A stretch of DNA of 64,000 nucleotides from an uncultured Gammaproteobacteria bacterium (GTDB lineage: Bacteria > Patescibacteriota > Microgenomatia > UBA8517). Made by a program: the position numbers and the translations under genes. Below the pieces are notes generated by a model that was given only the letters and a program-made list of their open reading frames with translations, ran no database searches and was not told where the DNA came from. Positions 1 through 64,000 of the stretch are shown here, piece by piece. The stretch is from NCBI GenBank assembly GCA_965231135.1, contig OZ246419.1:513488-577487 (forward strand), read 5' to 3'. How positions within the stretch are numbered: position 1 is the first letter of the stretch; the number at the start of each line of letters is the position of its first letter.

Positions 1-325
1 AACAAATAGCGATGTTGATTCAATGAGAGAAATAATCACAAGGCGACTAAATCATCTTGAAGATTGGGGAAGGCCGGACTTGATAATTATCGACGGGGGA
101 AAGCCACAACTTTCGAAAGTTCATGATTTACTTGAAGAAAAAAATATTGCCTTTGTAGGGTTTGCTAAACAATTTGAAACAATTGTTTTTTACAATGATG
201 GAGATTTTAAAGAAATACTTGCACGAGGAGAAGCTTTAAAATTAATGCAGAGAATAAGAGACGAAGCTCATCGTTTTGCGAGACGTTTACATCATCACCA
301 AGTTTCCAAGAGTATAATTAAATAA
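1..325 (+). CDS. uvrC: UvrC excinuclease subunit C, C-terminal part (5'-truncated at window edge)
   Basis: Reading frame is open to base 2. Motifs PDLIIIDGGKPQL and RIRDEAHRFA match the UvrC C-terminal RNase-H-like endonuclease domain. Confidence 0.7.
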   Translation, partial: TNSDVDSMREIITRRLNHLEDWGRPDLIIIDGGKPQLSKVHDLLEEKNIAFVGFAKQFETIVFYNDGDFKEILARGEALKLMQRIRDEAHRFARRLHHHQVSKSIIK

Positions 326-729
326 TGAAACATATACTTCGTACGTTTATTATTGAAGCTGTGGCTCTATATTTAGTTACTTTGATTACAACTGGACTTA
401 CTTTTACAAACGGACTACAAGACTTGATAGTTGCTGCAATTGGCCTTGCAATTACTTCAATGCTTGCAAAACCGATTATCAATTTATTTTTGTTACCGTT
501 TAATTTATTAACTTTTGGTTTTTTCAAATTTCTGACAGGAGCCATTACTCTGTTTATTACCGATTTACTTTTAGACCAATTTAGTGTTGGGGCATTTTTC
601 TTTAAAGGATATCCAGGGAAACTTATTGTTTTGCCAAGTATTGGATTTCCAGCTGGAGCTTTGTCTTATCTTGTTTTTTCTTTTTTGATTTCATTTGTGG
701 GAAGCATACTCTACTGGCTAGTTGGGTAA
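325..729 (+). CDS. small polytopic membrane protein (YvlD/holin-family-like)
   Basis: 134 aa with 3-4 hydrophobic helices. ATGA start overlaps the uvrC stop. Confidence 0.45.
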   Translation: MKHILRTFIIEAVALYLVTLITTGLTFTNGLQDLIVAAIGLAITSMLAKPIINLFLLPFNLLTFGFFKFLTGAITLFITDLLLDQFSVGAFFFKGYPGKLIVLPSIGFPAGALSYLVFSFLISFVGSILYWLVG

Positions 730-749
730 AATTTTAGTATAATTCATCT

Positions 750-962
750 ATGGCAAACATATTATCAATCCTGCAAATTTTTGTCGCTTTTGTACTTACT
801 TTGCTTATTTTGCTTCAAGTAAAAGGAGTCGGATTTGGACGCGTTTGGGGAAATTCTTTAACAGCTTTTTCAAGGCGAGGGCTTGAAGGATTTGTTTTTA
901 AAGCAACTTTTGTGTTTGCCGGGCTTTTTATACTGCTTTCAGTTTTGCAACTTCTTCACTAG
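750..962 (+). CDS. secG: preprotein translocase subunit SecG
   Basis: 70 aa with two TM helices. LLILLQVKGVGFG...FSRRG motif is typical of SecG. Confidence 0.6.
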   Translation: MANILSILQIFVAFVLTLLILLQVKGVGFGRVWGNSLTAFSRRGLEGFVFKATFVFAGLFILLSVLQLLH

Positions 963-2297
963 ATGGCAAAATCTTTGCGATATTGGATAAGGCTTACACT
1001 TGCTTTTTTCGACAGATTTAAATTAATTTTTCTTTTTGGAATTATTATTGGAATTGTTTGTTTTGTTTTATTTGGAATTATTGAGTCACGAATGCCAATT
1101 GCTGTTGAGAAAATTGGCATTGTTGGAGAATATACATCTGATAATTTACCAAGATCTATTACTGACCTGATTAGCGTAGGGTTAACAACTGTAGATGTTT
1201 CTGGAGAAGCACAATCTGGAATTGCACAAAGTTTTATAGCAAGCGATTCTGGAAAAACATGGACATTTAATTTGAATAAGAATTTATACTGGCAAGACGG
1301 GAGCCAAGTTACAAGCCATGATATTAATTATAATTTTTCTGATGCGACGCTTTCAAAACCTGATAAATATACTGTTGTTTTTAAATTAAAAACTGGTTTG
1401 GCTTCTTTTCCTGTTACTCTTTCAAAACCAATTTTTAAATCAGGACTTTTGGGGACCGGGGATTGGAAAGTGGTCAACCTTACTCTTGCTGGAAATTATG
1501 TAGATACTATTTCTCTTGAAAATAAACAAAAACAAGAAAAGATTTTTAAGTTTTATCCAACATCTGACGCCGCAAGGCTTGGTTATGAGCTTGGAGAAAT
1601 TAATGATTTAACAAATCTTGTTAATCCAAAACCGTTTGACACATGGAATGTTGCAAGCATTTCCGGGCAAATAAATAAACAGCAATACGTAGCTGTATTT
1701 TTTAATAATAGTGATAGTTTGCTAACTGATAAAGATATAAGGCAGGCATTAAGCTATGCAATTGACAAGTCAGATTACAAAAATAATCGTGCACTTGGGC
1801 CAATATCGCCTTTTTCTTGGGCATATGACCCCAGCGTTAAGCCTTATGATTTTGATATAACACATGCGAAAGATTTGATAGATGGAAGTAAAATAGACCC
1901 AAGTTTGAAGAAAAATCTTAAAATAACGCTTACAACAATTCCTGACTTGTTGGATTTAGCAAATAAAATTGCAAATGACTGGAAACAAATTGGAGTACAA
2001 ACGACAGTACAGGTTTTGCAATTTGTACCTGACCCTAGCCAATACCAAGCTTATTTGGCAATTACCAATATTCCTCTTGATCCGGACCAGTATTTAAATT
2101 GGCATTCAACGCAAACTTCTACAAATATTACGCAATTAAAAGATCCAAGAATTGACAAGCTACTAGAAGACGGGAGACTTGAAACTGATGAAACTAAAAG
2201 AAAAGCTATTTATTTTGATTTTCAGAAATATTTGGTAGAAGATGCTCCAGCTGCGTTTCTTTATTATCCAACTTACTTTAATGTTGCCAAGAAATGA
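963..2297 (+). CDS. membrane-anchored solute-binding protein (SBP family 5, peptide/oligosaccharide type)
   Basis: N-terminal TM helix. DGxxVTSHDINYNF-like motifs resemble Opp/Dpp family SBPs. Confidence 0.45.
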   Translation: MAKSLRYWIRLTLAFFDRFKLIFLFGIIIGIVCFVLFGIIESRMPIAVEKIGIVGEYTSDNLPRSITDLISVGLTTVDVSGEAQSGIAQSFIASDSGKTWTFNLNKNLYWQDGSQVTSHDINYNFSDATLSKPDKYTVVFKLKTGLASFPVTLSKPIFKSGLLGTGDWKVVNLTLAGNYVDTISLENKQKQEKIFKFYPTSDAARLGYELGEINDLTNLVNPKPFDTWNVASISGQINKQQYVAVFFNNSDSLLTDKDIRQALSYAIDKSDYKNNRALGPISPFSWAYDPSVKPYDFDITHAKDLIDGSKIDPSLKKNLKITLTTIPDLLDLANKIANDWKQIGVQTTVQVLQFVPDPSQYQAYLAITNIPLDPDQYLNWHSTQTSTNITQLKDPRIDKLLEDGRLETDETKRKAIYFDFQKYLVEDAPAAFLYYPTYFNVAKK

Positions 2298-2612
2298 TTA
2301 ACCTTTTATTTTTCTCCAAAAGGCTTTTAATGGATTTTCTCTGACGATGGGAGTGGAAAGCTGAATATCTGATTCTTTTTTGTTGTCAGTGGAAAAATGA
2401 ATTTTGGAATTGTAATTTTCTGTTTGAGATTTTATTGGATTGGTTTGAATTGGGTTATCAATTTTTACACTAGGCTGACCTGCTAACGCAACTCTGTGAC
2501 TGCGTTCTTGTCGTTCCATTTGTTTTGCTTGAATTTCCTCTGGGGTAAATGACTGACCAGGTATATAAACTTGCGGACCTTTTGGTTGTAACTCCTGCAT
2601 TTTGTCGGACAT
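2298..2612 (-). CDS. hypothetical protein
   Basis: 104 aa ORF, low complexity. Codon usage consistent with neighbours. Confidence 0.3.
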   Translation of the reverse strand: MSDKMQELQPKGPQVYIPGQSFTPEEIQAKQMERQERSHRVALAGQPSVKIDNPIQTNPIKSQTENYNSKIHFSTDNKKESDIQLSTPIVRENPLKAFWRKIKG

Positions 2613-2649
2613 TGAATAAATTATATTATTTTGAGCTTAAATTTACAAA

Positions 2650-3003
2650 TTATAAAAGGAAATCCAGAAAAATATTACGGTCTTCATCAGTTGTTAAACT
2701 AAACCATCCTGCGATTTTTGCTGCTGTTTCTTTATTCGTTAGTTTATTTACAGAATTTAATATTTCAGATTTGTGATCTGGAAAATGTTGTGTAAGTGAA
2801 CTTAGGAGATCTTCTTTAGTTCTATTAATCTGTTCTATTGTTTCAATTTGTTGTTTTTTTCTTCTTAGATCTGATTTGGGAACTCTCGTAAGAGTTGCTA
2901 TTAATTCGCGATTATTTTCTTGAGCAATTTCTTTCGCCTTTTGAAAGGCATCAAGCGCAACTTGGGAAATAATTATTGATTCCGAATTTTCTTTTGTGCT
3001 CAT
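2650..3003 (-). CDS. hypothetical protein
   Basis: 117 aa ORF, charged and helical. Lies downstream of the surface-protein gene on the same strand. Confidence 0.4.
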   Translation of the reverse strand: MSTKENSESIIISQVALDAFQKAKEIAQENNRELIATLTRVPKSDLRRKKQQIETIEQINRTKEDLLSSLTQHFPDHKSEILNSVNKLTNKETAAKIAGWFSLTTDEDRNIFLDFLL

Positions 3004-3030
3004 GTATATATTGTGTCTTATTTAATTATA

Positions 3031-5229
3031 TTACAAATTTGCTCGAGATTTTCTTAGTTTGGAGATTATAAAGACTACAATTAATCCGAACATTGGAACT
3101 ATTAACCAGGCTAGATTAATAACTGTTTTGTGGCTTGCTACTTTTGATGTTGTATTTGCTCCAAGAACTTGACCTGCGCTTGTTGTAAGAGAAGCTACCA
3201 ATACTTTTTGTTGAGTTTTATTTAAATTTGATGAAACATATGTCCCTGTTGGGTTTGATGTGTTGGTTGTACTTGAATCGTTATTTGAAGAGCTGGAATT
3301 ATTTGAATTGTTTGATGAACTATTATTTTGGTTATTTGACCCTTCGACTTCACTCAGGGCGCTTCCAGCGTCTGTTTGGCCTGGAGTGACAAAGTTACCT
3401 AGCCAACTGCCAAACACGTTTACCACTGTTACTACTAAATGTCCGCCTCCTGTTATATTGTTGTTCACAAAATTTACAAGATTAGCAATTATATTTGCAT
3501 TGCCTGTAGAGATATTTGAGTTTCCGTTTGTGTTGTAACTTGCATCATTATTTCCGGTGTTTGCTGACAAATTAATATTATTAACTACGTTTGCATTGTT
3601 TGTTTGGGTGACGTTGTTATTTGTTGTATTTGAAACGTTACTATTATTTGTTGAGTCTGCGCCATTATTTGAATTTGTTGCAGTAATATTTCCATTTGCA
3701 TCGGCTGTAAAGGTAGTGCCTGCGCTTCCTGCTGTATTTCCGTTGCCTCCAATAATTTGGCCAATCCACTCTCCTGCATTATTTACCAAGACAAGCCACC
3801 AATTGCCACCGTCAACGTTTGTATTTGCAATGTTTAAGGTTTGTGCATCGACACTTGCGCTTCCAGTTTGAACAGACGAATCTCCACTTGTGTTGTAGTT
3901 TGTACTATTTCCTCCGGTATTTGCAGTGTAATTAAGGTTGTTTTGGATATTTGCTGCATTTGTTTGAGCCAAATTATTATTTGTTGTATTAGAACTATTT
4001 GTGTTGTTAGTTGAATCAGCACCATTTCCTGTATTTGATGCATTTGCATTAACTACTGCACAACCGCAGTCAGCAATAGCTGAATCTGGAAGAACAATAT
4101 CTCCGTTTAAGTTTCCATAAATGTTGACTTCGTTATATATAACTTGACCGTCAAGATTATTGTTTGCGAAAGTCAAAACATTGGCATCAACATTTGCATT
4201 GCCTGTTGAAATATTTGAATCTCCTCCTGTATTTCGAGAAGATGTATTATTTCCAGAATTGCTTGCAAGATTTAAAGTGTTGCCGACTGTGGCGTCATTG
4301 TTTTGGAAAGTATTATTGTTGGTTATTGATGAACTATTGGAATTATTTGTTGAATCACTGCCGTTTCCTGTATTTGTTGATGAACTAGACCCTGTTTGGC
4401 ATCCTGTGATGCAAGTTCCAGAACCTGGATTTAAAATTAAATCTCCGTTTTGATCACCGTTGACATCAAATTCGTTGACATTTACTCCGTCAACATTAGA
4501 ATTTAGCGCAGTTATAACTGTTCCTGAAGTATTAGCATTTCCTGTTGTGATACTAGAATTACCTCCCGTATTTCGTGATGCAGAATTATTTCCAGTATTT
4601 GTGTTTTGAGTTAAATTATTCCCAACAGTTGCTGAATTATTCTGAGTTGTATCATTATTCGTTGTAGTTGAGCTGTTTGAATTATTGGTTGACCCTGAAC
4701 CATTATCGGTATTTCCAACAGTAGCTGACGGACTTGAATCTCCTAATGATGCCGAATTATTATTTGCATTTGTAACAATTGCTGCTGAATTGTCAGCTGA
4801 ACCGGTATTTATATTGGCACCGCTGCCTGCATTTGATGTTTGGTTTCCGGTTTGATTGCCTGTATTACCAGTTGTGTTTTGAGTATTTGCTGGAGCATTT
4901 GTTGGAGTTGGTGTGTTTGTATTTTGGTTATTATTAGAATTGTTATTTGTGTTTCCATTTGATGGTGTATTGGGAGTAGGCGTTGATACTGCAGGAGCAG
5001 TCGGCATTGGTGCAGGTGTTATTGTTGCAAGAGGCGGAGGAGTTGCTACTGGAGGAGCGGTTGGCGCTGGAGGAGGGGTTACTTGTGATGATGGATTTGG
5101 TGTAGAAATTGCAGGTGCTGTTGGGGCCGGAGGAGGGGTAATATCATCAGCGAAAGTTATTACAGGTGCCTGAATTAAAAGCATTAAGCTGATTATTAAA
5201 ACTGATATTAATTTATTTACTTTTTTCAT
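3031..5229 (-). CDS. giant cell-surface repeat protein (signal peptide, Pro-rich stalk, about 5 Asn/Ser/Thr/Gly-rich repeats, C-terminal TM anchor)
   Basis: N-terminal signal peptide MKKVNKLISVLIISLMLLIQAPVITFA. TPPPAPTAP linker. About 70-aa repeats of pattern GNGxDSTNNSN...NTGG..S..TGNA. CxC pairs (TGC, DCGC). C-terminal hydrophobic segment followed by KLRKSR tail. Confidence 0.8.
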   Translation of the reverse strand: MKKVNKLISVLIISLMLLIQAPVITFADDITPPPAPTAPAISTPNPSSQVTPPPAPTAPPVATPPPLATITPAPMPTAPAVSTPTPNTPSNGNTNNNSNNNQNTNTPTPTNAPANTQNTTGNTGNQTGNQTSNAGSGANINTGSADNSAAIVTNANNNSASLGDSSPSATVGNTDNGSGSTNNSNSSTTTNNDTTQNNSATVGNNLTQNTNTGNNSASRNTGGNSSITTGNANTSGTVITALNSNVDGVNVNEFDVNGDQNGDLILNPGSGTCITGCQTGSSSSTNTGNGSDSTNNSNSSSITNNNTFQNNDATVGNTLNLASNSGNNTSSRNTGGDSNISTGNANVDANVLTFANNNLDGQVIYNEVNIYGNLNGDIVLPDSAIADCGCAVVNANASNTGNGADSTNNTNSSNTTNNNLAQTNAANIQNNLNYTANTGGNSTNYNTSGDSSVQTGSASVDAQTLNIANTNVDGGNWWLVLVNNAGEWIGQIIGGNGNTAGSAGTTFTADANGNITATNSNNGADSTNNSNVSNTTNNNVTQTNNANVVNNINLSANTGNNDASYNTNGNSNISTGNANIIANLVNFVNNNITGGGHLVVTVVNVFGSWLGNFVTPGQTDAGSALSEVEGSNNQNNSSSNNSNNSSSSNNDSSTTNTSNPTGTYVSSNLNKTQQKVLVASLTTSAGQVLGANTTSKVASHKTVINLAWLIVPMFGLIVVFIISKLRKSRANL

Positions 5230-5312
5230 TATCTAACTTTCTTTCTATCTATTTTGGTTTGTGGTTTCCTCCCCGAAGTGCGGGAGAGGAAATTTCCACA
5301 ATTCCAGTTACT

Positions 5313-6587
5313 TTACATGTTGAAATGTAAAGCGTTTAACAAATCTTGCAAACTGAATGTCAAAGTGACATTAGTATTTGAACCACTCCAAGGGAATGGA
5401 AGAGTTGTTACGTCAGTTCCGAAGAAGTTAGCATTTCCCTGATTGTTTATATCAGTTGTATTGCTTGAATCTCCAGTTGATACTGATGGATCGCTGGTTG
5501 CTCCAGTGTTGGAGTTAATTTTATTATCTCCAGACTTTGAGTTTCCATTAAGATCATTGTTCGTATCTCCACTATTGGCTTGTCCAATCTGTTGTCCGTT
5601 TGTTAAGTCAGCGTTGATAGTATCATCTGTATGATGATTATATTTATCGCTTGCACCATTGCCTGCAATCTTTGCTGTAACATCCATTAAACAATCGCAT
5701 CCAACATTTGCATCGTTAAAATTAACGGCAGTGTCAGCTGAAACGTTTGTAACGGCGTTACCGGTGTCGATTGTTACATCTCCACCCCAAGGATCGGTTT
5801 GACCGCCTGTATTATCATCTGCTGTGTTTTTACCAGTGTTTGATTTTGCATAAACATTGTTATCGACACTTGCAGAGTTGGTTTGTCCAAGGACAACCCA
5901 ATCAGTAAGTCCAAGATTTACTTTATTGTGTGAATCTGAACCATTTCCTGAAATTATTACAGAATCAGTTGAACCTGTGCTACCATCTCCATTTCCAACT
6001 TGTGCAACGTTTTGGTTTGCATTTGTTGTAACTGAAACGTTTGTTGTAGCATTTCCTGTTGAAACACTGACAGATCCTCCTGTGTTATCACTTGCGTGAT
6101 TGTCACCTGAGTTTGCACTTACATTTTTAACATTGTTATTAACGTCTGCTGAATTGGTTTGAGTCAATTCGGTTTGGTTTTTAACTTGTGTATTTGCAGT
6201 GTTTTGTGATTTGTCACCGTTTCCTGTGACGTTGACATCAAGGTCACCAGTCGAGCATCCGCAATTACTTACGTTTGCAACGTTGCTGTTGACAGCATTA
6301 TTGACTGTAACGTTTGTCTTTGCGTTTCCTGTATCAACACTTGCATCTCCTCCAGTATTGTGGCTTGCATTATTGTCACCACTATTTGCTGAAGATGATA
6401 CGTTGTTGCTGATAGTAGCTGAATTGGATTGACTTACTTGAGTTGTTTGAGTCACGCTTACGTTTGCATTATTATTTGAATCTGAACCATTTCCTGAAAT
6501 TGTGATTGTGTCAGCAAATGCAGGGGTAACGGATGCAAAAACTAATGCAGCGGTTGAAACTATAGCAAAAATTTTTTTAATATTCAT
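5313..6587 (-). CDS. secreted repeat protein, paralog of 3031..5229
   Basis: Signal peptide. Same repeat grammar (GNGSDS..ANSGDN.AS.NTGG..SV.TGNA.TNV) and CxC pairs (NCGC, GCDC). No C-terminal anchor. Confidence 0.8.
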   Translation of the reverse strand: MNIKKIFAIVSTAALVFASVTPAFADTITISGNGSDSNNNANVSVTQTTQVSQSNSATISNNVSSSANSGDNNASHNTGGDASVDTGNAKTNVTVNNAVNSNVANVSNCGCSTGDLDVNVTGNGDKSQNTANTQVKNQTELTQTNSADVNNNVKNVSANSGDNHASDNTGGSVSVSTGNATTNVSVTTNANQNVAQVGNGDGSTGSTDSVIISGNGSDSHNKVNLGLTDWVVLGQTNSASVDNNVYAKSNTGKNTADDNTGGQTDPWGGDVTIDTGNAVTNVSADTAVNFNDANVGCDCLMDVTAKIAGNGASDKYNHHTDDTINADLTNGQQIGQANSGDTNNDLNGNSKSGDNKINSNTGATSDPSVSTGDSSNTTDINNQGNANFFGTDVTTLPFPWSGSNTNVTLTFSLQDLLNALHFNM

Positions 6588-6670
6588 TCATCTTCACCCC
6601 CTTCCTGCTAGAGAACATTTGCACTTCGTTCTCAAACTTTTTTTGGTTATAACCAAAACTTTCGTTTTGT

Positions 6671-6723
6671 AAACAAAAAAAGAGGCTTCTCAACACGAAA
6701 AGAAATTCCTGTTGAAAAGCCTC
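6671..6723 (-). terminator. intrinsic terminator hairpin on minus strand inside the leader of the 5313..6587 gene
   Basis: GAGGCTTCTC...GAAAAGCCTC 10-bp stem with 9/10 pairing. Followed on the minus strand by a U7 run. Confidence 0.45.
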
Positions 6724-6791
6724 CGATTGCGGTCAGCCTTTATTTATAAGTTACGCTATAAGCATAGCTTGTAAGTTTCACTTATGAGATA

Positions 6792-6820
6792 TATATAATT
6801 TATTAGAAAAAAGTTGTCAA
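6792..6820 (-). promoter_or_regulatory. sigma70-like promoter on minus strand (TTGACA-17-TATATA)
   Basis: Minus-strand TTGACA (plus 6815-6820), 17-nt spacer, TATATA (plus 6792-6797). Would drive a short leader or sRNA toward the terminator at 6671..6723 and the surface-protein gene. Confidence 0.35.
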
Positions 6821-6892
6821 TACCTAATTTCATATTTTCACTGTTTATAATAAAAATAAAAAGGTTTTAGATTTTTTTGATAAAATCAACCG

Positions 6893-8035
6893 ATGAAAAG
6901 TGAGAGAGAGAAAAAATTACAAAATGAATTATATAGACCGTCTCACGAGTTAGCGTGGATGTTAGGAATATTAGCAGGCGGTTCGTTTACACGCGGATAT
7001 GCTGTTGGTATAAGAGAAAATAATAAACAAGTTCTTGCACAAATCAATTCAATCGGAATTGGAATATTTGGAGTAACTCCGGAATTTGAATTTAAACGTT
7101 GGCATTTAAAATTTACAACTAGACAGGCAATAGGAGATTTTAGTAGATCTGAATGGCCTAATACTCTCACTTCTAATTATTCTTGGGTTTTAAATAAAGA
7201 TTATGCATCAGACTTTTTGTCCGGATATCTGGATAAAAATGGGGGTATTTATCCGAGAGCAAATGGGGGCTGTATTACCCAATTTAGTACTTCAAGAAAT
7301 GAATCTGCCGATATTCTTATTGATATGTTGAATACACTTAATATTAATGGAAGTAATAAAACTTATGAAAAAAGAAGGCAGGATAAACTTTCTGACGGTT
7401 TAACTGGAATTGCTTTAACTGCGATTTCAGATCAATTAGATTTATTTAACAATATATACACTTGTATTTCAGATAGACAACAAATCATTGATAATTTGAA
7501 ACAAACTTATGTAAATCTAAGATTAGTTGATCCAGAAAAAGTTGATATATATGAAAAAGTAATAAAGATTAGAAAAGAGCATCCAGAAATGGGCGCGGTG
7601 AAAATTAAAAAGTTTCTTTCTGATAAACAAAAGAATCGCCGCGATATTAGTACTTTTACCATACAAAAGTGGATTTATATTGATTCACGACCTGATAGAT
7701 TTCCAGTTAAGCGACTTACGAAGAAGTCTGATGGATTTGGAGGACTTAGCGATCTTCTTTTGTACAGGATTAATAAGGAGAGACGAAATGAAATAGCTGA
7801 AGTCCCATATATAATTCTAAGGCTGGGGGAAAGAATAAACAAAGAAGGAAACACAAACAATGAAGATTTGTTAAATATATTATATCGAGCTTGGACAATA
7901 CTTAAAGAATCGGAAAAAATTCCAAATTTGAGGCAACAGGTCTTATTTGCACTTTTATCTAAAGACTATAAAGAGTTGTTGCAAAAAATTTACCTGGTTG
8001 AACGAATTATTAAACAAAGGATAGATTACGAATAA
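6893..8035 (+). CDS. free-standing degenerate double-LAGLIDADG (homing-endonuclease-like) protein with C-terminal extension
   Basis: ELAWMLGILAGGSF and DFLSGYLDKNGG resemble the two LAGLIDADG motifs of a single-chain homing endonuclease, but the acidic catalytic residues are replaced. Confidence 0.4.
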   Translation: MKSEREKKLQNELYRPSHELAWMLGILAGGSFTRGYAVGIRENNKQVLAQINSIGIGIFGVTPEFEFKRWHLKFTTRQAIGDFSRSEWPNTLTSNYSWVLNKDYASDFLSGYLDKNGGIYPRANGGCITQFSTSRNESADILIDMLNTLNINGSNKTYEKRRQDKLSDGLTGIALTAISDQLDLFNNIYTCISDRQQIIDNLKQTYVNLRLVDPEKVDIYEKVIKIRKEHPEMGAVKIKKFLSDKQKNRRDISTFTIQKWIYIDSRPDRFPVKRLTKKSDGFGGLSDLLLYRINKERRNEIAEVPYIILRLGERINKEGNTNNEDLLNILYRAWTILKESEKIPNLRQQVLFALLSKDYKELLQKIYLVERIIKQRIDYE

Positions 8036-8039
8036 AAAA

Positions 8040-8201
8040 TTAATTTTTTGGATGAATGTGGAGATTTGAGGTCTTTTTAATATTTCTTACAGTTATTTGA
8101 GTTACTTCACCTTTTTGTACATAGATTTCTATCGATCCGTAATCCGGGACAGATTTCAAGGCTTCTTTTATTTCTTCGATTAAGTCTTTAGATACTTTCA
8201 T
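8040..8201 (-). CDS. DUF2292/YezD-like small protein (53 aa, not in ORF track)
   Basis: Translated as MKVSKDLIEEIKEALKSVPDYGSIEIYVQKGEVTQITVRNIKK... Matches the YezD-type pattern (KEAL...YGSVEI.VQ.G.V.QI). Lies 9 nt downstream of the 8211..8795 gene. Confidence 0.5.
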   Translation of the reverse strand: MKVSKDLIEEIKEALKSVPDYGSIEIYVQKGEVTQITVRNIKKTSNLHIHPKN

Positions 8202-8210
8202 TAATTTAAA

Positions 8211-8795
8211 TTAGAGTGTTAAAGGGATTTTTTGTTTATCTCCTTTAATTTCTCCAACTTGAAGTACAAAATTCTTATCTGAGGTATTAACTGTAAAGCC
8301 TAATCTGGAATAAACTGTGGAAATTGCTTGGACCGTAACGGGATCGTTGTCGACAGTTGGCGCAAGCCAGGTGTTTTGATCTCCGTTTGCTGAAAGTCTG
8401 ACATAATCTTTGGTATTAATGCTTATTGGCTGGTCAAAAGAATTTGTTAATGCAAGAGTAACAATTAGAAATGTTCTTCCTGTTACTGCTGTAGCTTCCT
8501 GACCTTGAATAACTATTTGATTGTTGAGCGCTGCATTTTGAATTACAAATTTTACAGTTTCAGGATTTCCGTTTGATGTGCTTGCTGTATTGCCAATTGG
8601 AAAATCAAATTCTTTATTTAGATTTTCTGCTTTTTGTGGGGCGCTAATATTTACACCAGCAATTTTTGGTTTCGCATTTTTTCCTGTGAGAACTTTTATC
8701 CCTAAAAACAAAACTATAACGACAACAATAGCGAGCAAAATATATTTTCTTGATTTAGGATTTATTTTTGAAATAAACTGTCTTATTCGCCCCAT
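8211..8795 (-). CDS. membrane-anchored DUF4352-like beta-sandwich protein
   Basis: N-terminal TM helix and beta-rich ectodomain. Operonic with the GH18 gene. Confidence 0.4.
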   Translation of the reverse strand: MGRIRQFISKINPKSRKYILLAIVVVIVLFLGIKVLTGKNAKPKIAGVNISAPQKAENLNKEFDFPIGNTASTSNGNPETVKFVIQNAALNNQIVIQGQEATAVTGRTFLIVTLALTNSFDQPISINTKDYVRLSANGDQNTWLAPTVDNDPVTVQAISTVYSRLGFTVNTSDKNFVLQVGEIKGDKQKIPLTL

Positions 8796-8834
8796 AATTT
8801 GTAGGCTTGATCTTACAAGAGTGGTTGGGGATTG

Positions 8835-10370
8835 TCAAGGATTTATTGCAACCCATGGAGAGCTATCTGGATTTTCTCGGGAAGCTGCCGGGCTATCTCC
8901 CTGGGTCCACCATTTTGCTTGGTAAGGGACTCCATTTAAAATTACTTTAGAACCTGCTTCGTAAATTGCAGTTCCTGACCACTGGGGATAAGTTCCTGGA
9001 GCAACTGTTGGAACTGGAATTGGCGTTTCACCTGGTAAGACTGGACCAACTAATTGCCAAGGAGTCTGGAAAGATTGCAAAACTGGATTATCTGGAAGAT
9101 CGCCCTGGGTCCACCATTTTGCAACATAAACATTGTGATGCCAGACAATTTTTGTACCTTCTAAATATGTAGCGTCAGCTGACCAGATTTGGTAAGGACT
9201 TGTAGCTGGGTCGTCTGGGGTTTCAATATCTTTTTGGTCTGCGACAGTTGTTTTTGCAGCACTATCAGAAATTTTTCCAGATAAACCTGCCTGCAAAAGA
9301 TTGCTAAACGCAAACTTGTCTTCTTTGACTCCGCTACAGGAATCGGAAACGATTTGTGTATTTACATAATTTTCGCCACACTCGATATCACGATTAGCTG
9401 ACCACATAGAAAGCCTTGCAATCTGATTTTGCTCTATAAATGTATTTAAAACTTTTGCATCATCAAGAGTAAAGACCTCGTCTTCGGTATCATTTTGGCC
9501 AATCATTGGAGTTGCTCCAATTTTTCCCCAAATTGATGCACTATTTAAATGAATTCCTGCATTGTCATATAGAATTCCTAACTGCCTATGAGTATTATTT
9601 AAGGCATCAGTATTTGCTTCCTGCAAACTTCCATTTGCTGGAAGAGTTCCATAATCCATAGTCATTACATTTACTCCGGCCAAATCAACTCCGCTATTTA
9701 GCATTGTGGTGATTGCATCTGTTCCATCCTCGGTTAATCCGTTTGGAGCAACTGGCAAAGTTAACCAGACTGCTAAAGATTTATTTTGATTTTTCATGTC
9801 TTTTTGTAATTTGGCAATAGTGTCAGCTCTTCTTTTCATCGCGTCTTTATTTTGTAAATTACTTCCTTCGATATCTAAATCAATAGTGTCAACGCTGTAA
9901 TGGGCGATTACGCTTTTATAAGCATTATATAAATCGCTTTCTTTGGTACAGTTGATTGCAAGCTCGTCGTTTAACTGCCCTCCAAAAGAAATGGCGATAT
10001 TGCCGCCCAATTGTCTAAATCTTGCGATTCTTCGATCTAAATCTAATTTTGAATTTGCATCGTTAATTGTGTAGGCATTTCCCCATGAAGGAGTACAAGG
10101 ATTTGTGCTATCTGAAACAATAAAAGATAAAACAATATTTTTATTTATACTTGCATTGTCTGTCTGCTCAAAACTAAATGAAGGCGTAGCCGTAATATCA
10201 ACATACGGAGCAAACCAGGGGTTTGACTGAATGGTTGGTTTTTCTGCTTTGATTTTGTTCCACCCTAAAAATGCGCCGTAAGAAATTGCGCCTAATATTA
10301 ATAAGCCCAAAAATAATCTTGGAATTGATAATCTTTTACCTTCGTGCATCAGGATAAAACTCCTTTCCAA
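8835..10370 (-). CDS. GH18 family chitinase with two C-terminal CBM5/12 chitin-binding modules
   Basis: Catalytic DTIDLDIEG (DxDxDxE) and MDYG motifs. Two repeats YxxGxxV...Y.AKWWTQGD.P typical of CBM5/12. N-terminal TM/signal anchor. Confidence 0.8.
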   Translation of the reverse strand: MERSFILMHEGKRLSIPRLFLGLLILGAISYGAFLGWNKIKAEKPTIQSNPWFAPYVDITATPSFSFEQTDNASINKNIVLSFIVSDSTNPCTPSWGNAYTINDANSKLDLDRRIARFRQLGGNIAISFGGQLNDELAINCTKESDLYNAYKSVIAHYSVDTIDLDIEGSNLQNKDAMKRRADTIAKLQKDMKNQNKSLAVWLTLPVAPNGLTEDGTDAITTMLNSGVDLAGVNVMTMDYGTLPANGSLQEANTDALNNTHRQLGILYDNAGIHLNSASIWGKIGATPMIGQNDTEDEVFTLDDAKVLNTFIEQNQIARLSMWSANRDIECGENYVNTQIVSDSCSGVKEDKFAFSNLLQAGLSGKISDSAAKTTVADQKDIETPDDPATSPYQIWSADATYLEGTKIVWHHNVYVAKWWTQGDLPDNPVLQSFQTPWQLVGPVLPGETPIPVPTVAPGTYPQWSGTAIYEAGSKVILNGVPYQAKWWTQGDSPAASRENPDSSPWVAINP

Positions 10371-12475
10371 TCAATTTCTTGTTTTGGTTCAGTTTTTATT
10401 GGTTCTGCTTTTTCTTCTCTCTTGGCATCAACATACATCCAATTTGTTAAACCAAGATAAGTATCTGTTAGTAAATCAAAAAGACCAATGTATGCGACAA
10501 TTGCCCAAGTTGCGGCTAGTGCATTAAAAGCTGCAAAGGCTGCATTGCCCCAATTACTAATAAGAACATTTCTGTAAATTGTAAAAACTGAGAAAGCTAC
10601 AATTAAAACCGGGACAATAACATAAATCATTCCTGAAGCTGTTCTATTTTTAACCTTAGGAGTTCTAGCAAAAGGAATTTTCTTTCCTGTTACTGCCTGC
10701 TCAACTGATTTGATAACTCCAGCTAAATTAACTGGAAGCATAATTAAATTAAATCCGTAAATTCTAAAAATATCGCTATATTTATAGCCGCAATACTTCA
10801 AATCAGAAGCCTGCGCAATAAAATAGGGAAGCGCTGCAAGCAAAACTAACGGGCTAAGCAACCTTCCATCATAAGGATAGGCAAGAAGAAAAATTAAACC
10901 AAAAGTTGCCCAGGCAATTGAGGCAAGATAATTCATACGTAGCATTACTTCCAATTTTGATTTTTTATTTGCCTGCGCAAGTAATTTTGGCATGATAATT
11001 AAACCACCGTTTGCCCATCTACGGCGCTGAACAACTAATGAACCGAAATCAGGAGGAGTTGCGCTGTAGCTTAATCTTTCCGGATAATTTACAAGATCCC
11101 AACCTTTTGAAGTCATATCAATACTTGATTCAGTATCTTCTATAACTGTGCGGTCTTGGATGTATCTTTTGATTACATTTCCGTTTTCATTGTCATATTC
11201 GACAATGTCATCAAGAGCATTTTTTCTAATAATTGCATTTGCTCCAACCCAGAAAGTGGCTCCATACTGAGTCATTCCCTGATGCAAAATATGCTGAATG
11301 TCTGTAGTTGCACCAGCTAATCTTTCAATACGAGAAAAAGCGCCTCTAAAAGATGAATAAGGAGTTTGAGTGACTGCAACTTTGCTGTTTTGCGGCTGCA
11401 TTAAAAAGTAAACTAAACGTAAACAATATTCCGGAAGAAGAACAGAATCAGCATCAAGGGTTAATAAAAATTCACTATCGGGAATTAATTTTCCTTCAAA
11501 CTTTGTTCCCATTATTCCAATATAAGAATTTAAATTCATGGCCTTATTTGCTTCCTGTGAAAGAGTTGGGTGAAGTTTTCTTTCAAAAGAAGTTAATTTT
11601 CCTTCAAATATCCAGGTCAATCTTTCGTAAAGCTCGAAAACGCGATCGTATGAAAGCTTACCATCTTCCTGCATGGAAATTTCTAAAGCTTCTTCTATTT
11701 TAGTAAGGTCAACAGCTAATTTTCTTAAAACTTCGTTGGCAAAGAAAATATCGACATGATCTTCAATTTTTTCTTCATCTGCCATTTTATTAAGCCAGCG
11801 TGCTGCAAACCTGTATTCGTTGGCTAAATTTCTAATAGCTTTTTTATTGACAGTTTTATTTCTTTTAAACTCGTTGAATGACTTTTGAACTCGTTTGTAC
11901 GGTCCTGATAAGAGTTTTTCAATTTCAATTGGTAAGTTTCTTGCGTCATCTAAGCGTTTTGCATCTTCTGGATTTTTGGGATTTGGATTATTGTCGATTA
12001 ATAAAACTACATTTGTTTTTGGATATTCCTGCAAAACTGCAGATAAAAGAGTTTTACGAATGACAGATTTTTCTTCATTATAAGATGGGACTAAAACTGT
12101 AATTCCTGGTTTATTTTTACTAAAAAATTTATCAAGAATGCTTCTTGCAACTCTTTCGTGCTTTGCAAATCTTTTAAGTGCACCGTGGCGTTCTATAAGA
12201 TAGATTAAAGATGAGAAAGTAAGGAAAGTGACAACAAGGGCGTAGCTAAAAGCTTCCATAGTAAAGTGATAGCTTTGTGGCCCGTCGATAAGCTGCCTAA
12301 TGATAATTGAAAAAATATAAAGGACCCAAAAAACAACTGTTAAGACGATCGCGACACGGCTTAAAGTCAATTTAAAAGGGGATGGCTTGGCATGCAAAAA
12401 AGAAAGAGGGGTAGTATTTTTTTCTGCACCCCACTGATGTTTGCGGACAAGCTTTTTCTGAGACATAACCATCAA
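10349..12475 (-). CDS. processive family-2 glycosyltransferase, chitin-synthase-like (QTP / TED / QRRRW motifs)
   Basis: VLVPSYNEE, DADS, VTQTPYSSF, VIEDTES and QRRRWANG motifs. Multiple TM helices at both ends. About 150-aa coiled-coil insertion inside the GT-A domain. Confidence 0.75.
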   Translation of the reverse strand: MMVMSQKKLVRKHQWGAEKNTTPLSFLHAKPSPFKLTLSRVAIVLTVVFWVLYIFSIIIRQLIDGPQSYHFTMEAFSYALVVTFLTFSSLIYLIERHGALKRFAKHERVARSILDKFFSKNKPGITVLVPSYNEEKSVIRKTLLSAVLQEYPKTNVVLLIDNNPNPKNPEDAKRLDDARNLPIEIEKLLSGPYKRVQKSFNEFKRNKTVNKKAIRNLANEYRFAARWLNKMADEEKIEDHVDIFFANEVLRKLAVDLTKIEEALEISMQEDGKLSYDRVFELYERLTWIFEGKLTSFERKLHPTLSQEANKAMNLNSYIGIMGTKFEGKLIPDSEFLLTLDADSVLLPEYCLRLVYFLMQPQNSKVAVTQTPYSSFRGAFSRIERLAGATTDIQHILHQGMTQYGATFWVGANAIIRKNALDDIVEYDNENGNVIKRYIQDRTVIEDTESSIDMTSKGWDLVNYPERLSYSATPPDFGSLVVQRRRWANGGLIIMPKLLAQANKKSKLEVMLRMNYLASIAWATFGLIFLLAYPYDGRLLSPLVLLAALPYFIAQASDLKYCGYKYSDIFRIYGFNLIMLPVNLAGVIKSVEQAVTGKKIPFARTPKVKNRTASGMIYVIVPVLIVAFSVFTIYRNVLISNWGNAAFAAFNALAATWAIVAYIGLFDLLTDTYLGLTNWMYVDAKREEKAEPIKTEPKQEIDWKGVLS

Positions 12476-12506
12476 TTATAGGGTAGTTCTTGTGAAATTT
12501 CAAGAG

Positions 12507-14192
12507 CTAATAACAATAAAGAGTTGATGCAGAACTGGATACTAGCTTATTAATTTTTTTGCAGGGAAGGTTGGCCACTCTTTGAAATTTTATATTTTGT
12601 TCTGTTAGGAGTGTGTAGTTTGAGTAAAATTCCTGGGATTTTACTTTAAAGGTATTTCCCGAGTCTCTCATCTCTTCAAATTGTGTGTTTTCTGCCTGCA
12701 TTCCTAAAATATTAGTGTTTAACGCGGCAATGAAATATAGAGAATTATTGATAAATATAAGTGTGAAGATTGTAATTGAAAAGAATTTGGTAAATTTATT
12801 TTTATCAAAAGCAACAAGTATTGGAATCAATAAAACAAAAGGTATTAATTCAATTTGAGATACATAACGAAGAAGGTTTGGAGTTGGAACAACTAAACTT
12901 GCAATTGTAATAAGCGTAAAAGCAAAAAAAGATACATATATAGAATATTTTTGACGCATTGTATCTGCATTAAATGACATATATATAGTAAAAATAAAAC
13001 TTGCAAGAACTATTCCTGAGAAAAGAGGACCTGTTGCACCAACTCGATTATTGAAAAGTTTTGAAGCATCGTCAATCTCTTTAATACTAAAGGTAAAAGG
13101 TAATTTTAAATAAGCTCGATTCGAGATGCTTCTTGTATCGCCTGCACTTGCGACTTGCGATCTACCGAAAATTCCATAAACATAAAGAATGATTGGATTG
13201 GCGTATTTTAGATTTTGCGGAAGATTATTATATTTGACACTGCCGTTGAGAGCTGGAATGTTTGTTGGATAAAAAGGAGTTTGGTAAAAATAAATATTTT
13301 TAATATAAGGTATCCAGGAAAATATAAATGAAACAAGTATTACCAAAAAAATAAAAAGTTTTGCAGTTTTATTTAAGAAATATTCTTTGTTCATAAATCG
13401 ATTTATGACTATAACCATGAAGATTATGCCAAGAAGACCTGCAACTGGAAGCAAACTATATTTTGAACTTGCCAAAAATATTTCAGCGCTTATAAAGGAA
13501 ATTAAACTCCAATAGTTTTTCTTTTTAAGAATAAAGACAATAAGACTACTTATTGCAATTATTGTAATCTCGTAGGCAAGACCATCCTGCATAAAACTAA
13601 ATTGTTGATTTATAAATAATGGCTGAAAACAAACCAGAAATGAAAGAAACACCGATAGAAAAGTTTTAATTTTAATTTTTTTAAGTAAGATAAATGTAAA
13701 GAGCATTGCGATTAGCAAAAAGATAAAATTAATTATTTTTGCGGAATTAACTGACCCGACAACGTTGTAAATACTTGCTTCGATTTCCCAAGACATTGTT
13801 GGATATCCCTCGGCAAAAACTTGACTTGGAAGTCTAACTGGAAAATTTATAGTTTTTTGCCAAACCGGATTCCAACCTTTGGAGAGAGCAATTACTGCTG
13901 TTTGATGATATCCTTGACCATCCCAGCTTAAATCATATGTTTTTCCAATTAAAAGAGATAATCCAAGAAAAATAAACGAAGTAATTACAAATATTAATAG
14001 AGGTGTAAAGTTTTTTGTTTTATTCTTTTGTGTAAGAAAATAAATCGATAATATGAATATGTAAAAGAAAAAACTTATTGGAAGAGTATAAGATGAAATG
14101 GGGATTTTTAAGAAAAATCCGAGGCGGATGAGCAAGACCTCAAAAATAAAAAATTCAAAAAAAAGGAAAGTAAATTTCTCAATTTTCTTCAT
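12507..14192 (-). CDS. polytopic integral membrane protein (GT-C-like or polysaccharide-associated, function unknown)
   Basis: 561 aa with more than 10 predicted TM helices. Sits between the two processive GT2 genes. Confidence 0.5.
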   Translation of the reverse strand: MKKIEKFTFLFFEFFIFEVLLIRLGFFLKIPISSYTLPISFFFYIFILSIYFLTQKNKTKNFTPLLIFVITSFIFLGLSLLIGKTYDLSWDGQGYHQTAVIALSKGWNPVWQKTINFPVRLPSQVFAEGYPTMSWEIEASIYNVVGSVNSAKIINFIFLLIAMLFTFILLKKIKIKTFLSVFLSFLVCFQPLFINQQFSFMQDGLAYEITIIAISSLIVFILKKKNYWSLISFISAEIFLASSKYSLLPVAGLLGIIFMVIVINRFMNKEYFLNKTAKLFIFLVILVSFIFSWIPYIKNIYFYQTPFYPTNIPALNGSVKYNNLPQNLKYANPIILYVYGIFGRSQVASAGDTRSISNRAYLKLPFTFSIKEIDDASKLFNNRVGATGPLFSGIVLASFIFTIYMSFNADTMRQKYSIYVSFFAFTLITIASLVVPTPNLLRYVSQIELIPFVLLIPILVAFDKNKFTKFFSITIFTLIFINNSLYFIAALNTNILGMQAENTQFEEMRDSGNTFKVKSQEFYSNYTLLTEQNIKFQRVANLPCKKINKLVSSSASTLYCY

Positions 14193-14277
14193 GAGACTTG
14201 ACTATAAAATCCTTTAATACACAATTCTTACAAATTATTGTAATAAATTTGTAAACTTCAGCTTATTCTTAAGCTTC

Positions 14278-16281
14278 ATGTGGGAAAGTGATCTTAAATT
14301 AGATAAATATATTTATGTTCGCGATAACCCGCTTTTAATAAAAACACTTGGTCTTGTAGGTCTTGTGACAACATTAATTATGGCCTACGGGTTTTGGAAA
14401 TTTTTTCATGTAAGTATTTTTTATTTAATTTTTTTTGGACCAATTGTTTTTATTTTTATTGTAAATAAAGTTTTAAGATATGCGATACAGTTGTTTTATC
14501 CAAAGTTTGACATAGAGCGTCATGAAGAATTCGTCTCAAACTTTTGGGCAACTCATGAAGAACCGTCTGTCGATATTTTTTTGCCTTGGGCAGGCGAAGA
14601 CTTAAAAATACACGAAGAAGTTGTAAAAGCTGTTAATAATTTAAATTATAAAAATTTTAAAGTATACATGCTTGATGATGGAGGATTGCCAGAACATAAA
14701 AGTCTTGCTGATAAGTATAAATTTAATCATTTACAGCGACCAAATAGGGGTGAATTTAAAAAATCTGGAAATTTACAATATGGGTACGATCATTCTTCTG
14801 GAGAGTTTGTATTTATACTTGATGCAGATTTTATTCCAACACGTGATAGTTTACATGACCTAATTCCTTATATCGCAAGCGATAATCAAATGGGAATTTT
14901 ACAAACTCCTCAGTATTTTGAGCAAACAAAAAAAGTGCATAAAAGGTCTGCAATAGAGTTTGGGGGAGGAAATATTGTTGAGGAGTTTTATAAAATTAAT
15001 TTGCCATGCCGAGATGTATTTAGAGCTTCAATGTGTGTTGGTACTTCAGCAATTTACAGGCGAACTGCAATTATGAAACTTGAAGGAACTCCAAAAGTGC
15101 ATGCAAGCGAAGACCTTGCGACTGGACTTCTTGTTACACAACATGGATATTATGTTAAATATTTGCCACTTATTTGCAGCATGGGTACGAGCCCTGAAAC
15201 TTTTCAAGGATATTTTAAACAACATCAAAGATGGTGTAGCGGAAATATTGTTTTTGCAAAATATTGGCCTCAGGCAAGACTTAATCCTATTGCAAGAATT
15301 ATTTATTTATCAAACCCCAGTTATTATTTGGCCGAAGCTTTGGGGATATTTTTCTCTTTTCAGTTTTTAGCACTTTTATATTTCAATGGAAATACATTAA
15401 ACATTCGTAATGTCATCTATTTTTTGCCTTATCTTTTTTACAGCCGAGTTTTGGTTCCGCTTTCTAAAACTAATAAAAATAAACTAGGGACAAGACTTGC
15501 AGCGCTTTCGAATGCGTATACATATATTTATACATACATTCACATGATTGTTTCTGGTGTTCCAAAATGGCATCCGACTGGAGTGAAAATTACAAAAATG
15601 CACAAAGATTTTTTGCATGCAATAGATATTGGAATAGTTTTGTCTTCCGTTTTTATAATCTCTTTTTTATTTGTAATATTTAAAAGACCTCAAATACTTG
15701 GAAACTATAATGCATATTTGATTTTGGGATGGGCTGTTTATTCGGCATTTTGGCACGGAGTTTTTTTGTTTCTTGCTTCAAGATTTATTTTGCAAAACAC
15801 TATTTCTGATGCAAACAGCCCTTTCAAAAAGATTTATCTTTATACAAAAAGCCATTTGTCCATTTTGTTAATAATTATTCTTTTTGGGGCACTTATTTTT
15901 AATGCAACTATTGCTTTTAAAAATCCAGATGCACCAACAGTTCTTGCATTGAACGAGCTGACTGGTAGAGATACAACTAGAATTGCTTTAAATACTTCTT
16001 CTCCGACTTCAAACCAAATTGTTGTTGCTCCAAATCAGACACCTGCGACTTTTAAATATAAAGCGCAAAAGGGAGATTCACTTACAAAATTGGCTGTTAA
16101 CGCAATAAGAGATTATGAGAAAACAAACAAAATGAGTTTAACGGCTAAGCAAGAAAATTTTGCTGCGGCGAAAATTGTCGCAAATATAACTAAGAAAGGA
16201 ATATTAAAAATTGGAGATGAAATTGATTTTGATCCAGTACTTCTTAATAAAGAAATTACTGTGGCAGAGAATATTCGCTAG
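14278..16281 (+). CDS. processive family-2 glycosyltransferase (cellulose/chitin synthase-like) with C-terminal LysM-like domain
   Basis: YMLDDGG, ILDADF, QHQRWCSGN (QxxRW) motifs. N- and C-terminal TM helices. C-terminal YKAQKGDSLTKLA resembles a LysM motif. Confidence 0.7.
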   Translation: MWESDLKLDKYIYVRDNPLLIKTLGLVGLVTTLIMAYGFWKFFHVSIFYLIFFGPIVFIFIVNKVLRYAIQLFYPKFDIERHEEFVSNFWATHEEPSVDIFLPWAGEDLKIHEEVVKAVNNLNYKNFKVYMLDDGGLPEHKSLADKYKFNHLQRPNRGEFKKSGNLQYGYDHSSGEFVFILDADFIPTRDSLHDLIPYIASDNQMGILQTPQYFEQTKKVHKRSAIEFGGGNIVEEFYKINLPCRDVFRASMCVGTSAIYRRTAIMKLEGTPKVHASEDLATGLLVTQHGYYVKYLPLICSMGTSPETFQGYFKQHQRWCSGNIVFAKYWPQARLNPIARIIYLSNPSYYLAEALGIFFSFQFLALLYFNGNTLNIRNVIYFLPYLFYSRVLVPLSKTNKNKLGTRLAALSNAYTYIYTYIHMIVSGVPKWHPTGVKITKMHKDFLHAIDIGIVLSSVFIISFLFVIFKRPQILGNYNAYLILGWAVYSAFWHGVFLFLASRFILQNTISDANSPFKKIYLYTKSHLSILLIIILFGALIFNATIAFKNPDAPTVLALNELTGRDTTRIALNTSSPTSNQIVVAPNQTPATFKYKAQKGDSLTKLAVNAIRDYEKTNKMSLTAKQENFAAAKIVANITKKGILKIGDEIDFDPVLLNKEITVAENIR

Positions 16282-17260
16282 AATAAATTGTATTATTTAA
16301 GCCAGATTTTACAGAGTTAATATAATTAGTTGATTTTTCAATCCTCCAGTCAACTTCACCAAGATTAGATTTGTCTTCGTTAAAGAAGATAATTGCTTTG
16401 ATTTGTGGAAATGTGTCTGGAAGTTCTGTAAGTAATTGTGAAAGCCAAGTCGCTTTGTAATCATTTGGCACAGAATTTGTTTCTGATAACATAATTGGTT
16501 TTGCAGTTATGCTAGTTAATTCCTGATATGATTGCTCAAATACATTTTTAAAGGGAGTTTTTCCCCAATTGTAGCCATCAAGCGCAACCCAATCTACAAA
16601 GCCATCTCCTGGATAAAGCTCCTTATAGGGAATTGTGTTTTGTCCTGTTGTATTGAAAGATAAAACCCATTGGACGTTAATTGCACCGTTATTTTTTAAA
16701 ACATTATGAAAATGAATCCATGCATTTTTGAAATCATTGTTTGTGCTATTTAGCAAAGGAATGCTCCAATACATTTGGGGGAGATTCATTTCCCAAGCAA
16801 AACGAAGGAGGATCGGCTTATTGTAACTTTTTAAGTTGTCTGCAATTTCTTTTAGAAATTGGTCGCAAGAACCACTGGCAATTTTTTGATATAGATTATC
16901 TTCTTTTTTTCCTGGACAGCCAGCAAAAAAATAGGGATTTGAACTTACCATTGGTACCCAACCATGTGAAGAGATCTGGTTTAAATTATTTATAAATTCG
17001 GGGCTTGCTAAATATTCCCAACCGTCGTAAAAATTAGCGATCGCCATTTTTTTACCGAGGGTATTTTGAAAATTAAAAAGAGGACTAATATTTAATTTTT
17101 GATTTTCCCAAAAACCTCCAACCCAGGCACCGACATAAATTTGTTTTTCGTTTTTTACCATATTTTGTTCTGGAACTGATTGTGTTTTTTGTTTTTCCTT
17201 AAATATGAAAAACAAGCTGATTACGGCAAAAAATAAAAGTGCATAAAAAATATTTTTCAT
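16256..17260 (-). CDS. secreted GH26-like glycoside hydrolase (mannanase/beta-glycanase family)
   Basis: Signal/TM at N-terminus. LLRFAWEMN matches the GH26 RFxHEMN catalytic-acid region. TIM-barrel-like pattern. Confidence 0.5.
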   Translation of the reverse strand: MKNIFYALLFFAVISLFFIFKEKQKTQSVPEQNMVKNEKQIYVGAWVGGFWENQKLNISPLFNFQNTLGKKMAIANFYDGWEYLASPEFINNLNQISSHGWVPMVSSNPYFFAGCPGKKEDNLYQKIASGSCDQFLKEIADNLKSYNKPILLRFAWEMNLPQMYWSIPLLNSTNNDFKNAWIHFHNVLKNNGAINVQWVLSFNTTGQNTIPYKELYPGDGFVDWVALDGYNWGKTPFKNVFEQSYQELTSITAKPIMLSETNSVPNDYKATWLSQLLTELPDTFPQIKAIIFFNEDKSNLGEVDWRIEKSTNYINSVKSGLNNTIYSSEYSLPQ

Positions 17261-17332
17261 ATTAACTTATATTAGAATATCATTTCTAATATTTTATTTG
17301 ATAAGACGATGAGGAAACCGCTAAGAACTAGA

Positions 17333-17542
17333 TTATTTTTGAGAGACTTGGCTGGAAACAGCTTGAACTGTTGTCTGATTGCCACCGTTTTGGTTTTGAA
17401 CTACAACCATCAAAGTAAAAAGTGCCATAAAAAGAAGACCAAATAAAACTACATAAGTAATTATTTTACTTTGCATCACTTCTTTTTCGTGATGAGCTAA
17501 AGTTTTGTGGTGTTTCTTTGCTTTTGCCATTTGTAATATCAT
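17333..17542 (-). CDS. small membrane protein
   Basis: 69 aa with a single TM helix. Confidence 0.3.
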   Translation of the reverse strand: MILQMAKAKKHHKTLAHHEKEVMQSKIITYVVLFGLLFMALFTLMVVVQNQNGGNQTTVQAVSSQVSQK

Positions 17543-17559
17543 ATTAGTAATATAGCTTT

Positions 17560-18204
17560 ATGGATGTCAAGAGGTATATTTTATTTGCAGCTGGAATCTT
17601 ATTTGGATTAAGCGTTGTCTTTATTTATAAAATAATTACAACTCACCCTGCAGAGCCAATCGGAAATATTGTGCAAAATATTGCAAAGCCTGACTTTGAT
17701 ATTTCCAAAGCTCCAAGCCAGTCTATTCAAGGAAAAATTTTATCTATGAGCGGAAATATTTTTTGGGAAAGCAGAACTGCAACAGAATCTTCACAAATAA
17801 GTTATCCGCAGATACTTCAACAGGGAGAAAGTTTGCAAACAGGAGATAACGGAAATGCGCAAGTTGAATTTCCAAATGAAGCAGAAATAATAATGGATGC
17901 AAAAACAGAAATTGATTTTATACAAACCCTGCCAACAGAGTTTGTTGTAAATATTGCAAGCGGATCGGCGACATTTACAAAATTAAACGACCCTCTGGAA
18001 ATAAGAGCTGGGCATTTATTGACAAAAATAAATAGCGGACAAACAAAAATTGGAATTGATGAAACAGGGAATATAAATTTGAATATCATAAGCGGATCAA
18101 TAACCAGCGCTTATAATGATCAAAATCTTGTTAGTCATGAAGAAGATTTTAATTCTCCACAAAGATTTACATTTGACGATTTGACAAGGAAATTTGTTTT
18201 TTGA
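17560..18204 (+). CDS. membrane-anchored beta-sandwich protein (FecR-like fold, function unknown)
   Basis: N-terminal TM helix, then beta-rich domain. Confidence 0.4.
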   Translation: MDVKRYILFAAGILFGLSVVFIYKIITTHPAEPIGNIVQNIAKPDFDISKAPSQSIQGKILSMSGNIFWESRTATESSQISYPQILQQGESLQTGDNGNAQVEFPNEAEIIMDAKTEIDFIQTLPTEFVVNIASGSATFTKLNDPLEIRAGHLLTKINSGQTKIGIDETGNINLNIISGSITSAYNDQNLVSHEEDFNSPQRFTFDDLTRKFVF

Positions 18205-18216
18205 TATCGTTAACTA

Positions 18217-18669
18217 ATGCAAAACGACTTTACACCTGACGCAACTCCAGATATTCATATTGGAACTGAGACAACTCCTGCGACAAATGGTACAAATCCA
18301 ACAATTCCGCCAGCCACTCCTCAGCCAACTACAACACCAATTAGCCCTGAACCAAGCCCGATAACTCCTATGCCTATGCCAAATGATTCGAAGAAAAAAA
18401 CAATGATGATGGTTTTAATTATTGTGATAATTATTGCTTTGCTTGCAATCGGCGGAGCAGTTTATTTTTTGCTTCTTAAAAAGCCAGCAACTGCAATTCC
18501 TACTTCAACTCCACAGGCAACTATGACTACTGCACCAACTACATCGCCAATATCTTCTTCAACGCCAGTACTGACACCTACACCAACAAGCACGGATAGC
18601 GCAACGATAGACATTAACTTGAATACAACTGCGACAACAAGCGCTACTCCTTCAGCAACTCCTCAATAG
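18217..18669 (+). CDS. Pro/Thr-rich single-pass membrane protein
   Basis: Central TM helix flanked by PT-rich low-complexity tails. Confidence 0.4.
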   Translation: MQNDFTPDATPDIHIGTETTPATNGTNPTIPPATPQPTTTPISPEPSPITPMPMPNDSKKKTMMMVLIIVIIIALLAIGGAVYFLLLKKPATAIPTSTPQATMTTAPTTSPISSSTPVLTPTPTSTDSATIDINLNTTATTSATPSATPQ

Positions 18670-19882
18670 GATTGAAGATATTTCCACTTTGATTTTCATA
18701 ACCTAAGGCCCAAATTGCTAACCCCCCCAGATTATTGCCTTTGATAAAGTTTATTTTGGAGCTAACACTCTTCATATCAGGGTAAAAATATTGCTGAAAA
18801 GTATTTGAATCGGTATTTTTATAAATTAAATAACTTTCCTGAGCAACATTATCAAACTGAGCACTGCAAGTTGCACAATTACTTAATAAATTTTCCAGAT
18901 CTTTATTATCTTCTATAAATGCTGTGGTTGGAATTACAGCAGAACGAGGAAAATTATCTATAGTTTCCCATGAATATCCATAAAATGGCATTCCTAATAA
19001 AATATTTTTAGGGTCAATTAATTTACTTGCAGCATTTATTGCACTTTGGGTATCAAATTCACTTTCGCTTCCAGCTCCATATAAAGGAGCGACAGGGCCT
19101 GTCACCAACGAGCTTGGGGAATGAAAGTCGTAGGCCATGACAACAATATAATCAAGATAATTTATGATATTTTTGGGAACAGAAAGATGATCATCGCGAA
19201 CTAAATCAACAGGAATAATATCGTCGCTTAACGTAAGACTTGGAATTTTGGATTTAATTTGATCGTGAATTTCTTTAATAAATAATTGGTAATTTAACTG
19301 CGCTGAGGGAGAGGCAGTATCCGTGCCTTCAATATCCATATTAAGATCCGAGAAACCGTATTGAGAAATAATTGGCGTAAGGTCATTTACCAAATTATCT
19401 GCGTGATTTACAGGATCAGAAATTAATTCATTGATTGAATCCTGATCTCCGTCAAAAATTGTTAGAGAGAGTTTGATATTATTTTGCCTTGCATTATCAA
19501 AAAATGGATCTAATTTGCCGGAAGTTAGAGCTAAATATCCAGGCTCTGATTCTCCAGGCATTGTGAATTTTAGAATTGAACCATCTGTGTCTGGCGTCAA
19601 ACTAAAATAATCTAAATTGGTTATTTTGCCAGCATAATTTTCACTTGCACTACTTAATAACCAATAAGGCAAAAATCCCAACACTTCCTTATTTGTTTTT
19701 TTTGAAGTTGAGACTGTTGTAGAAACTGGATTTTTTGAAGATGGCTTTTGAATTATATTGGTTAGTAAAAAGCCAAGACTCAAGCCAAAAACTAAACCTA
19801 AAATAATTACTGAAAGATTTTTAAATACTTGCATAAATACAGTATAATATATTTCGGATTTTATATGGTTGATTATGAACAA
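18644..19882 (-). CDS. GH18-family glycosyl hydrolase (chitinase-like / YaaH-like)
   Basis: LNMDIEG (DxxDxDxE-like) and MAYDFH motifs. N-terminal TM anchor. Confidence 0.6.
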   Translation of the reverse strand: MFIINHIKSEIYYTVFMQVFKNLSVIILGLVFGLSLGFLLTNIIQKPSSKNPVSTTVSTSKKTNKEVLGFLPYWLLSSASENYAGKITNLDYFSLTPDTDGSILKFTMPGESEPGYLALTSGKLDPFFDNARQNNIKLSLTIFDGDQDSINELISDPVNHADNLVNDLTPIISQYGFSDLNMDIEGTDTASPSAQLNYQLFIKEIHDQIKSKIPSLTLSDDIIPVDLVRDDHLSVPKNIINYLDYIVVMAYDFHSPSSLVTGPVAPLYGAGSESEFDTQSAINAASKLIDPKNILLGMPFYGYSWETIDNFPRSAVIPTTAFIEDNKDLENLLSNCATCSAQFDNVAQESYLIYKNTDSNTFQQYFYPDMKSVSSKINFIKGNNLGGLAIWALGYENQSGNIFNPIEELLKE

Positions 19883-20896
19883 AATATTGTAACAGTTGGA
19901 GGAGGAAGTGGTTTGCCTGTTGTCAACGAAGCACTTTTAAGAACAGCAAAAGTTGACTTCATAACTGCAATTGTTACTCCGTTTGACAACGGCGGATCTA
20001 CTCGCATGGACAGATTAGATTCATATGGAACACAAATTGGTTATGCGGATGCAATTCGAGTATTATTTTCTCTAATTGACCCTGAACAGTTAGATCCAAA
20101 CAAGGTTGCTACTCTCAAAAGATGGTTTACTCAAAGAGATGAAAAAGATAGAGTACCAGCAAGAGGAATAGTTCACAATTCGTTTACAGCTGATAATGGA
20201 ATTTCTCAAATTGAAAGAGATTTTTGCAGCCTTGGTGTAAATTTAAAAGGAGAAGTGCTATTTTCCAGTACAAAATCGAGCCAAATTGTGTTTACGACAG
20301 AAGACAATGATTATTTTGAAGGAGAGGATATGCTTGATATTCGCTCGACAACACCAGATACCGTTCGAAATATGAAGCTTAAGCCGGAAATTGATGCATT
20401 TCCCAAAGCTATTGAGGCTATTAAAAAAGCGAAATTAATAATTCTTTCTTGTGGCTCTGTACATGGCTCAGTTTTGTGTAATTTTTTGCCAACTGGAATG
20501 AAAGAAGCAATGGAAGAAACTGCTGCAAAAGTTTATTGGGTTACTAATTTAACAAGTACAAAAAATGAAACAGATGAAGCAACTCCAATTTCAATGGTAA
20601 GACTTGCTGAAAAATATACTGGAATTCAAATTTCAGGCCTAATTGTCCCACAAATGACACGTGAACAGTTTAATGAAGAACACCCTGAAGTGGCTGACAG
20701 ATATAAAAAACGTGAATCCTCTCATTTTTTAGGATGGAGCGAAGACCAACTTGATGAAGCGCATAGTGCTGGTATTGAAATTGTTAAGCATGATGCAATA
20801 AAAATCATTAGGATTAATCTTCCCGAAGATGCTTATAAGTTAATAGTTCGCCATGATCCTGTCAAACTTGCGCAATCTTTAAAATCTATAGTTTAA
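19865..20896 (+). CDS. YvcK/CofD-family protein (gluconeogenesis factor / 2-phospho-L-lactate transferase-like)
   Basis: VGGGSGLP...FDNGGST motif. Start chosen at MVDYEQN (19865) to avoid the overlap of the tracked ORF start at 19829. Confidence 0.6.
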   Translation: MVDYEQNIVTVGGGSGLPVVNEALLRTAKVDFITAIVTPFDNGGSTRMDRLDSYGTQIGYADAIRVLFSLIDPEQLDPNKVATLKRWFTQRDEKDRVPARGIVHNSFTADNGISQIERDFCSLGVNLKGEVLFSSTKSSQIVFTTEDNDYFEGEDMLDIRSTTPDTVRNMKLKPEIDAFPKAIEAIKKAKLIILSCGSVHGSVLCNFLPTGMKEAMEETAAKVYWVTNLTSTKNETDEATPISMVRLAEKYTGIQISGLIVPQMTREQFNEEHPEVADRYKKRESSHFLGWSEDQLDEAHSAGIEIVKHDAIKIIRINLPEDAYKLIVRHDPVKLAQSLKSIV

Positions 20897-20939
20897 ACTT
20901 GACAATAAGCTAAAAAACCTATATATTATGGGTTATAAA

Positions 20940-20963
20940 GGCTCTCGTGTGAGAGCCTTTTTT
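20940..20963 (+). terminator. intrinsic terminator
   Basis: GGCTCTC-GTGT-GAGAGCC hairpin followed by TTTTTT. Confidence 0.6.
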
Positions 20964-20980
20964 AGTGCCTAAAGGAAAAT

Positions 20981-21619
20981 ATGTTATCAAGTTATTTGCT
21001 AACTTTAGCCTTAGCTTTTGCTAATCCGACACCTTTTGAAGCCGGAAGCACTTCTAGTGCCCAAACAACCATTGCAAGCCATGTTATGCCTATGACTGAC
21101 AGATATGCAGTCCAAAGCGTAAATACTGTATTTAAAGATAACATCTTGCTTACTCTTCGTTATATGGACGGAGAAATTAAATCAAAAGCTGATATTGATT
21201 GGAATAAAGTTGAATCTGATTATCATTATTCATTTACTTTACAGCCTGGCCAAGAATTTGCTTTCCATGACAAAGTTGCGAAGCAATATGATAATGGGCA
21301 AATTGTTCAGGAAACAAACGCACATTTTGATTTTGATGACGGATTTAAGTCTGATGGATATCTAACTGGAGACGGCGTTTGCCATCTTGCTTCTATTATT
21401 GATTGGGTTGCAAAAGACGCCAATCTACAGGTGACCGCGCCAACAAACCATAATTTTGCCAACATTCCTGATGTGCCTAAAGAATACGGAGTTGCTATTT
21501 ATGAAGGTCCAGATGGAGGGGAAATGACAAATTTGTATATTACAAATAACAAAAATGTTCCTGTAACTTTCAAATTTGATTATACAAATAATAATTTAAC
21601 CGTGAGCGTCAGTGAATGA
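20981..21619 (+). CDS. VanW-like domain protein
   Basis: GDGVCHLASIIDWVA...NHNF...VAIY...VPVTFKF matches the VanW core (GGGVCQ.S.T.Y...NHS). Confidence 0.5.
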   Translation: MLSSYLLTLALAFANPTPFEAGSTSSAQTTIASHVMPMTDRYAVQSVNTVFKDNILLTLRYMDGEIKSKADIDWNKVESDYHYSFTLQPGQEFAFHDKVAKQYDNGQIVQETNAHFDFDDGFKSDGYLTGDGVCHLASIIDWVAKDANLQVTAPTNHNFANIPDVPKEYGVAIYEGPDGGEMTNLYITNNKNVPVTFKFDYTNNNLTVSVSE

Positions 21620-21640
21620 GTTTTGGTATAATAGCCTTAT

Positions 21641-21716
21641 GGTGGCTGTAGCTCAGTTGGTTAGAGCGCGTGCCTGTGGAGCATGAGGTCGGCAGTTCGA
21701 GACTGCTCAGCCACCC
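21641..21716 (+). tRNA. tRNA-His(GTG)
   Basis: Cloverleaf with extra 5' G-1 pairing C73. Anticodon loop CTGTGGA. T-arm GGCAG-TTCGAGA-CTGCT. Confidence 0.85.
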
Positions 21717-23211
21717 ATAACGATTTTTTAGTACCTTCCAACCTCTTAATTATCTCAAAAGATTGACTCAAATACTCTGTTCTAAAACCTGGATATTGAT
21801 AAATTATATTCTGCGGGAATATCGAACTAACGAGCGTCTTTTTCTCAAATAAGTCTTTGCTTTGTGTCCAAGCTTTGTCCAAATTCCATAAAAAGTTATT
21901 CATAAAATTGACTAAAATATCTATGTCTATTTTTTGCAGTTTTGCCTCGCTTTTAATAGTCTTTTTTACTAAGATTTGATCTTCAATTAACTCAAGTTGT
22001 TCTTTGAAAGCTTCATCTGAATAAATTCCCTGTAAGTGCTTTTGTCCGAGTTTCTTTCTTACTTCATATAAGTCGCTTAGTTCTCTGTCTACACCTTTTT
22101 GTTTATTTATTAAGTGAGAATATCTATCTTGCCATTTTTCTTTTACCATTGCAGTAAATAACTGAACAAACTTTTTCTTTGGTTTTACTTTGGTCATAAA
22201 CTGAATAAATTCTTTCTCAAAGTTTTCTTTGGGAACAGAAGGGCTAAAATGAGATTTTTCTAAACAATAATAATAAGGGTATTTGCGTTTTGAAAAGGCA
22301 GCTGTCATTAACTTCCCGCACTTGTCGCAAATGACATGACGCCTTAATGGGAAACTTTCGTTTAATCTGTTATATTTCATGCCGACAGTTCGGGAGCGTT
22401 TATCTATAATCCCCTGAACTTTATAGAATAAATCTTCACTTATCATAGCTTCATGATTGCCGATTTTATCGGTACCCCAATCTTTATTTGCCACATAGCC
22501 GGCATAGAATTTATTTCTAAATAGTCTTTGAGTTTGTTGTTTTTTTGTGATGGGGATAAGTCTGTTATTTTTGTATTTGACTCTAATATTTAGCTTTCGC
22601 ATGACTGGAATAATCGAATCAAGTGTGTAAATTCCCGTTGCCATTTCTTCCCATGCTTTTTTTACTGCCTCAAATTGTTCAGAGTCACGCTCGATAATTT
22701 GTTTCTCGTCTTTTGTTATATTTATGTAGCCGACTGGTGCTTTGCCGTTGGCCCAGCCTGATTCTAATCGTTTTCTCATTCCGTCTTTTGACCTTAAACT
22801 TTTTGTTGCATTATCCAGTTTTGCACTTGCTGCGAGAAGCGTTTCAAGAAATTCACCAGTTGGACTATTTTCGACAGGTTCTGTAACAGATATAATTCTG
22901 ATTCCATATTTTGAGAGCTGTCTTTTGATTGCCAGAAAATCATAAGTATCGCGGGATATTCGATCTATCTTGTAAATAAATACAGCGGATACTTCTTTTT
23001 GATTTTTTCTGCAATCTTCTAACAGCCTTATAAGTTGTGGGCGATTTGTAGTCTTTGCACTTACCCCTTCTTCTCTATAAATTCCATTTTCCACTATCTT
23101 AAATTCTTGTCTTTCAGCTTCTCGTAAACAATAATCTTGTTGATTATCAAGGCTAAAATTAGAAACCTGTTCTTCAGAACTAACTCGCAAATATGCGTAA
23201 GCTTTTTTCAT
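21661..23211 (-). CDS. large serine recombinase (resolvase/invertase N-domain + recombinase domain + zinc ribbon)
   Basis: YLRVSSEEQ catalytic Ser motif and DRISRD. C-terminal CDKCG...YYYC zinc-ribbon. The 3' end overlaps tRNA-His on the opposite strand. Confidence 0.8.
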   Translation of the reverse strand: MKKAYAYLRVSSEEQVSNFSLDNQQDYCLREAERQEFKIVENGIYREEGVSAKTTNRPQLIRLLEDCRKNQKEVSAVFIYKIDRISRDTYDFLAIKRQLSKYGIRIISVTEPVENSPTGEFLETLLAASAKLDNATKSLRSKDGMRKRLESGWANGKAPVGYINITKDEKQIIERDSEQFEAVKKAWEEMATGIYTLDSIIPVMRKLNIRVKYKNNRLIPITKKQQTQRLFRNKFYAGYVANKDWGTDKIGNHEAMISEDLFYKVQGIIDKRSRTVGMKYNRLNESFPLRRHVICDKCGKLMTAAFSKRKYPYYYCLEKSHFSPSVPKENFEKEFIQFMTKVKPKKKFVQLFTAMVKEKWQDRYSHLINKQKGVDRELSDLYEVRKKLGQKHLQGIYSDEAFKEQLELIEDQILVKKTIKSEAKLQKIDIDILVNFMNNFLWNLDKAWTQSKDLFEKKTLVSSIFPQNIIYQYPGFRTEYLSQSFEIIKRLEGTKKSLWVAEQSRTADLMLHRHAL

Positions 23212-23362
23212 AATTGTTTATACTTCTTTACCTTATACTTTCTTTCAAAATGACGCAATCCAACCTCAATAATGCCATTAAAAGTGTTAATAAGTGATTG
23301 AATTTCTTCATCAGGCATATTTTTTGCAAGTTCACCTAAAAACTTTTTAGCGCTGGCTATTG

Positions 23363-23842
23363 TCATATGCGACCTCCACTCGTAGACAAACTTCTTAGAT
23401 TAAGGTCGTTTACTCTCTTTCTTAAAAGTTCCAAACCTTCATTATTCTTTGTATTCTTATTTGTATTCTTACTATTAGAAGTTTCTAACAACTGATATAA
23501 CGAATTTGTAACAGTTCTTATGATATTTTTATCACCTTTATCTTTGCTAAATGTGATAGTTTCATCACAAAAGTCGTAAATATTTGTTTGAGAATAGCCT
23601 CTTCTTCGCTTGAGTATAAATTTATGTTTTTCTAACCATGTGGTATGGTGATTTATAGTTTCTCTTCTTTTACCTAAATCGTTGGCCAACCTTTGTTGCG
23701 AAGGGAACGCTTTGTGGTGACCATATGCATAAGACTTTATGTCAACATAAACTCGAAATACGCAATCAGGTATTTTTCTATTTCTTATTACCCAATTTGG
23801 TATTAGAGTGAAATCGCTTTTTGGCTTAGAATATATACTCAT
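23363..23842 (-). CDS. winged-helix replication-initiator/DnaD-like DNA-binding protein
   Basis: FPSQQRLANDLGKRRETINHHTTWLEKHKFI is a wHTH typical of phage/plasmid Rep N-domains. Confidence 0.4.
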   Translation of the reverse strand: MSIYSKPKSDFTLIPNWVIRNRKIPDCVFRVYVDIKSYAYGHHKAFPSQQRLANDLGKRRETINHHTTWLEKHKFILKRRRGYSQTNIYDFCDETITFSKDKGDKNIIRTVTNSLYQLLETSNSKNTNKNTKNNEGLELLRKRVNDLNLRSLSTSGGRI

Positions 23843-23850
23843 TTTTATAG

Positions 23851-24114
23851 CTAAGATTCTTGATATAATTTGTCTTTTAGTGTCTTGATTGCCGAAATAA
23901 GAACTCGAGCATCTACGAGTACTTCAGAGTTTTGATTTTTTGAAAAATTGAAATTTCGAACCAACTTACGAAGTTTTGCTGTATCAGAAAAAACAAATTG
24001 CGAACGACGATTTCGTGTATTGTTTTTTTCAATGTCCAAAAGCTCCAAGTCTTTTGCAATCAAAAAACAAGATAAATAAAAATTGGCACTTTTGAAATTT
24101 TTATTCTCATTCAT
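23851..24114 (-). CDS. hypothetical protein
   Basis: 87 aa, element-associated. Confidence 0.3.
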   Translation of the reverse strand: MNENKNFKSANFYLSCFLIAKDLELLDIEKNNTRNRRSQFVFSDTAKLRKLVRNFNFSKNQNSEVLVDARVLISAIKTLKDKLYQES

Positions 24115-24191
24115 AACTCAATACTAAATTGAGTTTTTTACTTGTTCTAGTGAGGTGAACTAGTGAAAAGTAGGGATAAATGGGGACAGTT

Positions 24192-24623
24192 TCATTTCCA
24201 CTTGTCTTGAATTGTCATTGATGCGCCCCTGTTTATTATTTTTATTGTTATGGGAAGATTTTGTAAACTCTTTTTTAAATAATAAACATTTCTTCGCATA
24301 GACTGATTTATCACCTTTCGTTTACCTTGTCTGGGGTATTTTCTACCAAATGAATGCTCGTAAAGTTCTTTATACGGCCAATGGGCTAAACTATTTTCGA
24401 AGAGGTAATGAAAAATAGCAAATTTTTCTGACCACGTATTTGGGAAGGTGTGTACTACTTTATTTTTGTAAATAAGCAGCCCCTTGTTATTTTCTGAAAT
24501 TTCCAATTTCCAGTTTCGTAGATTGGTACGCTTAATTTGCATATAGCCAAATAATTCATTAGATTTCCATAAGGGAATTTCCATATTTATATTTATTTGC
24601 TTGTATTTTACACTTATTAACAC
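24192..24623 (-). CDS. OmpR/PhoB-type C-terminal winged-helix DNA-binding protein (stand-alone)
   Basis: FHYLFENSLAHWPYKELYEHSFG...RNVYYLKKSL resembles the trans_reg_C domain. Confidence 0.4.
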   Translation of the reverse strand: MLISVKYKQININMEIPLWKSNELFGYMQIKRTNLRNWKLEISENNKGLLIYKNKVVHTFPNTWSEKFAIFHYLFENSLAHWPYKELYEHSFGRKYPRQGKRKVINQSMRRNVYYLKKSLQNLPITIKIINRGASMTIQDKWK

Positions 24624-24665
24624 AAAAAGCGGATCATATTGATCCGCCTTCTGTTAAATAAACAT

Positions 24666-25109
24666 TTACTGAACTACTTCACAACTATCTATCTTAATAA
24701 CTCCAATGGTTTGCCCTCCAACTGTACCTTTTACTGTAACTGTCTGGCCGTTTTTAAGAGGGATAAGCTCACTTTTGTCTGTTATATTGCAGTTTATTTG
24801 AGTCATTGAATACTGTTTAGTTGCTACATTGTAAAATGAAATTCCGCTATCTGTTATATTTGAGATTTGAGCGCTGAATTGAACTACTTTATTATTCCAT
24901 TTATCTTTTGCGGCAACTTGGTTAGTATCAAAATCATCTGCTATTTGGCTTGCTGTAATCGCTTCTGGTGTGCTTGTAGGCTGTATCAGAGCATTATTAT
25001 TGCTTGTAGTTACCTTACTGTTTTTGCTACTTCCGGCAGCCCCAATAACTCCAAGTACAACTAAAATTACAATAACTCCCAGACATCCGATCCCTAATTT
25101 CTTCTTCAA
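24666..25109 (-). CDS. membrane-anchored secreted protein
   Basis: N-terminal TM/signal (LGIGCLGVIVILVVLGVIGAAG), then beta-rich domain. Confidence 0.45.
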   Translation of the reverse strand: MKKKLGIGCLGVIVILVVLGVIGAAGSSKNSKVTTSNNNALIQPTSTPEAITASQIADDFDTNQVAAKDKWNNKVVQFSAQISNITDSGISFYNVATKQYSMTQINCNITDKSELIPLKNGQTVTVKGTVGGQTIGVIKIDSCEVVQ

Positions 25110-25210
25110 TTTACATCACCTCTTTTCATGCTTGTTTTGTGCCTGATATTTGGCATTCTCGCCACATACAAATTATGGCACAGATGCCAAACTTATTCAA
25201 CTTATAGCTT

Positions 25211-25420
25211 ATGGCTACGATTACAGAGAGATTTGGAAGTAAAGTTAGAAAACTTCGTGAACAAAAGAATATGTCACAACTTGAACTCGCTCAAAAGTCT
25301 GGCCTTGATCTAACTACAATTAACGAAATTGAAATGGGTAACAGAAGCCCGATGTTAAAAACAATCTGGAAAATATCAAATGCATTACAAGTAAAACTAA
25401 GCAGTTTGTTTGAGTTGTAA
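25211..25420 (+). CDS. XRE-family helix-turn-helix transcriptional regulator
   Basis: VRKLREQKNMSQLELAQKSGLDLTTINEIEMG is a Cro/CI-type HTH. Confidence 0.7.
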   Translation: MATITERFGSKVRKLREQKNMSQLELAQKSGLDLTTINEIEMGNRSPMLKTIWKISNALQVKLSSLFEL

Positions 25421-25431
25421 TATATTAACTT

Positions 25432-25833
25432 TCAGTTTGTATTATCAACTATTTCCACTTTTATCCCTGTAATAATTTTTTCAGGCTCAACACTAGCAAA
25501 ATTTGCTTTACCTTCAGTTTTGTCAGCAACAAATTTGAAGGCGTCAAGATCATTTCTTGCTTTAATTATGGCCAGATATGCTAAGTCAGCTGCAACACAA
25601 CGCTTATCCGGGTCGTTTTCTTTCCAAGCCATAAATTCACTAACAGTCAGAGATTTGAAGTAGTTAAGCCAATATGTGAAAGACTGATAATTTTTTGGTC
25701 TGCCGTTGTGGGTTATATTTTCAGGGTGTTCGCCTAGTCCACCAATTCCCTTCGGGTTACGGTTGTAATTTATAATTTTGACTTGTTTCGAAGTCTGTTC
25801 CATGCCTAATTGTATTCTATTTTTTGTTAGCAT
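25432..25833 (-). CDS. phage-associated GRPKN-motif protein (DUF5681-like), paralog of 43840..44244
   Basis: About 45% identity to the 43840..44244 product across shared blocks (HPE.I.HNGRPKN..SF.YWL.YFK.LTVSEF..W..N.P.KR.VA.DLA...I.KAR.DL..F...AD.TEGK). Confidence 0.6.
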   Translation of the reverse strand: MLTKNRIQLGMEQTSKQVKIINYNRNPKGIGGLGEHPENITHNGRPKNYQSFTYWLNYFKSLTVSEFMAWKENDPDKRCVAADLAYLAIIKARNDLDAFKFVADKTEGKANFASVEPEKIITGIKVEIVDNTN

Positions 25834-25851
25834 AGAATTGTATACTGTTGT

Positions 25852-26571
25852 ATGTATTTAACCCACAGCCACCAAGTTTTGCCATCAGTCGGTTTATCGA
25901 ACAATGCAGCAGTTGGGGCAGCAATCGGATCATTTACGGCTTTTATTTTTGGATTGATTGCCTATAACTACACTAAAAAAAGGGAAAAATGGATTACACA
26001 CCATAATGCTTTGGTAAAAACTGAACGACTTGTAAATAGACATTTGAACGAAATTACTGGAAATGTTTTTTTGCTGGAAGGCGCGATTAAAACTTTCGAA
26101 AAAGACGCGTTTAGTGAAAATGTACTAGATCCGTTGGAAAGCCCAGACTATATGATTGATTTCCACAATCTCGAATTGGTAAACACATATCAAGATTACG
26201 AAGCTCTTGTCGACAAAGTTAACCACGACCTGTCTGCGTGGAATAAATCAAACGAAAGACTTTTTAATGTAGCTCTTAGCGGCAAAGTTCCGCTGGCGGA
26301 TATTGATTTAAATCGCAAAGAACTTACAAGAAGATCGCGAGAAATAACGAGTCATTTAGAAGATTTGCTGGAAGAATCTTATACTATTGGCGCTTATGTC
26401 AGAAAGTTTATGGCTGTCGATAAACCAGACTTTTTTGGTCGCTTGGGTCCTACTGAACGAATTAAACTTACAGAGCAAGAAATTTCTAGTGAAAGAAAAA
26501 AATTCGTTAAAGAAAGTAAAGATACGATTGAAAGAGACAAAAATGGTCGACTTAGCAAATACAAGCACTAA
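25852..26571 (+). CDS. hypothetical membrane-anchored coiled-coil protein
   Basis: 239 aa with one TM helix. Start coincides with the right boundary repeat of the putative element. Confidence 0.35.
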   Translation: MYLTHSHQVLPSVGLSNNAAVGAAIGSFTAFIFGLIAYNYTKKREKWITHHNALVKTERLVNRHLNEITGNVFLLEGAIKTFEKDAFSENVLDPLESPDYMIDFHNLELVNTYQDYEALVDKVNHDLSAWNKSNERLFNVALSGKVPLADIDLNRKELTRRSREITSHLEDLLEESYTIGAYVRKFMAVDKPDFFGRLGPTERIKLTEQEISSERKKFVKESKDTIERDKNGRLSKYKH

Positions 26572-26625
26572 AAAACACAATGAAAGCTGCGATAAACGAT
26601 TATTTTGATCTTAATTAAGTTAATG

Positions 26626-27633
26626 TTAATTGTTTTGTAGTTTTTCTAAGGCTGAAGAAAACTTTTCCCAATCTCTGTCTTTTATTTCAACCACGCCAGT
26701 TTTTTGTGCCTCTTCAAGATAGACTGAACCTCTTTGCCCTGGAACTCTAACTGGTTCATTTGGATTCATTGGTGGAATAGCTAAAATATCATTTGCTAAT
26801 TTTGTTGTTGAAGCTTTGAAATCTTTGATGTCGCCAAACGAAGCTGGATCAATAACTATAATAAGTGTTCCAATATATTTTTGTGAGTCCGATGGTTGAT
26901 CTAATCCGCTTTTGCCTCTGACAAGTGCTCCGCTTAAAACTTCTAACAGAAGGTTAATCGCATAACCTTTGTATCCACCAAAGGGAAGTATTGCAACTGC
27001 ATCATTTGGATCCGTAGTAATTACACCTTCTTTGGTTAAATATGCATTATCAGGGAGTTTTTCACCATTTTCTTTTGCCTGTCTAATTCTACCCCAAGCA
27101 TACATAGCTGTTGCTGCATCAAAGATTATTGGGAAACTATTTGTTGGAATTCCATAAGCAATAGGGTTTGTACCAAATATGTCTTTTTTACCGCCATGCG
27201 GGACAACACCCTGCGGCCCACCATTTTCTGCAATTATTGCTATACAATCTTGTGCCGCAATTTTACGGCAAAAGACATCAAAGAAGTCATTATAAGTGCT
27301 GTCGTAAATTCCAAAAGCATAAATCCCTTGCTTTTTCGCTGACTTTACAATTTCATCTATATAACCAGCTGTGATTAGAGGCGCAAGTCTACCATTTCCC
27401 TTAATAAGTTTCAACGAAGGTTTGTCTACAACGATTTCTTCTTTGTCCACTCTGATGTTATCTATAAGCCTTGCATGCTTGCCCGGTAATTCTCCAATCG
27501 GGCTAAATTGATTACCGATTATTTCTTGTTCAACAATTAAACCAGTGAAGGTTTCAATATCATGCGAAGGCATACCTACAAGTTCAAGATATTTACTTAC
27601 TTTTTGCTTCAACTCACTCGTTTTTATTTTCAT
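26626..27633 (-). CDS. Ldh_2-family malate/L-lactate/sulfolactate dehydrogenase
   Basis: GHKG-like region, PFGGYKGYAINLLLEVLSGAL and GTNPIAYGIP typical of the Ldh_2 family. Confidence 0.65.
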   Translation of the reverse strand: MKIKTSELKQKVSKYLELVGMPSHDIETFTGLIVEQEIIGNQFSPIGELPGKHARLIDNIRVDKEEIVVDKPSLKLIKGNGRLAPLITAGYIDEIVKSAKKQGIYAFGIYDSTYNDFFDVFCRKIAAQDCIAIIAENGGPQGVVPHGGKKDIFGTNPIAYGIPTNSFPIIFDAATAMYAWGRIRQAKENGEKLPDNAYLTKEGVITTDPNDAVAILPFGGYKGYAINLLLEVLSGALVRGKSGLDQPSDSQKYIGTLIIVIDPASFGDIKDFKASTTKLANDILAIPPMNPNEPVRVPGQRGSVYLEEAQKTGVVEIKDRDWEKFSSALEKLQNN

Positions 27634-28505
27634 TTTTTAATAAACTCAATCGCCTCATCAACCATAATGTCTTGATGTGGTGCAAAAGAATGAACAGCGC
27701 CGTCGATTATCTTTCCAGTTGAATTTGGGATATTTTTTAAAAGAATATCCATTGCTTCTTTTGGGTGCTCGGGGTTTGTTGGGTAAAAATATTCGTCTTT
27801 GGATCCGACAATAATTTTTGTGGGTACATTTATCTTTTTTAATACCGGGAAATCATAATTTTTGTTTGAGAACTCAAACATTCTACCAAACTCATCTTGA
27901 CTGTACCAGCTGACATAAGTTTTATATGAAAGAACTATACTGTCAAATTCATCGGTAACCATTTCTTCACCTCTTCCACTGTCAACCATTTTTTGTGCGC
28001 TTTTAAGAGTTTCTTCAAGAGGCTTCTTCGTGTAAATTTCTAATCCAGCTTTTTTGTCAAAAGGTGCTAGCAGTATAAGTTTTTTAATTGAATCTTTGTT
28101 TCTTCCCGTAAGCAAATATCTAACAACCTTATAGGTTCCCAGTGAATGACCTGATAGAATTATGTCTTTGTAACCTTTTTCTAAGAGAAATCTTACCCAA
28201 GCACCAATATCTATATGGCAATCTTCAATAAGTTCATATCTTGCTCCGATTGTCGTTATCTTCTCATCAGTAGTATTAAAGTCTTTTATTTTCTCACTAC
28301 CTCTTGTATTTACTGTAAGAAAAGATAGATTTTCGGCTTTTGATCTCTCTGCTAGAAGTTGCACGAATTTATTTTCATAAAAGTTTCCCTCAAAACCATG
28401 AATATGTAGTATGGCTTTACTACCTTTTCCCGAAACAAAATAACCTTGAAGATAAATATTATCTGAAGTGGCAACTTGCACCAGTGAGGGACTAGATATT
28501 TTCAT
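27630..28505 (-). CDS. alpha/beta-fold hydrolase (esterase/lipase)
   Basis: HGFEGNF oxyanion region and GHSLG nucleophile elbow. Confidence 0.65.
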   Translation of the reverse strand: MKISSPSLVQVATSDNIYLQGYFVSGKGSKAILHIHGFEGNFYENKFVQLLAERSKAENLSFLTVNTRGSEKIKDFNTTDEKITTIGARYELIEDCHIDIGAWVRFLLEKGYKDIILSGHSLGTYKVVRYLLTGRNKDSIKKLILLAPFDKKAGLEIYTKKPLEETLKSAQKMVDSGRGEEMVTDEFDSIVLSYKTYVSWYSQDEFGRMFEFSNKNYDFPVLKKINVPTKIIVGSKDEYFYPTNPEHPKEAMDILLKNIPNSTGKIIDGAVHSFAPHQDIMVDEAIEFIKK

Positions 28506-28566
28506 CTGCGTGTATTATAGCCTATTATGAAATCAAGCAAAAGCATAGCTCTTCTGTCCGAACACT

Positions 28567-28595
28567 TTGAACAATTTACTCATTTCACTTATAAT
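28567..28595 (+). promoter_or_regulatory. consensus sigma70 promoter upstream of obg
   Basis: TTGAAC, 17-nt spacer, TATAAT, about 33 nt upstream of the obg start codon. Confidence 0.45.
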
Positions 28596-28628
28596 TTGTT
28601 CTAACTGAAGATCGTTAAGAACCCCAAT

Positions 28629-29576
28629 ATGTTAGTAGATATTATTGAAGTTGTTTTTAAAGGTGGACATGGAGGGCGCGGGATTGTTTCATTTGGAAAA
28701 ATGGCAAGAAGCGGACCTGACGGGGGAAATGGAGGCCGGGGAGGAGATTTGTTTGTTCGGGCAACTTCAGATATAACATTACTCAACCAATTTAATTCTG
28801 AAAATTTTGCTGCGGCAGAAAATGGGCAACCAGGCGGACGAAATAAAACAAGTGGAAAAGATGGAAAAGATTTAGAAGTTTTATTGCCTGTTGGTACCAG
28901 CCTGATTGATAAAAAATCTGGATTAACAATTTTGGAGTTAAAACAAATCGACCAGAGGGAACTTGTTTGCAGGGGAGGACTTGGCGGGAAAGGAAACTGG
29001 GAATTTAGAGGGCCAAAAAATATTACTCCAATGTATGCGCAATCAGGATTTGCTGGAGATAAAAAAGATTTGATATTGTCGCTACGTTTAATTGCAGATT
29101 ATGGCTTTATTGGGCTTCCAAATGCTGGAAAAACAAGTTTACTTAATGAATTAACTAATTCAAAAGCAAAAACTGCAAATTATGCCTTTACTACTTTGAC
29201 TCCGAATATTGGAGTATATAACGGTAAATATTTAGCCGATATTCCAGGTCTTATTGAAGGAGCATCGAACGGAAAAGGGCTGGGGATAAAATTTTTAAAA
29301 CACATTGAAAAGGTTGATGTGCTTTTGCATTGTATTGCTTCAGATTCTCCCAACCCTGAAAAGGATTACGAAACAGTTAGAGGAGAATTAAAAGCATATA
29401 ACAGCGAATTGTTAAATAAAAAAGAGATAATTTTATTAACCAAATCAGACATGGTTGAAGACAAAAAAACCTTAAAAGAATTAATAAATAGAATGAAGCT
29501 TCTTAATAAAAAAGTAATGCCTATTTCTATTCATGACTTTGAAAGTATTGAAAAATTGAAAAAAATTTTAAAGTGA
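28629..29576 (+). CDS. obg: GTPase Obg/CgtA
   Basis: Gly-rich Obg fold (GGHGGRG, DGGNGGRGG) followed by G1-G4 motifs (GLPNAGKTSLL, DIPG, TKSD). Confidence 0.85.
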   Translation: MLVDIIEVVFKGGHGGRGIVSFGKMARSGPDGGNGGRGGDLFVRATSDITLLNQFNSENFAAAENGQPGGRNKTSGKDGKDLEVLLPVGTSLIDKKSGLTILELKQIDQRELVCRGGLGGKGNWEFRGPKNITPMYAQSGFAGDKKDLILSLRLIADYGFIGLPNAGKTSLLNELTNSKAKTANYAFTTLTPNIGVYNGKYLADIPGLIEGASNGKGLGIKFLKHIEKVDVLLHCIASDSPNPEKDYETVRGELKAYNSELLNKKEIILLTKSDMVEDKKTLKELINRMKLLNKKVMPISIHDFESIEKLKKILK

Positions 29577-29948
29577 AGTATCTGATTTCTTTTTGTTTTC
29601 TTCACCTGGTTTAATTCCTTGTTCGTGAGCGACATCGTCTTTGGTTATTTCATCTCCAATAGGAGTTTGTTCATCGTCGTCACCAAAAGCCTCTTCATGC
29701 AACTTTTCTTCGTTTGTTACACCTTCTATATCATTATCTGCTTCTTCATCTGGTGTTAAATTTTCTTTTGGGTCTGCAAGTTCGCTTGGGTCATGGGTAA
29801 TTCGAGTTAAATCGTCGCTTTGATAATCATCATTTTGTGCCATGAATAGAGTATAATTTGTGCAATGAATAAATACAAGGTCATCAATTCTCTTTATAAA
29901 ACTTTTTTTAAGCCAGCAGCTTTTTTGATGGATGCAGAAACTGTCCAT
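29568..29948 (-). CDS. acidic hypothetical protein
   Basis: 126 aa, D/E-rich. Confidence 0.3.
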   Translation of the reverse strand: MDSFCIHQKSCWLKKSFIKRIDDLVFIHCTNYTLFMAQNDDYQSDDLTRITHDPSELADPKENLTPDEEADNDIEGVTNEEKLHEEAFGDDDEQTPIGDEITKDDVAHEQGIKPGEENKKKSDTSL

Positions 29949-30902
29949 GACCAGATGACAAGAACAGGGGAATTTTTGGAAAATTATCCAAAACTAGTCG
30001 AATATTTTTTTAGTTACAAAAACAAGAATTTAGAGAAAGAAATATTGGGAATAAAATTTGATAATCCAATTGGGCTTTCGGCCGGTTTTGATTATGATGG
30101 ACATTTGGCACAAATTATGAAAAATGTTGGGTTTGGGTTTAATACTGTTGGTACTGTAACTTATGACTCTTATCAGGGAAATAAAAAACCAAGACTAGCA
30201 AGGCTGCCAAAGTCAAAGTCGCTTTTAGTTAATAAAGGTTTTAAATCAGAAGGAGCAAAAGCTATTGCCAAAAGATTGAATAAGAAAAAACTTGAGGGAC
30301 ATGTTATTGGAATTAGTATTGGAGACCGGCAGGGAAATATTAAAAATATAATTAAAGTCTTTGAAATATTTAAAGACAAAAATTATGCAAAATATTTTGA
30401 ATTAAATATTAGCTGCCCAAATATTCCAGCAACTGATGCTTTTAGCAGCAACCCTGAAAGGTTTGAAAATTTGGTTAAGAAAATAAAAAGTTTGAAAGTT
30501 AATCAGCCAATATTTTTAAAAATGCCAAATGAAATTGATATTAAAAAATCGGACAAATTAGTTTTTATTGCCAAAAAATATGGAATACAGGGATTCATAT
30601 TTTCTAATTTGGTAAAAGACCGCAATAATCCAGCTTTTGATAAAAAAGAGATAAAACGCTTTGAAAATAAAAAGGGGAATTTTAGTGGCAAACCAACGTT
30701 TGAAAATTCAAATAAATTAATAAAACATACAAGAAAAAAATTTGGCAACAAAATAATTATTATTGGAACTGGAGGGATTTTTGATGCGCACGATGCCAAA
30801 ATGAAATTAAACGCAGGAGCTGATTTAGTGCAATTAATTACTGGAATGATTTATGAAGGACCACAGATTGCTGGAAGTATTAATAGTGAATTGTCTTCTT
30901 GA
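29865..30902 (+). CDS. pyrD: dihydroorotate dehydrogenase (quinone-type, class 2)
   Basis: GLSAGFDYDG, NTVGTVT, ELNISCPN and IIGTGGI motifs. Confidence 0.8.
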   Translation: MNKYKVINSLYKTFFKPAAFLMDAETVHDQMTRTGEFLENYPKLVEYFFSYKNKNLEKEILGIKFDNPIGLSAGFDYDGHLAQIMKNVGFGFNTVGTVTYDSYQGNKKPRLARLPKSKSLLVNKGFKSEGAKAIAKRLNKKKLEGHVIGISIGDRQGNIKNIIKVFEIFKDKNYAKYFELNISCPNIPATDAFSSNPERFENLVKKIKSLKVNQPIFLKMPNEIDIKKSDKLVFIAKKYGIQGFIFSNLVKDRNNPAFDKKEIKRFENKKGNFSGKPTFENSNKLIKHTRKKFGNKIIIIGTGGIFDAHDAKMKLNAGADLVQLITGMIYEGPQIAGSINSELSS

Positions 30903-30972
30903 GCGGGTAGGGAGAATCGAACTCCCACAGACAGATTGGAAATCTGTCGTTCTACCATTAAACCATACCCGC
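30902..30972 (-). tRNA. tRNA-Gly(TCC)
   Basis: Cloverleaf GCGGGTA...ACAGA-TTTCCAA-TCTGT...GGGAG-TTCGATT-CTCCC...TACCCGC. Confidence 0.85.
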
Positions 30973-31173
30973 TAATATTACGAATAAAGTTTAATGTGCA
31001 AGCTGTGCTTACCATTAAACCATACCCGCACGTTGTAACACGAAGCGCTATTTCATCCCGATTGTATCGGGATTTGTCGCTAATCGGTTACTCCTTCTCG
31101 AATTGCAAGCAATTCGCAAAAGATAACACAATTATAGCAGATTGAATGTAAAATGGGGTATAATAGGATCTCA

Positions 31174-31249
31174 CGGGGTGTGGCTCAGTTGGTAGAGCGC
31201 CGCGTTTGGGACGCGGAGGCCATCGGTTCGAACCCGGTCACCCCGACCA
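31174..31249 (+). tRNA. tRNA-Pro(TGG), CCA encoded
   Basis: CGGGGTG acceptor. Anticodon arm CCGCG-TTTGGGA-CGCGG. T-loop TTCGAAC. 3' CCA. Confidence 0.85.
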
Positions 31250-31284
31250 AGAAATTTTAACTTTTGCAAGAGTAATACGTTTTT

Positions 31285-33465
31285 ATGACAAAAAAACCAA
31301 CTTTAGTGTTTTTATCGACCTACCCACCAAGGAAGTGCGGGATAGCTACATTTACTCAGGACCTTGTGCATTCTATTGAAAAACTTACAGGTCCTACCGT
31401 CGAATGCAAAATTGCTGCTTTAAATCTTTCAGAATCAGATGCATATGAATATCCAAAGGAAGTTTACTGGCAACTTATTCAAACTCAAAAGGAAGATTTT
31501 AGTGAATTTGCAGAAACAATAAACAATGATGATTCGGTTAGCGCAGTAGTTATTCAACACGAATATGGAATTTACGGCGGAGAATTTGGAGATAATCTTC
31601 TAGCTTTTACCTCTAAATGCAAAAAGCCAATTTCAATTACATTTCATACTGTAATTCCTGACCCTCCTTATAAAATGCAGAACGTAACAAGCGAATTAAT
31701 AGATCATGCAACTAGAATTGTAGTTTTAACTGAAACTTCAAGGCAAATTATTGAATCGATTTACCAAAATGCGATTGGAAAAGTTGTTATTATTCCTCAC
31801 GGAATTCATCCTGTAAGTTTTTCAGCTCCAGGGCATTTTAAAAATAAGTTAATGTATACAAACAAAACTTTACTTACAACCTTTGGATTACTTAGCAGAA
31901 GTAAAGGAATTGAATATGTGATTAAAGCTATGCCGAAAGTAGTTAAACAATTTCCTGATGTAGTTTATCTTATTTTAGGTGAAACACATCCAGTTGTTAG
32001 ACTTCAGGAAGGAGAAAGTTATAGAAACGAACTTTATGAACTCGTGGATAAACTTCATTTAAAAAAACACGTAAAGTTTTATGACAAATATTTTTCTGTC
32101 GATGATTTGTTAACTTTTCTTAAAGCGACTGATATTTACATTTCGACTTCATTAGCTCCAAACCAAGCTGTAAGTGGTACTTTTTCATATGCACTCGGGA
32201 CAGGAAGGGCAGTTGTTAGCACTGATTTTGCTCAGGCTAAAGAATATTTACACAAAGATCTGGGAGAAATTGTTCCAATGAAAAATCCACAAGCTTATGC
32301 TGATGCAATAATTAAACTTCTTTCCCAAAAAAAGAAACTTTACACAATTCATCGAAGGGCTTATAACGCCACTCGTAATATGGTTTGGAGCAATGTTGCC
32401 CTTGAATATTTAAAAAATTTAGATGTCAGTATTATTCCGGAAATTAATTTAAAACATTTGATTGATATGACAGATGATTTTGGAATGTTTCAGTTTGCAA
32501 AAGGAAAAGAAGCGGACAGCGAGTTTGGATATACGCTTGATGATAATGCAAGAGCTGCTGTTGCCTGCAGTTTATTAATCAAAAAAGGACAAAAAAGAAT
32601 TGTTACCAAAGAATTAGCAAAATATATTAAATTTATTGAGCACTGTATAGAAGGCGATAAACTTTTAAATTATATTGATTATCCAGAACATATGGCGACA
32701 GAACAAAATAATCTGGAGGATTTGCAAGATACTTATGCAAGGACTTTGTGGGCCCTTAGCGAAGTAATTACTAACGAAAAAATTCCAGCAAACATCAGGC
32801 GCGATGCAAATAAAATTTGGAAAAAAATAAGCTTAAAGGCAATTGATGTGACACATTTAAGGAGCCGGGCGTTTACGATAAAAGCATTATGTAATATTGT
32901 AAACGGAAATAAAAATCATCCGTTTACAGAAATTATTAAAAAACATGCAGAACACATGGTCAATGCTTTTTATGATAAAACAAGCGAACATTGGCATTGG
33001 TTTGAGCACGAATTGACATATTCTAATGCAATAATTCCTGAAAGTTTATTGCTTGCCGGATGTTTGCTTGATAATCGAGAGTTTCTGGAAGTGGGCGAGA
33101 AAGCGCTTGGGTTTTTGATTAAGCATACTTTTATAAATGATCTGTATTTTCCAATTGGGCAAAACGGATGGTTTAAAAAAAGAAAGGCTAGAGCCCATTT
33201 TGACCAGCAGCCAGAAGACCCCGCCAGCATGGTGCTTGCCCTTACAACAGCTTGGAGATGTTTAAAAGACCCTAAATATTCACATCTTGCCTTTCAATGT
33301 TTCAGTTGGTTTTTGGGAAATAATATGCTCGGGTATAGCATGTATGACTACACCGATGGCAGCTCGTTTGATGCCATTACTCCTTCAGGAGTTAATCATA
33401 ATCAGGGAGCAGAATCACTTTTGTCTTATTTGCTTGCAAGATTAAAAATTGAAGAAATTGTGTAG
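31285..33465 (+). CDS. GT4-family glycosyltransferase fused to a C-terminal about 330-aa alpha-helical domain (possible (alpha/alpha)6 glycoside-hydrolase-like)
   Basis: N-terminal GT-B fold (STYPPRKCGIATF...). C-terminal region has WHWFEHELTYSNA and NQGAES patterns. Confidence 0.5.
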   Translation: MTKKPTLVFLSTYPPRKCGIATFTQDLVHSIEKLTGPTVECKIAALNLSESDAYEYPKEVYWQLIQTQKEDFSEFAETINNDDSVSAVVIQHEYGIYGGEFGDNLLAFTSKCKKPISITFHTVIPDPPYKMQNVTSELIDHATRIVVLTETSRQIIESIYQNAIGKVVIIPHGIHPVSFSAPGHFKNKLMYTNKTLLTTFGLLSRSKGIEYVIKAMPKVVKQFPDVVYLILGETHPVVRLQEGESYRNELYELVDKLHLKKHVKFYDKYFSVDDLLTFLKATDIYISTSLAPNQAVSGTFSYALGTGRAVVSTDFAQAKEYLHKDLGEIVPMKNPQAYADAIIKLLSQKKKLYTIHRRAYNATRNMVWSNVALEYLKNLDVSIIPEINLKHLIDMTDDFGMFQFAKGKEADSEFGYTLDDNARAAVACSLLIKKGQKRIVTKELAKYIKFIEHCIEGDKLLNYIDYPEHMATEQNNLEDLQDTYARTLWALSEVITNEKIPANIRRDANKIWKKISLKAIDVTHLRSRAFTIKALCNIVNGNKNHPFTEIIKKHAEHMVNAFYDKTSEHWHWFEHELTYSNAIIPESLLLAGCLLDNREFLEVGEKALGFLIKHTFINDLYFPIGQNGWFKKRKARAHFDQQPEDPASMVLALTTAWRCLKDPKYSHLAFQCFSWFLGNNMLGYSMYDYTDGSSFDAITPSGVNHNQGAESLLSYLLARLKIEEIV

Positions 33466-33552
33466 TGCGGAAGACGATTCTTATTTTGAACCATTTCTTC
33501 CTCTTCTTTCGCATTTTACCAGGCTAATGGAAACCTATCAATCTATGGACAA

Positions 33553-34395
33553 TTGATTATTATGTACACCATTGATACAATTAGACACATTAATATGTCA
33601 GATAGATCTAAAGAACAAGCTGAAAGTGTTTGGAGGATATTAGGTTCTGATCCTCGATGGGCCAATAATGACTGGTTAACTCCTATTGGACAAGAAGCAG
33701 AAGCTATATTTGCAGGCGTAGATCCAAAAACAAAAATAGAAGTAGCATGTGCTGTGCATAAAAATCTTGATACAGGTGCGACTGACATTCCATGGACTAC
33801 TGTATTTCCCTCTGATGATATCGATGATGTTTGTCAACGGTTATTACTAACCCTTAAAACGCCAGATTATCAAACTCCGGCATATGATCCAGAAATGAGT
33901 GAACTTACTGCTCAAATCCATGACCTTCTAAGAAAGCATAATGCTATTGAAGGTTTTGGCACTAGACAGCAAGCTTCATACCATCTTGTTCAAGTTGCTG
34001 CGGGGAAACCTGAAGAATTATTTAGGACCTTCACTGATTATTCTCGAAGATATCCTCAGTACGTTGAAAATTGGGTTGAAGACCTAACAAAGTTTTATGG
34101 CCTCCAAGCAGTTGATAAAGCCGAAAAGGATCATCCAGAATTATTTCTATTACTTGCGCAAACCCGATACGAATCCTTTTTATCGTACCATCCATCTCAA
34201 GAACAAATTGATTTTAATAAATACATAGTCGATCAACTAGCAAAGTTGTCCGAAGGTGATTTTGAAAAACTGCTTGAGGAGAACGAAGCCCGTTTAGATC
34301 CATATGCAAAAGCCTCTTATGCACTTCGAGGTTTAACGTATGACAGACATTTTCAAAGGCAAATGAGAAGTGGCGGATCCTGTAAGCTCCAGTAA
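33553..34395 (+). CDS. hypothetical protein (compositionally atypical)
   Basis: 280 aa. Higher GC and different codon preference than flanking genes. Confidence 0.4.
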   Translation: MIIMYTIDTIRHINMSDRSKEQAESVWRILGSDPRWANNDWLTPIGQEAEAIFAGVDPKTKIEVACAVHKNLDTGATDIPWTTVFPSDDIDDVCQRLLLTLKTPDYQTPAYDPEMSELTAQIHDLLRKHNAIEGFGTRQQASYHLVQVAAGKPEELFRTFTDYSRRYPQYVENWVEDLTKFYGLQAVDKAEKDHPELFLLLAQTRYESFLSYHPSQEQIDFNKYIVDQLAKLSEGDFEKLLEENEARLDPYAKASYALRGLTYDRHFQRQMRSGGSCKLQ

Positions 34396-34555
34396 CTTTC
34401 ACTCGATTTTTTGTAAACAAGGTGGTTCAAGTCTTGTCTTTTCGTTACAAATTTTAAGGCTAGGTTATAAAGAGGGGTTTGAGCTAAACAAAATAAAATT
34501 TAGCTCGATATATCAAGCTATTATTGACTTTAGGGAACCTAGCGTCTCCTCTAGT

Positions 34556-34639
34556 GCCGAGAGAGGGACTCGAACCCTCACGAATTATGCATTCGCGGGC
34601 TCTTAAGGCCCGTGTGTCTGCCATTCCACCACCTCGGCG
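34556..34639 (-). tRNA. tRNA-Leu(TAA), type II
   Basis: Anticodon arm CGGGC-CTTAAGA-GCCCG. Long variable arm. T-loop TTCGAGT. Confidence 0.8.
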
Positions 34640-34677
34640 AATAGCTATATTTTAACATTCTGATAAAATAACGCAAA

Positions 34678-35139
34678 ATGCCAGTAGTATCTGAAAGAAT
34701 CGTGCAAGTTGAACGAGTGATAAATGATCTTCGTGTCACACAGAGAACTTTTGGTATGGTTCGTCGTGAACTCAATCTTGAATTGCCTGATAAACCAGAA
34801 ATGGATGAGGAAAGTAAAATTAGATATGAAGAATTTTTATACCGAGTAAGGGGATATTTAAAGATTATAAATAATGAGGATTTGCCATTATACATAGAAA
34901 GAGGTTATGTACTTTCTGTTGATTTGCCCGAGAAAATATGTATGTCAAAACCAGCAACCTATAAACACTTAGGTTTATTGTATCCTGACTGGAAAGATAA
35001 ATTTCTGAAAGTAATAATTCAAGATTCTCATCGCACTTACTTAATACCTCCATATGTTGTTCAAACATTAATAAGATATGAATCGTCAAATCTTGATCAA
35101 AGACGTACAATGATTACATTACTTCGTAATAGCTTTTAA
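34678..35139 (+). CDS. hypothetical protein
   Basis: 153 aa. Confidence 0.35.
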   Translation: MPVVSERIVQVERVINDLRVTQRTFGMVRRELNLELPDKPEMDEESKIRYEEFLYRVRGYLKIINNEDLPLYIERGYVLSVDLPEKICMSKPATYKHLGLLYPDWKDKFLKVIIQDSHRTYLIPPYVVQTLIRYESSNLDQRRTMITLLRNSF

Positions 35140-36795
35140 AAATCCAATGAAGACTGGGTGGGGAGTGAGAGGACGGCTAATATATTCAGGATGATATTGG
35201 GTACCGACAAAAAAGGGGTGGTCTTTTAATTCGATTGCCTCTACCAATTTCCCGTCTGGAGAAGTGCCAGAAATTATAAAGCCAGCTTTTTCAAAATCAG
35301 TTTTATATTCATTATTAAATTCATATCTGTGGCGATGTCTTTCATAAATAACCCTTTTTGCTTTTTTACCTTCCCGGTCAAACGTCCATGGCGAAATTGG
35401 ATTGTCGTCATAGTTTTTATATAGTTTTGAAAGTATTGTTTTTTCCTTTAAAACACATGGCCATGCCCCAAGGCGAATAGTGCCACCATATTGGTGTTTG
35501 TCTAAATATGCCTGTTGATCTTTCATTACGTGAATTACCGGGTGCAATGTTTTTGGATTTGCCTCTGTTGTGTTCGCATCGTTATATTTAAGAACGTTTC
35601 TTGCAAATTCTATCGTTGCCATTTGCATACCAAAGCATAGTCCTAAGTAAGGAATTTTATTTTCCCTTGCAAACTTTGCAGCATCAATTTTCCCTTGCGT
35701 CCCACGGCTTCCCCAGCCTTGGGGAACGATGATTCCTTCAAAATCTTTTAAAATTTTGTCACCCTTCTTTTCTATTTCTTCACTATCTATCCAGGTTAGT
35801 TCCGGTGTAACTCCGAGAAACCATGAAGCGTGGCGAATTGATTCAACTACTGAAACATATGAATCTACTAATTTATAATCACCTGTAGCAAAATATTTAC
35901 CCACAACCGCAATTTTTACTTTTTTGGGCCAGACTTTAAGTGCTCTTTTTGTCATTGTCTGCCAATTCTTTAAATCTTTATGTTTTTTGTTTTTAAGCCC
36001 CAGTAAAGTAATGCAAGTCGATGCTAAATGGTGATTTTGTTGATGAAAAAGAAGAGGGACTTGGTAAATTGTATTCAGATTTGGCGAAGAAAAAATCTGA
36101 GTGGGCTCAATGTTACAAAACAATGCCAGGCGGTCGAGGCGGCGCTGGTCAATTTTGTTTTCGCTTCTTGCAATTATTATATCTGGCTGAATTCCCATAC
36201 CGTTTAAAATGTGGACTGACGTTTGCGCTGGCTTACTTTTTAGCTCACCGATATTTGCTAAATAAGGAATGTAGGTAACATGAACATGGATAACATCATG
36301 TGGATTTTTTAATTTCAAAATACGCGAAGCTTCATAGAAAATTCCGTTTTGGTATTCGCCGACTGTCCCGCCTAATTCAATTAACGTAATGTCTGCTTTA
36401 TGATTTTCGCCAGCTAATTTAATACGCCTTATTATTTCATCGGTTACATGAGGGATTGCCTCGACATCCTCACCGTCATAACCAAAGGCACGCTCGCGTT
36501 CTATGACTTCTTTGTAAATTTGACCAGTTGTGATGTAATTGCTGCGATTTAAATTTTCATGAAGAAATCTTTCGTAATGGCCCAAATCTTCATCTGTTTC
36601 TATTCCATCATGGGTTACAAAAACTTCGCCGTGCTCTTGTGGGCGAATTGTCCCAGCGTCCACATTTAAATACATATCTATTTTTACAGGTGTTACTTTG
36701 AAGCCGCGAGATTTCAGAAGAAAACTTAAAGAGGCTGCGACAATGCCTTTTCCAAGGCCTGACACCACGCCACCACTGACGAAGATATATTTCAC
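35119..36795 (-). CDS. pyrG: CTP synthase
   Basis: N-terminal VSGGVVSGLGKGI synthetase motif and C-terminal glutamine amidotransferase region (GLCFGMQ). Confidence 0.9.
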   Translation of the reverse strand: MKYIFVSGGVVSGLGKGIVAASLSFLLKSRGFKVTPVKIDMYLNVDAGTIRPQEHGEVFVTHDGIETDEDLGHYERFLHENLNRSNYITTGQIYKEVIERERAFGYDGEDVEAIPHVTDEIIRRIKLAGENHKADITLIELGGTVGEYQNGIFYEASRILKLKNPHDVIHVHVTYIPYLANIGELKSKPAQTSVHILNGMGIQPDIIIARSENKIDQRRLDRLALFCNIEPTQIFSSPNLNTIYQVPLLFHQQNHHLASTCITLLGLKNKKHKDLKNWQTMTKRALKVWPKKVKIAVVGKYFATGDYKLVDSYVSVVESIRHASWFLGVTPELTWIDSEEIEKKGDKILKDFEGIIVPQGWGSRGTQGKIDAAKFARENKIPYLGLCFGMQMATIEFARNVLKYNDANTTEANPKTLHPVIHVMKDQQAYLDKHQYGGTIRLGAWPCVLKEKTILSKLYKNYDDNPISPWTFDREGKKAKRVIYERHRHRYEFNNEYKTDFEKAGFIISGTSPDGKLVEAIELKDHPFFVGTQYHPEYISRPLTPHPVFIGFLKAITK

Positions 36796-36844
36796 TTACA
36801 TAATTAAAATATTACTAAAGGATGAGGTATGTCAAGAAGGGGAA

Positions 36845-37072
36845 TCAGCGAGTAAGGGCTCTAGAAACACGGACAAGAACTGAATCTTTATAAGCAGTAC
36901 AAGATAAAAGTCTTTTAAGTTTTTGTTCACGTCTTTGTTGTTTTGCATGCCTTACAGTTGTATTTTCAATCAAATAAGATAGATGTTCTATTTCTAAAAG
37001 AACACGCTCTCTTTTTTTTGTAAATTTATCTGTTAATAAACCAAATTCGTCTATTTCTTTTCCAAATTCCAT
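36845..37072 (-). CDS. hypothetical protein
   Basis: 75 aa, basic. Confidence 0.3.
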   Translation of the reverse strand: MEFGKEIDEFGLLTDKFTKKRERVLLEIEHLSYLIENTTVRHAKQQRREQKLKRLLSCTAYKDSVLVRVSRALTR

Positions 37073-37082
37073 TGTTGATATT

Positions 37083-37529
37083 TTAATCTAGAAGAAAGTT
37101 ATTTTCAAATCTTTGAAATCCACATTTCTCAAGTACACGCCAGCTTGCAGGGTTCGTTACCCCTGAAGCTGTGATTTGTGTAACTTTAAATTTGTCTTTA
37201 GCTGTTTTTATAATTTGATGAACAGCTTCTGTAGCAATTCCTTTATTCCATAATTCTTTAGCCCCTATCACATAACTAATTTCGACAGAGTGGTGGTCGT
37301 TATCAAAATCTCTTAAACCAACATGACCAATATTCCTTCCTTTGTGGAAGATTGAACAATAATAAAATGAATTATTTTGTAAACTATCAAGCCACAGACT
37401 AATTTCTGCTTCGGTTCTTGGAGTTGTTGAGTAAAGATATTTTCTAACTTCTTCATCATTAAACCACAGTAGATAATCAGGTAGCGCCTTTTGAGTAATT
37501 GGTTCAATTTTTATCTCTACCATGTGCAC
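37083..37529 (-). CDS. GNAT-family N-acetyltransferase
   Basis: IGHVGL...SYVIGAKELWNKGIATEA acetyl-CoA-binding motif region. Confidence 0.6.
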   Translation of the reverse strand: MHMVEIKIEPITQKALPDYLLWFNDEEVRKYLYSTTPRTEAEISLWLDSLQNNSFYYCSIFHKGRNIGHVGLRDFDNDHHSVEISYVIGAKELWNKGIATEAVHQIIKTAKDKFKVTQITASGVTNPASWRVLEKCGFQRFENNFLLD

Positions 37530-37596
37530 CTGGGGGGAATCGAACCCTCATCACTTGTTCCGAAGACAAGTACTCTATCCGTTGAGCTACAGGTGC
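37525..37596 (-). tRNA. tRNA-Arg(TCG)
   Basis: Anticodon arm CTTGT-CTTCGGA-ACAAG. T-loop TTCGATT. Confidence 0.8.
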
Positions 37597-37633
37597 TTAG
37601 GCATAATTATATCAAATTCTGTATAATTCACGT

Positions 37634-38725
37634 ATGGGAATGGCTAAAGAAGATGTAGTCAAAATGCAGATCAAGCGAGTTGAAAAAGAACTTCGCGATT
37701 TGCCACATCACAAAGGAACTGATCATCATATTGGCCGGCTTCGGGCAAAGCTTGCGATTTTGGAGGAAAAATTGGAATCTCCAAGCGGAGCAAAAGGCGG
37801 AGGCGGGGGAGGATATGCTGTAAAAAAACAAGGAGATGCAACTGTTGTACTTGTTGGGCCGCCGTCTGCTGGAAAATCCACGCTTCTTAATTTACTCACA
37901 AATGCTGAAAGCAAAGTTGCAGCTTATGCCTTTACAACTTTAACTGTCATCCCTGGAATGATGGATTATAAAAATGCAAAAATACAAATTCTTGATGTCC
38001 CAGGATTAATTGAAGGAGCACAGGAAGGAAAAGGAAGAGGGAAAGAAGTTTTGGCAGTAGCGAGAAACTGCGATTTAATTGTTTTCATGACTGACCCAGA
38101 TAGATTAGATTTTTTCAAAAAACTTGTGAAAGAATTAGAGCAAGCGGGAATAAGGATAAACAAAATCAAACCACAAATAAAAATTGAAAAGAAAACTAAT
38201 GGCGGGCTTTATGTACATACAAATCTAAAACAGGATTTGGATAAAGAAACTGTTAAAGAAGTTGCGACGGAATTTGGAATCAAAAATGGAGAAATAACAG
38301 TTAACGAAAAATTAACAATGGAACGCTTGATTGATGCATTTTCTAAAAATAGAGTTTATATTCCAGCAATTTATGTAGTTAATAAAAGTGATACTTTGGA
38401 TAAAAAAGAAAATGAAAAAATAGATACAAGAATACTTAGAATTTCTGCTGATAAAAATACCGGAATTGAAGAAATGAGACAAAAAGTCTGGGAAAAATTA
38501 AACTTTATAAATGTTTTTTTATTTAACAAAGCAAATGAAGAATTTGACGAAATAAAAATAGTAAAAAATGGAATAACTTTACAGGAGCTTGGGGAAAGTA
38601 TTGGGGATAAATTTTTAGAAGGAAAGACTGCTGCAAAGATTTATGGAAAAGCTGCAAAATTTGAAGGACAGGAAGTAAGTCTGACTATAAAAGTGGTTGA
38701 TGGAATGAAAATAAGATTTATTTAA
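37634..38725 (+). CDS. DRG-family (Rbg1/DRG1-like) Obg-type GTPase with C-terminal TGS domain
   Basis: N-terminal helical region HHIGRLRAKLA, GGGGGGY, G1 GPPSAGKSTLL, and a TGS-like C-terminus. Matches the archaeal/eukaryotic DRG architecture. Confidence 0.7.
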   Translation: MGMAKEDVVKMQIKRVEKELRDLPHHKGTDHHIGRLRAKLAILEEKLESPSGAKGGGGGGYAVKKQGDATVVLVGPPSAGKSTLLNLLTNAESKVAAYAFTTLTVIPGMMDYKNAKIQILDVPGLIEGAQEGKGRGKEVLAVARNCDLIVFMTDPDRLDFFKKLVKELEQAGIRINKIKPQIKIEKKTNGGLYVHTNLKQDLDKETVKEVATEFGIKNGEITVNEKLTMERLIDAFSKNRVYIPAIYVVNKSDTLDKKENEKIDTRILRISADKNTGIEEMRQKVWEKLNFINVFLFNKANEEFDEIKIVKNGITLQELGESIGDKFLEGKTAAKIYGKAAKFEGQEVSLTIKVVDGMKIRFI

Positions 38726-39042
38726 GAAGGTGGCCCAAAACCCATTGCAGCTAATAAAATTAAAAGCAGAAGTGCTAATATTGGAATAATTAATAAAACA
38801 AAAGTTAATACAACAATAATAATTTCTTTCCTCTTTAGATTCTTTTTTAGATTATTTTTAATGCCGATGAGAAGGAAAATAAAACCTGCAATAGGGGATG
38901 CAACAAAAATACTACTTAATAATCCATAAAGGGAAAAGTTGAAATTATGAATGTTTTCTTCAAAATTATAAGTAAAAATAGATAAAAAAAATAAAATACT
39001 GAAAAACAGTGAAATGAAAAAATATTTTGATTGGAAATTTTT
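38722..39042 (-). CDS. small polytopic membrane protein
   Basis: Start trimmed to MKNFQSKYFF to avoid overlap with tRNA-Gly. 3 TM helices. Confidence 0.4.
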   Translation of the reverse strand, partial: KNFQSKYFFISLFFSILFFLSIFTYNFEENIHNFNFSLYGLLSSIFVASPIAGFIFLLIGIKNNLKKNLKRKEIIIVVLTFVLLIIPILALLLLILLAAMGFGPPS

Positions 39043-39046
39043 CATT

Positions 39047-39120
39047 TGGAGCGGGTAGCGGGAATCGAACCCGCGTACTCTGATTGGCAACCAGATGCAC
39101 TACCATTATGCTATACCCGC
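39047..39120 (-). tRNA. tRNA-Gly(GCC), CCA encoded
   Basis: Anticodon arm TCTGG-TTGCCAA-TCAGA. T-arm GCGGG-TTCGATT-CCCGC. Confidence 0.85.
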
Positions 39121-39194
39121 GAGTCTTCGAGCGGGTCACAAGACATTTCTAACCAAATGGCTTATACCCGTAATACTCGCAATAAGTAAAATTG

Positions 39195-39267
39195 TGCCGA
39201 GAGTAGGAGTCGGACCTACATCTGACGCTCTTCAGGCGCCCGCCGTGACCACCTTGGCTATCTCGGC
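39195..39267 (-). tRNA. tRNA-Phe(GAA) with non-canonical T-loop (TCCGACT)
   Basis: Acceptor GCCGAGA/TCTCGGC. Anticodon arm GGCGC-CTGAAGA-GCGTC. T-arm GTAGG-TCCGACT-CCTAC, with C at position 55. Confidence 0.6.
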
Positions 39268-39323
39268 AAATTCTGATTTGACGAGACAAGCTATGCTTAT
39301 CTCGGCATGAAGCAATTTTACCA

Positions 39324-39488
39324 TTAAGGGAGATGAATGAAAAGTTTTGCGAAGATAAATAAAATAATTATTCCAACTACAATTAAAAAGACAAATCCTA
39401 GTTCTGGAGTAGTAAATAACGCATTTTGAATTTTTCGGGCAATTAAATTCAAATAATACATTAAATTGGGTTGATAATTATTCTGCAT
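39324..39488 (-). CDS. small hydrophobic protein (54 aa, not in ORF track)
   Basis: MQNNYQPNLMYYLNLIARKIQNALFTTPELGFVFLIVVGIIILFIFAKLF. Lies just outside the island boundary. Confidence 0.2.
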   Translation of the reverse strand: MQNNYQPNLMYYLNLIARKIQNALFTTPELGFVFLIVVGIIILFIFAKLFIHLP

Positions 39489-39491
39489 TAG

Positions 39492-39532
39492 TGGGCGGTA
39501 CAGGGCTCGAACCTATGACCTTGAGGATGTAA
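39492..39532 (-). other. tRNA-Val 3' fragment (anticodon loop through discriminator). Left att remnant of the island.
   Basis: CTTACAT-CCTCA-AGGTC-ATAGG-TTCGAGC-CCTGT-ACCGCCC-A. The acceptor 3' strand is complementary to the GGGCGGT 5' half at 55877..55924. Confidence 0.65.
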
Positions 39533-39774
39533 GCGAAATGCTTCATCGCACAAATTTTAGGTTTAATCCCATCAACTGGGTTTAGTTTAGCACAACCATA
39601 TATTGGTATAAAACGATTGTTTAAACAAAATATTACTAGAATAATAGATGCAATTATTTCCTTCTTTGGTAAGTGATATTCAATCTTGACATTGAGATCT
39701 ATGGCAATCTAAAGTAAATGAGAGTGGTTTTGTTAGTTTGACAAAAACTAACTCACAATATATCATAATGCACC

Positions 39775-40065
39775 ATGTCAGATTCTAGTGATACTAAAAA
39801 GACTGAGCAAAAGAAAATTACTGCACAAGAAGCAGCCGAATTAGCAGTAAAGCACTATAGAGGAGTTACTAACGACAATACTAGTATCCTACGAGTTTCT
39901 GAAACAGAGCTCTCAGAAGATGAAAGCGTCTGGAAAATTACCCTCTCTATCGCAAACCCCTCTGATCCTTTTGCTCTTTATGGGGGTGCTCGTTTGGATT
40001 ATAAAACGTTTGAAATCAACGCTATGACGGGTATTGTAATCTCAATGAAGATTAGGCCAAATTGA
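39775..40065 (+). CDS. small beta-rich protein, putative antitoxin partner of the PIN protein
   Basis: 96 aa. 4-bp ATGA overlap with the downstream PIN gene. Confidence 0.35.
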   Translation: MSDSSDTKKTEQKKITAQEAAELAVKHYRGVTNDNTSILRVSETELSEDESVWKITLSIANPSDPFALYGGARLDYKTFEINAMTGIVISMKIRPN

Positions 40066-40592
40066 AGAACTTCTCCCTTACAGATTTATCTGAATATTCT
40101 AAATATTTAATTAGTAGATATAGAAATGTGGGTGTTTTATTAGACACTAATGTTCTTTTGTTATTGCTTGTAGGTTATTACGACCCTAATTATATTGAGC
40201 AAGTTAAACGAATAAGAAAGTTTACAAAGGACGACTATTTTCTTTTGGCATGGCTTGTGAAACTATTTCCAAAACTTGTGGTCACCCCACAAATTCTTGC
40301 TGAAATTTCAAATTTTCTTGACTTATCAAAAAAACTTAGTAAAGAACAATTCTTAATCTTTATTCAACTGTTTATAGAGAAAATAAGAGACACAAAGGAA
40401 ATTTATAAAGAGAAAAATGACATGGTTATACATAATTTATTACCTACGTTAGGTTTTACTGACGTGTCAATTTCTATGCTTGCTGAGAAAAAGAGATGTT
40501 TAGTTATTACAGCAGATGGTCCGCTTGCCCAACGCATTAGAGAGAAGGGTAGCGATGTGATAAATTTTGAAGAAATTAGAATTAAATTATAA
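40062..40592 (+). CDS. PIN-domain nuclease (VapC-like toxin, extended)
   Basis: VLLDTNVLLLLL N-terminal Asp motif, TPQILAEISNFL, CLVITADGPL C-terminal acidic motif. Confidence 0.55.
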   Translation: MKNFSLTDLSEYSKYLISRYRNVGVLLDTNVLLLLLVGYYDPNYIEQVKRIRKFTKDDYFLLAWLVKLFPKLVVTPQILAEISNFLDLSKKLSKEQFLIFIQLFIEKIRDTKEIYKEKNDMVIHNLLPTLGFTDVSISMLAEKKRCLVITADGPLAQRIREKGSDVINFEEIRIKL

Positions 40593-40618
40593 AAGATATA
40601 ATCTATTTTTTTGTTTTT

Positions 40619-40939
40619 TTACTTTTTACTATCTTGCATCCAAAACTCATCTATTGATTCCTGTATTTCTTCGTCTCGTTTGTCTTCAGCTTTTAGGGCT
40701 TCTCTTAACTCCTGAATCCTTTCAGGATCGAATTTATCTTCGATTTCTTCCTCAAGCTCTTTATCTGTATAGTTATCATACCCCTTAAAACCCATGCACA
40801 TTAATTCTTTTAGGTCATAGTAACATCTAGCAAATACCCATTCTTCGATACAATCCATTATTAGTAAATCGATCATCTCGTACCTTTGCTCTGTTTTTAT
40901 TTTTGTTTGTTTAACCTGTTTTTGATTCATTGTTATCAC
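40619..40939 (-). CDS. acidic hypothetical protein
   Basis: 106 aa, island-borne. Confidence 0.35.
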   Translation of the reverse strand: MITMNQKQVKQTKIKTEQRYEMIDLLIMDCIEEWVFARCYYDLKELMCMGFKGYDNYTDKELEEEIEDKFDPERIQELREALKAEDKRDEEIQESIDEFWMQDSKK

Positions 40940-40951
40940 CTCCTTCTGTGT

Positions 40952-42328
40952 TCATAAAAACTCATTAAATATTTTTTCTTCGGGACTTGCCAAAGTTTCT
41001 TGCTTTTCTATCGCAACTTGCTTGTCGTTTGTGTTTTTAATTTCGATTAGATTTAGGCATTCATTTGAGTAAAACCATTCAAATTCTTTTTTGAATCTAA
41101 TCATTTTTGACGGTCTTCCAGGAAAATCATCGCAATCAGTAGTCATATCAACGATTCCAAGAATTTTTAATTTTTCCATTTCTTTATCTGCTGTGGTAGA
41201 AGAACAATTTAAGCGTGTAACAATCTCTGTAGTCGTTGCTGCCCCATTGTTTAATATAAGAAATCTGAATATTTTTGTTCGTGAACTGGGAGCTGAATCA
41301 AATGCCACATTTAATACGATTTTGACATCTTCGCTGCTTATTTGGGTTCTATCACAAACTAAAGCATGGCCACGAGCTAGGTTATACAGTATTTGATTTA
41401 TTCTGTCTGGTTTCTCAATTACAGGTTCTTGGTATGAATAGTCTGTCCCGTCCAGTGAACTATCTTTCCACACATTAATACTACCTCTGAGCTTTGCCAA
41501 AATCGATGCAGCTCGAGAAATTATTTTAATTATTTCCATAGAATCATTTTGTTTGTTCCAAGTTATTCCATTAGGGAATGTTTTAAAAAGTGTTTCAATA
41601 TAGCTTTGGCTAGCACTAGTACACATCTTTTGTTTTTCTTTCCACGAAGACTTGATTAGTTGTTCAGCAAGCTCTACTTCGGTTTTCGTTGTACTTAGAA
41701 CATTCAAGAAAAATAGCCTAGACCCTAAGTTACCCATTAATTTGAAAATCCTTGGAGAAATAGGAGTTGAGGCAGCTAGAAGCATGAAATTGTAGCTACC
41801 AGAATAACCTCTACTTCCATGTACTCCTGCGTCAATTTGTAAACCTTCACCGTCCATTACACGCGTTAAAACACCCATATTTCGAAGTAGATCGTCGTCT
41901 CTTTGCCCGAACAGGGGAGCCATATCACGAATTATTAATACTTTATCTTTAATTCTTGGAAGTAAATCAACTTCGGCGAGTTTTTCTTTTTTGACATTTG
42001 CTGCCTGAGACACGAACGAGGATGGGGTAAAATTATCTGTCGCATAGGTGTAATCAGTTCCTGTGAACATATTTAGAATAATTGTTTTCCCAGCACTTGG
42101 GACATCGACTAAAACAATTGCACATGGATTGACAATGTCTTCTATTAAAAGCTGACCAAACATACTAAGACATACTTCTGCAGGCAAAACTAGTTCTGGG
42201 AAGTTAATTTTGATCACATCTTTCCATTCGGAATAATTCGATGTTTTTCCAACTAAATTTGACAGCGTGTTATCGTTTTCCGTCATAGGGTCTGATTTAG
42301 TTGGAATATTATTTTCTTCAAGATTCAT
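40952..42328 (-). CDS. P-loop NTPase replication protein (primase-helicase/SF3-like ATPase) with C-terminal winged helix
   Basis: Walker A VDVPSAGKT, Walker B LIIRDMAP. C-terminal wHTH GAATTTEIVTRLNCS...LKILGIV. Confidence 0.45.
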   Translation of the reverse strand: MNLEENNIPTKSDPMTENDNTLSNLVGKTSNYSEWKDVIKINFPELVLPAEVCLSMFGQLLIEDIVNPCAIVLVDVPSAGKTIILNMFTGTDYTYATDNFTPSSFVSQAANVKKEKLAEVDLLPRIKDKVLIIRDMAPLFGQRDDDLLRNMGVLTRVMDGEGLQIDAGVHGSRGYSGSYNFMLLAASTPISPRIFKLMGNLGSRLFFLNVLSTTKTEVELAEQLIKSSWKEKQKMCTSASQSYIETLFKTFPNGITWNKQNDSMEIIKIISRAASILAKLRGSINVWKDSSLDGTDYSYQEPVIEKPDRINQILYNLARGHALVCDRTQISSEDVKIVLNVAFDSAPSSRTKIFRFLILNNGAATTTEIVTRLNCSSTTADKEMEKLKILGIVDMTTDCDDFPGRPSKMIRFKKEFEWFYSNECLNLIEIKNTNDKQVAIEKQETLASPEEKIFNEFL

Positions 42329-42590
42329 AAAAAAGTACCTCCTTTTGTGTTGGGTATTTAGAAAATATCTTGTTTATTTTTCCTTGCCAGTATTTGTTAT
42401 TCTCAGTTGTGCCGGATGCTTCATTTGCCATTATTAAAGCTTTAATTGATTCAACAGTTTCTCTGTCAGTCCAGATTAATAAAGCTGCCCTAGTAAACGT
42501 ATTTTTGGAGAAATATGCTTTAGAGAGATATTCTTGAGATAAATTATCATGTTTAATAAACTCTTTTTTGTAGTGTTCAAATGCGCTCAT
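42318..42590 (-). CDS. hypothetical protein
   Basis: 90 aa. Translationally coupled with neighbours. Confidence 0.35.
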   Translation of the reverse strand: MSAFEHYKKEFIKHDNLSQEYLSKAYFSKNTFTRAALLIWTDRETVESIKALIMANEASGTTENNKYWQGKINKIFSKYPTQKEVLFYES

Positions 42591-42859
42591 TTTGTACCCT
42601 CCTCATATAGTCTTGATTTGAGCATTTTCAATTGATTAAAATGCGCGATTGGTTCTATACGAAGCTCTTTTCTCCAATATTGATTGATTAGTTTGTCCAA
42701 TTCTTCATTTTTTTTGAAAGCAAATTCGATTTTTTGGGGATTAGTTCTATCAATAAATTCAATTGGGGCAAAAAGAGATAATGTGCTACAAAGACTCAAA
42801 TCACTTGTGAAAAAATACTCATCTGGATCTTTATTCATATCTTTTAATATGAATATCAT
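42587..42859 (-). CDS. hypothetical protein
   Basis: 90 aa, overlapping stop/start. Confidence 0.35.
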   Translation of the reverse strand: MIFILKDMNKDPDEYFFTSDLSLCSTLSLFAPIEFIDRTNPQKIEFAFKKNEELDKLINQYWRKELRIEPIAHFNQLKMLKSRLYEEGTK

Positions 42860-42973
42860 CGTGTATTTAAAATAACTTTTTAAAATCGGTATAACTACTT
42901 TTTTAGGCTTAAATTTACTCTTTTTATTGTATTTACAAAAAGGGGTTACTTTTATAGTATCAAGTTTGTTTAT

Positions 42974-43816
42974 TTATTCGTCCAGGGTAAGTTTTTGCAA
43001 TTGAAATTGTGTTGATTCTGTAGTTTTGCCTTTTATTGTTTTGATATATAAACCCGCTGTGGCTAAAAGTTTGTTAGTTTTTAGTTTAAGGCTCTTAATA
43101 TTAATTGGTTTTTTCTTGTTCAGAGTGCTGTCTATTCTGTTTTGAACACTTTTCCTTAAATGTGGTTGTAAATCTGTTAATTCTTCTAAAAAAGATTTCA
43201 TTAGTTTAGCTTTTTTGTGCTTTTTTATAATTTCTCTGACGAGTTGCTTTGCTATTTTCTTTGTTAATTTTCTATTTGTTAGATTTTTTGCTGGTTCAGT
43301 TCGGTTATCCAAACAGACTTCAATGGTGTTATTCCAAAAGATGATTTTTCTTATTCTTATCTTCTTTTGGAAGCACAAATACATTAAACTGTGACAATAG
43401 TTGGGAGTTTCGTTTTTGAAAATTGTTATATTGTTTTTGCCATTTTCTGTGATGAAGTTTGGATTATTTATTTGGTCTATTATCTTATTTGCATATACTT
43501 CTGGTTTAGAATATATCGCTTGTCCCGATAGCTCTTTGTGCGAATATAACAGTTGATAATTTTTAATAAACTTTTCAAGATCTTTATATTGCAATGAGTT
43601 GACAGAAATCGTATAAGAATCCGTATTTTTAGTAAGTGAAAACATATTACTAAATACATTACTTTTTTCCATATCTTCAAAGTATTTTCCTGATAACGAC
43701 TTGCCAGTTACTTGTGCAAGATATTCATCTTTTTCAAAAGCAGATATTTTTAGATATATTGATAGAAGATTACCTAACAAAATATCTGGCAACAAACTTG
43801 TTTTGTTTATACCCAT
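42974..43816 (-). CDS. basic hypothetical protein
   Basis: 280 aa, K-rich. Confidence 0.4.
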   Translation of the reverse strand: MGINKTSLLPDILLGNLLSIYLKISAFEKDEYLAQVTGKSLSGKYFEDMEKSNVFSNMFSLTKNTDSYTISVNSLQYKDLEKFIKNYQLLYSHKELSGQAIYSKPEVYANKIIDQINNPNFITENGKNNITIFKNETPNYCHSLMYLCFQKKIRIRKIIFWNNTIEVCLDNRTEPAKNLTNRKLTKKIAKQLVREIIKKHKKAKLMKSFLEELTDLQPHLRKSVQNRIDSTLNKKKPINIKSLKLKTNKLLATAGLYIKTIKGKTTESTQFQLQKLTLDE

Positions 43817-43839
43817 TTTAATTTTAATTTGTACTTAGT

Positions 43840-44244
43840 CTACGCCTGTACCTTATTTTTGCTATTTTCCACTATTTCAACTTGTACTTTTGAGATCGCT
43901 TCCTTTGCATTTTCGATTAGCTGTCGTGGTTTACCTTCTGTAATGTCTGCAACAGCCCTGAAACTTGCTAAATCGTGTCTGGCCTTAAGGATCATCGCAA
44001 ATGCTAAATCACCAGCAACAGTTCTTTTATTTGTTGGTGTATTTTTTTGCCAGCTTAAAAATTCAGATACTGTTAGAGTCTTAAAATAATCAAGCCAATA
44101 CTTGAATGACTCTAAATTTTTGGGTCTTCCGCCTGGATTTCTGTGCTCCGGGTGATCTTTGAAACCCCCGCGACCCAAACGATTACGATTGAAATTGACT
44201 TGTTCTGTAGTCTGACTCATTAATGTATTATATCGCCTCCACAA
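43840..44244 (-). CDS. phage-associated GRPKN-motif protein (DUF5681-like), paralog of 25432..25833
   Basis: See 25432..25833. Conserved PGGRPKNLESFKYWLDYFKTLTVSEF block. Confidence 0.6.
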   Translation of the reverse strand: MWRRYNTLMSQTTEQVNFNRNRLGRGGFKDHPEHRNPGGRPKNLESFKYWLDYFKTLTVSEFLSWQKNTPTNKRTVAGDLAFAMILKARHDLASFRAVADITEGKPRQLIENAKEAISKVQVEIVENSKNKVQA

Positions 44245-44358
44245 AATTAAACCTAAAGTAACTACTATATAACGAGATTCTATTAAAAACAGAAGAATTG
44301 ATCAGAATATTGACAGATATAAATAAATATACTAAACTCTGCCTCATAATAAATTACT

Positions 44359-44538
44359 ATGAGTATTATTAAGCCATTTTTGACACCCTCTGACGTTGCA
44401 CGTGAGTTACAGCTTAATCTTCTAACCATTTACAAATACATTAGACAGAGAAAAATAACTGCTATCAAACTTGGTCGAAACTACCGAATAAAAAGAGTAG
44501 ATTTGGAAAAGTTTGTAAACGCTAACAAAACAGTTTAG
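44359..44538 (+). CDS. excisionase-family helix-turn-helix DNA-binding protein (59 aa, not in ORF track)
   Basis: FLTPSDVARELQLNLLTIYKYIRQRKITAIKLGRNYRIKRVDLEKFV matches the Xis/MerR-type HTH_17 pattern. Confidence 0.6.
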   Translation: MSIIKPFLTPSDVARELQLNLLTIYKYIRQRKITAIKLGRNYRIKRVDLEKFVNANKTV

Positions 44539-44556
44539 TCATTCTATTAAAAAATT

Positions 44557-45345
44557 ATGAATATAAATTATAGGAAAGCATTAATTATCGAAAATACATT
44601 TATCGCCCTCATAATTCTTCTTGTTGGGTTTGTAAGGGTTATTAATTCCGTTCCTGCAATAAAGAATGCCCTAGTAATGGCTACAACTCATCAGCCAGAG
44701 AGGTTTACAGAACTTTATTTCGAAAATCATACATCACTTTCCATTAACAGTTTTGAGTTTACTGTCCACAATTTGGAGGATAGGGAAATGACATACCCAT
44801 ACGAAGTTTATGTACAAAGCTCTGATGCTAAGCAACAGCAAATGATTGATAAAGGAGAATTTATCTTAAAACAAGGAGACTATAAAACTATTAGCGAATC
44901 TTTCGTACCTGGCTATAGTTTTATTGGACAGAAGGCAGACGTAATAGTAAATCTTGTTAATAAAGACCAGAAAATATCGTTTTGGACAACACCCACAAAC
45001 ACAAAAACCAGCATTCCTCAAGAACAGAAAGAGAACCTTCAATCAACAGGACTGTATTTTACGAGCGAATTACCTTTAAGAGTTTTACAAGGCCAACCCA
45101 TAAATTTTTCATTCGGTGTACAAAATTTAAAATATTCAGATCATATTTATCCATATACAGTCTATATAGAAGAAAATGGTAGAGATACGCAGATTATGCA
45201 GGGTGAAGCGTATGTAAAACAAAATTCTAGCACGACAATTTCTGTCTCCTATCAATTAGCAACTTTAATCAGAAATGCCAAGGTATACGTTCGATTAACC
45301 GGAGAAAATCAATATATTTATTTCCAAATGAAAGGTGCTCAATGA
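44557..45345 (+). CDS. membrane-anchored hypothetical protein, first gene of glycan cluster
   Basis: N-terminal TM helix. 4-bp overlap with the downstream GT2. Confidence 0.4.
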   Translation: MNINYRKALIIENTFIALIILLVGFVRVINSVPAIKNALVMATTHQPERFTELYFENHTSLSINSFEFTVHNLEDREMTYPYEVYVQSSDAKQQQMIDKGEFILKQGDYKTISESFVPGYSFIGQKADVIVNLVNKDQKISFWTTPTNTKTSIPQEQKENLQSTGLYFTSELPLRVLQGQPINFSFGVQNLKYSDHIYPYTVYIEENGRDTQIMQGEAYVKQNSSTTISVSYQLATLIRNAKVYVRLTGENQYIYFQMKGAQ

Positions 45346-46091
45346 AAAAAATTACCGTATTGATACCATGCTACAACGAAGAAAAAGGTGTTCAAAAGGT
45401 AATTAGAGGTATCCCTGTCGAGAAACTTCGCAGATTAGGTTTCAAGACTGAGGTTGTTGTGATTGATAACAATTCTACGGATAAAACATCTAGCGTGGCA
45501 AAGAAGCTGGGTGCGACTGTTTTATTTGAACCCAAAAAAGGAAAAGGTAACGCGATGAAGCTTGGTTTTTCTTATATAAACCTTGACACAGACTACATCA
45601 TCATGCTCGATGGGGACGATACATATAAGGGTTATGAAATTCCCCGGCTCGTTGAGCCGCTTGACAGTGGATTTTGCGATGTTGTGGTCGGCTCAAGGCT
45701 ATTAGGAAAAATAAACAAAGGTGCCTTTAAGTTTAGCAATAGAATCGTCAATTGGGGATATGCTTTTATGGTTAGGCATTTTTATCGTGCTAATGTTACA
45801 GATGTTTTAAGCGGTTTCTTTGCCTGGCGAAAGGAAGCGCTTGATGATTTAAAAATACATTTAAATTCTGACGGTTTCGCTATCGAGATGGAGATGATTA
45901 CAAAAATGGTTAAGATGGGCCACTCTGTTTATTCTGTTCCTATTACTTACGATGTCCGTGAAGGGGAATCTAAGATCAGTTCATTCGCGGACGGTTTTAG
46001 AATCTCAAAAATGTTTCTTAGAAATTTTACCTGGAAGCCAACTCAACCTGAAAAGCAAAAGATTGAAATAGATATTGAACAAGCAATATGA
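45342..46091 (+). CDS. GT2-family glycosyltransferase (Dpm1/GtrB-like polyprenyl-phosphate sugar transferase)
   Basis: VLIPCYNEE, VIDNNSTD, DGDDTY motifs. Confidence 0.7.
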   Translation: MKKITVLIPCYNEEKGVQKVIRGIPVEKLRRLGFKTEVVVIDNNSTDKTSSVAKKLGATVLFEPKKGKGNAMKLGFSYINLDTDYIIMLDGDDTYKGYEIPRLVEPLDSGFCDVVVGSRLLGKINKGAFKFSNRIVNWGYAFMVRHFYRANVTDVLSGFFAWRKEALDDLKIHLNSDGFAIEMEMITKMVKMGHSVYSVPITYDVREGESKISSFADGFRISKMFLRNFTWKPTQPEKQKIEIDIEQAI

Positions 46092-47251
46092 AGAAAATCG
46101 CATTTGTATCAGACTCAATTTATCCTTACAACAAAGGTGGAAAAGAAAAAAGACTCTTTGACATTTCGACTCGACTCTCACAAAAGGGTCACGATGTTCA
46201 TATATATACAATGAAGTGGTGGAGAGGAAAAAATGTAAGAACTGAAAAAGGAGTCACTCTGCATGCAATTTCACCTTATTATTCTCTTTATTCTGGTAAT
46301 CGAAGATCTATTAAACAGGGCGTGATGTTTGGTTTGGCATGCTTAAAACTAATAAACGAAGACTGGGATATTGTGGACGTGGACCACATGCCGTTTTTCC
46401 CATTATTCTCTGTGAAATTCATATGCGTTCTTAAGAGTAAGAAGATGTATGCTACATGGCACGAGGTATGGGGTAGTAACTATTGGATGAAGTACATGGG
46501 TATTAAAGGTTTGGTTTCTGCATTTATTGAAAGATTTAGTGTTTTGCTTCCAGATGAAATAATTTCAGTTTCAAATCTTACAACCACAAAACTAAAGGGT
46601 AGACTTAAATCGAATAAGAAGATTTATACGATACCCGTTGGAATAGATTTTGAGTATATAAAGGCAATCAGAATGTCTTCTAAAAAATTTGACGTTGTTT
46701 TTGCAGGTAGACTTCTTAGCCATAAAAACGTAGATGTTTTAATTAAATCAGTATTTAATTTAAAGAGGCAATTTCCTCGGATAAAATGTCTAATAATTGG
46801 TGATGGGCCAGAGAAAAAAAGATTAGAAAAATTAGTTAGCGATCTTAAGCTTAAACAGAACGTACTGTTTTCAGGTTTTATCGAAAATCACTCTAAGGTG
46901 TATTCACTTATTAAATCATCAAGAGTATTTGTGCTTCCATCTACGCGAGAAGGATTTGGGATAGTAGTTATCGAAGCAAATGCCTGTGGGATACCAGTAA
47001 TAACAATAAATCATAAAGATAATGCTTCGAAATCTCTTATTATGAATAATCAAAACGGTATTACGTGTGATCTTGATCCAAACGTTCTTGCTGAAAAAAT
47101 AAGTATCATATTTAGAAGATCGGCCAATAAGGAAGAGAAGGTTAAATATGAATCTTTTGCACGTGTTTACCAGTGGGAAAACATTATAAATAAGCTGGAA
47201 AAAATTTATATGACAGCAAAAAGATTTGAATACGAGGAGGTCTTGGCATGA
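46088..47251 (+). CDS. GT4-family glycosyltransferase
   Basis: GT-B fold. EGFGIVVIEANACGIPVI motif. Confidence 0.7.
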   Translation: MKKIAFVSDSIYPYNKGGKEKRLFDISTRLSQKGHDVHIYTMKWWRGKNVRTEKGVTLHAISPYYSLYSGNRRSIKQGVMFGLACLKLINEDWDIVDVDHMPFFPLFSVKFICVLKSKKMYATWHEVWGSNYWMKYMGIKGLVSAFIERFSVLLPDEIISVSNLTTTKLKGRLKSNKKIYTIPVGIDFEYIKAIRMSSKKFDVVFAGRLLSHKNVDVLIKSVFNLKRQFPRIKCLIIGDGPEKKRLEKLVSDLKLKQNVLFSGFIENHSKVYSLIKSSRVFVLPSTREGFGIVVIEANACGIPVITINHKDNASKSLIMNNQNGITCDLDPNVLAEKISIIFRRSANKEEKVKYESFARVYQWENIINKLEKIYMTAKRFEYEEVLA

Positions 47252-49515
47252 AGATAATTGTTATTCCCAACATGCCTACAATGTCTGGTAGGCATTATTG
47301 CATTGCGAAAAGCTTTGTTGAGCACGGGCACGAGGTCCACTATATGATGTGGGCTTTGCCCTACGGAATGAATGCCAAAGGATTGTTAAGACATTGCTTT
47401 ACATCTTTAATACCGAATAAGTCTAGATATGAAGAGTTTACTGTTCATAAAGCAATCCGGCTTCCTTATTTTTGGCCTTTAATAAACGGTTTTCTTTTTA
47501 AATATCAAATAACAAATCTTTACAAGAAATTAGAGGCGGATTTTATATTTACTGAAGGTTACACAAATGAAACAGAAGTCCCTTGTGATCTTCCTTTTAT
47601 ATATGATTTGGCTGATGACTATGCTGCCCCTGCTGATGTTTACGGATCGCTTGTTTATAAATTTGCCTTCAAACTTCTTAACGTTAGTGGTGTTATGGAG
47701 AGACAGAGCAAAAATGCTTTGGCTGTTACTGCTGTTTCGGAAGCACTTCGTAAATATGCAAAAAGATTTAATAAGAATGTCTATAAATCGCCAAATGGTG
47801 TTGATAATAAAATCATTAGAAAAGTATTAAAAGATAAATCAACATATTCCAAAAATAATTTTTCAATGATTTACGTAACAGGCTTCGGCCCATGGAGTCG
47901 TGCGATAGAGACACTGAAAACAACCGTAAAACTACACCAAGAATTTCCTGAACTCAGTCTTACTCTTGTGGGAAAAGGTAATCAGGTTAATGATATGTTG
48001 GAGTTTATTAAAGAGAATAAAGCTGAAAGTTATATCCACTACCTAGGTTTTGTTGGTAATCGCGAACAACTATTCAGAAGAATAAATACGCACAGTATCG
48101 GATTGAATATTTCTGATAAAAACAAGTGGAGAGATGCTGCACATCCTATTAAAGTTCTCGAATATTCTGCATTAGGGAAGAGAGTTGTTTCTACTGATTT
48201 ATATGAGGTAAAGGCACTACGGTTTCCTAACATCTTTTTATTCTCTGACAGAAAAGGCGGAAAATCTCTTGAAAATACTCTACGACTAGCTCTACAAGAT
48301 TCGCGCGATATAAAGGATTTTAAAAACATAAGCTCACATGTTTTAAAGACATATAACTGGGATACAGAGGCCAAAAGGATCATAAAGATTGTTAGAGATA
48401 TGAAAAATAGTAAAAGTGTCGAAGTAGGTAAAATCGTGCATGTTACTCCATCTTATCCCCCTAATCTAGGTGGGCTGGAAAAAGTTGTACAGCTTCTAGC
48501 ACGAGTTCAAAAAGATAAGGGTTTGAATGTATCTGTGATAACTTCGCAACCAGATAGAAAACAAAGACTCGAAAAAGATGTAGTGCAGGTTACTCGACTG
48601 AGGAGTTTTAAATTTGCAAGTACTAAGATAATGCCAGGATTACTAACCAAGATACTTGCAATTAAGCCAAATGACATAGTTCACCTACATATAATTTCTG
48701 CTTATATGCCAGAAATAGTGTGGTTAGCTTCTAAAATAAAGGGCTTTAAATATATTGTTCATTTACATCTAAATATAGAGGCTACGACACGCGCAGGGTG
48801 GCTTTTGAAACTTTATAAGCCTTATATATTAAAACGTGTATTGACGGGAGCAAGTTATATAGTTGTGTTTACTCAAGAACAAAAAAACTCTGTATTCAAA
48901 GAATATGGTGTCGATAAATCAAAAATTAAAGTAATCCCTAATGGAGTAGAAGATAAGTTCTATTTTGATAAACCTAGGAAACAACATAAAAAACCTCGAT
49001 TGCTTTTTGTAGGTAGGCTTGACGTACAGAAAAATTTGCCTCAGTTTTTATACGGGCTTGATGGGATCTCTGATCATTTTGAGACTATCATTGTCGGGGA
49101 TGGAGCGTTAAAGCATGATCTTAAAAAATTGGCAAAAGAGTTGAAACTAAAGAGGATATCTTTTGTCGGACGTAAGGACGGGACAAATTTAATTAGATAT
49201 TACAAATCTTCCGACATTTTTATATTGCCTTCCGAGCGTGAAGGGATGCCGCTTGCACTACTAGAAGCGATGGCAATGGGTCTGCCTTCTGTGGTAACAG
49301 ATGTATCTGGAAACCACGATGTGATTATAGATGGACAAAATGGGAAACTCGTTCCATTAGGAGATCCGCTTGCACTTAAGAATGCAATTAAAAGTTTAAG
49401 CAATAGTAGAAGATTATATACAAACATGAGTATGTCTGCTTATCAAACGGCTCATAAGTATTCGTGGAATGTTATATCCAACCAGTTTGAAAAATTATAT
49501 GAAAACACTATTTAA
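47248..49515 (+). CDS. tandem double GT4-family glycosyltransferase
   Basis: Two GT-B units. Second unit carries EREGMPLALLEAMAMGLPSV (E-X7-E). Confidence 0.7.
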   Translation: MKIIVIPNMPTMSGRHYCIAKSFVEHGHEVHYMMWALPYGMNAKGLLRHCFTSLIPNKSRYEEFTVHKAIRLPYFWPLINGFLFKYQITNLYKKLEADFIFTEGYTNETEVPCDLPFIYDLADDYAAPADVYGSLVYKFAFKLLNVSGVMERQSKNALAVTAVSEALRKYAKRFNKNVYKSPNGVDNKIIRKVLKDKSTYSKNNFSMIYVTGFGPWSRAIETLKTTVKLHQEFPELSLTLVGKGNQVNDMLEFIKENKAESYIHYLGFVGNREQLFRRINTHSIGLNISDKNKWRDAAHPIKVLEYSALGKRVVSTDLYEVKALRFPNIFLFSDRKGGKSLENTLRLALQDSRDIKDFKNISSHVLKTYNWDTEAKRIIKIVRDMKNSKSVEVGKIVHVTPSYPPNLGGLEKVVQLLARVQKDKGLNVSVITSQPDRKQRLEKDVVQVTRLRSFKFASTKIMPGLLTKILAIKPNDIVHLHIISAYMPEIVWLASKIKGFKYIVHLHLNIEATTRAGWLLKLYKPYILKRVLTGASYIVVFTQEQKNSVFKEYGVDKSKIKVIPNGVEDKFYFDKPRKQHKKPRLLFVGRLDVQKNLPQFLYGLDGISDHFETIIVGDGALKHDLKKLAKELKLKRISFVGRKDGTNLIRYYKSSDIFILPSEREGMPLALLEAMAMGLPSVVTDVSGNHDVIIDGQNGKLVPLGDPLALKNAIKSLSNSRRLYTNMSMSAYQTAHKYSWNVISNQFEKLYENTI

Positions 49516-51724
49516 AATTAAAAAGCTGTGGCTAAAGAGATCAAAAGAACTGATGATTTGGCAAATTATATTGCCTTTATTGGTTGTAGCTAATATTTCT
49601 TATTTAATTGGAGGAATAGTTGGATCAATTATTACGCTTTCCTTTTTTCTGTTTGCTCCTGGATATTTATTTTTGAATCTATTAAAGCATGAACTAAAGT
49701 CCAAATGGGAAATTGGTAGTTTCTCTATGGGCATAAGTCTACTTTCTATAATGCTCGGAGGATTGTGTCTTAATACATTAAATATATTTGGTCTTTCGCA
49801 ACCGCTTACGAGTCTTAATATTTTTCTTATGCTGAATTTATTTGTAATATCGCTGTTGTGGGTCAATCGTAAGAAAAAAATCAAGATACCAAAACTACAA
49901 ATAAAAGCATCTAAGGAACAATTGGTAATCGCTGGCTTATTAACGTTTTTGCCTTTCTTGGCAGCAGGCGGAGCTACGACTTTAAATAATGGTGGTTCAA
50001 ACACTCTTACAATGATTCTTTTTGCATTAATACCAATCGTCTTTATAATCCTTGTCGCACGTAAGAACTTGCAATCTTTGTATCCGTATGCAATTTTTAC
50101 AATGGCTTTGGCGATTTTGTTTAGTACTTCATTGCGTGGCTGGTATATAACAGGACATGATATTCAACATGAATTTTCAGTATTTCAACATACTTACCAA
50201 GATAACCTTTGGCATGTGAGGGTTGCGATGGGCGATCCATATAATGCATGCCTGAGTATCACTATACTTCCTACAATAATTGCTAAAATTACCACAATAC
50301 CTTCTGTGTATGTTTATAAATTCTTCTTTCAGATTATTTTTGCATTCGGATTGATGCCGGTTTATTTGTTTGTAAGAAAATTTACGAACTCAATTTATGG
50401 ACTAATTGCTGCGTTTATTTTCATCACTTTTCCGACATTTCTCGATGACATGCCATTTCTCAATAGGCAAGAGATAGGTTTCATATTCTTTGGGCTTCTT
50501 GTAATGCTTACTTTCTCTAAGATTAAAAAGGGTACAAAGATGTTACTTAGTGTAGCCATCTTGCTTGGCATCATGTTTTCTCATTATTCCAGTAACTATG
50601 TTACGCTTTGTATTCTACTTGGTGCTTGGTTTATTTTTAATTTGCTAAAAAGAACACAGACTATAAAAAATAACTCCTTTGAAATACCAATATTAAGACT
50701 TTGGATTATCGTAGGCGCTATTATATTGACTTTTCTTTGGAACTCCCAAATCACAGCTTCGGCATCAAATTTAGAAACGGCGGTTATTCAGACCATAGAT
50801 GATTTTAGATACAAAAGGTCTGTAGAAGACAGATTCCTTAGTTATGGATTAATTGAACGATCAGTAACCGATTTAAAGAGTCAATTTGAAGAGTTTGTAA
50901 AAACACGAAGTATTTCAGCCCAATATACATCTCCATCTGATATGCCATTAACATATTTAGGACAAAAGCTTTCTTCAATAATTGACGTAAAATCTTTCAA
51001 TTACGGTATACATACTGCTATAGCAAAGATATATCAAGTTTTGATAATACTTGGAACTGTTATTTATTTCTTTAAACAGAGAAGAACAGCAAATAAAGAG
51101 GGTAGTTATTATATTTCAATCATTTTTGCAGGTCTTATCTTATTAGTAACTTTTACATTATTTCCACGGTTGGCTAGTGATTATAGCGTTATAAGGCTGA
51201 TCCAACAAACATTAGTGTTGACTGCTTTGCCTATTATTTTTGCAACAGAATTTCTTTTTGGTCTGTTTAGACGATATAAGCAAATAGTAGTTGCGGTTTT
51301 GTTTGTCGTTTTATTTTTACATTCTTCAGGCTTTGTTCCACAACTAACAGGTGGCTATAAACCTTTGTTAGCACTTAACAACGCTGGAGTCTATTATGAT
51401 TATTTTTATACCCACGAAAGTGATCTGTTAAGCACTAACTGGCTTGCAGAGAATATGGATAAAAGTTTACCAGTTTTCCATGATGTTATTTCTGACTTAT
51501 CAATTATAAATTATCCCCGCAAAACTGGGTTACTCTATTCTGATAACGAGACAAGACAACAAATGTCACTAGCATATATTTATTTGGGCTATACAAATAC
51601 AACTAAGGGTATATTTAGAACCTTTCAGATTGGTGATTTTACTGAATATATAGATACTTCAATAACATTAAATCGCAATCTTATTTATAACAATGGTAAA
51701 AGTCGTATTTATTTAGGATTATGA
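49469..51724 (+). CDS. large polytopic membrane protein (DUF2206/GT-C or polymerase-like)
   Basis: About 15 TM helices. The true start may be an internal Met (49499 or 49553), since the tracked start overlaps the upstream gene by 47 nt. Confidence 0.5.
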   Translation: MLYPTSLKNYMKTLFKIKKLWLKRSKELMIWQIILPLLVVANISYLIGGIVGSIITLSFFLFAPGYLFLNLLKHELKSKWEIGSFSMGISLLSIMLGGLCLNTLNIFGLSQPLTSLNIFLMLNLFVISLLWVNRKKKIKIPKLQIKASKEQLVIAGLLTFLPFLAAGGATTLNNGGSNTLTMILFALIPIVFIILVARKNLQSLYPYAIFTMALAILFSTSLRGWYITGHDIQHEFSVFQHTYQDNLWHVRVAMGDPYNACLSITILPTIIAKITTIPSVYVYKFFFQIIFAFGLMPVYLFVRKFTNSIYGLIAAFIFITFPTFLDDMPFLNRQEIGFIFFGLLVMLTFSKIKKGTKMLLSVAILLGIMFSHYSSNYVTLCILLGAWFIFNLLKRTQTIKNNSFEIPILRLWIIVGAIILTFLWNSQITASASNLETAVIQTIDDFRYKRSVEDRFLSYGLIERSVTDLKSQFEEFVKTRSISAQYTSPSDMPLTYLGQKLSSIIDVKSFNYGIHTAIAKIYQVLIILGTVIYFFKQRRTANKEGSYYISIIFAGLILLVTFTLFPRLASDYSVIRLIQQTLVLTALPIIFATEFLFGLFRRYKQIVVAVLFVVLFLHSSGFVPQLTGGYKPLLALNNAGVYYDYFYTHESDLLSTNWLAENMDKSLPVFHDVISDLSIINYPRKTGLLYSDNETRQQMSLAYIYLGYTNTTKGIFRTFQIGDFTEYIDTSITLNRNLIYNNGKSRIYLGL

Positions 51725-54372
51725 AAAAAATAATTAACATCAAATATATCCAAAGGGTTAGCTCCTTTTGTCTGTCTATCGTAAAAAACAAACTTTTGTT
51801 TAATTCTTTGAGTCTAATGGTTGCATCAGGAGTAACGGCTGGATTCGGATTTATATTTTGGACTATTATTGCTAGATCTTATTCTACACAATCTGTAGGT
51901 TTTGCAACAACGCTGCTTTCGGTTGCAACAATTTTATCTTTAATAGGACTCGCAGGTTTCGATACAATTTTTTTACGTTTTTTATCAAAAACTGAAGATA
52001 AAAATATACAAATTAATAATGGTGTTATTGTGACAGGCATTGTTTCATTTATTGTTTCAAGTATTTTTTTAATTTTTTTGCCGATTCTATCTCCTACTCT
52101 CCAAATCATATTTCAGGGGAACTGGTATCCTTTGTTATTCGTACTCTTTACTATTTTTATGTCATGGAATATCTTAACTAATTCGATACTCATTTCACAC
52201 CATCATACTTCGTTAATCTTATTAATTGAATTACTATCAGGGATATTTAAGCTGATACTTGCGATGTTTTTTAACACATCAGGAACTATTACTATCTTTT
52301 CAATTGTTGGTCTTAGTCAAATTTTCAACGTTGTTTTAAGTGTATTTTTGATTATACGTGTATTGCACTACAAACCTTCGCTACAATTTGATATTCAATC
52401 CTTAAAGAAAAATTATCGATTCGGATTAGTAGCTTATATATCACAGTTGTTGAATTTATTACCTGCTTCTCTGTTGCCGTTAATCGTTGTTAATACTCTT
52501 GGTGCAACCTCAGCAGCATACTATTATGTCTCCTTTTCGATTGCAAATCTGTTATATACGATTGCTTATACAACAAATCAAGTACTTCTTGCGGAATCTT
52601 CCGGTAGCGAAGAGTTATTTCTGTCAATTGCAACACGAGGAATAAAAATAATAACTGGAATCATGACTCCAGTTATAGCTCTTGTTGTTTTGTTTTGTCC
52701 TGCATTATTATTACTTTTTGGAGGAAATTATTCTAGAGAAGCTAGTACTCTTTTACGAATTATGTGTTTAGCCGGTTTTATTGTGGCAATCTATTCTTTC
52801 CTTGGTTTTATCTTTAAACATACTAAAAATCTAAAGGCCTTATTATTTATGTCTGCTACATATGTTGTTTCCATTTTATCGTTAAGTTACTTCTTGATAA
52901 GTGTGTACGGGCTTATTGGTGTGGGTTTTGCGTGGTTCTTGGGAACGTTAATTTCTATTTTTATCGGTATTATATTTATGGTGTTACGAATAAATATTGT
53001 TCGTCAACCAGCTGCTTCTCCTAAAAATATCTTAATAACACACTTCTATTCGAAAAATAATAATGGGGATGCTGCGTTACTAAGTGTATTAATAAATGAT
53101 CTTAAGCGAAAATTTGGAAATCCTGCAATTTCCATAGTTGCCTCTGATGTTGTGAAACAAAATGAAAGGTTTGATGGTATTAATGTTTATAGTTCGTTTA
53201 TGTTTTACGCGATGAATCGTTTTAAAAGTCGTCATTTAACTTTTTTGTATTCAGTATATGTTATGATGGTCACGTTTTTATGGGCAGTGGTTTATAGATA
53301 CACCAAATTTTCTATACCAATACCTAAAGGAATCCAGCGTCTGTGTTTATATTACTCAAAGGCAGATTTGATTATTCCAGTGGGAGGTGGATATTTACGT
53401 GGCCAAAATAAAGGGATCGGCAGCTTACTGTATATCTGTTTAATTTTACATCCTTTGATCATAGGAAATGTTTTAAGAAAACCTAATGTCTTATATACTC
53501 AGTCAGTTGGACCTTTTTCTAATAGATTTGAAAGTTATCTTGTATCAAAAGTATTGAATTCATTCTCTCAAGCAGTCATTGTTCGTGAAAATATTTCTCA
53601 TAATATATTGAGGGGTAGAGTTAAAAAACTATACCGTTCGGTAGATTCTGGATTTGCCTTTGAAGGTAAAGGAAATTTTTATAATTTAGATAAAGTACTA
53701 AATCAAAAAAGATATCAATTTATCATTGGTGTAACAGCTAAAAAATATTTTAAATCCGAACTGCAAGAGAAATATGAACTGGCTCTTGCCAGAACTATTG
53801 AGTATATTTTTACTAAATATAGAGCGGCTGTTATTCTTATTCCACAAGTAACTGCTGAATATAACGGAGACGATGATCGAATTGTCCATAATCGAATTTT
53901 TTCGTATATCAGAAATAAAAAGGATGTATACGTAATTAACGACAAGCTTAACCACTACGATATAAAAACCATATATGGGCAGTTAGACTTGGTCATCGGA
54001 ACGAGATTCCATTCAGTTATTTTTTCACTTACATCTTATGTTCCAGCTATTGCTATTGAATACGAGCATAAAACAAGAGGAATTATGAAAGATTTAGGAT
54101 TAAGTAAATGGGTGATAAAAATAGAAGATGTTAATTTAGCAAAATTATCATCTATGGTAGATAAACTTGTCGAAGAACGCGTTATATATAGGGAAAAACT
54201 TATAAAGGTAATTCCTACATATCGCTCTCGAGCGAAAAATGCTATAGCAATTGTAGACAAACAATATAAAGAGTATATTACCAGCTCCAAACATGTAAAT
54301 AGAGAGGGTGTCTTCAAAAGACCTTTCCGGAGATTTAAGTTAATCTTTAACAACTTTAGTTTTTCTAGTTGA
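51721..54372 (+). CDS. fusion of Wzx-type (MOP superfamily) polysaccharide flippase and polysaccharide pyruvyl transferase (CsaB/WcaK-like)
   Basis: N-terminal about 420 aa with about 14 TM helices. C-terminal domain with GTRFHSVIFSL...PAIAIEYEHKTRG, typical of PS_pyruv_trans. Confidence 0.6.
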   Translation: MKKIINIKYIQRVSSFCLSIVKNKLLFNSLSLMVASGVTAGFGFIFWTIIARSYSTQSVGFATTLLSVATILSLIGLAGFDTIFLRFLSKTEDKNIQINNGVIVTGIVSFIVSSIFLIFLPILSPTLQIIFQGNWYPLLFVLFTIFMSWNILTNSILISHHHTSLILLIELLSGIFKLILAMFFNTSGTITIFSIVGLSQIFNVVLSVFLIIRVLHYKPSLQFDIQSLKKNYRFGLVAYISQLLNLLPASLLPLIVVNTLGATSAAYYYVSFSIANLLYTIAYTTNQVLLAESSGSEELFLSIATRGIKIITGIMTPVIALVVLFCPALLLLFGGNYSREASTLLRIMCLAGFIVAIYSFLGFIFKHTKNLKALLFMSATYVVSILSLSYFLISVYGLIGVGFAWFLGTLISIFIGIIFMVLRINIVRQPAASPKNILITHFYSKNNNGDAALLSVLINDLKRKFGNPAISIVASDVVKQNERFDGINVYSSFMFYAMNRFKSRHLTFLYSVYVMMVTFLWAVVYRYTKFSIPIPKGIQRLCLYYSKADLIIPVGGGYLRGQNKGIGSLLYICLILHPLIIGNVLRKPNVLYTQSVGPFSNRFESYLVSKVLNSFSQAVIVRENISHNILRGRVKKLYRSVDSGFAFEGKGNFYNLDKVLNQKRYQFIIGVTAKKYFKSELQEKYELALARTIEYIFTKYRAAVILIPQVTAEYNGDDDRIVHNRIFSYIRNKKDVYVINDKLNHYDIKTIYGQLDLVIGTRFHSVIFSLTSYVPAIAIEYEHKTRGIMKDLGLSKWVIKIEDVNLAKLSSMVDKLVEERVIYREKLIKVIPTYRSRAKNAIAIVDKQYKEYITSSKHVNREGVFKRPFRRFKLIFNNFSFSS

Positions 54373-54381
54373 AATAAGAAA

Positions 54382-54618
54382 TTGATACTTATGAATAAAA
54401 TAACAAAGATTGTAAAAGCAATTTCTTTTACCTTATTCGTCTTTGGTTTTACTGGCTGGATTTATATAGCTATTAATGCATGGGTACACCCTCAAACACT
54501 AAGTTGGCAATTGACACATCTTACTCCATGGATCAGAGAAGATACCTTTGGTATCATTTGTTTTATTGTTTCTTTTGTTTCTTTTTTTGTGTGGAATTTA
54601 ACAAGAGAAGAAAAATAG
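54382..54618 (+). CDS. small membrane protein
   Basis: 78 aa with 2 TM helices. Confidence 0.3.
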   Translation: MILMNKITKIVKAISFTLFVFGFTGWIYIAINAWVHPQTLSWQLTHLTPWIREDTFGIICFIVSFVSFFVWNLTREEK

Positions 54619-54637
54619 GCTTGAGTTGGTTGTGCAT

Positions 54638-55672
54638 TTACACTTCAATTGTTAATTTTATTAATTTTTTACCATCATCTTCGCTAGCGATTATTTTTCC
54701 AATATCGCTAATTCGCTCGTAAATCTCTTTTATTTTTAGACCCCTGTCTCTATATTTTCTAGACTCACTGCTATATCGTCTTAAGGTTCTTTGTTGAGTT
54801 GCAGTATTGAACTCCAAATATTTCAGAGTCGTTTCAAGATTGGCGTGGCCCATTGCATCTTTAATATCTGAATCTTCAGCTCCATTATTTTTTAAATCCC
54901 TTGCAAAAATTCTACGTAAATCGTGGACTTGCAATGGGTGACCCCAAAGCTTTCCCGCCTGACGCATAATAGCTTCTAGTCTCTTTTCACCAACTACAAA
55001 CAGTCGTTGAGAATAATCTTCTTTGTAATGACCTTTATCATTTAATATTTCTAGTTCTTCTGGATTTTTTCCTTGCAGTCTTTCTTCTAGATCTTTAATT
55101 AACCAGGGGACTTCAGGAATACTTACCATTCTCGGGCCTGTTTTACCTTGTCGAATTTGCACTTGTCTACCGCTCAAGGAAACATCGCTTAATAGGATAT
55201 TTCGTGTTTCGTAATTTCTGCCACCGCAGGCAACGAGAATGAATTTGAGACAAGCACGATGTTCTTTCTTAGAAAACCTGTGCTGGCGATTGTCGTAAAG
55301 TCCTGGTTCTGTAACCTTATCTATTAATTTAAGCATCTCAGCTTGAGAGGGAAGTATGCGAAGTTTTCTATTTACGGGAGTTCTTGCCATTCCTGCTGCC
55401 CAGTCTTTTTCTAAAATCCCTTCATTGAACATCCATCTGACAATCTTTTTGACAAATGTTTCGGCCTGACGACGCGATGATTCCGCTTTGCCTTTTTGTC
55501 TTAAATTCAAGAAATAATCTTCTGCCGTATCGCGATTAAAGGGTTTATCTTCAATAAAATCTAGCAAGTTTTTTGCCCAATCTTGATTATTTTTATGGGT
55601 TTTTGGTTTCCAACTTCTATCTTTATACTTAAAATATTTGTTTATATTTTCTTCTAATTCTTTTTTTAGCAT
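54638..55672 (-). CDS. tyrosine-type site-specific integrase
   Basis: R...HDLRRIFA (HxxR) and GHANLETTLKYL (catalytic Tyr) motifs. Adjacent to tRNA-Val and the split tRNA half. Confidence 0.8.
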   Translation of the reverse strand: MLKKELEENINKYFKYKDRSWKPKTHKNNQDWAKNLLDFIEDKPFNRDTAEDYFLNLRQKGKAESSRRQAETFVKKIVRWMFNEGILEKDWAAGMARTPVNRKLRILPSQAEMLKLIDKVTEPGLYDNRQHRFSKKEHRACLKFILVACGGRNYETRNILLSDVSLSGRQVQIRQGKTGPRMVSIPEVPWLIKDLEERLQGKNPEELEILNDKGHYKEDYSQRLFVVGEKRLEAIMRQAGKLWGHPLQVHDLRRIFARDLKNNGAEDSDIKDAMGHANLETTLKYLEFNTATQQRTLRRYSSESRKYRDRGLKIKEIYERISDIGKIIASEDDGKKLIKLTIEV

Positions 55673-55747
55673 ATGAGTACAAGACGTTAATCCTAATACT
55701 CATGTGTTTTTTAATATTAATATTTGAAGCAGCTAATCTCCGAAGTG

Positions 55748-55820
55748 TGCTCGTTCAAGGACTCGAACCTTGGACCCTTCGCATGTAAAGCGAATGCTCT
55801 ACCAACTGAGCTAAACGAGC
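55748..55820 (-). tRNA. tRNA-Val(TAC)
   Basis: GCTCGTT...TTCGC-TTTACAT-GCGAA...CAAGG-TTCGAGT-CCTTG-AACGAGC-A. Confidence 0.85.
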
Positions 55821-55876
55821 TTATTTTGGCCGCTTTTAGCTTCAAGAGCCCCCTTTACATCTCTATACTAGCACAA

Positions 55877-55924
55877 CACTTCGAGGATGTAAACCGAGCG
55901 CTCTACCAACTGAGCTAACCGCCC
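55877..55924 (-). other. tRNA-Val(TAC) 5' half (acceptor through anticodon loop). Right att remnant of the island.
   Basis: GGGCGGT-TA-GCTC-AGTTGGTA-GAGC-G-CTCGG-TTTACAT, then non-tRNA sequence. The partner 3' half lies at 39492..39532. Confidence 0.65.
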
Positions 55925-55928
55925 TTTG

Positions 55929-56010
55929 TGCGGGAGACAGGACTTGAACCTGCATGGATTGCTCCACACGCTCCTTAGGCGTGCCTGTATACCAATTTCA
56001 GCACTCCCGC
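55929..56010 (-). tRNA. tRNA-Leu, type II, anticodon read as AAG
   Basis: Anticodon arm CACGC-CTAAGGA-GCGTG. 13-nt variable arm. T-arm GCAGG-TTCAAGT-CCTGT. Confidence 0.65.
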
Positions 56011-56023
56011 ATATATTTTCCTG

Positions 56024-56095
56024 TGCTCCCAGACGGAATCGGACTGTCATCTTCTCCTTAGAAGGGAGTTGCTCTATCCATTGAGCTATGGGAGC
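56024..56095 (-). tRNA. tRNA-Arg(TCT) with non-canonical T-loop (TCCGATT)
   Basis: Anticodon arm ACTCC-CTTCTAA-GGAGA. T-arm GACAG-TCCGATT-CCGTC. Confidence 0.65.
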
Positions 56096-56147
56096 TTACA
56101 ATAGACATTGATATTATATCAAATTTGATATACTTAAGCTCACATAA

Positions 56148-56230
56148 GCCGAAGTGGCGAAATGGCAGACGCGCACGGTTCAGAGCCGTGTTCCCGTAAG
56201 GGAGTGGAGGTTCAAATCCTCTCTTCGGCA
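56148..56230 (+). tRNA. tRNA-Leu(CAG), type II
   Basis: Anticodon arm CACGG-TTCAGAG-CCGTG. T-loop TTCAAAT. Confidence 0.85.
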
Positions 56231-56235
56231 CTAAC

Positions 56236-57321
56236 TTATTCACTTCCAATTAATTTTTTAACGTACGGGATTTTGTCTATAAAATAAGTAAAGGCAAAAG
56301 AAACAATAAAGACTACAAGCCATTTTACAATCACATAACTCCATAAAGGAATATGAATATTATCAACTGTCAATCCAAGCTCATAATCCCAAATTGTCAC
56401 TATAAAAAGGTGAGTTAAATAAATTCCAAACGAGCATCTTGCAATTTGATAAATAATTTTTTTAACGAAATTGTTTTTTATGAATGAATAATTAAATTTA
56501 GAAAGTAGATAAAAAGCAGGGATTGACATTAATACAACATTAAAACTCAGATAATAATCTGAATATTGAGATAGACATCCTTGATAAAATTCGTTTGATG
56601 AAGGATTTGCAGCGTTTGCTTTAAAATAAAAAAAATTTAAAACCAAGGTTAATAATAAACCAATAACGTAAACAATATTAGCTGCTTTAAAATTTTTAAA
56701 CTTAATTTTATTTGTACCAATCAGATATCCAAATAAAAATAAACCTGCGTATGGAACCCACTTTGTAAAAGAATTTTCGACAGCACAGTTTCTTATGAAA
56801 TATTCTTCTGCTGTTTCTACAACACCAACAGTAAGAAAACTTACAGACATAAGAGTTAAGGTTTTTGTTTCATTTGTTTTTATAAAATTTCTAAAAAGAG
56901 GGACGATAAAATATAATCCAATTAAAATAACTAGAAAATAAAAATAATAAACATTTCCTGAGAAGAATCTTAAATAAAAAGATGGCTGTAAAATATCTTT
57001 TATAGCGTTTGGAGTACTTAGGGCATAAACAAGAATTGTCCAGAAAACAAGCGGAACAAAAAGACGATTAAAAATCCTTTTTAATAAACGGCTAAACCTT
57101 TCATCACGTTTGAGCATGAAATAGCCACTTAGCATTATAAAAAGAGGAATACAGATTCGCGAAAATGAATCAACTAGAATTGAAAACCACCAAGAAATTC
57201 CGCCAAAGAAATCAGGGCGCTGATAGACAGAATTAAAAGTATGTATTGCAACAACCGCAAGAATAGCAACAACTCTGACTATATCTGGCCAAAGTTCATA
57301 GTTAGTTATCTTCTTTGTCAT
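56236..57321 (-). CDS. acyltransferase family 3 membrane O-acyltransferase
   Basis: 10 TM helices. N-terminal W...VRVVAILAVVAIH pattern. Confidence 0.65.
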   Translation of the reverse strand: MTKKITNYELWPDIVRVVAILAVVAIHTFNSVYQRPDFFGGISWWFSILVDSFSRICIPLFIMLSGYFMLKRDERFSRLLKRIFNRLFVPLVFWTILVYALSTPNAIKDILQPSFYLRFFSGNVYYFYFLVILIGLYFIVPLFRNFIKTNETKTLTLMSVSFLTVGVVETAEEYFIRNCAVENSFTKWVPYAGLFLFGYLIGTNKIKFKNFKAANIVYVIGLLLTLVLNFFYFKANAANPSSNEFYQGCLSQYSDYYLSFNVVLMSIPAFYLLSKFNYSFIKNNFVKKIIYQIARCSFGIYLTHLFIVTIWDYELGLTVDNIHIPLWSYVIVKWLVVFIVSFAFTYFIDKIPYVKKLIGSE

Positions 57322-57337
57322 ATATAATAATTAGATA

Positions 57338-58738
57338 ATGAAAAAAGTATTAATCTTACTCTTGAGCTTAATTGTATATGGTTTAATAGTTCCTGCAAGA
57401 GCTTTTGCAATCTATAATCCAACTGCGGTTGCCAATAACCATTTTGGCATCCATGTAGCTGATACAAGCGATTTGCAAGATGTAGCAAAACTCGTTAATT
57501 CAAACGGGGGAGATTGGGGATACGTAACTTTTGTAATTCAAAAAGGAGAGCGTGATCCGCAAAGATGGCAAAATGTTTTTGATCAAATGAGGAGGCTTCA
57601 TCTTATTCCAATTGTTAGAATTGCAACACAACCAGTTGGTATTGGAAATAACACATGGGAACGCCCTAGCGTTGATGAGATTGGTGGATGGGTAACTTTT
57701 CTTAATTCATTAAATTGGGTAGTTAAAAACCGTTATGTAATTGTTGGTAACGAGCCAAATCATGCAGAAGAGTGGGGTGGGCAAATTGACCCGGCAGGGT
57801 ATGCTGATTATCTAAAAGAATTTGCAAGCAAATTAAAGGAAAGTAATCCAGATTTTTTTATTATGGCTGCGGGAATGGATGCTTCTGCAACAAACACAAA
57901 AACAAGTATGTCTGAGGATTTATTTTTGATGCAAATGATAAATAAAGATCCTGATATTTTTGATAATATTGACGGTCTTGCTTCGCATTCTTATCCAAAT
58001 CCAAATTTTTCGGGAGATGCAACTGCAACAGGAAAGGGAACTGTAGCAACTTTTGACTGGGAATTAAACGAATTAAAATTCCTGGGAATTACCAAAACTC
58101 TTCCCGTTTTTATCACGGAAACCGGATGGACACACGATCCAAATAATTTGACAACAAACCTCGGGACAAAATACGAAACTGCTTTTAATAATGTATGGAA
58201 TGATCCAAGAATTGTTGCAATTACTCCTTTTATATATAAATATGTTGGCTCTCCATTTGATAATTTTTCCTGGGTAAATTCTGCTGGACAATTTTATGAT
58301 TTTTATAATAACGTTTTAAACCTCAAAAAAAATGCGGGGAAACCAATTCAAATTGAAAGTGCCGACATTATAACAGGAATCCTTCCTAAAATTGCAGTTG
58401 CCGGGACAAAATACAGAGGAGTGTTTTTTATTAAAAACACTGGACAATCTATCTGGGAAGAAAATAATTTAGAAGCAATTGACAGCAGAGCAAATAAATT
58501 AAATATTATTTCTGTCTATCCCAACACACTCGAACCGGGGCAAATTGGAGTGTTTTTGATTAATGGACAATTTGCAAATGTAAGCGGGAATTTTAATATT
58601 GGAATTAACTTTTTGGATAATGGGAATGTAATTGCTGATTACACAACGCAGGTTAATTTGATTCCAGGATTACCAAATTTGAGCGATATTTTAAATTACT
58701 TGAAGCTGTCAGTCGCAGAAAAACTGGCAAAAATTTGA
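57338..58738 (+). CDS. secreted GH5-family glycoside hydrolase with C-terminal beta-rich domain
   Basis: Signal peptide. IVGNEPN (acid/base Glu) and VFITETGW (nucleophile Glu) motifs. Confidence 0.6.
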   Translation: MKKVLILLLSLIVYGLIVPARAFAIYNPTAVANNHFGIHVADTSDLQDVAKLVNSNGGDWGYVTFVIQKGERDPQRWQNVFDQMRRLHLIPIVRIATQPVGIGNNTWERPSVDEIGGWVTFLNSLNWVVKNRYVIVGNEPNHAEEWGGQIDPAGYADYLKEFASKLKESNPDFFIMAAGMDASATNTKTSMSEDLFLMQMINKDPDIFDNIDGLASHSYPNPNFSGDATATGKGTVATFDWELNELKFLGITKTLPVFITETGWTHDPNNLTTNLGTKYETAFNNVWNDPRIVAITPFIYKYVGSPFDNFSWVNSAGQFYDFYNNVLNLKKNAGKPIQIESADIITGILPKIAVAGTKYRGVFFIKNTGQSIWEENNLEAIDSRANKLNIISVYPNTLEPGQIGVFLINGQFANVSGNFNIGINFLDNGNVIADYTTQVNLIPGLPNLSDILNYLKLSVAEKLAKI

Positions 58739-58761
58739 AAATGGGCATTATTTCCTATTTT

Positions 58762-58837
58762 TGGTGGGTTCGGAGGGGATCGAACCCTCGACCGTCTCCT
58801 TAAGAGGGAGCTGCTCTACCGACTGAGCTACGAACCC
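58762..58837 (-). tRNA. tRNA-Lys(CTT), CCA encoded
   Basis: GGGTTCG acceptor. Anticodon loop CTCTTAA. T-arm GAGGG-TTCGATC-CCCTC. Confidence 0.75.
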
Positions 58838-58936
58838 GAAGGGTGCCGCAAGCTTTGCTTACGAACCCAAGCCGATATATTATACAGCAAACTTGACTTT
58901 AAGCTCTAAAATTGCAAAACTACCTTAAGACTTTCC

Positions 58937-59554
58937 ATGGGAAGAGTTTTATTAGTTGTTTCTTTTTTGGTTTTGACGCCACTAGTATTAGTTGCCTGTC
59001 TTGTTTCTTTGATATCTATTTCAACTTCCTCAATTCCAACTCCTAAAACAATAAAAAAGATTACTGCAAATACGCTTGATGTGCAGGCCCGTTTAACAAG
59101 CGACGTTGGAGTTTCTGTTTATGCATCGCTTCCTTCAAGCATTCCAAGCGTTACTGGCCATATAACGGCAGGGGATGCCAGACCTGAAATAGTGAAAGAA
59201 TATTTAGCTGAATATGGATCGCCGCTTTTGCCATATGCCAACGAAATTGTACAAATGGCTGATAAATATGGAATAGATTTTAGATTTATTCCTGCAATTG
59301 CACAACAAGAATCAAATTTATGCCATGTAATTCCGCCTGGGAGTTTTAATTGCTGGGGCTGGGGAATTACAAGCGTTAGTAGTTTAGGATTTGATTCATA
59401 TCAAGACGGAATAGAAACTGTAAGCAAAGGATTAAAAGAAAATTATATTGACGACGGACTTACAACTCCAGATGAAATTATGACAAAATATACACCTTCT
59501 TCAAACGGTTCGTGGGCGCACGGCGTCAATGAATTTATGGGCGAAATGCAATAA
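58937..59554 (+). CDS. membrane-anchored lysozyme/transglycosylase-like protein
   Basis: N-terminal TM helix. IPAIAQQESN...CWGWG pattern is weakly similar to the lytic transglycosylase catalytic region. Confidence 0.35.
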   Translation: MGRVLLVVSFLVLTPLVLVACLVSLISISTSSIPTPKTIKKITANTLDVQARLTSDVGVSVYASLPSSIPSVTGHITAGDARPEIVKEYLAEYGSPLLPYANEIVQMADKYGIDFRFIPAIAQQESNLCHVIPPGSFNCWGWGITSVSSLGFDSYQDGIETVSKGLKENYIDDGLTTPDEIMTKYTPSSNGSWAHGVNEFMGEMQ

Positions 59555-59581
59555 ACAAAGCTTGTGTTAAAATAGCATAAT

Positions 59582-60340
59582 ATGTCAGCTTTTTATGATT
59601 CCTACGATTATTCTGCATATTGGCAAGGGCGAGAATATGAACATCAAGCTGAAATAATTGCGATTAGCGAATTTTTAAAAAAAATTAAACACATTAACCG
59701 CGCAATTGAAATCGGCGGAGGATTTGGAAGACTTTTGCCGTTTTATGTTTACAGAACTAAAACAAGTTTTTTAACAGAACCATCTTCAAAGTTACTGGCG
59801 CTGGCTAAAAAAAATAATAAAAATTTTAAAAATGTAAAGTATTTGCAATCCACTTTGGATAATTTGGGAAAACGGGTCAGGAAAAACAGTTTTGATTTAG
59901 TATTAATGATTCGTGTTATGCACCACATGGGCAATCCTGATAAAACTTTTGCAGAGATTTCAAATTTAATTTCCAGTGATGGATATCTAATATTAGAATT
60001 TGCAAATAAAATTCATTTTAAAAATGTTGTAGAGCATGTAATCAAAAAGGATTTTACATTTTGGGGTGATACAACAACAATTGATGTTAGAAGCAAGAAA
60101 TCAAAAAGAAACAAAACGATTGCTTTTTTGAATTACCACCCCAATGTGATCAAAGAAAAATTAAAGGAAAATAATTTTGAAATTATTGAAATACGATCTG
60201 TTTCAAATATTCGAAGTAGCTGGGCAAAAACACATTTGCCAAGGACTTTTTTGCTTGAAATAGAGAAATTATTACAAATTCCTTTTTCTTATTTTTATTT
60301 TGGACCTTCGATTTTTGTGTTAGCCAAAAAAAAGGGTTGA
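59582..60340 (+). CDS. class I SAM-dependent methyltransferase
   Basis: IEIGGGFGRL motif I. Post-I acidic residue and motif II region LVLMIRVMHH. Confidence 0.65.
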   Translation: MSAFYDSYDYSAYWQGREYEHQAEIIAISEFLKKIKHINRAIEIGGGFGRLLPFYVYRTKTSFLTEPSSKLLALAKKNNKNFKNVKYLQSTLDNLGKRVRKNSFDLVLMIRVMHHMGNPDKTFAEISNLISSDGYLILEFANKIHFKNVVEHVIKKDFTFWGDTTTIDVRSKKSKRNKTIAFLNYHPNVIKEKLKENNFEIIEIRSVSNIRSSWAKTHLPRTFLLEIEKLLQIPFSYFYFGPSIFVLAKKKG

Positions 60341-60492
60341 GTATTTTAATATTGTTCTATCTTATAGAACAGGCATGTAGATTTGAATATCTGATCTATT
60401 GTGGATAACTTGACAAGCCTATAACTTTGTGTTATATTACACTCACGTTCTGAGGCAATCTCGATAATATCGAGAAAGCGTTAGGATTTCTT

Positions 60493-60519
60493 GGCCCTTC
60501 CTCGTGAAGGGCCTTTTTT
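60493..60519 (+). terminator. intrinsic terminator
   Basis: GGCCCTTC-CTCGT-GAAGGGCC hairpin followed by TTTTTT. Confidence 0.6.
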
Positions 60520-60581
60520 GTGGCTAAAATGATATAAGCAAAGCTTGTAACATCAGAATGGTATAATTTAAACGTTTGCAA

Positions 60582-60665
60582 GCCGAAGTGGTGAAATGGC
60601 AGACACGTACGGTTTAGGGCCGTATGCTCGGTAAGAGCGTGCAGGTTCAAGTCCTGTCTTCGGCA
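60582..60665 (+). tRNA. tRNA-Leu(TAG), type II
   Basis: Anticodon arm TACGG-TTTAGGG-CCGTA. T-loop TTCAAGT. Confidence 0.85.
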
Positions 60666-60688
60666 CATTCACCTGTGAAAGTAGATAT

Positions 60689-61087
60689 ATGACAGAACCA
60701 AATTTTATAGAAGCCAATTCTAGATTAAATTACCCTAAAAATTTGTTCGATTTTCAGCAAAGTGTAAACATGTTTATTGGAACAAGGGGAGTAATACTTG
60801 GAATAAAAATCTTCTTTGATAATAAAGTGGGGTTTGTTGAATCTCTAAGTCCAAATATTTTTTCAGCAACTCAGACAAAAGAAAAAGAGAGGGAAAGACG
60901 AGAAAAATTGTTACTTCAGAGGAATTTTTCTCCTAACGATGTGAATCAAATCAACGAATATATCAACCAAAAAGTTGAGAAGATTTTAAAGGATGATCCT
61001 GAAGATTATTTTGAAGTTTCAGAGTTAGTAAGAAAACATTTTACCTGGGATAATGAAACTGGCCTTCAATATAAAAAGATTGAGTGA
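60689..61087 (+). CDS. hypothetical protein
   Basis: 132 aa, charged C-terminal half. Confidence 0.4.
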   Translation: MTEPNFIEANSRLNYPKNLFDFQQSVNMFIGTRGVILGIKIFFDNKVGFVESLSPNIFSATQTKEKERERREKLLLQRNFSPNDVNQINEYINQKVEKILKDDPEDYFEVSELVRKHFTWDNETGLQYKKIE

Positions 61088-61223
61088 TGTATAATTGATT
61101 ATGTCGGAAATGATTCATAGTTATCCAACCAAAATAACTGGGAGTTTTAAGGTAATTTTGCTTTTGATTCCTGCAATAGTTTTTGCAGTTACACTTGCAA
61201 TATTGATAGCAATTAAATTTTAA

Positions 61224-61745
61224 ATGAAGGAAGCACGCGAAATATTTTTAATGCTTGGAGCAGTAATTGTTATTCTTCTTGTGCTTCGATTTAATTTACT
61301 TGGTAATTTCTTACATACTAATCCACTGGCAAGCTCCACACCTGTTGCCACAGGGCTTACAAATTTAAAACCAATAACTATTAACAAAACAAATATTATG
61401 GTTGAAATTGCAAATACTGAAGCTCTTCGGGAAAAAGGGCTAAGCGGAATTAATAGTTTACCATCAGACCAGGGAATGATCTTTGATTTTGGGACAAAAA
61501 ATATTACGCCGCTTAATGCAAGATTCTGGATGAAAGGAATGCTTATTCCGCTGGACTTTATCTGGATAACTAATAATAAAGTTGTGGAAATTACGCCAAA
61601 TGTTCCAGCTCCAGCCGCAAATACTCCTGACAACCAACTTTTGATTTATCAACCTTCTGAAAATATAGATTTTGTTTTGGAAGTAAACGCAGGTTTTGCA
61701 ATGAATAATCTTATAAAAGTAGGCGATAATGTTACGGGTCTATGA
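61224..61745 (+). CDS. DUF192 domain protein
   Basis: N-terminal TM helix. GMIFDF...FWMKGMLIPLDFIWI matches the DUF192 core. Confidence 0.55.
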   Translation: MKEAREIFLMLGAVIVILLVLRFNLLGNFLHTNPLASSTPVATGLTNLKPITINKTNIMVEIANTEALREKGLSGINSLPSDQGMIFDFGTKNITPLNARFWMKGMLIPLDFIWITNNKVVEITPNVPAPAANTPDNQLLIYQPSENIDFVLEVNAGFAMNNLIKVGDNVTGL

Positions 61746-61758
61746 CGAAATTACAAGC

Positions 61759-62979
61759 TTAGCTTATTACGCCAAAGGCAATCCGATCTAAAACATATCC
61801 TTCATTATTTATAATTCTTGCCGGCGTTATTGTGTAATCTCCAAACAAATTATTTATTTTATCCAGTGCTTTAGTTAAATTCTGTTTTTTAATTACGTCA
61901 GTTGTTAGATCAAGCTGAAGATTTTTGTTTTTTTGTAGATTAAAAACAGTAACAGATAAAAGTCTTACAGGTTTTTTTACCGGGCACATAAAGAATAATT
62001 TATAAACTAATTTTGTAAAATCGTTTGAAGAAAAAACAGGATAGGCAAGCTTCATGCCGTGATGCCAGTATGTATGATCGCGAAAAAGAATACTTAAATG
62101 AATTCCTCCCGCAAAATAATTTTTATTTCGCAAACGTCTTGCAGTTTTTTCCGTGAGCTTTGTTAAAATTGGACGAAGTTCTTCGAAAGTTTCGTACGGA
62201 TAAGTTAGTGCATACTGACTGCCAAATGATTTTCTTTCAAAAAGATAATCATCAATTTCAAAACCGTGAAGGCGCATAAGCCAATAGTAGCTATTAATAG
62301 AACGGAAGGCGATTTTTAATTTCTGCAAATCTGCATTATAAAAACCTAGAACGTCATAAATTCCAGCAGATGATAACCTGGCTGCGTTGGCATTTTTAAT
62401 GCCGCAGAGATTTGTCAACTTTAAACTTTCATAAACTTGATAAAAATTGCCTTTATTTATTTCAAATAAACCATCTGGTTTTTTGTAACTTGCTGCAGTT
62501 TTGGCTAAAAATCCATTGGTGGAAATTCCTATGGAGACAGTGATTGCACTGCCGATTTCTTTTTTAATTCTTTCTTTGATTTCCAAACCTACATTTAATA
62601 AGTTTCTATTTGAGCTTTGTGAGTTTTTACTTTTAAAGTCAACAACAAATTCGTCGATTGATTTGGGATGTACTGATAAAGAATATTTATTAAGAAGTGC
62701 GTGCATTTTTTTATGGATGAAACGATATTTGGGAGGATCTGGGGGAAGAATAATCATATTAGGGCATAAGGCCAGACCGTCTTTGACTCTCATCCCAGTC
62801 TTTACTCCAAATGCTTTGGCAGGATAGGAAGCTGCAAGAATGCAGCCGTTTTTAGTTGCATAAGCTGCGACAGCAACTGACTTGCCTCTCAAAAATGGAT
62901 TTGCTTGTTGTTCAATTGTTGCAAAGCAGGAATTGATATCTATATGCATGACACTAGATGGCGAGGAATTAAAATCCAT
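61759..62979 (-). CDS. dinB: Y-family DNA polymerase (DinB/Pol IV-like)
   Basis: HIDINSCFATIE, SIDEFV and little-finger region. Typical IMS architecture. Confidence 0.8.
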   Translation of the reverse strand: MDFNSSPSSVMHIDINSCFATIEQQANPFLRGKSVAVAAYATKNGCILAASYPAKAFGVKTGMRVKDGLALCPNMIILPPDPPKYRFIHKKMHALLNKYSLSVHPKSIDEFVVDFKSKNSQSSNRNLLNVGLEIKERIKKEIGSAITVSIGISTNGFLAKTAASYKKPDGLFEINKGNFYQVYESLKLTNLCGIKNANAARLSSAGIYDVLGFYNADLQKLKIAFRSINSYYWLMRLHGFEIDDYLFERKSFGSQYALTYPYETFEELRPILTKLTEKTARRLRNKNYFAGGIHLSILFRDHTYWHHGMKLAYPVFSSNDFTKLVYKLFFMCPVKKPVRLLSVTVFNLQKNKNLQLDLTTDVIKKQNLTKALDKINNLFGDYTITPARIINNEGYVLDRIAFGVIS

Positions 62980-63223
62980 TTGAGATTTCTTCTAAAAACC
63001 AGTTCAAACTTTTAGTGTTAAATTTAAGGCGCAAAAATAAATTATCTGTAGTGACTGAAAAAATGTGATAGAGGATATCTCCTTTTTTATATTCATGATG
63101 AAGACCAATTTGGTTTATCTTATAAAATCTATTGTTCCAAATAACTGTTTTGGGAAGAAAATTTAAAGTGTTTTTATCAAAATAAGAAACCACTGAAACT
63201 GGAGCATCAAGTTTTTGATTCAT
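62969..63223 (-). CDS. small hypothetical protein co-transcribed with dinB
   Basis: 84 aa. 11-nt overlap with the dinB start. Confidence 0.35.
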   Translation of the reverse strand: MNQKLDAPVSVVSYFDKNTLNFLPKTVIWNNRFYKINQIGLHHEYKKGDILYHIFSVTTDNLFLRLKFNTKSLNWFLEEISNGF

Positions 63224-63275
63224 AATTATTAGAATGACAAGCTATGCTTATTTATATTCCGAAGAAATACCGAAG

Positions 63276-63590
63276 TCAAGAGGAAGTTTGTGTAAATAAA
63301 GAAAACGCATGTTCTCCAAACGGAGTTAATTTAATTCGTTGATTCTTTTCATCGATTTCTATTAATTTTATACTCTGTAAACTATTTAATCTTTCAACAA
63401 CATTGCCTGAACTAACATCAAATTCTTTAATTAATTCTTGTCTTGATGGATGCCATTTGTTTTCTTGTAAATAATTTCCAATAAAGATAAAATCTTCTAA
63501 GTTTTTAGCAGTCATTTTGTCTGAAGCATTTTCTATTTCCCAAGATGCAATTAACAACTTATTTTTGGCTCCTGCTAAATCAATTTCCAT
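63276..63590 (-). CDS. LexA-N-terminal-like winged-helix DNA-binding protein (no peptidase domain)
   Basis: SRQELIKEFDVSSGNVVERLNSLQSIKLIEI resembles the LexA/MarR wHTH. Lies upstream of the small gene and dinB on the same strand. Confidence 0.4.
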   Translation of the reverse strand: MEIDLAGAKNKLLIASWEIENASDKMTAKNLEDFIFIGNYLQENKWHPSRQELIKEFDVSSGNVVERLNSLQSIKLIEIDEKNQRIKLTPFGEHAFSLFTQTSS

Positions 63591-63627
63591 GGGAAAAGTA
63601 TTTTAACATAAGTGCTAAAATTTAATT

Positions 63628-64000
63628 ATGAAAGTTAAACTTTTAATTATTTCCGGGTTTTTACTTAGTTTTGGAATTGGATTTATGGTTGGTCAACTAA
63701 TTCTTATCAAAACCCAAAAACCAACACAAATTGTCAGCCAGGTTGTAGATAGATCGCTTGATAAATATACGATAGATAATTTAAGTAATTATTGGAATAC
63801 AAAAACAGATCCTTCGACTACGCTCAGGGTGACAAGTCAACTTAAAGATTTTCCAGAATTTACTTCCAGTGAATTTATTATGAACTTTAACCCCTCGACT
63901 TCGCTCGGGACTGTAGTGCAAACGAAAAAAACTTCAGGGCTTATTAATATTCCAAAAGGTGAGGGAAAATATCCGCTTGTAATTATGATTCGAGGATATG
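63628..64000 (+). CDS. membrane-anchored alpha/beta-hydrolase-like protein, 3'-truncated at window edge
   Basis: ATG at 63628 with the frame open to the window end. N-terminal TM helix. The GKYPLVIMIRGY segment resembles the start of a dienelactone-hydrolase/peptidase S9 fold. Confidence 0.4.
   Translation, partial: MKVKLLIISGFLLSFGIGFMVGQLILIKTQKPTQIVSQVVDRSLDKYTIDNLSNYWNTKTDPSTTLRVTSQLKDFPEFTSSEFIMNFNPSTSLGTVVQTKKTSGLINIPKGEGKYPLVIMIRGY

What the first reader, a model, noticed from the sequence alone, without database searches (positions are those of the whole stretch)
8040..12475. Operon pairing a chitin-synthase-like GT2 (QTP/TED/QRRRW) with a GH18 chitinase bearing two CBM5/12 modules
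The 708-aa membrane GT2 has the motif set of processive beta-glycan synthases, including VTQTPYSSF (QTP), VIEDTES (TED) and QRRRWANG. The exact QRRRW pentapeptide is the chitin-synthase/NodC-type signature rather than the cellulose-synthase Q(R/V)xRW form. Its stop overlaps the start of a GH18 enzyme (DTIDLDIEG catalytic motif) that ends in two AKWWTQGD chitin-binding CBM5/12 repeats. It is followed by a DUF4352-like anchored protein and a 53-aa DUF2292/YezD-like protein. A co-transcribed chitin (or GlcNAc-polymer) synthase and chitinase set is unusual for bacteria. It would imply synthesis and trimming of a chitin-like surface polymer by this organism.
Basis: partly seen in the sequence, partly recalled or inferred. 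Interest (0 to 1): 0.75.

Follow-up and report, generated by a model that had tools for sequence, protein, structure and literature searches.

The report
Conserved bacterial glycan-synthase plus chitinase gene pair
A membrane sugar-polymer synthase and a membrane-anchored chitinase are encoded as a tightly coupled gene pair in this candidate-phyla bacterium and in hundreds of other bacteria, which suggests, without proving, that many bacteria make and trim a chitin-like surface polymer using an enzyme unrelated to fungal chitin synthases.

Summary
On the minus strand, a 705-aa membrane GT2 (12466-10349) ends in TGATG, sharing one base with the start of a 504-aa GH18 (10349-8835). The GH18 has an intact catalytic core and two CBM5/12 modules. 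The GT2 is not chitin-synthase-like. It has only QRRRW of the CHS signature, scores below threshold on Chitin_synth_2, and by sequence and fold is closest to cellulose synthases. It belongs to a distinct, uncharacterised family marked by a ~120-residue helical insertion. The pairing is not rare. All 85 related loci examined carry GT2 and GH18 side by side, in Patescibacteria, cultured Micrococcales, a Bacillota genome and Ktedonobacteria, and the two proteins co-evolve (Mantel r=0.87). Nothing else is conserved with them. DUF2292 and the 194-aa gene are local passengers, and the upstream 561-aa membrane protein belongs to a separate neighbouring module (CelA-like GT2 plus GH26). Relatives with the same catalytic motifs are fused to CE4 deacetylase, LCP ligase, acyltransferase or EAL domains. 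Best reading (about 0.55): a minimal synthase-dependent system that extrudes a β-1,4-GlcNAc (chitin-like) polymer, which the anchored chitinase processes. Product identity is inferred, not shown. I found no prior description.

The parts
12475..12503 (-). Sigma-70-like promoter TTGAAA-N17-TATAAT directly upstream of the GT2. The ATG at 12466 lies 8 nt after the -10 box, so the mRNA would be nearly leaderless.
   Evidence: 11 of 12 matches, the best site in 7900-14400. Promoter-like sites are not enriched over shuffles overall (15 found against 22.9 expected), so this rests on position only. Sequence read.
10349..12466 (-). Processive membrane GT2 synthase (705 aa; the longest ORF starts at 12475). 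It belongs to a new family that is cellulose-synthase-like in architecture.
12161..12379 (-). Two N-terminal transmembrane helices of the GT2 (residues 33-105).
   Evidence: AF2 secondary structure and hydropathy.
11606..11971 (-). Four-helix insertion (residues 169-290) inside the GT-A domain, between the first Asp motif (LLIDNNP) and NKAMNLN. It is the family hallmark. From my own knowledge, plant CesA carries its P-CR insertion at the same topological position.
   Evidence: It is the best-predicted part of the model (pLDDT about 90). The ~150-residue spacing is conserved in almost all of the 125 representatives.
11015..11455 (-). Catalytic motifs: DAD 341-343, QTPY 370-373, FWVGAN 408-413, IEDTES 445-450, QRRRW 483-487.
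   Evidence: Invariant in 86 of 86 orthologues and conserved in 125 distant representatives, apart from the middle residue of QRxRW.
10655..10681 (-). KIPFARTPK, a candidate gating loop. The comparison with BcsA's FxVTxK motif is from my own knowledge.
   Evidence: F, R, T, P and K are invariant in 86 of 86. The loop lies between TM helices and has low pLDDT.
10436..10957 (-). C-terminal interface and transmembrane helices forming the presumed polymer channel. The C-terminus is cytoplasmic.
   Evidence: TM parity in natural fusion proteins.
8835..10349 (-). Membrane-anchored GH18 chitinase with two CBM5/12 modules (504 aa). Its ATG shares one base with the GT2 stop codon.
10260..10337 (-). Conserved cytoplasmic KRLSIPR motif followed by a single N-terminal TM anchor (N-in, C-out).
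   Evidence: 79 of 83 orthologues have the anchor, and the (R/K)RLSxxR motif recurs in every phylum sampled.
9297..10220 (-). GH18 catalytic domain, with the DxDxE core at 9867-9890.
   Evidence: S128-F-G-G131, D164, D166, E168 and W323 are invariant in 83 of 83. PDB 9buf 5e-50, 2dsk 4e-24.
9063..9194 (-). CBM5/12 module 1 (YVAKWWTQGD).
   Evidence: K418, W419 and W420 are conserved in at least 82 of 83.
8859..8984 (-). CBM5/12 module 2 (YQAKWWTQGD).
   Evidence: residues 463-504. PDB 2d49, a chitinase C chitin-binding domain, 1e-4.
8211..8795 (-). 194-aa single-pass membrane protein. It is a local passenger and not part of the conserved module.
   Evidence: No homologue in any of the 85 related loci. 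DUF4352 only E=0.049. It has its own promoter-like site at 8838-8810.
8040..8201 (-). 53-aa DUF2292 protein. It is a local passenger and not part of the conserved module.
   Evidence: PF10055 3.8e-8. Absent from all 85 related loci.

Best explanation
The core of the finding is a self-contained two-gene cassette. The GT2 is a processive, membrane-integrated synthase. It would take a UDP-sugar in the cytoplasm, most likely UDP-GlcNAc, add it to the growing chain and push the chain through its own transmembrane channel. The GH18 is made from the same mRNA by translational coupling. It is held at the outer face of the membrane by one N-terminal helix, docks on the product through two CBM5/12 modules, and cuts, trims or releases it. 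This is the role BcsZ plays for bacterial cellulose and PgaB for PNAG (comparison from my own knowledge). The most likely product is a β-1,4-linked GlcNAc, chitin-like polymer on the cell surface. Shown here: gene structure, domain identities, conserved catalytic residues, strict co-occurrence and co-evolution, and fold class. Inferred: the donor sugar, the linkage, a physical complex between the two proteins, and the biological role.
For: (1) Coupling. The stop and start share one base. Most orthologous pairs overlap by 1-4 nt. The GH18 is adjacent in 85 of 85 loci, with otherwise unrelated flanks. Distances in the two proteins correlate (Mantel r=0.87, 0 of 999 permutations as high), and the odd taxa have the same neighbours in both trees. 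(2) The GH18 looks active and chitin-directed. DxDxE, SxGG and the conserved Trp are invariant in 83 of 83. Its closest solved relatives are chitinases. It carries two CBM5/12 modules with conserved Trp-Trp. GH18 catalysis needs the substrate's own 2-acetamido group (established knowledge). (3) Independent support for an N-acetylated product. Relatives at 38-50% identity have the same catalytic motifs and the same insertion, and are fused to CE4 de-N-acetylases in 6 representative clusters. One of those clusters has 18 members from independent assemblies. Other relatives are fused to LCP wall ligases, an acyltransferase, or EAL domains. (4) Topology fits. All 7 GH18 or CE4 fusions have an odd number of TM helices after the cytoplasmic loop, and 3 of 4 EAL fusions have two. 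(5) The GT2 has the fold and motifs of channel-forming synthases. (6) Internal contrast. The same window holds a separate CelA-like GT2 paired with a GH26 β-glucanase, and that module is conserved elsewhere. The hydrolase partner therefore seems to track the polymer, and this genome already has a likely β-glucan synthase.
Confidence: 0.55

Rival explanations
1. The GT2 makes a different GlcNAc-containing polymer, such as β-1,6 PNAG, a mixed-linkage polymer or a heteropolymer with GlcNAc at some positions. The GH18 cleaves or remodels it at GlcNAc residues.
For: PgaC_IcaA is the second-best NCBIfam match (60.7 bits). The CE4 domains fused to relatives are nearest to the PNAG deacetylases PgaB and IcaB. 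MatB shows that a GT2+CE4 fusion can make PNAG. HAS, a heteropolymer synthase, is as close in fold as BcsA.
Against: From my own knowledge, the known PNAG hydrolases are GH20 and GH153 and none is GH18. The closest solved relatives of this GH18 are true chitinases. Paired CBM5/12 modules are typical of enzymes acting on crystalline β-1,4 polymers. The GT2 scores far below the PgaC cut-off (60.7 against 422.3) and has a different architecture: a long insertion and 2 N-terminal plus at least 4 C-terminal predicted TM helices.
Confidence: 0.2
2. The pair makes short soluble chito-oligosaccharides, as signals or adhesion cues, and not a structural polymer. The 1:1 coupled chitinase would cut the emerging chain to length.
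For: Translational coupling implies near-stoichiometric hydrolase, which is unusual for a pure trimming enzyme. The cassette has no export, anchoring or crystallisation partner. Many carriers are Patescibacteria, a group that includes episymbionts (my own knowledge), and the other main carriers are Actinomycetota.
Against: Two CBM5/12 modules argue for an insoluble substrate. Relatives fused to LCP ligases suggest that the family's products are attached to the wall as polymers. The enzyme has a full BcsA-type channel architecture. From my own knowledge, NodC by contrast has a closed product pocket.
Confidence: 0.12
3. The GT2 makes cellulose or another β-glucan, and the GH18-CBM protein is an unrelated chitinase for feeding on, or attacking, fungal or arthropod chitin. 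On this view the adjacency reflects co-regulation only.
For: The GT2's nearest characterised relatives are cellulose synthases. JGI annotates family members as 'cellulose synthase (UDP-forming)'. From my own knowledge, some CBM5 modules bind cellulose.
Against: Adjacency in 85 of 85 loci across phyla, start/stop overlaps, co-evolution and co-transfer are hard to explain without a shared function. The GH18 is membrane-anchored in 79 of 83 cases and not freely secreted. CE4 fusions in the same family point to an N-acetylated product. The genome has a separate CelA-like GT2 with its own β-glucanase. CelA scores 88 bits against a cut-off of 699.
Confidence: 0.08

Closest known systems
Bacterial cellulose synthase BcsA with its endoglucanase BcsZ (synthase-dependent exopolysaccharide secretion)
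   Same: A membrane GT2 with D, DxD, (T)ED and QxxRW motifs and an FxxTxK loop. BcsA is the best sequence and fold match. A glycoside hydrolase for the cognate polymer is encoded in the same operon (the BcsZ comparison is from my own knowledge).
   Different: CelA scores 88 bits against a cut-off of 699. There is no PilZ domain, and no BcsB-like partner is conserved. FFCGS is replaced by FWVGAN. The GT-A domain carries a ~120-residue helical insertion. There are 2 N-terminal TM helices; BcsA has 4 (my own knowledge). The partner is a GH18 chitinase, whereas BcsZ is a GH8 cellulase (my own knowledge).
Plant cellulose synthase CesA
   Same: Among the best fold matches, with the longest alignments (TM 0.50-0.53; 473 residues aligned). 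From my own knowledge: CesA also has 2 N-terminal TM helices, and its P-CR helical insertion sits at the same topological position in the GT-A domain.
   Different: There is no detectable sequence relationship between the insertions. There is no zinc-finger N-terminus and no class-specific region. Oligomerisation of the bacterial protein was not tested.
Eukaryote-type chitin synthases (CHS), including the division-1 CHS genes found in some Proteobacteria (Goncalves et al. 2016, PMC5122149)
   Same: A processive GT2, the QRRRW pentapeptide, and the predicted product.
   Different: QxFEY, EDRxL and SWG/WGTKG are absent. Pfam Chitin_synth_2 is sub-threshold. These are the weakest fold matches among the synthases. 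The proteobacterial CHS genes sit in different operons, with an epimerase, DUF1501 and DUF1800, and without a chitinase.
PNAG systems: PgaC-PgaB, IcaA-IcaB and Streptomyces MatB (GT2 fused to CE4)
   Same: A GT2 synthase of a GlcNAc polymer working with an extracytoplasmic enzyme that acts on that polymer. Relatives of the window GT2 are fused to CE4 domains, as MatB is.
   Different: PgaC scores 60.7 bits against a cut-off of 422. MatB's GT2 domain is PgaC-like. Here the partner is a GH18. From my own knowledge, a GH18 would be expected to cut β-1,4 and not β-1,6 linkages.
GH18 chitinases 9buf ('Exochitinase 1') and 2dsk/3a4w (deposited simply as 'chitinase'; from my own knowledge these are archaeal Pyrococcus/Thermococcus enzymes)
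   Same: Clear homology of the catalytic domain (5e-50 and 4e-24), the same DxDxE, SxGG and MDY motifs, and association with chitin-binding modules.
   Different: The window enzyme is membrane-anchored through an N-terminal helix with a conserved cytoplasmic motif, and it is always encoded next to a GT2 synthase.

Membership tests
Eukaryote-type chitin synthase (CHS) | Pfam Chitin_synth_1 or Chitin_synth_2 at or above the gathering score | tested here: not met
   Chitin_synth_2 scores 13.6 bits (E=0.026) against a cut-off of 27, and only over residues 121-160. The best of 25 family members reaches E=1.3e-5.
Eukaryote-type chitin synthase (CHS) | QxFEY motif | tested here: not met
   The equivalent is QTPYSSF, invariant in 86 of 86. 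Motif definition from PMC12653383. That this resembles BcsA's QTPH is from my own knowledge.
Eukaryote-type chitin synthase (CHS) | EDRxL motif | tested here: not met
   IEDTES: the ED pair is present, but it is followed by T-E-S.
Eukaryote-type chitin synthase (CHS) | QRRRW motif | tested here: met
   QRRRW at 483-487. In the wider family the middle residue is R, Q, A, C or E, so it is not under CHS-like constraint.
Eukaryote-type chitin synthase (CHS) | SWG / WGTKG (CON2) loop | tested here: not met
   The loop reads KIPFARTPK.
Eukaryote-type chitin synthase (CHS) | Closest fold among processive GT2 synthases | tested here: not met
NodC chitooligosaccharide synthase | NCBIfam TIGR04242 at or above cut-off | tested here: not met
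   18.4 bits against 550, N-terminal stretch only.
BcsA/CelA cellulose synthase | NCBIfam TIGR03030 or PRK11498 at or above cut-off | tested here: not met
   88.4 bits against 699.1, and 38.2 against 992.
BcsA/CelA cellulose synthase | D, DxD, TED and QxxRW motifs on a GT-A domain joined to a TM channel | tested here: met
   D161, D341-A-D343, E446-D447 and QRRRW. Fold matches to BcsA and CesA over 411-480 residues.
BcsA/CelA cellulose synthase | FFCGS acceptor-site motif (motif recalled from my own knowledge) | tested here: not met
   The aligned segment is FWVGAN, invariant in the family.
BcsA/CelA cellulose synthase | C-terminal PilZ domain and a BcsB partner (features recalled from my own knowledge) | tested here: not met
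   No PilZ hit. Only GT2 and GH18 are conserved across the 85 loci.
PgaC/IcaA PNAG synthase | NCBIfam TIGR03937 at or above cut-off | tested here: not met
   60.7 bits against 422.3.
GH18 chitinase | Catalytic DxDxE with SxGG and the conserved Trp | tested here: met
   D164, D166, E168, S128-F-G-G131 and W323 are invariant in 83 of 83.
GH18 chitinase | Profile or sequence membership | tested here: met
   Pfam PF00704 is marginal (29.1 against 29.6), but solved chitinases match at 5e-50 and 4e-24, and many orthologues pass Pfam.
GH18 chitinase | Hydrolysis of β-1,4-GlcNAc linkages | not testable with these tools
   Needs an enzyme assay.
CBM5/12 | Pfam PF02839 at or above cut-off, with surface Trp-Trp | tested here: met
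   46.1 bits against 26.2, two stretches. The WW pair is conserved in at least 81 of 83.
Synthase-dependent exopolysaccharide system with a cognate hydrolase | A processive membrane GT2 and a co-encoded extracytoplasmic enzyme acting on the product | tested here: met
   That the GH18 acts on the GT2 product is inferred.
Synthase-dependent exopolysaccharide system with a cognate hydrolase | c-di-GMP receptor controlling the synthase | tested here: not met
   None in the window protein or in the pair's neighbourhood. EAL domains are fused only in a sister clade.
DUF4352 (for the 194-aa protein) | Pfam PF11611 at or above cut-off | tested here: not met
   14.4 bits against 25.9, E=0.049.
DUF2292 / YezD-like (for the 53-aa protein) | Pfam PF10055 at or above cut-off | tested here: met
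   33.2 bits against 22.

The most novel reading that the evidence does not exclude
True polymeric chitin is made by a native bacterial synthase family that arose from the cellulose-synthase lineage, independently of eukaryotic CHS and of NodC. The enzyme would work as an obligate two-subunit machine with a membrane-anchored chitinase. The machine is present in hundreds to thousands of species, including Patescibacteria and common cultured soil Actinomycetota such as Arthrobacter and Leifsonia. Sister clades would make deacetylated (chitosan-like), wall-linked or c-di-GMP-regulated versions of the polymer.
Probability: 0.4. Interest if true: 0.85.

Novelty: new variant of a known kind. Interest (0 to 1): 0.68.

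Why it matters
Chitin is generally treated as a eukaryotic polymer. The bacterial exceptions I know of are NodC oligomers and a handful of horizontally acquired CHS genes of unknown activity (PMC5122149). If this cassette makes chitin or a close relative, several things follow. Bacterial cell-surface biology would gain a widespread new polymer. Environmental chitin budgets, and the use of chitin or WGA staining as a marker for fungi, would need a caveat. It would also give a second, independent evolutionary route to chitin synthesis, with a different active-site solution. Because the cassette has only two genes and occurs in cultured, tractable Arthrobacter, Leifsonia and Paenisporosarcina strains, the question can be tested directly. 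For Patescibacteria, whose surfaces are little characterised, it points to a concrete candidate surface structure. The modular fusions (CE4, LCP, acyltransferase, EAL, GH18) make the family a natural system for studying how a secreted glycan is tailored.

Tried and rejected
(1) Sequence and profile searches of the GT2 against all PDB chains found only BcsA. No CHS, HAS or NodC appeared, so there is no direct homology argument for a chitin synthase. (2) I looked for a residue-level rule separating GlcNAc from Glc donors in a chitin synthase review and a hyaluronan synthase structure paper. None was transferable, and one key paper was not held. None found a paper describing this GT2-GH18 module in CPR bacteria or Actinobacteria. 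The 'bacterial CHS' of Goncalves 2016 is a different family. (4) A third conserved partner gene: clustering all flanking ORFs of the 85 loci found none. (5) The 561-aa upstream membrane protein as part of the operon: rejected, because it belongs to the neighbouring module of CelA-like GT2 plus GH26. (6) P0241 (1183 aa) as a GT2-GH18 fusion: rejected, because its tail is low-complexity sequence. (7) Recent horizontal transfer as the explanation for the CPR/Actinobacteria sharing: the module's GC equals the host's GC everywhere (0.33-0.71), so none of these copies looks recently transferred. (8) Terminator scan: no convincing intrinsic terminator between the GH18 and the 194-aa gene or after DUF2292, so the 3' end of the transcript is undefined.

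Full report
**What is in the window.** Four ORFs lie head to tail on the minus strand between 12475 and 8040.

| Gene | Coordinates | Size | Notes |
|---|---|---|---|
| Membrane GT2 | ORF 12475-10349 | 705 aa as deposited, from ATG 12466 | |
| GH18 protein | ORF 10370-8835 | 504 aa as deposited, from ATG 10349 | |
| Single-pass membrane protein | 8795-8211 | 194 aa | |
| DUF2292 protein | 8201-8040 | 53 aa | |

The GT2/GH18 junction reads GTT TTA TCC TGATG, so the stop and start codons share one base. The window comes from a Patescibacteria MAG, GCA_035549555.1, on an 810-kb contig. The best sigma-70-like site in the region is TTGAAA-N17-TATAAT, with 11 of 12 matches. It ends 8 nt before the GT2 ATG, which would give a nearly leaderless mRNA. 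This is a positional argument only, because such sites are not enriched over shuffles.

**Domain checks.**
- CBM5/12 is confirmed: 46.1 bits against a cut-off of 26.2, in two copies.
- GH18 is marginal in Pfam (29.1 against 29.6). It is nevertheless clearly homologous to solved chitinases: 9buf at 5e-50 and 2dsk at 4e-24.
- DUF2292 is confirmed.
- 'DUF4352-like' is only a sub-threshold hint, E=0.049.

**The GT2 is not a chitin synthase by any family test.**
- Pfam gives only generic GT2 families. Chitin_synth_2 reaches 13.6 bits against a cut-off of 27, over a short N-terminal stretch.
- NCBIfam ranks CelA (88 bits), then PgaC (61), then MdoH (35), then NodC (18). All are far below their cut-offs.
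- Against all PDB sequences, the single protein and a 25-member profile find only BcsA.
- The CHS signature is QxFEY, EDRxL, QRRRW and SWG/WGTKG (PMC12653383). Only QRRRW is present. The other positions read QTPY, EDTES and FARTPK, which from my own knowledge resemble BcsA's QTPH, TED and FxVTxK.
- In the wider family the middle residue of QRxRW is R, Q, A, C or E. The pentapeptide therefore carries no information about specificity.

**A distinct family with a hallmark insertion.** Residues 169-290 form four long helices inserted in the GT-A domain between the first Asp motif and NKAMNLN. This is the best-predicted part of the model. The resulting ~150-residue spacing is kept in almost all of the 125 full-length representatives. 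From my own knowledge, plant CesA carries its P-CR insertion at the same topological position and also has two N-terminal TM helices. I treat this as a resemblance, not as homology.

**The pairing is the strong result.**
- A scan of one genome per species found more than 580 loci that encode a relative of the GT2.
- The 80 best, plus five from metagenomes, come from many Patescibacteria lineages. They also come from cultured Micrococcales (Leifsonia, Arthrobacter, Cryobacterium, Frigoribacterium, Herbiconiux and others), from Paenisporosarcina (Bacillota) and from a Ktedonobacteria MAG.
- In 85 of 85 loci a GH18-CBM5/12 gene lies next to the GT2. Usually it is downstream with a 1-4 nt overlap. 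In an Arthrobacter-type subgroup it is divergently upstream.
- Clustering all flanking ORFs found no third conserved gene. The 194-aa protein, DUF2292 and the upstream 561-aa membrane protein have no homologues in any of these loci.
- Pairwise distances in the GT2 and the GH18 correlate strongly: Mantel r=0.87, with 0 of 999 permutations as high, and r=0.85 outside the Actinomycetota. The taxonomic outliers have the same nearest neighbours in both proteins.
- The module's GC matches each host's GC, from 0.33 to 0.71, so none of these copies looks recently transferred.

**The GH18 looks like an active, membrane-tethered enzyme.** SxGG, D164-x-D166-x-E168 and W323 are invariant in 83 of 83 orthologues, and the Trp-Trp pair of both CBMs is conserved. 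79 of 83 orthologues have a single N-terminal hydrophobic helix. It is preceded by a cytoplasmic (R/K)RLSxxR motif that recurs in every phylum sampled. That conservation is unexplained. A contact with the synthase is my guess.

**Natural fusions in the wider family.** An exhaustive search of 1.8 billion representative proteins gave 486 clusters at E<=1e-30, down to about 36% identity. They share the same catalytic motifs and the same insertion. Many are 950-1350 aa long and carry C-terminal fusions:

| Fused domain | Representative clusters | Support |
|---|---|---|
| CE4 polysaccharide deacetylase | 6 | one cluster has 18 members from independent assemblies, including a Nitrospira MAG |
| EAL | 4 | one cluster has 6 members |
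| LytR-CpsA-Psr wall ligase | 2 | single-member clusters |
| Acyl_transf_3 | 1 | 2 members |
| DMFA2_C amidase-like | 1 | 17 members |
| GH18 + two CBM5/12 (P0250) | 1 | GH18 part 43% identical to the window GH18; seen once only |

TM-helix parity fits the expected locations. All 7 GH18 or CE4 fusions have an odd number of helices after the cytoplasmic loop. 3 of 4 EAL fusions have exactly two. The synthase core therefore ends in the cytoplasm, and the window GH18's own anchor corresponds to the extra helix in the fusions.

**What this implies for the product.** GH18 catalysis is substrate-assisted and needs a 2-acetamido sugar at subsite -1 (established knowledge). CE4 enzymes remove N-acetyl or O-acetyl groups. 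Two unrelated partner enzymes that both act on N-acetylated glycans, attached to one synthase family with one set of catalytic motifs, make a GlcNAc-based product the most economical reading. The GH18's relatives and the paired CBM5/12 modules favour β-1,4 linkage, meaning a chitin-like polymer. This is inference. CE4 does not fix the linkage: the CE4 of P0270 is nearest to PgaB/IcaB, and MatB, a GT2+CE4 protein, makes β-1,6 PNAG (PMC5972031). I found no residue rule for donor specificity.

**An internal contrast in the same window.** Directly upstream lies an independent module: the 561-aa polytopic membrane protein (14192-12507, minus), a CelA-like GT2 (14278-16281, plus) and a convergent GH26 (17260-16256, minus). 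The GH26 is related to C. thermocellum 'Endoglucanase H' at 2.7e-25. The same three genes, in the same arrangement, recur at 42-56% identity in three independent genomes (four fetched loci, L087-L090) that lack the GT2-GH18 pair. The two GT2s are only 21% identical over 226 residues. This genome therefore already has a probable β-glucan synthase with a matching glucanase, and the hydrolase partner appears to track the polymer.

**Prior knowledge.** I used all ten literature searches (one was rejected for a malformed term) and found nothing on this module. The bacterial CHS genes of Goncalves et al. 2016 are division-1 CHS in Proteobacteria, in different operons and without a chitinase. Database names for both proteins are generic: 'glycosyltransferase family 2', 'cellulose synthase (UDP-forming)', 'chitinase', 'carbohydrate-binding protein'. 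The searchable library is incomplete, so a prior description cannot be excluded.

**Verdict.** The finding is a conserved, mobile, two-gene synthase-hydrolase cassette of an uncharacterised GT2 family. I rate it a new variant of the synthase-dependent exopolysaccharide systems. My confidence in the chitin-like product is about 0.55. Interest is 0.68, because the prediction can be tested directly in cultured Actinomycetota and would be surprising if true.

Noticed in passing
window 12507-17260: A second, independent synthase-hydrolase module sits next to the finding: a 561-aa 12-TM protein with no Pfam or PDB match (12507-14192, minus), a CelA-like GT2 (14278-16281, plus; DAD, SED, QHQRW) and a convergent GH26 related to C. 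thermocellum 'Endoglucanase H' (16256-17260, minus; 2.7e-25). The same three genes recur in the same arrangement in L087-L090 at 42-56% identity. It is probably a β-glucan system, and the role of the 561-aa protein is unknown.
   Followed up: partly
window 18644-19882 (minus): A second GH18, with a strong Pfam hit (3e-33). Its best solved relatives are insect group II and human chitinases (about 1e-16), so it belongs to a different subfamily from the operon's GH18. It lies next to a FecR-like gene (17560-18204) and a 150-aa ORF.
   Followed up: no
window 3031-5229 and 5313-6587 (minus): Two large Asn/Ser/Thr/Gly-rich repeat proteins (732 and 424 aa). Both have N-terminal hydrophobic signal-like segments and no Pfam match, and the larger has a C-terminal hydrophobic anchor. 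They are probably surface proteins.
   Followed up: no
window 6893-8035 (plus): A 380-aa ORF convergent with the end of the operon. It has only a weak LAGLIDADG_3 hint (E=0.029), so it may be a homing-endonuclease-like or DNA-binding protein.
   Followed up: no
window 21661-23211 (minus): A large serine recombinase (Resolvase, Recombinase and Zn_ribbon_recom domains) about 9 kb from the glycan gene cluster. It could mark a mobile or integrated element.
   Followed up: no
GH18 N-terminus: window 10317-10337, and the orthologues in L001-L085: A cytoplasmic (R/K)RLSxxR motif just before the TM anchor is conserved from Patescibacteria to Actinomycetota, although the rest of the N-terminus is not. 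Its function is unexplained. It could be a contact site for the synthase or a regulatory site.
   Followed up: partly
P0271 and its cluster (Nitrospiraceae MAGs): Members of the same GT2 family are fused to a DMFA2_C domain (N,N-dimethylformamidase β-subunit-like; 4.6e-113). The cluster has 17 members. An amidase-like domain on a glycan synthase has no obvious precedent, and it might be an alternative de-N-acetylase.
   Followed up: no
L006, L009, L012, L016, L023, L028, L029: These MAGs are labelled Gammaproteobacteria, Bdellovibrionales or Pseudomonadales, but their copies of the module branch among the Patescibacteria copies and the loci have GC of 0.37-0.52. The record titles may be taxonomic mislabels.
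   Followed up: no

Follow-up and report, generated by a model that had tools for sequence, protein, structure and literature searches.

We analysed positions 12507–19882 of a 64,000-nucleotide stretch of DNA (hereafter the window) from an uncultured member of the Patescibacteria (CPR). All open reading frames listed by an initial annotation of this DNA were recovered at the same positions, and the motifs that it quoted (DDGG, DAD, QHQRW, RFAWEMN, MDIEG and MAYDFH) were all located in the translations. The ORFs are real genes, because their homologues reach E values as low as 1e-264. The first gene, on the minus strand (12507–14192), encodes a 561 aa polytopic protein that a fold search (Foldseek) with its AF2 model assigned to the GT-C-fold membrane glycosyltransferases. 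An 85 bp divergent intergenic region (14193–14277) separates it from a plus-strand gene (14278–16281) for a 667 aa BcsA-like processive GT2 synthase, identified by Pfam, NCBIfam and PDB sequence matches. The intergenic region presumably holds both promoters; a promoter and terminator scan of 8–21 kb returned fewer sites than shuffled sequence did and was uninformative. The third gene (16256–17260, minus strand) encodes a 334 aa N-terminally anchored GH26 enzyme, recognized by Pfam and by its match to CtLic26A, and its 3′ end overlaps that of the GT2 gene by 26 bp. Beyond it lie two plus-strand entries of the ORF list, of 214 aa (17560–18204) and 150 aa (18217–18669), and a minus-strand gene for a 412 aa GH18 protein (18644–19882), whose family was confirmed by Pfam at 116 bits.

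Extent of the conserved unit

The initial annotation had described a glycan neighbourhood of about 12 kb, in which these genes were joined to a first GT2/GH18-CBM5 operon (8040–12475). Comparison with relatives did not bear this out. Counting only independent loci with enough flanking sequence, the complete set of GT-C, GT2 and GH26 genes was present in 12 of 15 relatives’ loci from WWE3, SR1 and other Patescibacteria (L001/2, L003, L004, L006, L007 (=L010), L008, L009, L011, L012, L013, L016 and L089), and the divergent arrangement of the GT-C and GT2 genes was repeated in L001–L004 and L007–L013. Two further loci, L005 and L090, kept the GT2 and GH26 pair, so that GH26 adjoined GT2 in 14 of the 15. 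Because an A3-type GT-C gene was absent next to the pair in L005 and L090, the GT-C enzyme may be dispensable. Neighbours other than these three genes differed among the loci. The conserved unit is the three-gene cassette of about 4.8 kb that spans 12507–17260.

The remaining genes did not travel with the cassette. In phmmer searches of the relatives’ loci scanned, neither GH18 protein (GH18a, GH18b), nor the FecR-like protein, nor the first GT2 had a homologue, the single match being a weak one of the first GT2 to the L016 locus’s own synthase. Pfam gene tables of L089–L091 likewise contained none of these neighbours, and in the relatives’ loci examined the Thr/Pro-rich protein and the first GT2/GH18-CBM5 operon never lay beside the cassette. 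In this window, the genes for the GH18, FecR-like and Thr/Pro-rich proteins and the first operon lie near the cassette without being part of it. The synteny that had been expected of the whole region was found for GT-C, GT2 and GH26 but not for the GH18 gene, the small anchored proteins or the first operon, and we rejected the 12 kb region as a single unit. Because the first operon begins 31 bp after the GT-C gene on the same (minus) strand, the two may still be linked functionally in this window.

These neighbours bear on an alternative reading in which the GT2 makes a chitin-like GlcNAc polymer that is turned over by two GH18 enzymes, one of them carrying CBM5/12, while a LysM tail on the synthase attaches either to this polymer or to peptidoglycan. 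Consistent with such a system are the presence in this genome of two GH18 genes and a CBM5/12 within 8 kb, the retention by the GH18 protein at 18644–19882 of the D-x-E catalytic pair with chitinase matches at E 1e-16, and the contiguity of the GT-C gene with the first GT2/GH18 operon. However, no GH18 or first-GT2 gene lay beside the cassette in relatives’ loci, and GH26 is the hydrolase that 14 of 15 loci retain beside the synthase.

The BcsA-like synthase and its C-terminal tail

Pfam (PF13632, PF00535, PF13641) confirmed the 667 aa protein as a GT2. Among NCBIfam models it scored 137 bits to CelA (E 6e-40; alignment over residues 23–489), 58 to PgaC and 37 to NodC (E 1.6e-9), and its PDB sequence matches were BcsA chains only (E 5e-24). 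The motifs DDG (133–135), DAD (182–184), ED (278–279) and QHQRW (315–319) align to BcsA, the last of them (15220–15234, plus strand) to QRIRW of E. coli BcsA. QxxRW is the hallmark of processive GT2 synthases, and Q315, R318 and W319 were invariant among 27 homologues, as were the motifs DDG, KxGN, DAD, QTPQ, CVGTS, ED and QxxRW as a whole. Alignment hydropathy predicted seven TM helices, two before and five after the GT domain, with the N-terminus inside and the C-terminus outside; loops rich in K/R were found at 397–444 and 499–518. The protein has both the catalytic motifs and the TM helices flanking the GT domain that characterize processive BcsA-type enzymes. It is not BcsA proper: its 137 bits compare with an equivalog cut-off of 699 bits (TIGR03030/PRK11498), Pfam found no PilZ domain in it, and no BcsB-family Pfam match occurred among the neighbours in relatives’ loci. 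In agreement with the initial annotation, this is a second processive GT2. It differs from the first, to which it is 21% identical over 227 aa; that low identity and the much lower scores of the first GT2 against the BcsA and CelA models led us to reject recent paralogy. Sugar specificity is not readable from the GT2 motifs.

The synthase ends in three segments, all encoded on the plus strand. The seventh TM helix (residues about 523–548; 15844–15921), placed by alignment-averaged hydropathy, was kept even in homologues that have no tail. It is followed by a Pro/Thr/Ser-rich linker (residues about 549–589; 15922–16044) whose length and sequence varied widely among homologues (columns 570–690 of alignment A1), and then by a tail domain of about 78 aa (16045–16278), recognized from its AF2 model and by profile–profile comparison. 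From hydropathy, the positive-inside rule and homology to BcsA, the tail is predicted to face outward.

The initial annotation had called this tail a LysM. The AF2 model (pLDDT 94) folds as beta-alpha-alpha-beta-alpha, which contains the beta-alpha-alpha-beta order of LysM (PF01476), and the sequence has a LysM-like start (Y-x-V-x-x-GD-S/T-L-x-x-L/I-A) and end (L-x-x-G-x-x-I/V). With hhalign, the tail scored 94.6% over 17 columns against a verified LysM set; with a broader alignment of 211 sequences it scored 91.8% (E 7e-7) and covered 46 of 49 LysM columns, compared with 0.9% for the reversed control. Ten of its 11 PDB profile matches were LysM proteins, covering only the first 16–18 residues. 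In contrast, the Pfam LysM model gave no match at E ≤ 10 when run on the window’s tail alone and sub-threshold matches in 6 of 24 family members (best E 0.008), and no LysM appeared among the top 50 listed Foldseek matches of the model, none of which was significant. The domain is also larger than LysM (about 75–78 aa versus about 44 aa), with both helices 7–8 residues longer, an additional C-terminal helix and the conserved LysM Asn lost. We conclude from profiles and model that the tail is a LysM-related domain of an unnamed family; that is, the remote relationship stood, but assignment to the canonical LysM did not. The family has no Pfam model, yet 1166 representative proteins matched the domain at E ≤ 1e-3. 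It is found in many small anchored proteins, and it is modular, often tandem and extracytoplasmic. Tail-less synthases (P0030, P0034 and the SR1 version) occur within complete three-gene cassettes, and for this reason the domain is not essential to the cassette.

Canonical LysM domains bind GlcNAc glycans, so a LysM-related tail would suit a GlcNAc polymer. Against this, the Pfam model failed on the window’s tail, and the loops that shape the GlcNAc groove of LysM have given way to lengthened helices.

The GH26 and GT-C partners

The assignment of the 334 aa protein to GH26 was upheld by Pfam (28.7 bits, against a gathering score of 20.2). Its best match was the lichenase CtLic26A, a beta-1,3-1,4-glucanase that forms the GH26 domain of C. 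thermocellum endoglucanase H (PDB 2bv9, 2cip), at E 3e-25 over residues 42–315, the entire catalytic domain, the next non-CelH GH26 structure following at 3.5e-6; in the PDB copy used, it scored 92 bits to CtLic26A and 30 or less to other GH26 structures. The acid/base and nucleophile Glu of CtLic26A have their aligned counterparts in E157 and E260, which were invariant in 11 orthologues. The Patescibacteria enzyme differs from CtLic26A in being a single domain with an N-terminal hydrophobic helix as anchor, and in being encoded with a synthase, which suggests a biosynthetic rather than a cellulosomal role. In one lineage only (L089), a GH81 gene is appended to the cassette, and its product matches GH81 endo-beta-1,3-glucanase structures (E 4e-62). 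The presence of the GH81 suggests that the polymer contains beta-1,3 linkages, as a mixed-linkage or a curdlan-like glucan would. Because the GH26 is closest to CtLic26A and a GH81 accompanies the cassette in one lineage, a 1,3/1,4-linked beta-glucan is, as judged from homology, a likelier product than chitin. The GlcNAc polymer implied by the initial annotation is contradicted by this lichenase-like GH26, by the GH81 and by a GT2 far nearer BcsA than NodC or PgaC, and we consider a chitin-like system improbable.

Most characterized GH26 enzymes are beta-mannanases, and several GT2 homologues carry precomputed matches to Cellulose_synt (PF03552), a family that includes Csl proteins. The cassette might accordingly make beta-mannan or glucomannan, with a GT2 like plant CslA and the GH26 as the mannanase that processes its product. 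We find this quite improbable, since CtLic26A leads all other GH26 structures of the PDB copy by about 60 bits as a match to the enzyme, and a GH81 beta-1,3-glucanase has joined the cassette in L089. A mixed-linkage beta-glucan has precedent among PilZ-free, BcsA-like GT2 enzymes: BgsA of Sinorhizobium meliloti and RiGT2 of Romboutsia ilealis make beta-(1,3;1,4)-glucan (PMC10374906). Going by the published description, such a product would be in keeping with the lichenase-like GH26 and with the GH81 of one lineage, although BgsA is paired with BgsB and not with GT-C and GH26.

The 561 aa protein, which the initial annotation correctly gave many TM helices (about 13 are predicted), had no Pfam or NCBIfam match, and a profile search of PDB sequences found nothing. 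Its 65 homologues were all unnamed or ‘hypothetical’ Patescibacteria/WWE3 proteins, and its identity came from the fold search only. The AF2 model was of high confidence (pLDDT 93, pTM 0.94), and its top 19 Foldseek PDB matches were all GT-C enzymes (ALG12, STT3, ArnT, Pmt1/2/4, ALG9, DPY19 and ALG3), with EmbA/EmbB and AglB further down the list. Foldseek probability was 0.82–1.0 across the top 19 and 0.99–1.0 for ALG12, STT3, ArnT and Pmt, with modest TM-scores to the solved structures (0.23–0.48 in the top 19). By its modelled fold, then, the protein is a GT-C glycosyltransferase, which the initial annotation had missed. Its first large external loop (83–147, predicted outside) carries D87 and D91 in the motif YDxSWDGQGYH, invariant in 34 sequences.

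GT-C enzymes take lipid-linked donors (PMC11127046). The family reaches Brevibacillus, Acidobacteriota, Planctomycetota and Bacteroidota, and its distant Brevibacillus homologues lie within a UbiA-SMR-PAP2-GT-C operon that resembles polyprenyl-phosphate pentofuranose systems (PMC11127046). With GtrA/B/V, CsbB/YfhO, the GT136 system (PMC11127046) and mycobacterial Emb/Aft, the 561 aa protein has in common the GT-C fold and conserved acidic residues in an external loop. Unlike in these three-component systems of extracytoplasmic glycosylation, the loop comes after TM3 and not after TM1, neither Pfam nor NCBIfam has a model for the family, and the cassette pairs the enzyme with a BcsA-type synthase and encodes no lipid-sugar synthase or flippase. 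A candidate AglJ/Dpm1-like polyprenyl-P-hexose synthase is encoded in the same window at 45342–46091.

Lipid-linked donors and the tight linkage of GT-C and GT2 in a cassette that has no separate flippase would also fit a pathway in which the GT2, instead of making a free polymer, loads or lengthens a glucan carried on polyprenyl phosphate and moves it across the membrane. The GT-C would then pass the glucan on to an acceptor (wall, protein or lipid), as in Gtr or oligosaccharyltransferase systems. We regard this as unlikely: the GT2 shows the complete architecture of BcsA, with QxxRW and channel helices both present, and is unlike the GtrB/Dpm1 type that the window encodes separately, and GT2 and GH26 pairs occur without an A3-type GT-C (L005, L090).

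A putative beta-glucan pathway of Patescibacteria

We consider it probable, though well short of certain, that the cassette at 12507–17260, conserved in Patescibacteria, makes and processes an extracellular beta-glucan. The cytoplasmic GT-A domain of the synthase, with its DDG, DAD, ED and QxxRW motifs, would polymerize a sugar, most likely glucose from UDP-glucose as homology to BcsA suggests, and would thread the growing chain through its own TM channel. The seventh TM helix, which BcsA lacks, would put the Pro/Thr-rich linker and LysM-related domain outside the cell, where the tail probably keeps hold of the glycan as it emerges or fastens the synthase to the wall. To judge from its homology, the membrane-anchored GH26 most likely has the part that BcsZ plays for cellulose, trimming the polymer or setting it free. 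The 561 aa protein, with its modelled GT-C fold and its invariant acidic residues in an external loop, most likely works on the outer side of the membrane, where it would take sugar from a polyprenyl-phosphate carrier and either add branches to the glucan or join it to an acceptor; the donor and acceptor named here are our inference.

Such a system would share with BcsA and BcsZ (and clostridial CcsA/CcsZ) a membrane-integrated processive GT2 with DDG, DxD, (T)ED and QxxRW motifs and flanking channel helices, and a secreted or anchored endoglycanase encoded beside it. The differences are several. The Patescibacteria synthase lacks a PilZ domain and has neither BcsB nor BcsC beside it; it has only two N-terminal TM helices instead of four, an additional C-terminal TM helix with an extracellular tail, and MCVGTS where BcsA has FFCGS; the hydrolase is GH26, not GH8 or GH5; and the third member is usually a GT-C enzyme.

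In keyword searches of the open literature, we found no account of this Patescibacteria cassette or of a linkage between a BcsA-type synthase and a GT-C enzyme. Tentatively, and with rather less assurance than for a beta-glucan cassette as such, we propose an undescribed synthase-dependent pathway, in which a GT-C of a new family acts on the outer side of the membrane to branch or anchor the beta-glucan made by the BcsA-type synthase and a lichenase-like GH26 processes it. The tail would then give a first functional context to a large, unnamed LysM-derived glycan-binding family, and in small-genome, possibly symbiotic Patescibacteria the product might serve as a main glycan of the envelope or of attachment. 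The analysis also delimits two families that have no Pfam model, the GT-C family and the LysM-related domain found in more than 1000 representative proteins. If the link between GT2 and GT-C is functional, it would widen the known ways of modifying synthase-dependent polymers. Patescibacteria have reduced genomes and envelopes that are little known, and a cassette that recurs in WWE3, SR1 and other lineages makes a concrete candidate for the source of a surface beta-glucan that may serve in envelope structure or host attachment.

Extent of the conserved unit

All open reading frames named in the initial annotation were found at their positions in the window, which has a G+C content of ~33%; the named relatives nearest to its proteins are from candidate division WWE3/Patescibacteria MAGs. 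A 561 aa polytopic protein (12507–14192, −) without a Pfam match is divergent from a 667 aa GT2 synthase (14278–16281, +; PF13632, PF00535, PF13641, PF13506), which converges with a 334 aa GH26 gene (16256–17260, −). Pfam bore out the GH26 call (28.7 bits vs. a gathering score of 20.2), and the second GH18 that had been named (18644–19882, −; 412 aa) scored 116 bits. Between these two hydrolases lie genes for a FecR-like protein (17560–18204, +; 214 aa; 24.5 bits) and a Thr/Pro-rich protein with one transmembrane (TM) segment and no significant family (18217–18669, +; 150 aa). Upstream of the cassette, the minus strand carries a 708 aa GT2 (10349–12475), a GH18 with two CBM5/12 modules whose GH18 score was just under threshold (8835–10370), and a gene for a 194 aa protein. 

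Several other features of the region were recorded. A 380 aa ORF (6893–8035, +) had no match in Pfam or NCBIfam; by eye, it has putative LAGLIDADG-like motifs (e.g. LSGYLDKNGG). The GH18 is followed by a CofD/YvcK-like protein (19829–20896) and a VanW-like protein (20981–21619), families linked to the cell envelope, neither of which is conserved beside the cassette. A large serine recombinase gene (21661–23211, −) overlaps tRNA-His (21642–21716, +) with its 3′ end, which suggests an element integrated at this tRNA, on the immediate downstream side of the glycan region.

The genes for the polytopic protein (a GT-C enzyme; see below), the GT2, and the GH26 recurred together in relatives. GT-C was divergent from GT2, and GH26 convergent with GT2, at loci L001/L002, L003, L004, L007 (identical to L010), L008, L009, L011, L012, and L013. 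The order was colinear (GH26 – GT-C – GT2) in L006 (SR1), L016, and L089. L005 and L090 had GH26 and GT2 with no GT-C of this family adjacent, PMT_2-type GT-C genes being near the L090 pair, and L091 (33% identity) had GT2 only. In all loci, the remaining neighbors were unrelated housekeeping genes. A search of the relatives’ loci for the GH18 genes, the FecR-like protein, and the 708 aa GT2 found no homologue, its sole match being a weak one of the 708 aa GT2 to the synthase of L016 itself; the gene tables of L089–L091 likewise held none. Because the cassette genes recur while their other neighbors differ, we concluded that the conserved unit is 12507–17260. The ~12 kb glycan neighborhood into which the GH18s and the first operon had been drawn is not the conserved unit.

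L016 is a second cassette in the same MAG as L012. The convergent 3′ ends of GT2 and GH26 overlap by 26 bp in the window (16256–16281), 12 bp in L001 (12029–12040), and 57 bp in L007 (7642–7698), and no terminator-like site was found between the two genes. 

In the window, the operon of the 708 aa GT2 and GH18-CBM5 starts 31 bp past the GT-C gene on the same strand, so a local functional link between them is possible. This gap (12475–12507) holds the region’s best sigma-70-like site (TTGAAA-17-TATAAT, 11/12), in a scan that overall was not above shuffles. Its −10 element lies directly against the annotated TTG, so translation of the 708 aa GT2 may really begin at an ATG further downstream.

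The synthase and its C-terminal domain

The best NCBIfam model for the 667 aa GT2 was CelA (137 bits over residues 23–489), followed by PgaC (58 bits) and NodC (37 bits), all far under their equivalog cut-offs. PDB sequence matches were exclusively BcsA chains (E = 5e-24), with DDG, DxD, ED, and QxxRW aligned. Among 27 aligned homologues, DDG, K-x-GN, DAD, QTPQ, CVGTS, ED, and Q..RW were invariant. Pfam detected no PilZ domain. The 667 aa and 708 aa synthases shared 21% identity over 227 residues, which ruled out recent paralogy and placed them in distinct families, as befits the initial description of a second processive GT2.

Alignment-averaged hydropathy and the positive-inside rule predicted two TM helices ahead of the GT domain and five after it, with K/R-rich loops at residues 397–444 and 499–518. 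The first four of these five are counterparts of BcsA TM5–8, whereas the fifth (residues ~523–548) has none in BcsA. With the GT domain necessarily in the cytoplasm, this topology predicts that the last 120 residues are extracellular. This end has the same layout throughout the family: the added TM helix, then a linker that varies greatly in length, then a conserved ~75-residue domain (Y-x-Y-x-V-x-x-GDS-x-x-x-LA ... L-x-x-x-Q-x-x-YA ... G-x-x-I-x-F). Synthases lacking the domain (P0030, P0034, SR1) are still within complete three-gene cassettes. The same family includes members of 1050–1200 aa with two GT2 modules per polypeptide (L016:1190–4801, P0110, P0298), and the domain is kept in those of L016 and P0298.

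This tail had been read as LysM. Pfam LysM gave no match to it, even with the tail alone at E ≤ 10, and matched weakly in 6/24 relatives’ tails (best E = 0.008). A profile of 24 tails, searched against the PDB, hit almost exclusively LysM proteins (LytE, Ecp6, MltD LysM, AtlA, CERK1, YaaH), with all LysM matches confined to the first 16–18 residues. With hhalign, the tails matched nine Pfam-verified LysM sequences at 94.6% probability over 17 columns, and a set of 211 domain sequences matched LysM at 91.8% (E = 7e-7) across 46/49 LysM columns, with both helices longer by 7–8 residues than in LysM; a reversed-LysM control gave 0.9%. The AlphaFold2 model was confident (pLDDT 94; beta-alpha-alpha-beta-alpha). 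We concluded that the tail is no canonical LysM but belongs to a LysM-related family of domains that has no name, so that the relationship stands but the assignment does not.

The domain extends beyond synthases. Among 1.84 billion representative proteins, the profile matched 1166 at E ≤ 1e-3, of which 157 also passed E ≤ 1e-10. The best 150 of the 1166 were mostly small (~90–340 aa) and carried the full-length domain once or twice; 115/129 small carriers had an N-terminal hydrophobic anchor, and in none of the 129 was there a Pfam model for the domain. Small anchored members (P0186–P0333; L088:5001–5441) have low-complexity linkers and often two tandem copies. The stand-alone L088 member is divergent beside a Wzz/Bac_transf/EpsG/GT4/GT2 polysaccharide cluster, a single case that fits a glycan-related role.

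The polytopic protein

The 561 aa protein had 65 homologues, all of them Patescibacteria proteins that are unnamed or ‘hypothetical’ and lack a Pfam family; invariant positions include D87, D91, N108, P109, K152, D203, K244, N299, and R442. Its AlphaFold2 model (pLDDT 93, pTM 0.94) was compared with the PDB by Foldseek, and the best 19 matches were all GT-C enzymes (ALG12, STT3, ArnT, Pmt1/2/4, ALG9, DPY19, ALG3), with EmbA, EmbB, and AglB further down (probability 0.82–1.0, TM-score 0.23–0.48). D87 and D91 sit in the first large loop, predicted outside, in line with the acidic residues that are conserved in GT-C enzymes. By its modeled fold and this external pair, the protein is a GT-C-fold enzyme, and its family has no model.

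Distant homologues (22–28% identity) occurred in Brevibacillus, Acidobacteriota, Planctomycetota, Bacteroidota, cyanobacteria, and Clostridia, and no BcsA-like GT2 or GH26 was found adjoining them. In Brevibacillus fortis (NZ_CP176370.1; L053:2904–6422), the homologue is last in an operon of UbiA prenyltransferase, SMR/EamA-like small transporter, divergent PAP2 phosphatase, and GT-C, a layout found in cultured bacteria. This resembles the polyprenyl-phosphate pentofuranose glycosylation systems described in PMC11127046, and by analogy supports a lipid-linked donor for the GT-C family. We considered whether the GT-C enzyme might instead transfer a lipid-linked glycan made by the GT2, which is unlikely given the full BcsA architecture of the synthase. 

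A candidate donor synthase for the GT-C enzyme is a 249 aa GT2 at 45342–46091, whose best NCBIfam matches were AglJ, dolichyl-phosphate hexose transferase, and PpgS. This AglJ/Dpm1-like gene lies in a Wzx/Wzy-type glycan cluster, the third in the window (44557–54372, +), together with a 262 aa ORF, a GT4, a 755 aa double-GT4 protein, a DUF2206 membrane protein, and an 883 aa flippase-pyruvyl-transferase fusion. Because a tyrosine integrase (54638–55672, −) beside tRNA-Val (55747–55820) follows it, the cluster may be an island.

Product and proposed mechanism

The best solved relative of the 334 aa GH26 was the GH26 domain of C. thermocellum endoglucanase H (E = 3e-25, residues 42–315), which we take to be lichenase CtLic26A; other GH26 structures matched at 3.5e-6 or worse. 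Both catalytic glutamates aligned, and E157 and E260 were invariant among 11 orthologues, all with an N-terminal hydrophobic anchor. GH26 is mostly a mannanase family, which would suit a beta-mannan product, but this closeness to lichenase makes such a product quite unlikely. In L089, a 687 aa GH81 gene (6641–8704) directly follows the cassette on the same strand and matches GH81 endo-beta-1,3-glucanase structures (E = 4e-62); L089-type synthases were on nine contigs, the GH81 link belonging to one Patescibacteria lineage. With GH26 and GH81 as partner hydrolases, CelA scoring above NodC, and the synteny described, the GlcNAc polymer proposed in the initial annotation from LysM and GH18 seems quite unlikely. 

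Instead, the lichenase-like GH26, the GH81, and the BcsA-like synthase point to a beta-glucan with beta-1,3 linkages as the most likely product, probably with beta-1,4 linkages also. BgsA and RiGT2 are BcsA-like enzymes without PilZ that make beta-1,3/1,4-linked glucan (PMC10374906), and the 667 aa GT2, likened to them by description only, is likewise BcsA-like without PilZ. 

We propose that the synthase, whose motifs and homology were observed, polymerizes and exports what would be a glucan. The outward-facing tail may then bind the glycan or the wall, and the anchored GH26 would trim or release chains, as BcsZ does. Finally, the GT-C enzyme, its fold shown by the model, could branch or anchor the polymer with a polyprenyl-phosphate sugar as donor.

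In the open literature, keyword searches did not turn up any account of a BcsA-type synthase linked with GT-C or GH26, nor of Patescibacteria having cellulose-synthase-like systems. The individual components of the cassette all fall within known superfamilies. Apparently new are the conserved combination of GT-C, GT2, and GH26, the seventh TM helix and external LysM-derived domain on the synthase, and two families without models, the GT-C family and the LysM-related domain.

Follow-up and report, generated by a model that had tools for sequence, protein, structure and literature searches.

A probable 4.16-kb serine-integrase element at the 3' end of a tRNA-His gene in a Patescibacteria bacterium

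A compact element adjoining tRNA-His

We analyzed a 64,000-nucleotide stretch of DNA, here called the window, from a candidate-phyla-radiation (Patescibacteria) bacterium. Positions 21714-25871 are likely to be a 4.16-kb integrative element, placed by its own large serine recombinase (LSR) into the 3' strand of the acceptor stem of a tRNA-His gene. Serine integrases are usually described at protein-coding genes, and insertion into tRNA genes is commonly ascribed to tyrosine integrases. To our knowledge, mobile elements of Patescibacteria are barely known. Support for a small LSR-driven element at a tRNA comes mainly from comparing its sequence with other genomes. The features of the region are as follows.

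21642-21716, plus: tRNA-His(GTG), intact (ARAGORN; Rfam RF00005)
21694-21702, plus: T-loop box AGTTCGAGA of tRNA-His (from the sequence)
21708-21715, plus: attL core CAGCCACC, the entire 3' side of the acceptor stem (8 bp) of tRNA-His
21661-23211, minus: LSR, 516 aa (Pfam, PHROG, PDB relatives, alignment A1)
23208-23366, minus: 52-aa helical protein, 4-nt overlap with the integrase start (tblastn)
23363-23842, minus: HTH_36 protein, 159 aa (Pfam HTH_36, 1e-06; phrog_270, 3.1e-09)
23851-24114, minus: DUF5659 protein, 87 aa (Pfam, 1.3e-09)
24192-24623, minus: 143-aa ORF (130 aa in another gene call)
24666-25109, minus: membrane-anchored OB-fold protein (tRNA_anti-like), 147 aa (PF12869, 4.6e-12; phrog_8545, 2.2e-09)
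25211-25420, plus: XRE/HTH_3 regulator, 69 aa (Pfam HTH_3, 3e-16; PHROG repressor families)
25432-25833, minus: 133-aa protein with a glycine-rich NPxGxGG...GRPK motif (179 representative clusters)
25866-25873, plus: probable attR core CAGCCACC, 9/10 match with CAGCCACCCA
25852-26571, plus: membrane protein, 239 aa, adjoining the element (homologues, alignment A2)

The integrase and its overlap with the tRNA

The initial annotation had described a 516-aa LSR with the motif YLRVSSEEQ and a zinc ribbon, and our searches agree on each point. The motif is present, and Pfam matches Resolvase (PF00239, 2.4e-31) at residues 4-152 and Recombinase (PF07508, 2.4e-07, 31.4 bits) over its cut-off. The zinc ribbon (Zn_ribbon_recom, PF13408, 8.3e-05) scores 23.3 bits, slightly under the curated cut-off of 25.3, and is on record for most homologues; the domain order is resolvase, recombinase domain, zinc ribbon. 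In the family alignment (A1), catalytic residues R9, S11, D83, R84, and R87 are invariant and zinc-ribbon residues C295, C298, C316, and H321 are conserved, and the LSR of the window is intact, keeping all family-invariant residues. It matches a PHROG integrase family (4.7e-74) and has as PDB relatives the TP901-1, phiC31, and A118 integrases, including the C-terminal domain of A118 integrase. Matches to characterized integrases by phmmer were partial only and of low identity.

The tRNA-His gene is placed by Rfam RF00005 at 21642-21715 (62.5 bits), with G-1 at 21641. The LSR gene overlaps it in antisense over 56 nt (21661-21716), that is, the stop codon plus about 17.7 codons. The overlap of some 18 codons reported earlier therefore stands, but it exceeds the tRNA 3' half, extending past the anticodon. 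The element-encoded portion of the LSR ends ...KKSLWV, and in the reconstructed sequence of the excised circle the ORF would end ...SLWVAVG-stop, at 503 aa. Integration would thus swap the C terminus, which is AVG-stop in the circle and, once in the chromosome, 16 residues encoded by the tRNA; the last three codons alone would be exchanged, and the catalytic protein would stay whole. The element might sense its integrated state through this swap, or through its head-on transcription against the tRNA gene.

One public gene table for the contig leaves the integrase position empty. The ORF-tRNA overlap may be the cause of the missing gene call, and if such overlap suppresses gene calls, elements of this LSR type are possibly undercounted.

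An integrase family at tRNA genes

Counting 334 LSR relatives in species-representative genomes, a whole clade targets tRNA 3' ends in Patescibacteria. The same genes found apart from a tRNA had been named as a refutation of the integrative element, and the outcome was the opposite: the LSR 3' end lies over an antisense tRNA in 58 of the 80 loci fetched from these genomes, and in 12 further loci the contig ends at the LSR 3' end. The tRNAs at loci of the family comprise 17 anticodon types. The clade with at least 58% identity sits at tRNA-His every time, and integrases that are 66-76% identical to one another occur at different tRNAs. We dropped the idea of one constant frame in which the ORF enters the tRNA, as only members of a clade share it (the His clade has W-V, the Glu clades F-G-D-P). 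Our literature search found no earlier description of this integrase family, and the largest survey of serine integrases that we could search makes no mention of tRNA.

A relative lacking the insert had been proposed as a comparison, and locus L092 provided it in part. There, VanW (67% identity) is followed by a tRNA-His that is integrase-free over 10 kb. Downstream of this element-free tRNA, L092 is not syntenic with the window; its tRNA trailer gave no significant alignment to the attR flank of the window, which was not the top match. Other relatives with VanW (L093-L096, L098) either lack an adjoining tRNA-His or reach a contig edge, and a metagenome scan with the VanW neighbor returned one truncated locus only. 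Two loci, L014 and L050, have tandem arrays at sites of this kind, and cargo varies among elements while the small ORF upstream of the LSR is constant. With the 58 tRNA overlaps, the element-free relative, the arrays, and the variable cargo uphold the earlier proposal of a small integrative element with a serine integrase at a tRNA. The predicted attP junction of the excised circle had no match in viral contigs.

Geometry of the attachment sites

Beyond the LSR, 7 loci carry a T-box-like 9-mer together with a core match at a shift of +5 bp, and each other shift yields the same pattern in 0-1 loci. In the far arm of these elements, the look-alike is thus displaced outward by exactly 5 bp relative to the real T-loop. 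In serine integrases, the zinc-ribbon motif is shifted 5 bp between attP and attB (PMC3783163), and the agreement of the 7 loci with this published geometry points to a crossover at tRNA positions 70/71. Derived in this way from the family geometry and published ZD-motif positions (PMC3783163), the crossover dinucleotide in attL is predicted to be C21712 A21713. All confident identity blocks contain the predicted crossover, as does the octamer of the window.

We propose that in the bacterial half-site the T-loop box AGTTCGAGA is the outer recognition motif. That the family as a whole reads the universally conserved T-loop box as its outer zinc-ribbon motif, with a copy of the box shifted outward by 5 bp in attP, is a tentative model, to which we give somewhat less than an even chance. 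If true, it would explain how integrases of 66-76% identity sit at different tRNAs of 17 anticodon types, and the family would be a natural series of retargeted integrases. Many close integrases with different, predictable 40-bp targets would be useful for understanding and engineering integrase specificity.

The right end of the element

The right end is probably at 25866-25873. The octamer CAGCCACC has three copies in the window, two being the tRNA acceptor stem on both strands and the third lying here, as had been noted earlier; it does not directly precede the Ldh_2 gene, however, being separated from it by the 239-aa ORF that overlaps the octamer. The third copy falls in an 18-nt gap beyond the last phage-like gene and is the best match to the tRNA end within 12 kb downstream, and no longer copy of the tRNA 3' end was found within the window. 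The duplication at the far end thus amounts to 8 nt (9/10), a chance length, with tRNA-His intact and the integrase adjoining. Since the longest chance repeat of a 24-nt probe against 10 kb has a median of 8 nt, the length of the octamer by itself carries no weight. The crossover at this end is predicted at C25870 A25871, giving a predicted insert of 4158 bp.

The far arm of the window element has a T-box likeness of 4/9 only, at a shift of 6 rather than 5 bp. Close His-clade relatives offered no confident attR, and BLAST of the distal arm against all loci returned AT-rich chance matches only. A 9-mer, GTATACTGT, shared by the distal arm and the L014 junction was discounted, as the arm there belongs to the element of a different integrase. 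Scoring of the reconstructed attP and attB for dyad symmetry gave no consistent center.

The 239-aa gene is probably outside the element and may be a remnant of an older island; given this island-type neighbor, the element could reach further or sit inside such an island. Homologues of the 239-aa protein have variable, defense-type surroundings, near restriction-modification and RnlA-like genes. These variable contexts would also suit a right boundary that lies elsewhere, with the 239-aa gene included, the end near 26572-26625 or beyond, and the octamer coincidental, as would the overlap of the octamer with the annotated start of the 239-aa ORF and the chance expectation of an 8-nt match. We consider such a boundary unlikely. 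Nothing in the 12 kb downstream matches the tRNA end better, and the octamer is centered on the crossover predicted independently from the family geometry. Conservation in the 239-aa protein begins near residue 15, past the octamer (alignment A2), and an alternative TTG start at 25879, immediately beyond the octamer, fits the shorter homologues. Serine integrases, moreover, require just a 2-bp core, so the absence of a long repeat is expected.

Taken together, a repeat of chance length, the lack of a clear T-box mimic, and a neighbor that may belong to an older island make the octamer a probable rather than a proven right end. If it is the right end, the element-free site would read tRNA-His, then AAGTTTTGCCATCAG, then the 239-aa gene.

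Cargo genes

The gene list given earlier was mostly right but omitted three genes, the 52-aa ORF, the 87-aa DUF5659 protein, and the 147-aa OB-fold protein. Homologues of the 52-aa protein were found by tblastn at 14 loci, and nearly all loci have a homologous small ORF immediately preceding the LSR. It is the sole gene co-conserved with the integrase family-wide, the other cargo being variable. The protein has no Pfam match, and we regard it as a candidate accessory or directionality factor.

The 159-aa protein, previously called a Rep-like winged-helix protein, keeps that description, matching HTH_36 and the N termini of phage replication initiators; its PHROG matches, O-like families among them, liken it to the DNA-binding N-terminal portion of initiators from phages and plasmids. 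The DUF5659 protein is also found, by gene list and tblastn, in L108, the closest related element. For the 143-aa ORF, the label OmpR-C-like is unsupported, as Pfam, PHROGs, PADLOC, and NCBIfam gave no significant match. The 147-aa OB-fold protein has a likeness to phage superinfection-exclusion (Sie-like) proteins. The XRE regulator, correctly recognized before, is encoded divergently from the leftward operon, an arrangement that looks like a repressor switch.

The 133-aa protein was first noted for its GRPKN motif, which is present and marks a genuine family. An AF2 model gave it a four-helix core (pLDDT 77), and its BFVD matches are phage proteins and DUF5681 proteins; we class it as phage-type and DUF5681-like. 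The family has no PDB match by sequence or by fold, and the protein had no match in a viral-contig scan. A single-sequence structure model (pLDDT 38) was unusable.

PADLOC and NCBIfam added nothing further on the cargo. Among the eight ORFs, Pfam and PHROGs identified no capsid, terminase, tail, or lysis genes, and the element has no packaging or transfer genes. The cargo is phage- or plasmid-like, without structural genes, and could suit either of the forms named earlier, an integrative plasmid or a phage-satellite-like element. Lacking structural and transfer genes, the element would need a helper, or else its only means of transfer would be naked DNA or DNA in vesicles.

Helper dependence could take the form of a phage satellite packaged by a helper phage, akin to phage-inducible chromosomal islands or satellite-type tycheposons, and the integrase, the XRE gene divergent from the Rep-like operon, the Sie-like membrane protein, and the phage-type DUF5681-like protein fit this picture. 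Tycheposons at tRNA genes include satellite-like forms, and a few tycheposons have LSRs (10.1101/2020.12.28.424599). We nevertheless judge a satellite quite improbable. Pfam, PHROGs, and NCBIfam matched no primase, helicase, small terminase, or capsid-remodeling family, DUF5681 is a family without assigned function, and 4.2 kb is far under the size of known satellites. The integrase family is near-absent from viral contig collections, and the cargo of related elements is instead of plasmid type (Replic_Relax), metabolic, or defensive.

Somewhat unlikely, too, is decay of a larger prophage or island to an immobile remnant, in which the integrase module and a few cargo genes survive and the distal attachment site was lost or mutated. 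Its size of just 4.2 kb without structural, packaging, or transfer genes is what a remnant would show, as are a Rep-like protein that covers the N-terminal part of initiator families only, a sole flanking repeat of chance length, and a distal arm missing the T-box mimic of the seven related elements. Decay, however, sits poorly with eight ORFs that are all intact and densely packed, an integrase that retains every invariant family residue, and a conserved partner ORF that is intact and shares 4 nt with the start of the integrase gene. Longer repeats are also present in related elements of 1.6-4 kb.

Proposed mechanism and significance

For an integrative element placed by its own LSR, and possibly mobile at present, we infer the following route. 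The integrase would bind attB, which is the tRNA gene, and attP, a site on the circular element that overlaps the final integrase codons. Strand exchange would take place at a core of 2 bp close to tRNA positions 70/71. An identity of 8-10 bp around the core (CAGCCACC[C/A]A) would rebuild the tRNA 3' end, so that the tRNA stays intact, and the original tRNA end would be displaced to 25866-25873. The integrated LSR ORF, having no stop of its own, would read on across the antisense tRNA and gain 16 residues. The integrase and the 52-aa protein would form the conserved mobile module, and the rest would be variable phage- or plasmid-like cargo. Given their varied defense, metabolic, and plasmid-type cargo, these elements are possibly a main route of gene flux in the reduced genomes of Patescibacteria.

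Comparison with known systems

Tycheposons of Prochlorococcus (Hackl et al., 10.1101/2020.12.28.424599) are likewise small cargo or satellite elements by tRNA genes, with site-specific integrases, replication genes, and additive islands. A minority have an LSR, tyrosine recombinases being present in 910/937, and the host phylum differs from the Patescibacteria of the present family. The passages of that paper retrieved by term search describe no antisense integrase-tRNA overlap and no T-loop mimic.

SSV-type archaeal integrases also have the attachment site inside the integrase ORF, and integration alters the product (PMC7253208). They are tyrosine recombinases whose gene is split into two nonfunctional parts, whereas here the catalytic protein stays whole; our element does not split its integrase in the SSV manner, having a serine recombinase of which the last three codons alone differ. 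P4-like islands and pSAM2-type elements similarly insert at tRNA 3' ends, restore the tRNA, and combine an adjoining integrase with variable cargo. They use tyrosine integrases, which act by another mechanism, and their usual direct repeats are 15-60 bp, compared with 8-15 bp here.

The phage-type serine integrases (A118/LI, TP901-1, phiC31, Bxb1, SPbeta SprA) share the domain order and the short attB/attP identity, and in LI integrase the attP motif is 5 bp further out than that of attB, as in the related elements here. Those integrases target a protein-coding gene, whereas the present family targets a tRNA gene. Unlike them, it also has an attP that overlaps the integrase 3' end, a conserved small upstream ORF, and Patescibacteria as hosts.

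A serine integrase gene that reads into tRNA-His

The left end of the element is formed by a tRNA gene and the gene for a large serine recombinase (integrase), which lie on opposite strands and overlap by 56 nt:

21642-21716, plus strand: tRNA-His(GTG), predicted by ARAGORN, with Rfam in agreement
21661-23211, minus strand: large serine recombinase, 516-aa ORF with Pfam domains

The 516-aa protein matches Pfam Resolvase (2.4e-31), Recombinase (2.4e-07), and Zn_ribbon_recom (8.3e-05, slightly short of the curated cutoff), as well as a PHROG integrase family (4.7e-74). Its PDB relatives are the TP901-1, phiC31, and A118 integrases, in parts only. The C-terminal tail of the integrase, WVAEQSRTADLMLHRHAL, is tRNA-His read antisense. 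The octamer CAGCCACC makes up the entire 3' side of the tRNA-His acceptor stem (8 bp, including the G-1:C73 pair) and has a second copy at 25866-25873. The serine recombinase antisense to tRNA-His and the octamer repeat, both reported in the initial annotation, are thus confirmed by ARAGORN, Rfam, Pfam, and the sequence.

The window, from a low-GC host genome, has an unusually high number of tRNA genes, with 13 in its 64 kb, several of which form small clusters (30901-60666). None of the other 12 has a recombinase beside it in the window, and a regular-expression scan for the serine recombinase catalytic motif found this one integrase only. The NCBI gene table of the window record (L003) has no gene at the integrase position (10681-12231 in that record); the Logan assembly table has one. 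The tRNA overlap may be the cause of this omission, and if the ORF was dropped for that reason, the integrase family would be hidden from annotation-based surveys.

tRNA overlap across the integrase family

Relatives of the integrase number in the hundreds, and those with names are Woesebacteria, Roizmanbacteria, or Patescibacteria. Scanning a single genome per species yielded 334, and we fetched the loci of 80. At 58 of these 80 loci, the 3' end of the ORF overlaps or directly adjoins an opposite-strand tRNA. At another 12 the contig stops no more than 150 nt from the match, where several tails already look tRNA encoded, and only 10 lack a tRNA at the integrase 3' end. Overlap with a tRNA characterizes the family as a whole. 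The 12 contig ends suggest that assemblies often break at the integrase/tRNA junction, as expected if occupied and empty sites are mixed in populations, or if elements stand in tandem arrays. Contigs ending at the junction include L016, L036, L044, L045, L048, L053, L059, L063, and L077.

The family uses tRNAs of 17 anticodon types. All relatives with at least 58% identity sit at tRNA-His(GTG), one tandem case excepted, and nearest-neighbor integrases share the tRNA amino acid type in 31 of 54 cases, versus 22% by chance. Integrases that are 66 to 76% identical can occupy different tRNAs, and target switching seems to be frequent and recent. Pairs in the 70 to 76% identity class include L041/L033 (Leu-GAG versus Pro-GGG), and L060/L071 and L025/L066 (each Lys-CTT versus Gln-CTG). 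Aligning 30 relatives showed that the integrase is conserved up to ...S(L/S)WV, after which come variable tails, such as TDGIRTRDxxLHKxxLY, in which IRT is encoded by ATT CGA ACC, antisense to the T-loop sequence GGTTCGAAT.

Attachment sites and predicted crossover

The exact repeats that the tRNA end shares with the DNA beyond the integrase are short, and such short identity is the expected leftover of serine integrases. In our control, 24-nt probes of any kind had a median 8-nt repeat within 10 kb, so the octamer carries no weight by its length. Repeats of at least 12 nt occurred at the tRNA end in 4 of 42 loci, versus 0 to 2 in four control windows. The confident repeats (15 nt in L015, 14 in L043, 12 in L030, 11 in L032, and 10 in L074, with L050 in addition) all cover the 3' acceptor strand.

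The confident loci also carry, in the distal arm, a look-alike (GGTTCGAA, AGTTTGAA) of the T-loop box, a 9-mer located at 21694-21702 in the tRNA-His of the window. The distance of the look-alike from the core exceeds that of the genuine T-loop in the tRNA by exactly 5 bp. We scanned every spacing from -3 to +13, with a box match of at least 6 of 9 and a core match of at least 8 of 10; the +5 spacing gave 7 loci, and no other spacing gave more than 1. The zinc-ribbon motif of LI integrase shows a 5-bp shift as well, at positions 16 to 24 of attP and 11 to 19 of attB (PMC3783163). Reading the T-loop box as the zinc-ribbon motif would put the crossover 10 to 11 nt past the box, at tRNA positions 70/71, and at every confident locus this predicted crossover falls within the block of identity. 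For the window, its positions would be C21712 A21713 and C25870 A25871, within the octamer, for an insert of 4158 bp, a predicted attP junction of TGTATTTAACCCACAGCCACCCATAACGATTTTTTAG, and a predicted empty attB of GAGACTGCTCAGCCACCAAGTTTTGCCATCAG.

Because attP overlaps the integrase stop codon, the protein would differ between the two states of the element. The integrase of the reconstructed circle has 503 aa and ends in ...SLWVAVG; in the chromosomal state it has 516 aa, including the tRNA-encoded tail. Since tails vary freely among relatives, the tail itself is probably not under selection, though it might have a regulatory use. Integrase transcription runs head-on into the tRNA gene.

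Right boundary of the element

The distal arm of the window's element resembles the T-loop box at only 4 of 9 positions, with a 6-bp shift. No confident attR was found among close His-clade relatives, and alignment of the attR flank with the tRNA trailer of L092, a related locus, was not significant. The octamer copy is overlapped by an ORF for a 239-aa membrane protein (25852-26571, plus strand), whose conserved part begins at about residue 15; a start at the TTG at 25879 would give a product resembling the shorter homologues. This family is small (19 hits) and occurs in unrelated contexts (L085, L087, and L088), beside a type IIG restriction-modification gene, beside an RnlA-like toxin gene, or in operons with uncharacterized 104-aa and 513-aa proteins. 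The ORF is probably an island gene, which could belong to a defense island, and is possibly a leftover of an earlier insertion. On balance, we lean slightly toward a right boundary at 25866-25873.

Between the 239-aa gene and Ldh_2, the intergenic sequence ATAAACGATTATTTTGAT (26586-26610) resembles the integrase-side arm of attL, ATAACGATTTTTTAGT. The resemblance is probably due to chance in AT-rich DNA, but it could be the scar of an older insertion.

Cargo and related elements

Besides the integrase, the element encodes the following:

23208-23366: 52-aa ORF, overlapping the integrase start by 4 nt
159-aa HTH_36 protein, like the N terminus of phage replication initiators
87-aa protein, DUF5659
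147-aa membrane-anchored OB-fold protein, like superinfection-exclusion (Sie) proteins
69-aa XRE regulator, on the strand opposite to the other cargo
133-aa protein with a glycine-rich GRPK motif
143-aa ORF, without matches in Pfam, PHROGs, PADLOC, or NCBIfam

The Rep-like, XRE, and GRPK genes of the initial annotation stand, and its list omitted the 52-aa, DUF5659, and OB-fold genes; its "OmpR-like" label has no support, as the 143-aa ORF matches no library. The family of the 133-aa protein comprises 179 representative clusters, and AlphaFold, given an alignment of 57 members, returned a confident four-helix core (pLDDT 77). Uncharacterized phage proteins match the model at 28 to 36% identity, several DUF5681 proteins match it less well, and no PDB entry does.

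The gene set (133-aa protein, XRE, Rep-like HTH, and Sie-like) is phage or plasmid flavored. Genes for capsid, terminase, primase, relaxase, or lysis are all absent; the element is not a prophage, and its gene set falls outside the definition of a phage satellite.

The members of the family are mobile elements. In L092, whose VanW is 67% identical to that of the window, the gene order GH18-CofD-VanW-tRNA-His is the same and the tRNA 3' half is identical, with no recombinase within 10 kb. This element-free locus and the antisense tRNAs at related loci support the earlier proposal of a small serine integrase element at a tRNA. L108, the closest relative at 72% identity, combines tRNA-His, integrase, a small ORF upstream of it, DUF5659, a NACHT ATPase, and an HTH_17 protein; a DUF1749 hydrolase flanks the far end, as it also does in the window.

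Cargo differs from element to element; the small ORF preceding the integrase was the only cargo gene that tblastn found again in other elements. A targeted look found a homologous small helical protein immediately upstream of the integrase at nearly every locus (L004 to L083). This partner has about 50 to 140 aa, with a conserved C-terminal WLDxFE...GKTLxELL core (in full, ...ARxILGExAxxLSDEEIxxxxxxFxxLIxxWLDxFExxxFxGKTLxELL), and often overlaps the integrase by 4 nt. The 52-aa protein of the window is its short, His-clade form. No Pfam family covers the partner, a candidate accessory subunit or directionality factor.

The L074 element carries a Replic_Relax protein, metabolic genes, and a transposase, and some others carry mostly uncharacterized small genes. 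L014 (contig CAYOFQ010000001.1, 9911-19897) has two tandem elements at one tRNA-His. The recombinase reading into the tRNA is a distant serine recombinase (619 aa, only 23% identity), and its element carries a Gabija-like pair of an AAA_15/AAA_21 ATPase and a UvrD-type helicase. The family integrase lies behind this first element and reads into its distal arm, where the T-loop-like sequence GGTACGAA stands 5 bp out of register. L050 is a tandem array too.

Relation to known systems

The family is best classified as a clade of serine integrases that targets tRNAs and follows a recognizable site logic. Within this clade, the element of the window is a small member that may be decaying. We found no published account of serine integrases at tRNAs in Patescibacteria, and the word tRNA is absent from the large serine integrase survey. 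The nearest precedent is the Prochlorococcus tycheposons, which lie beside tRNAs; according to their description, 27 of 937 have a large serine recombinase (10.1101/2020.12.28.424599).
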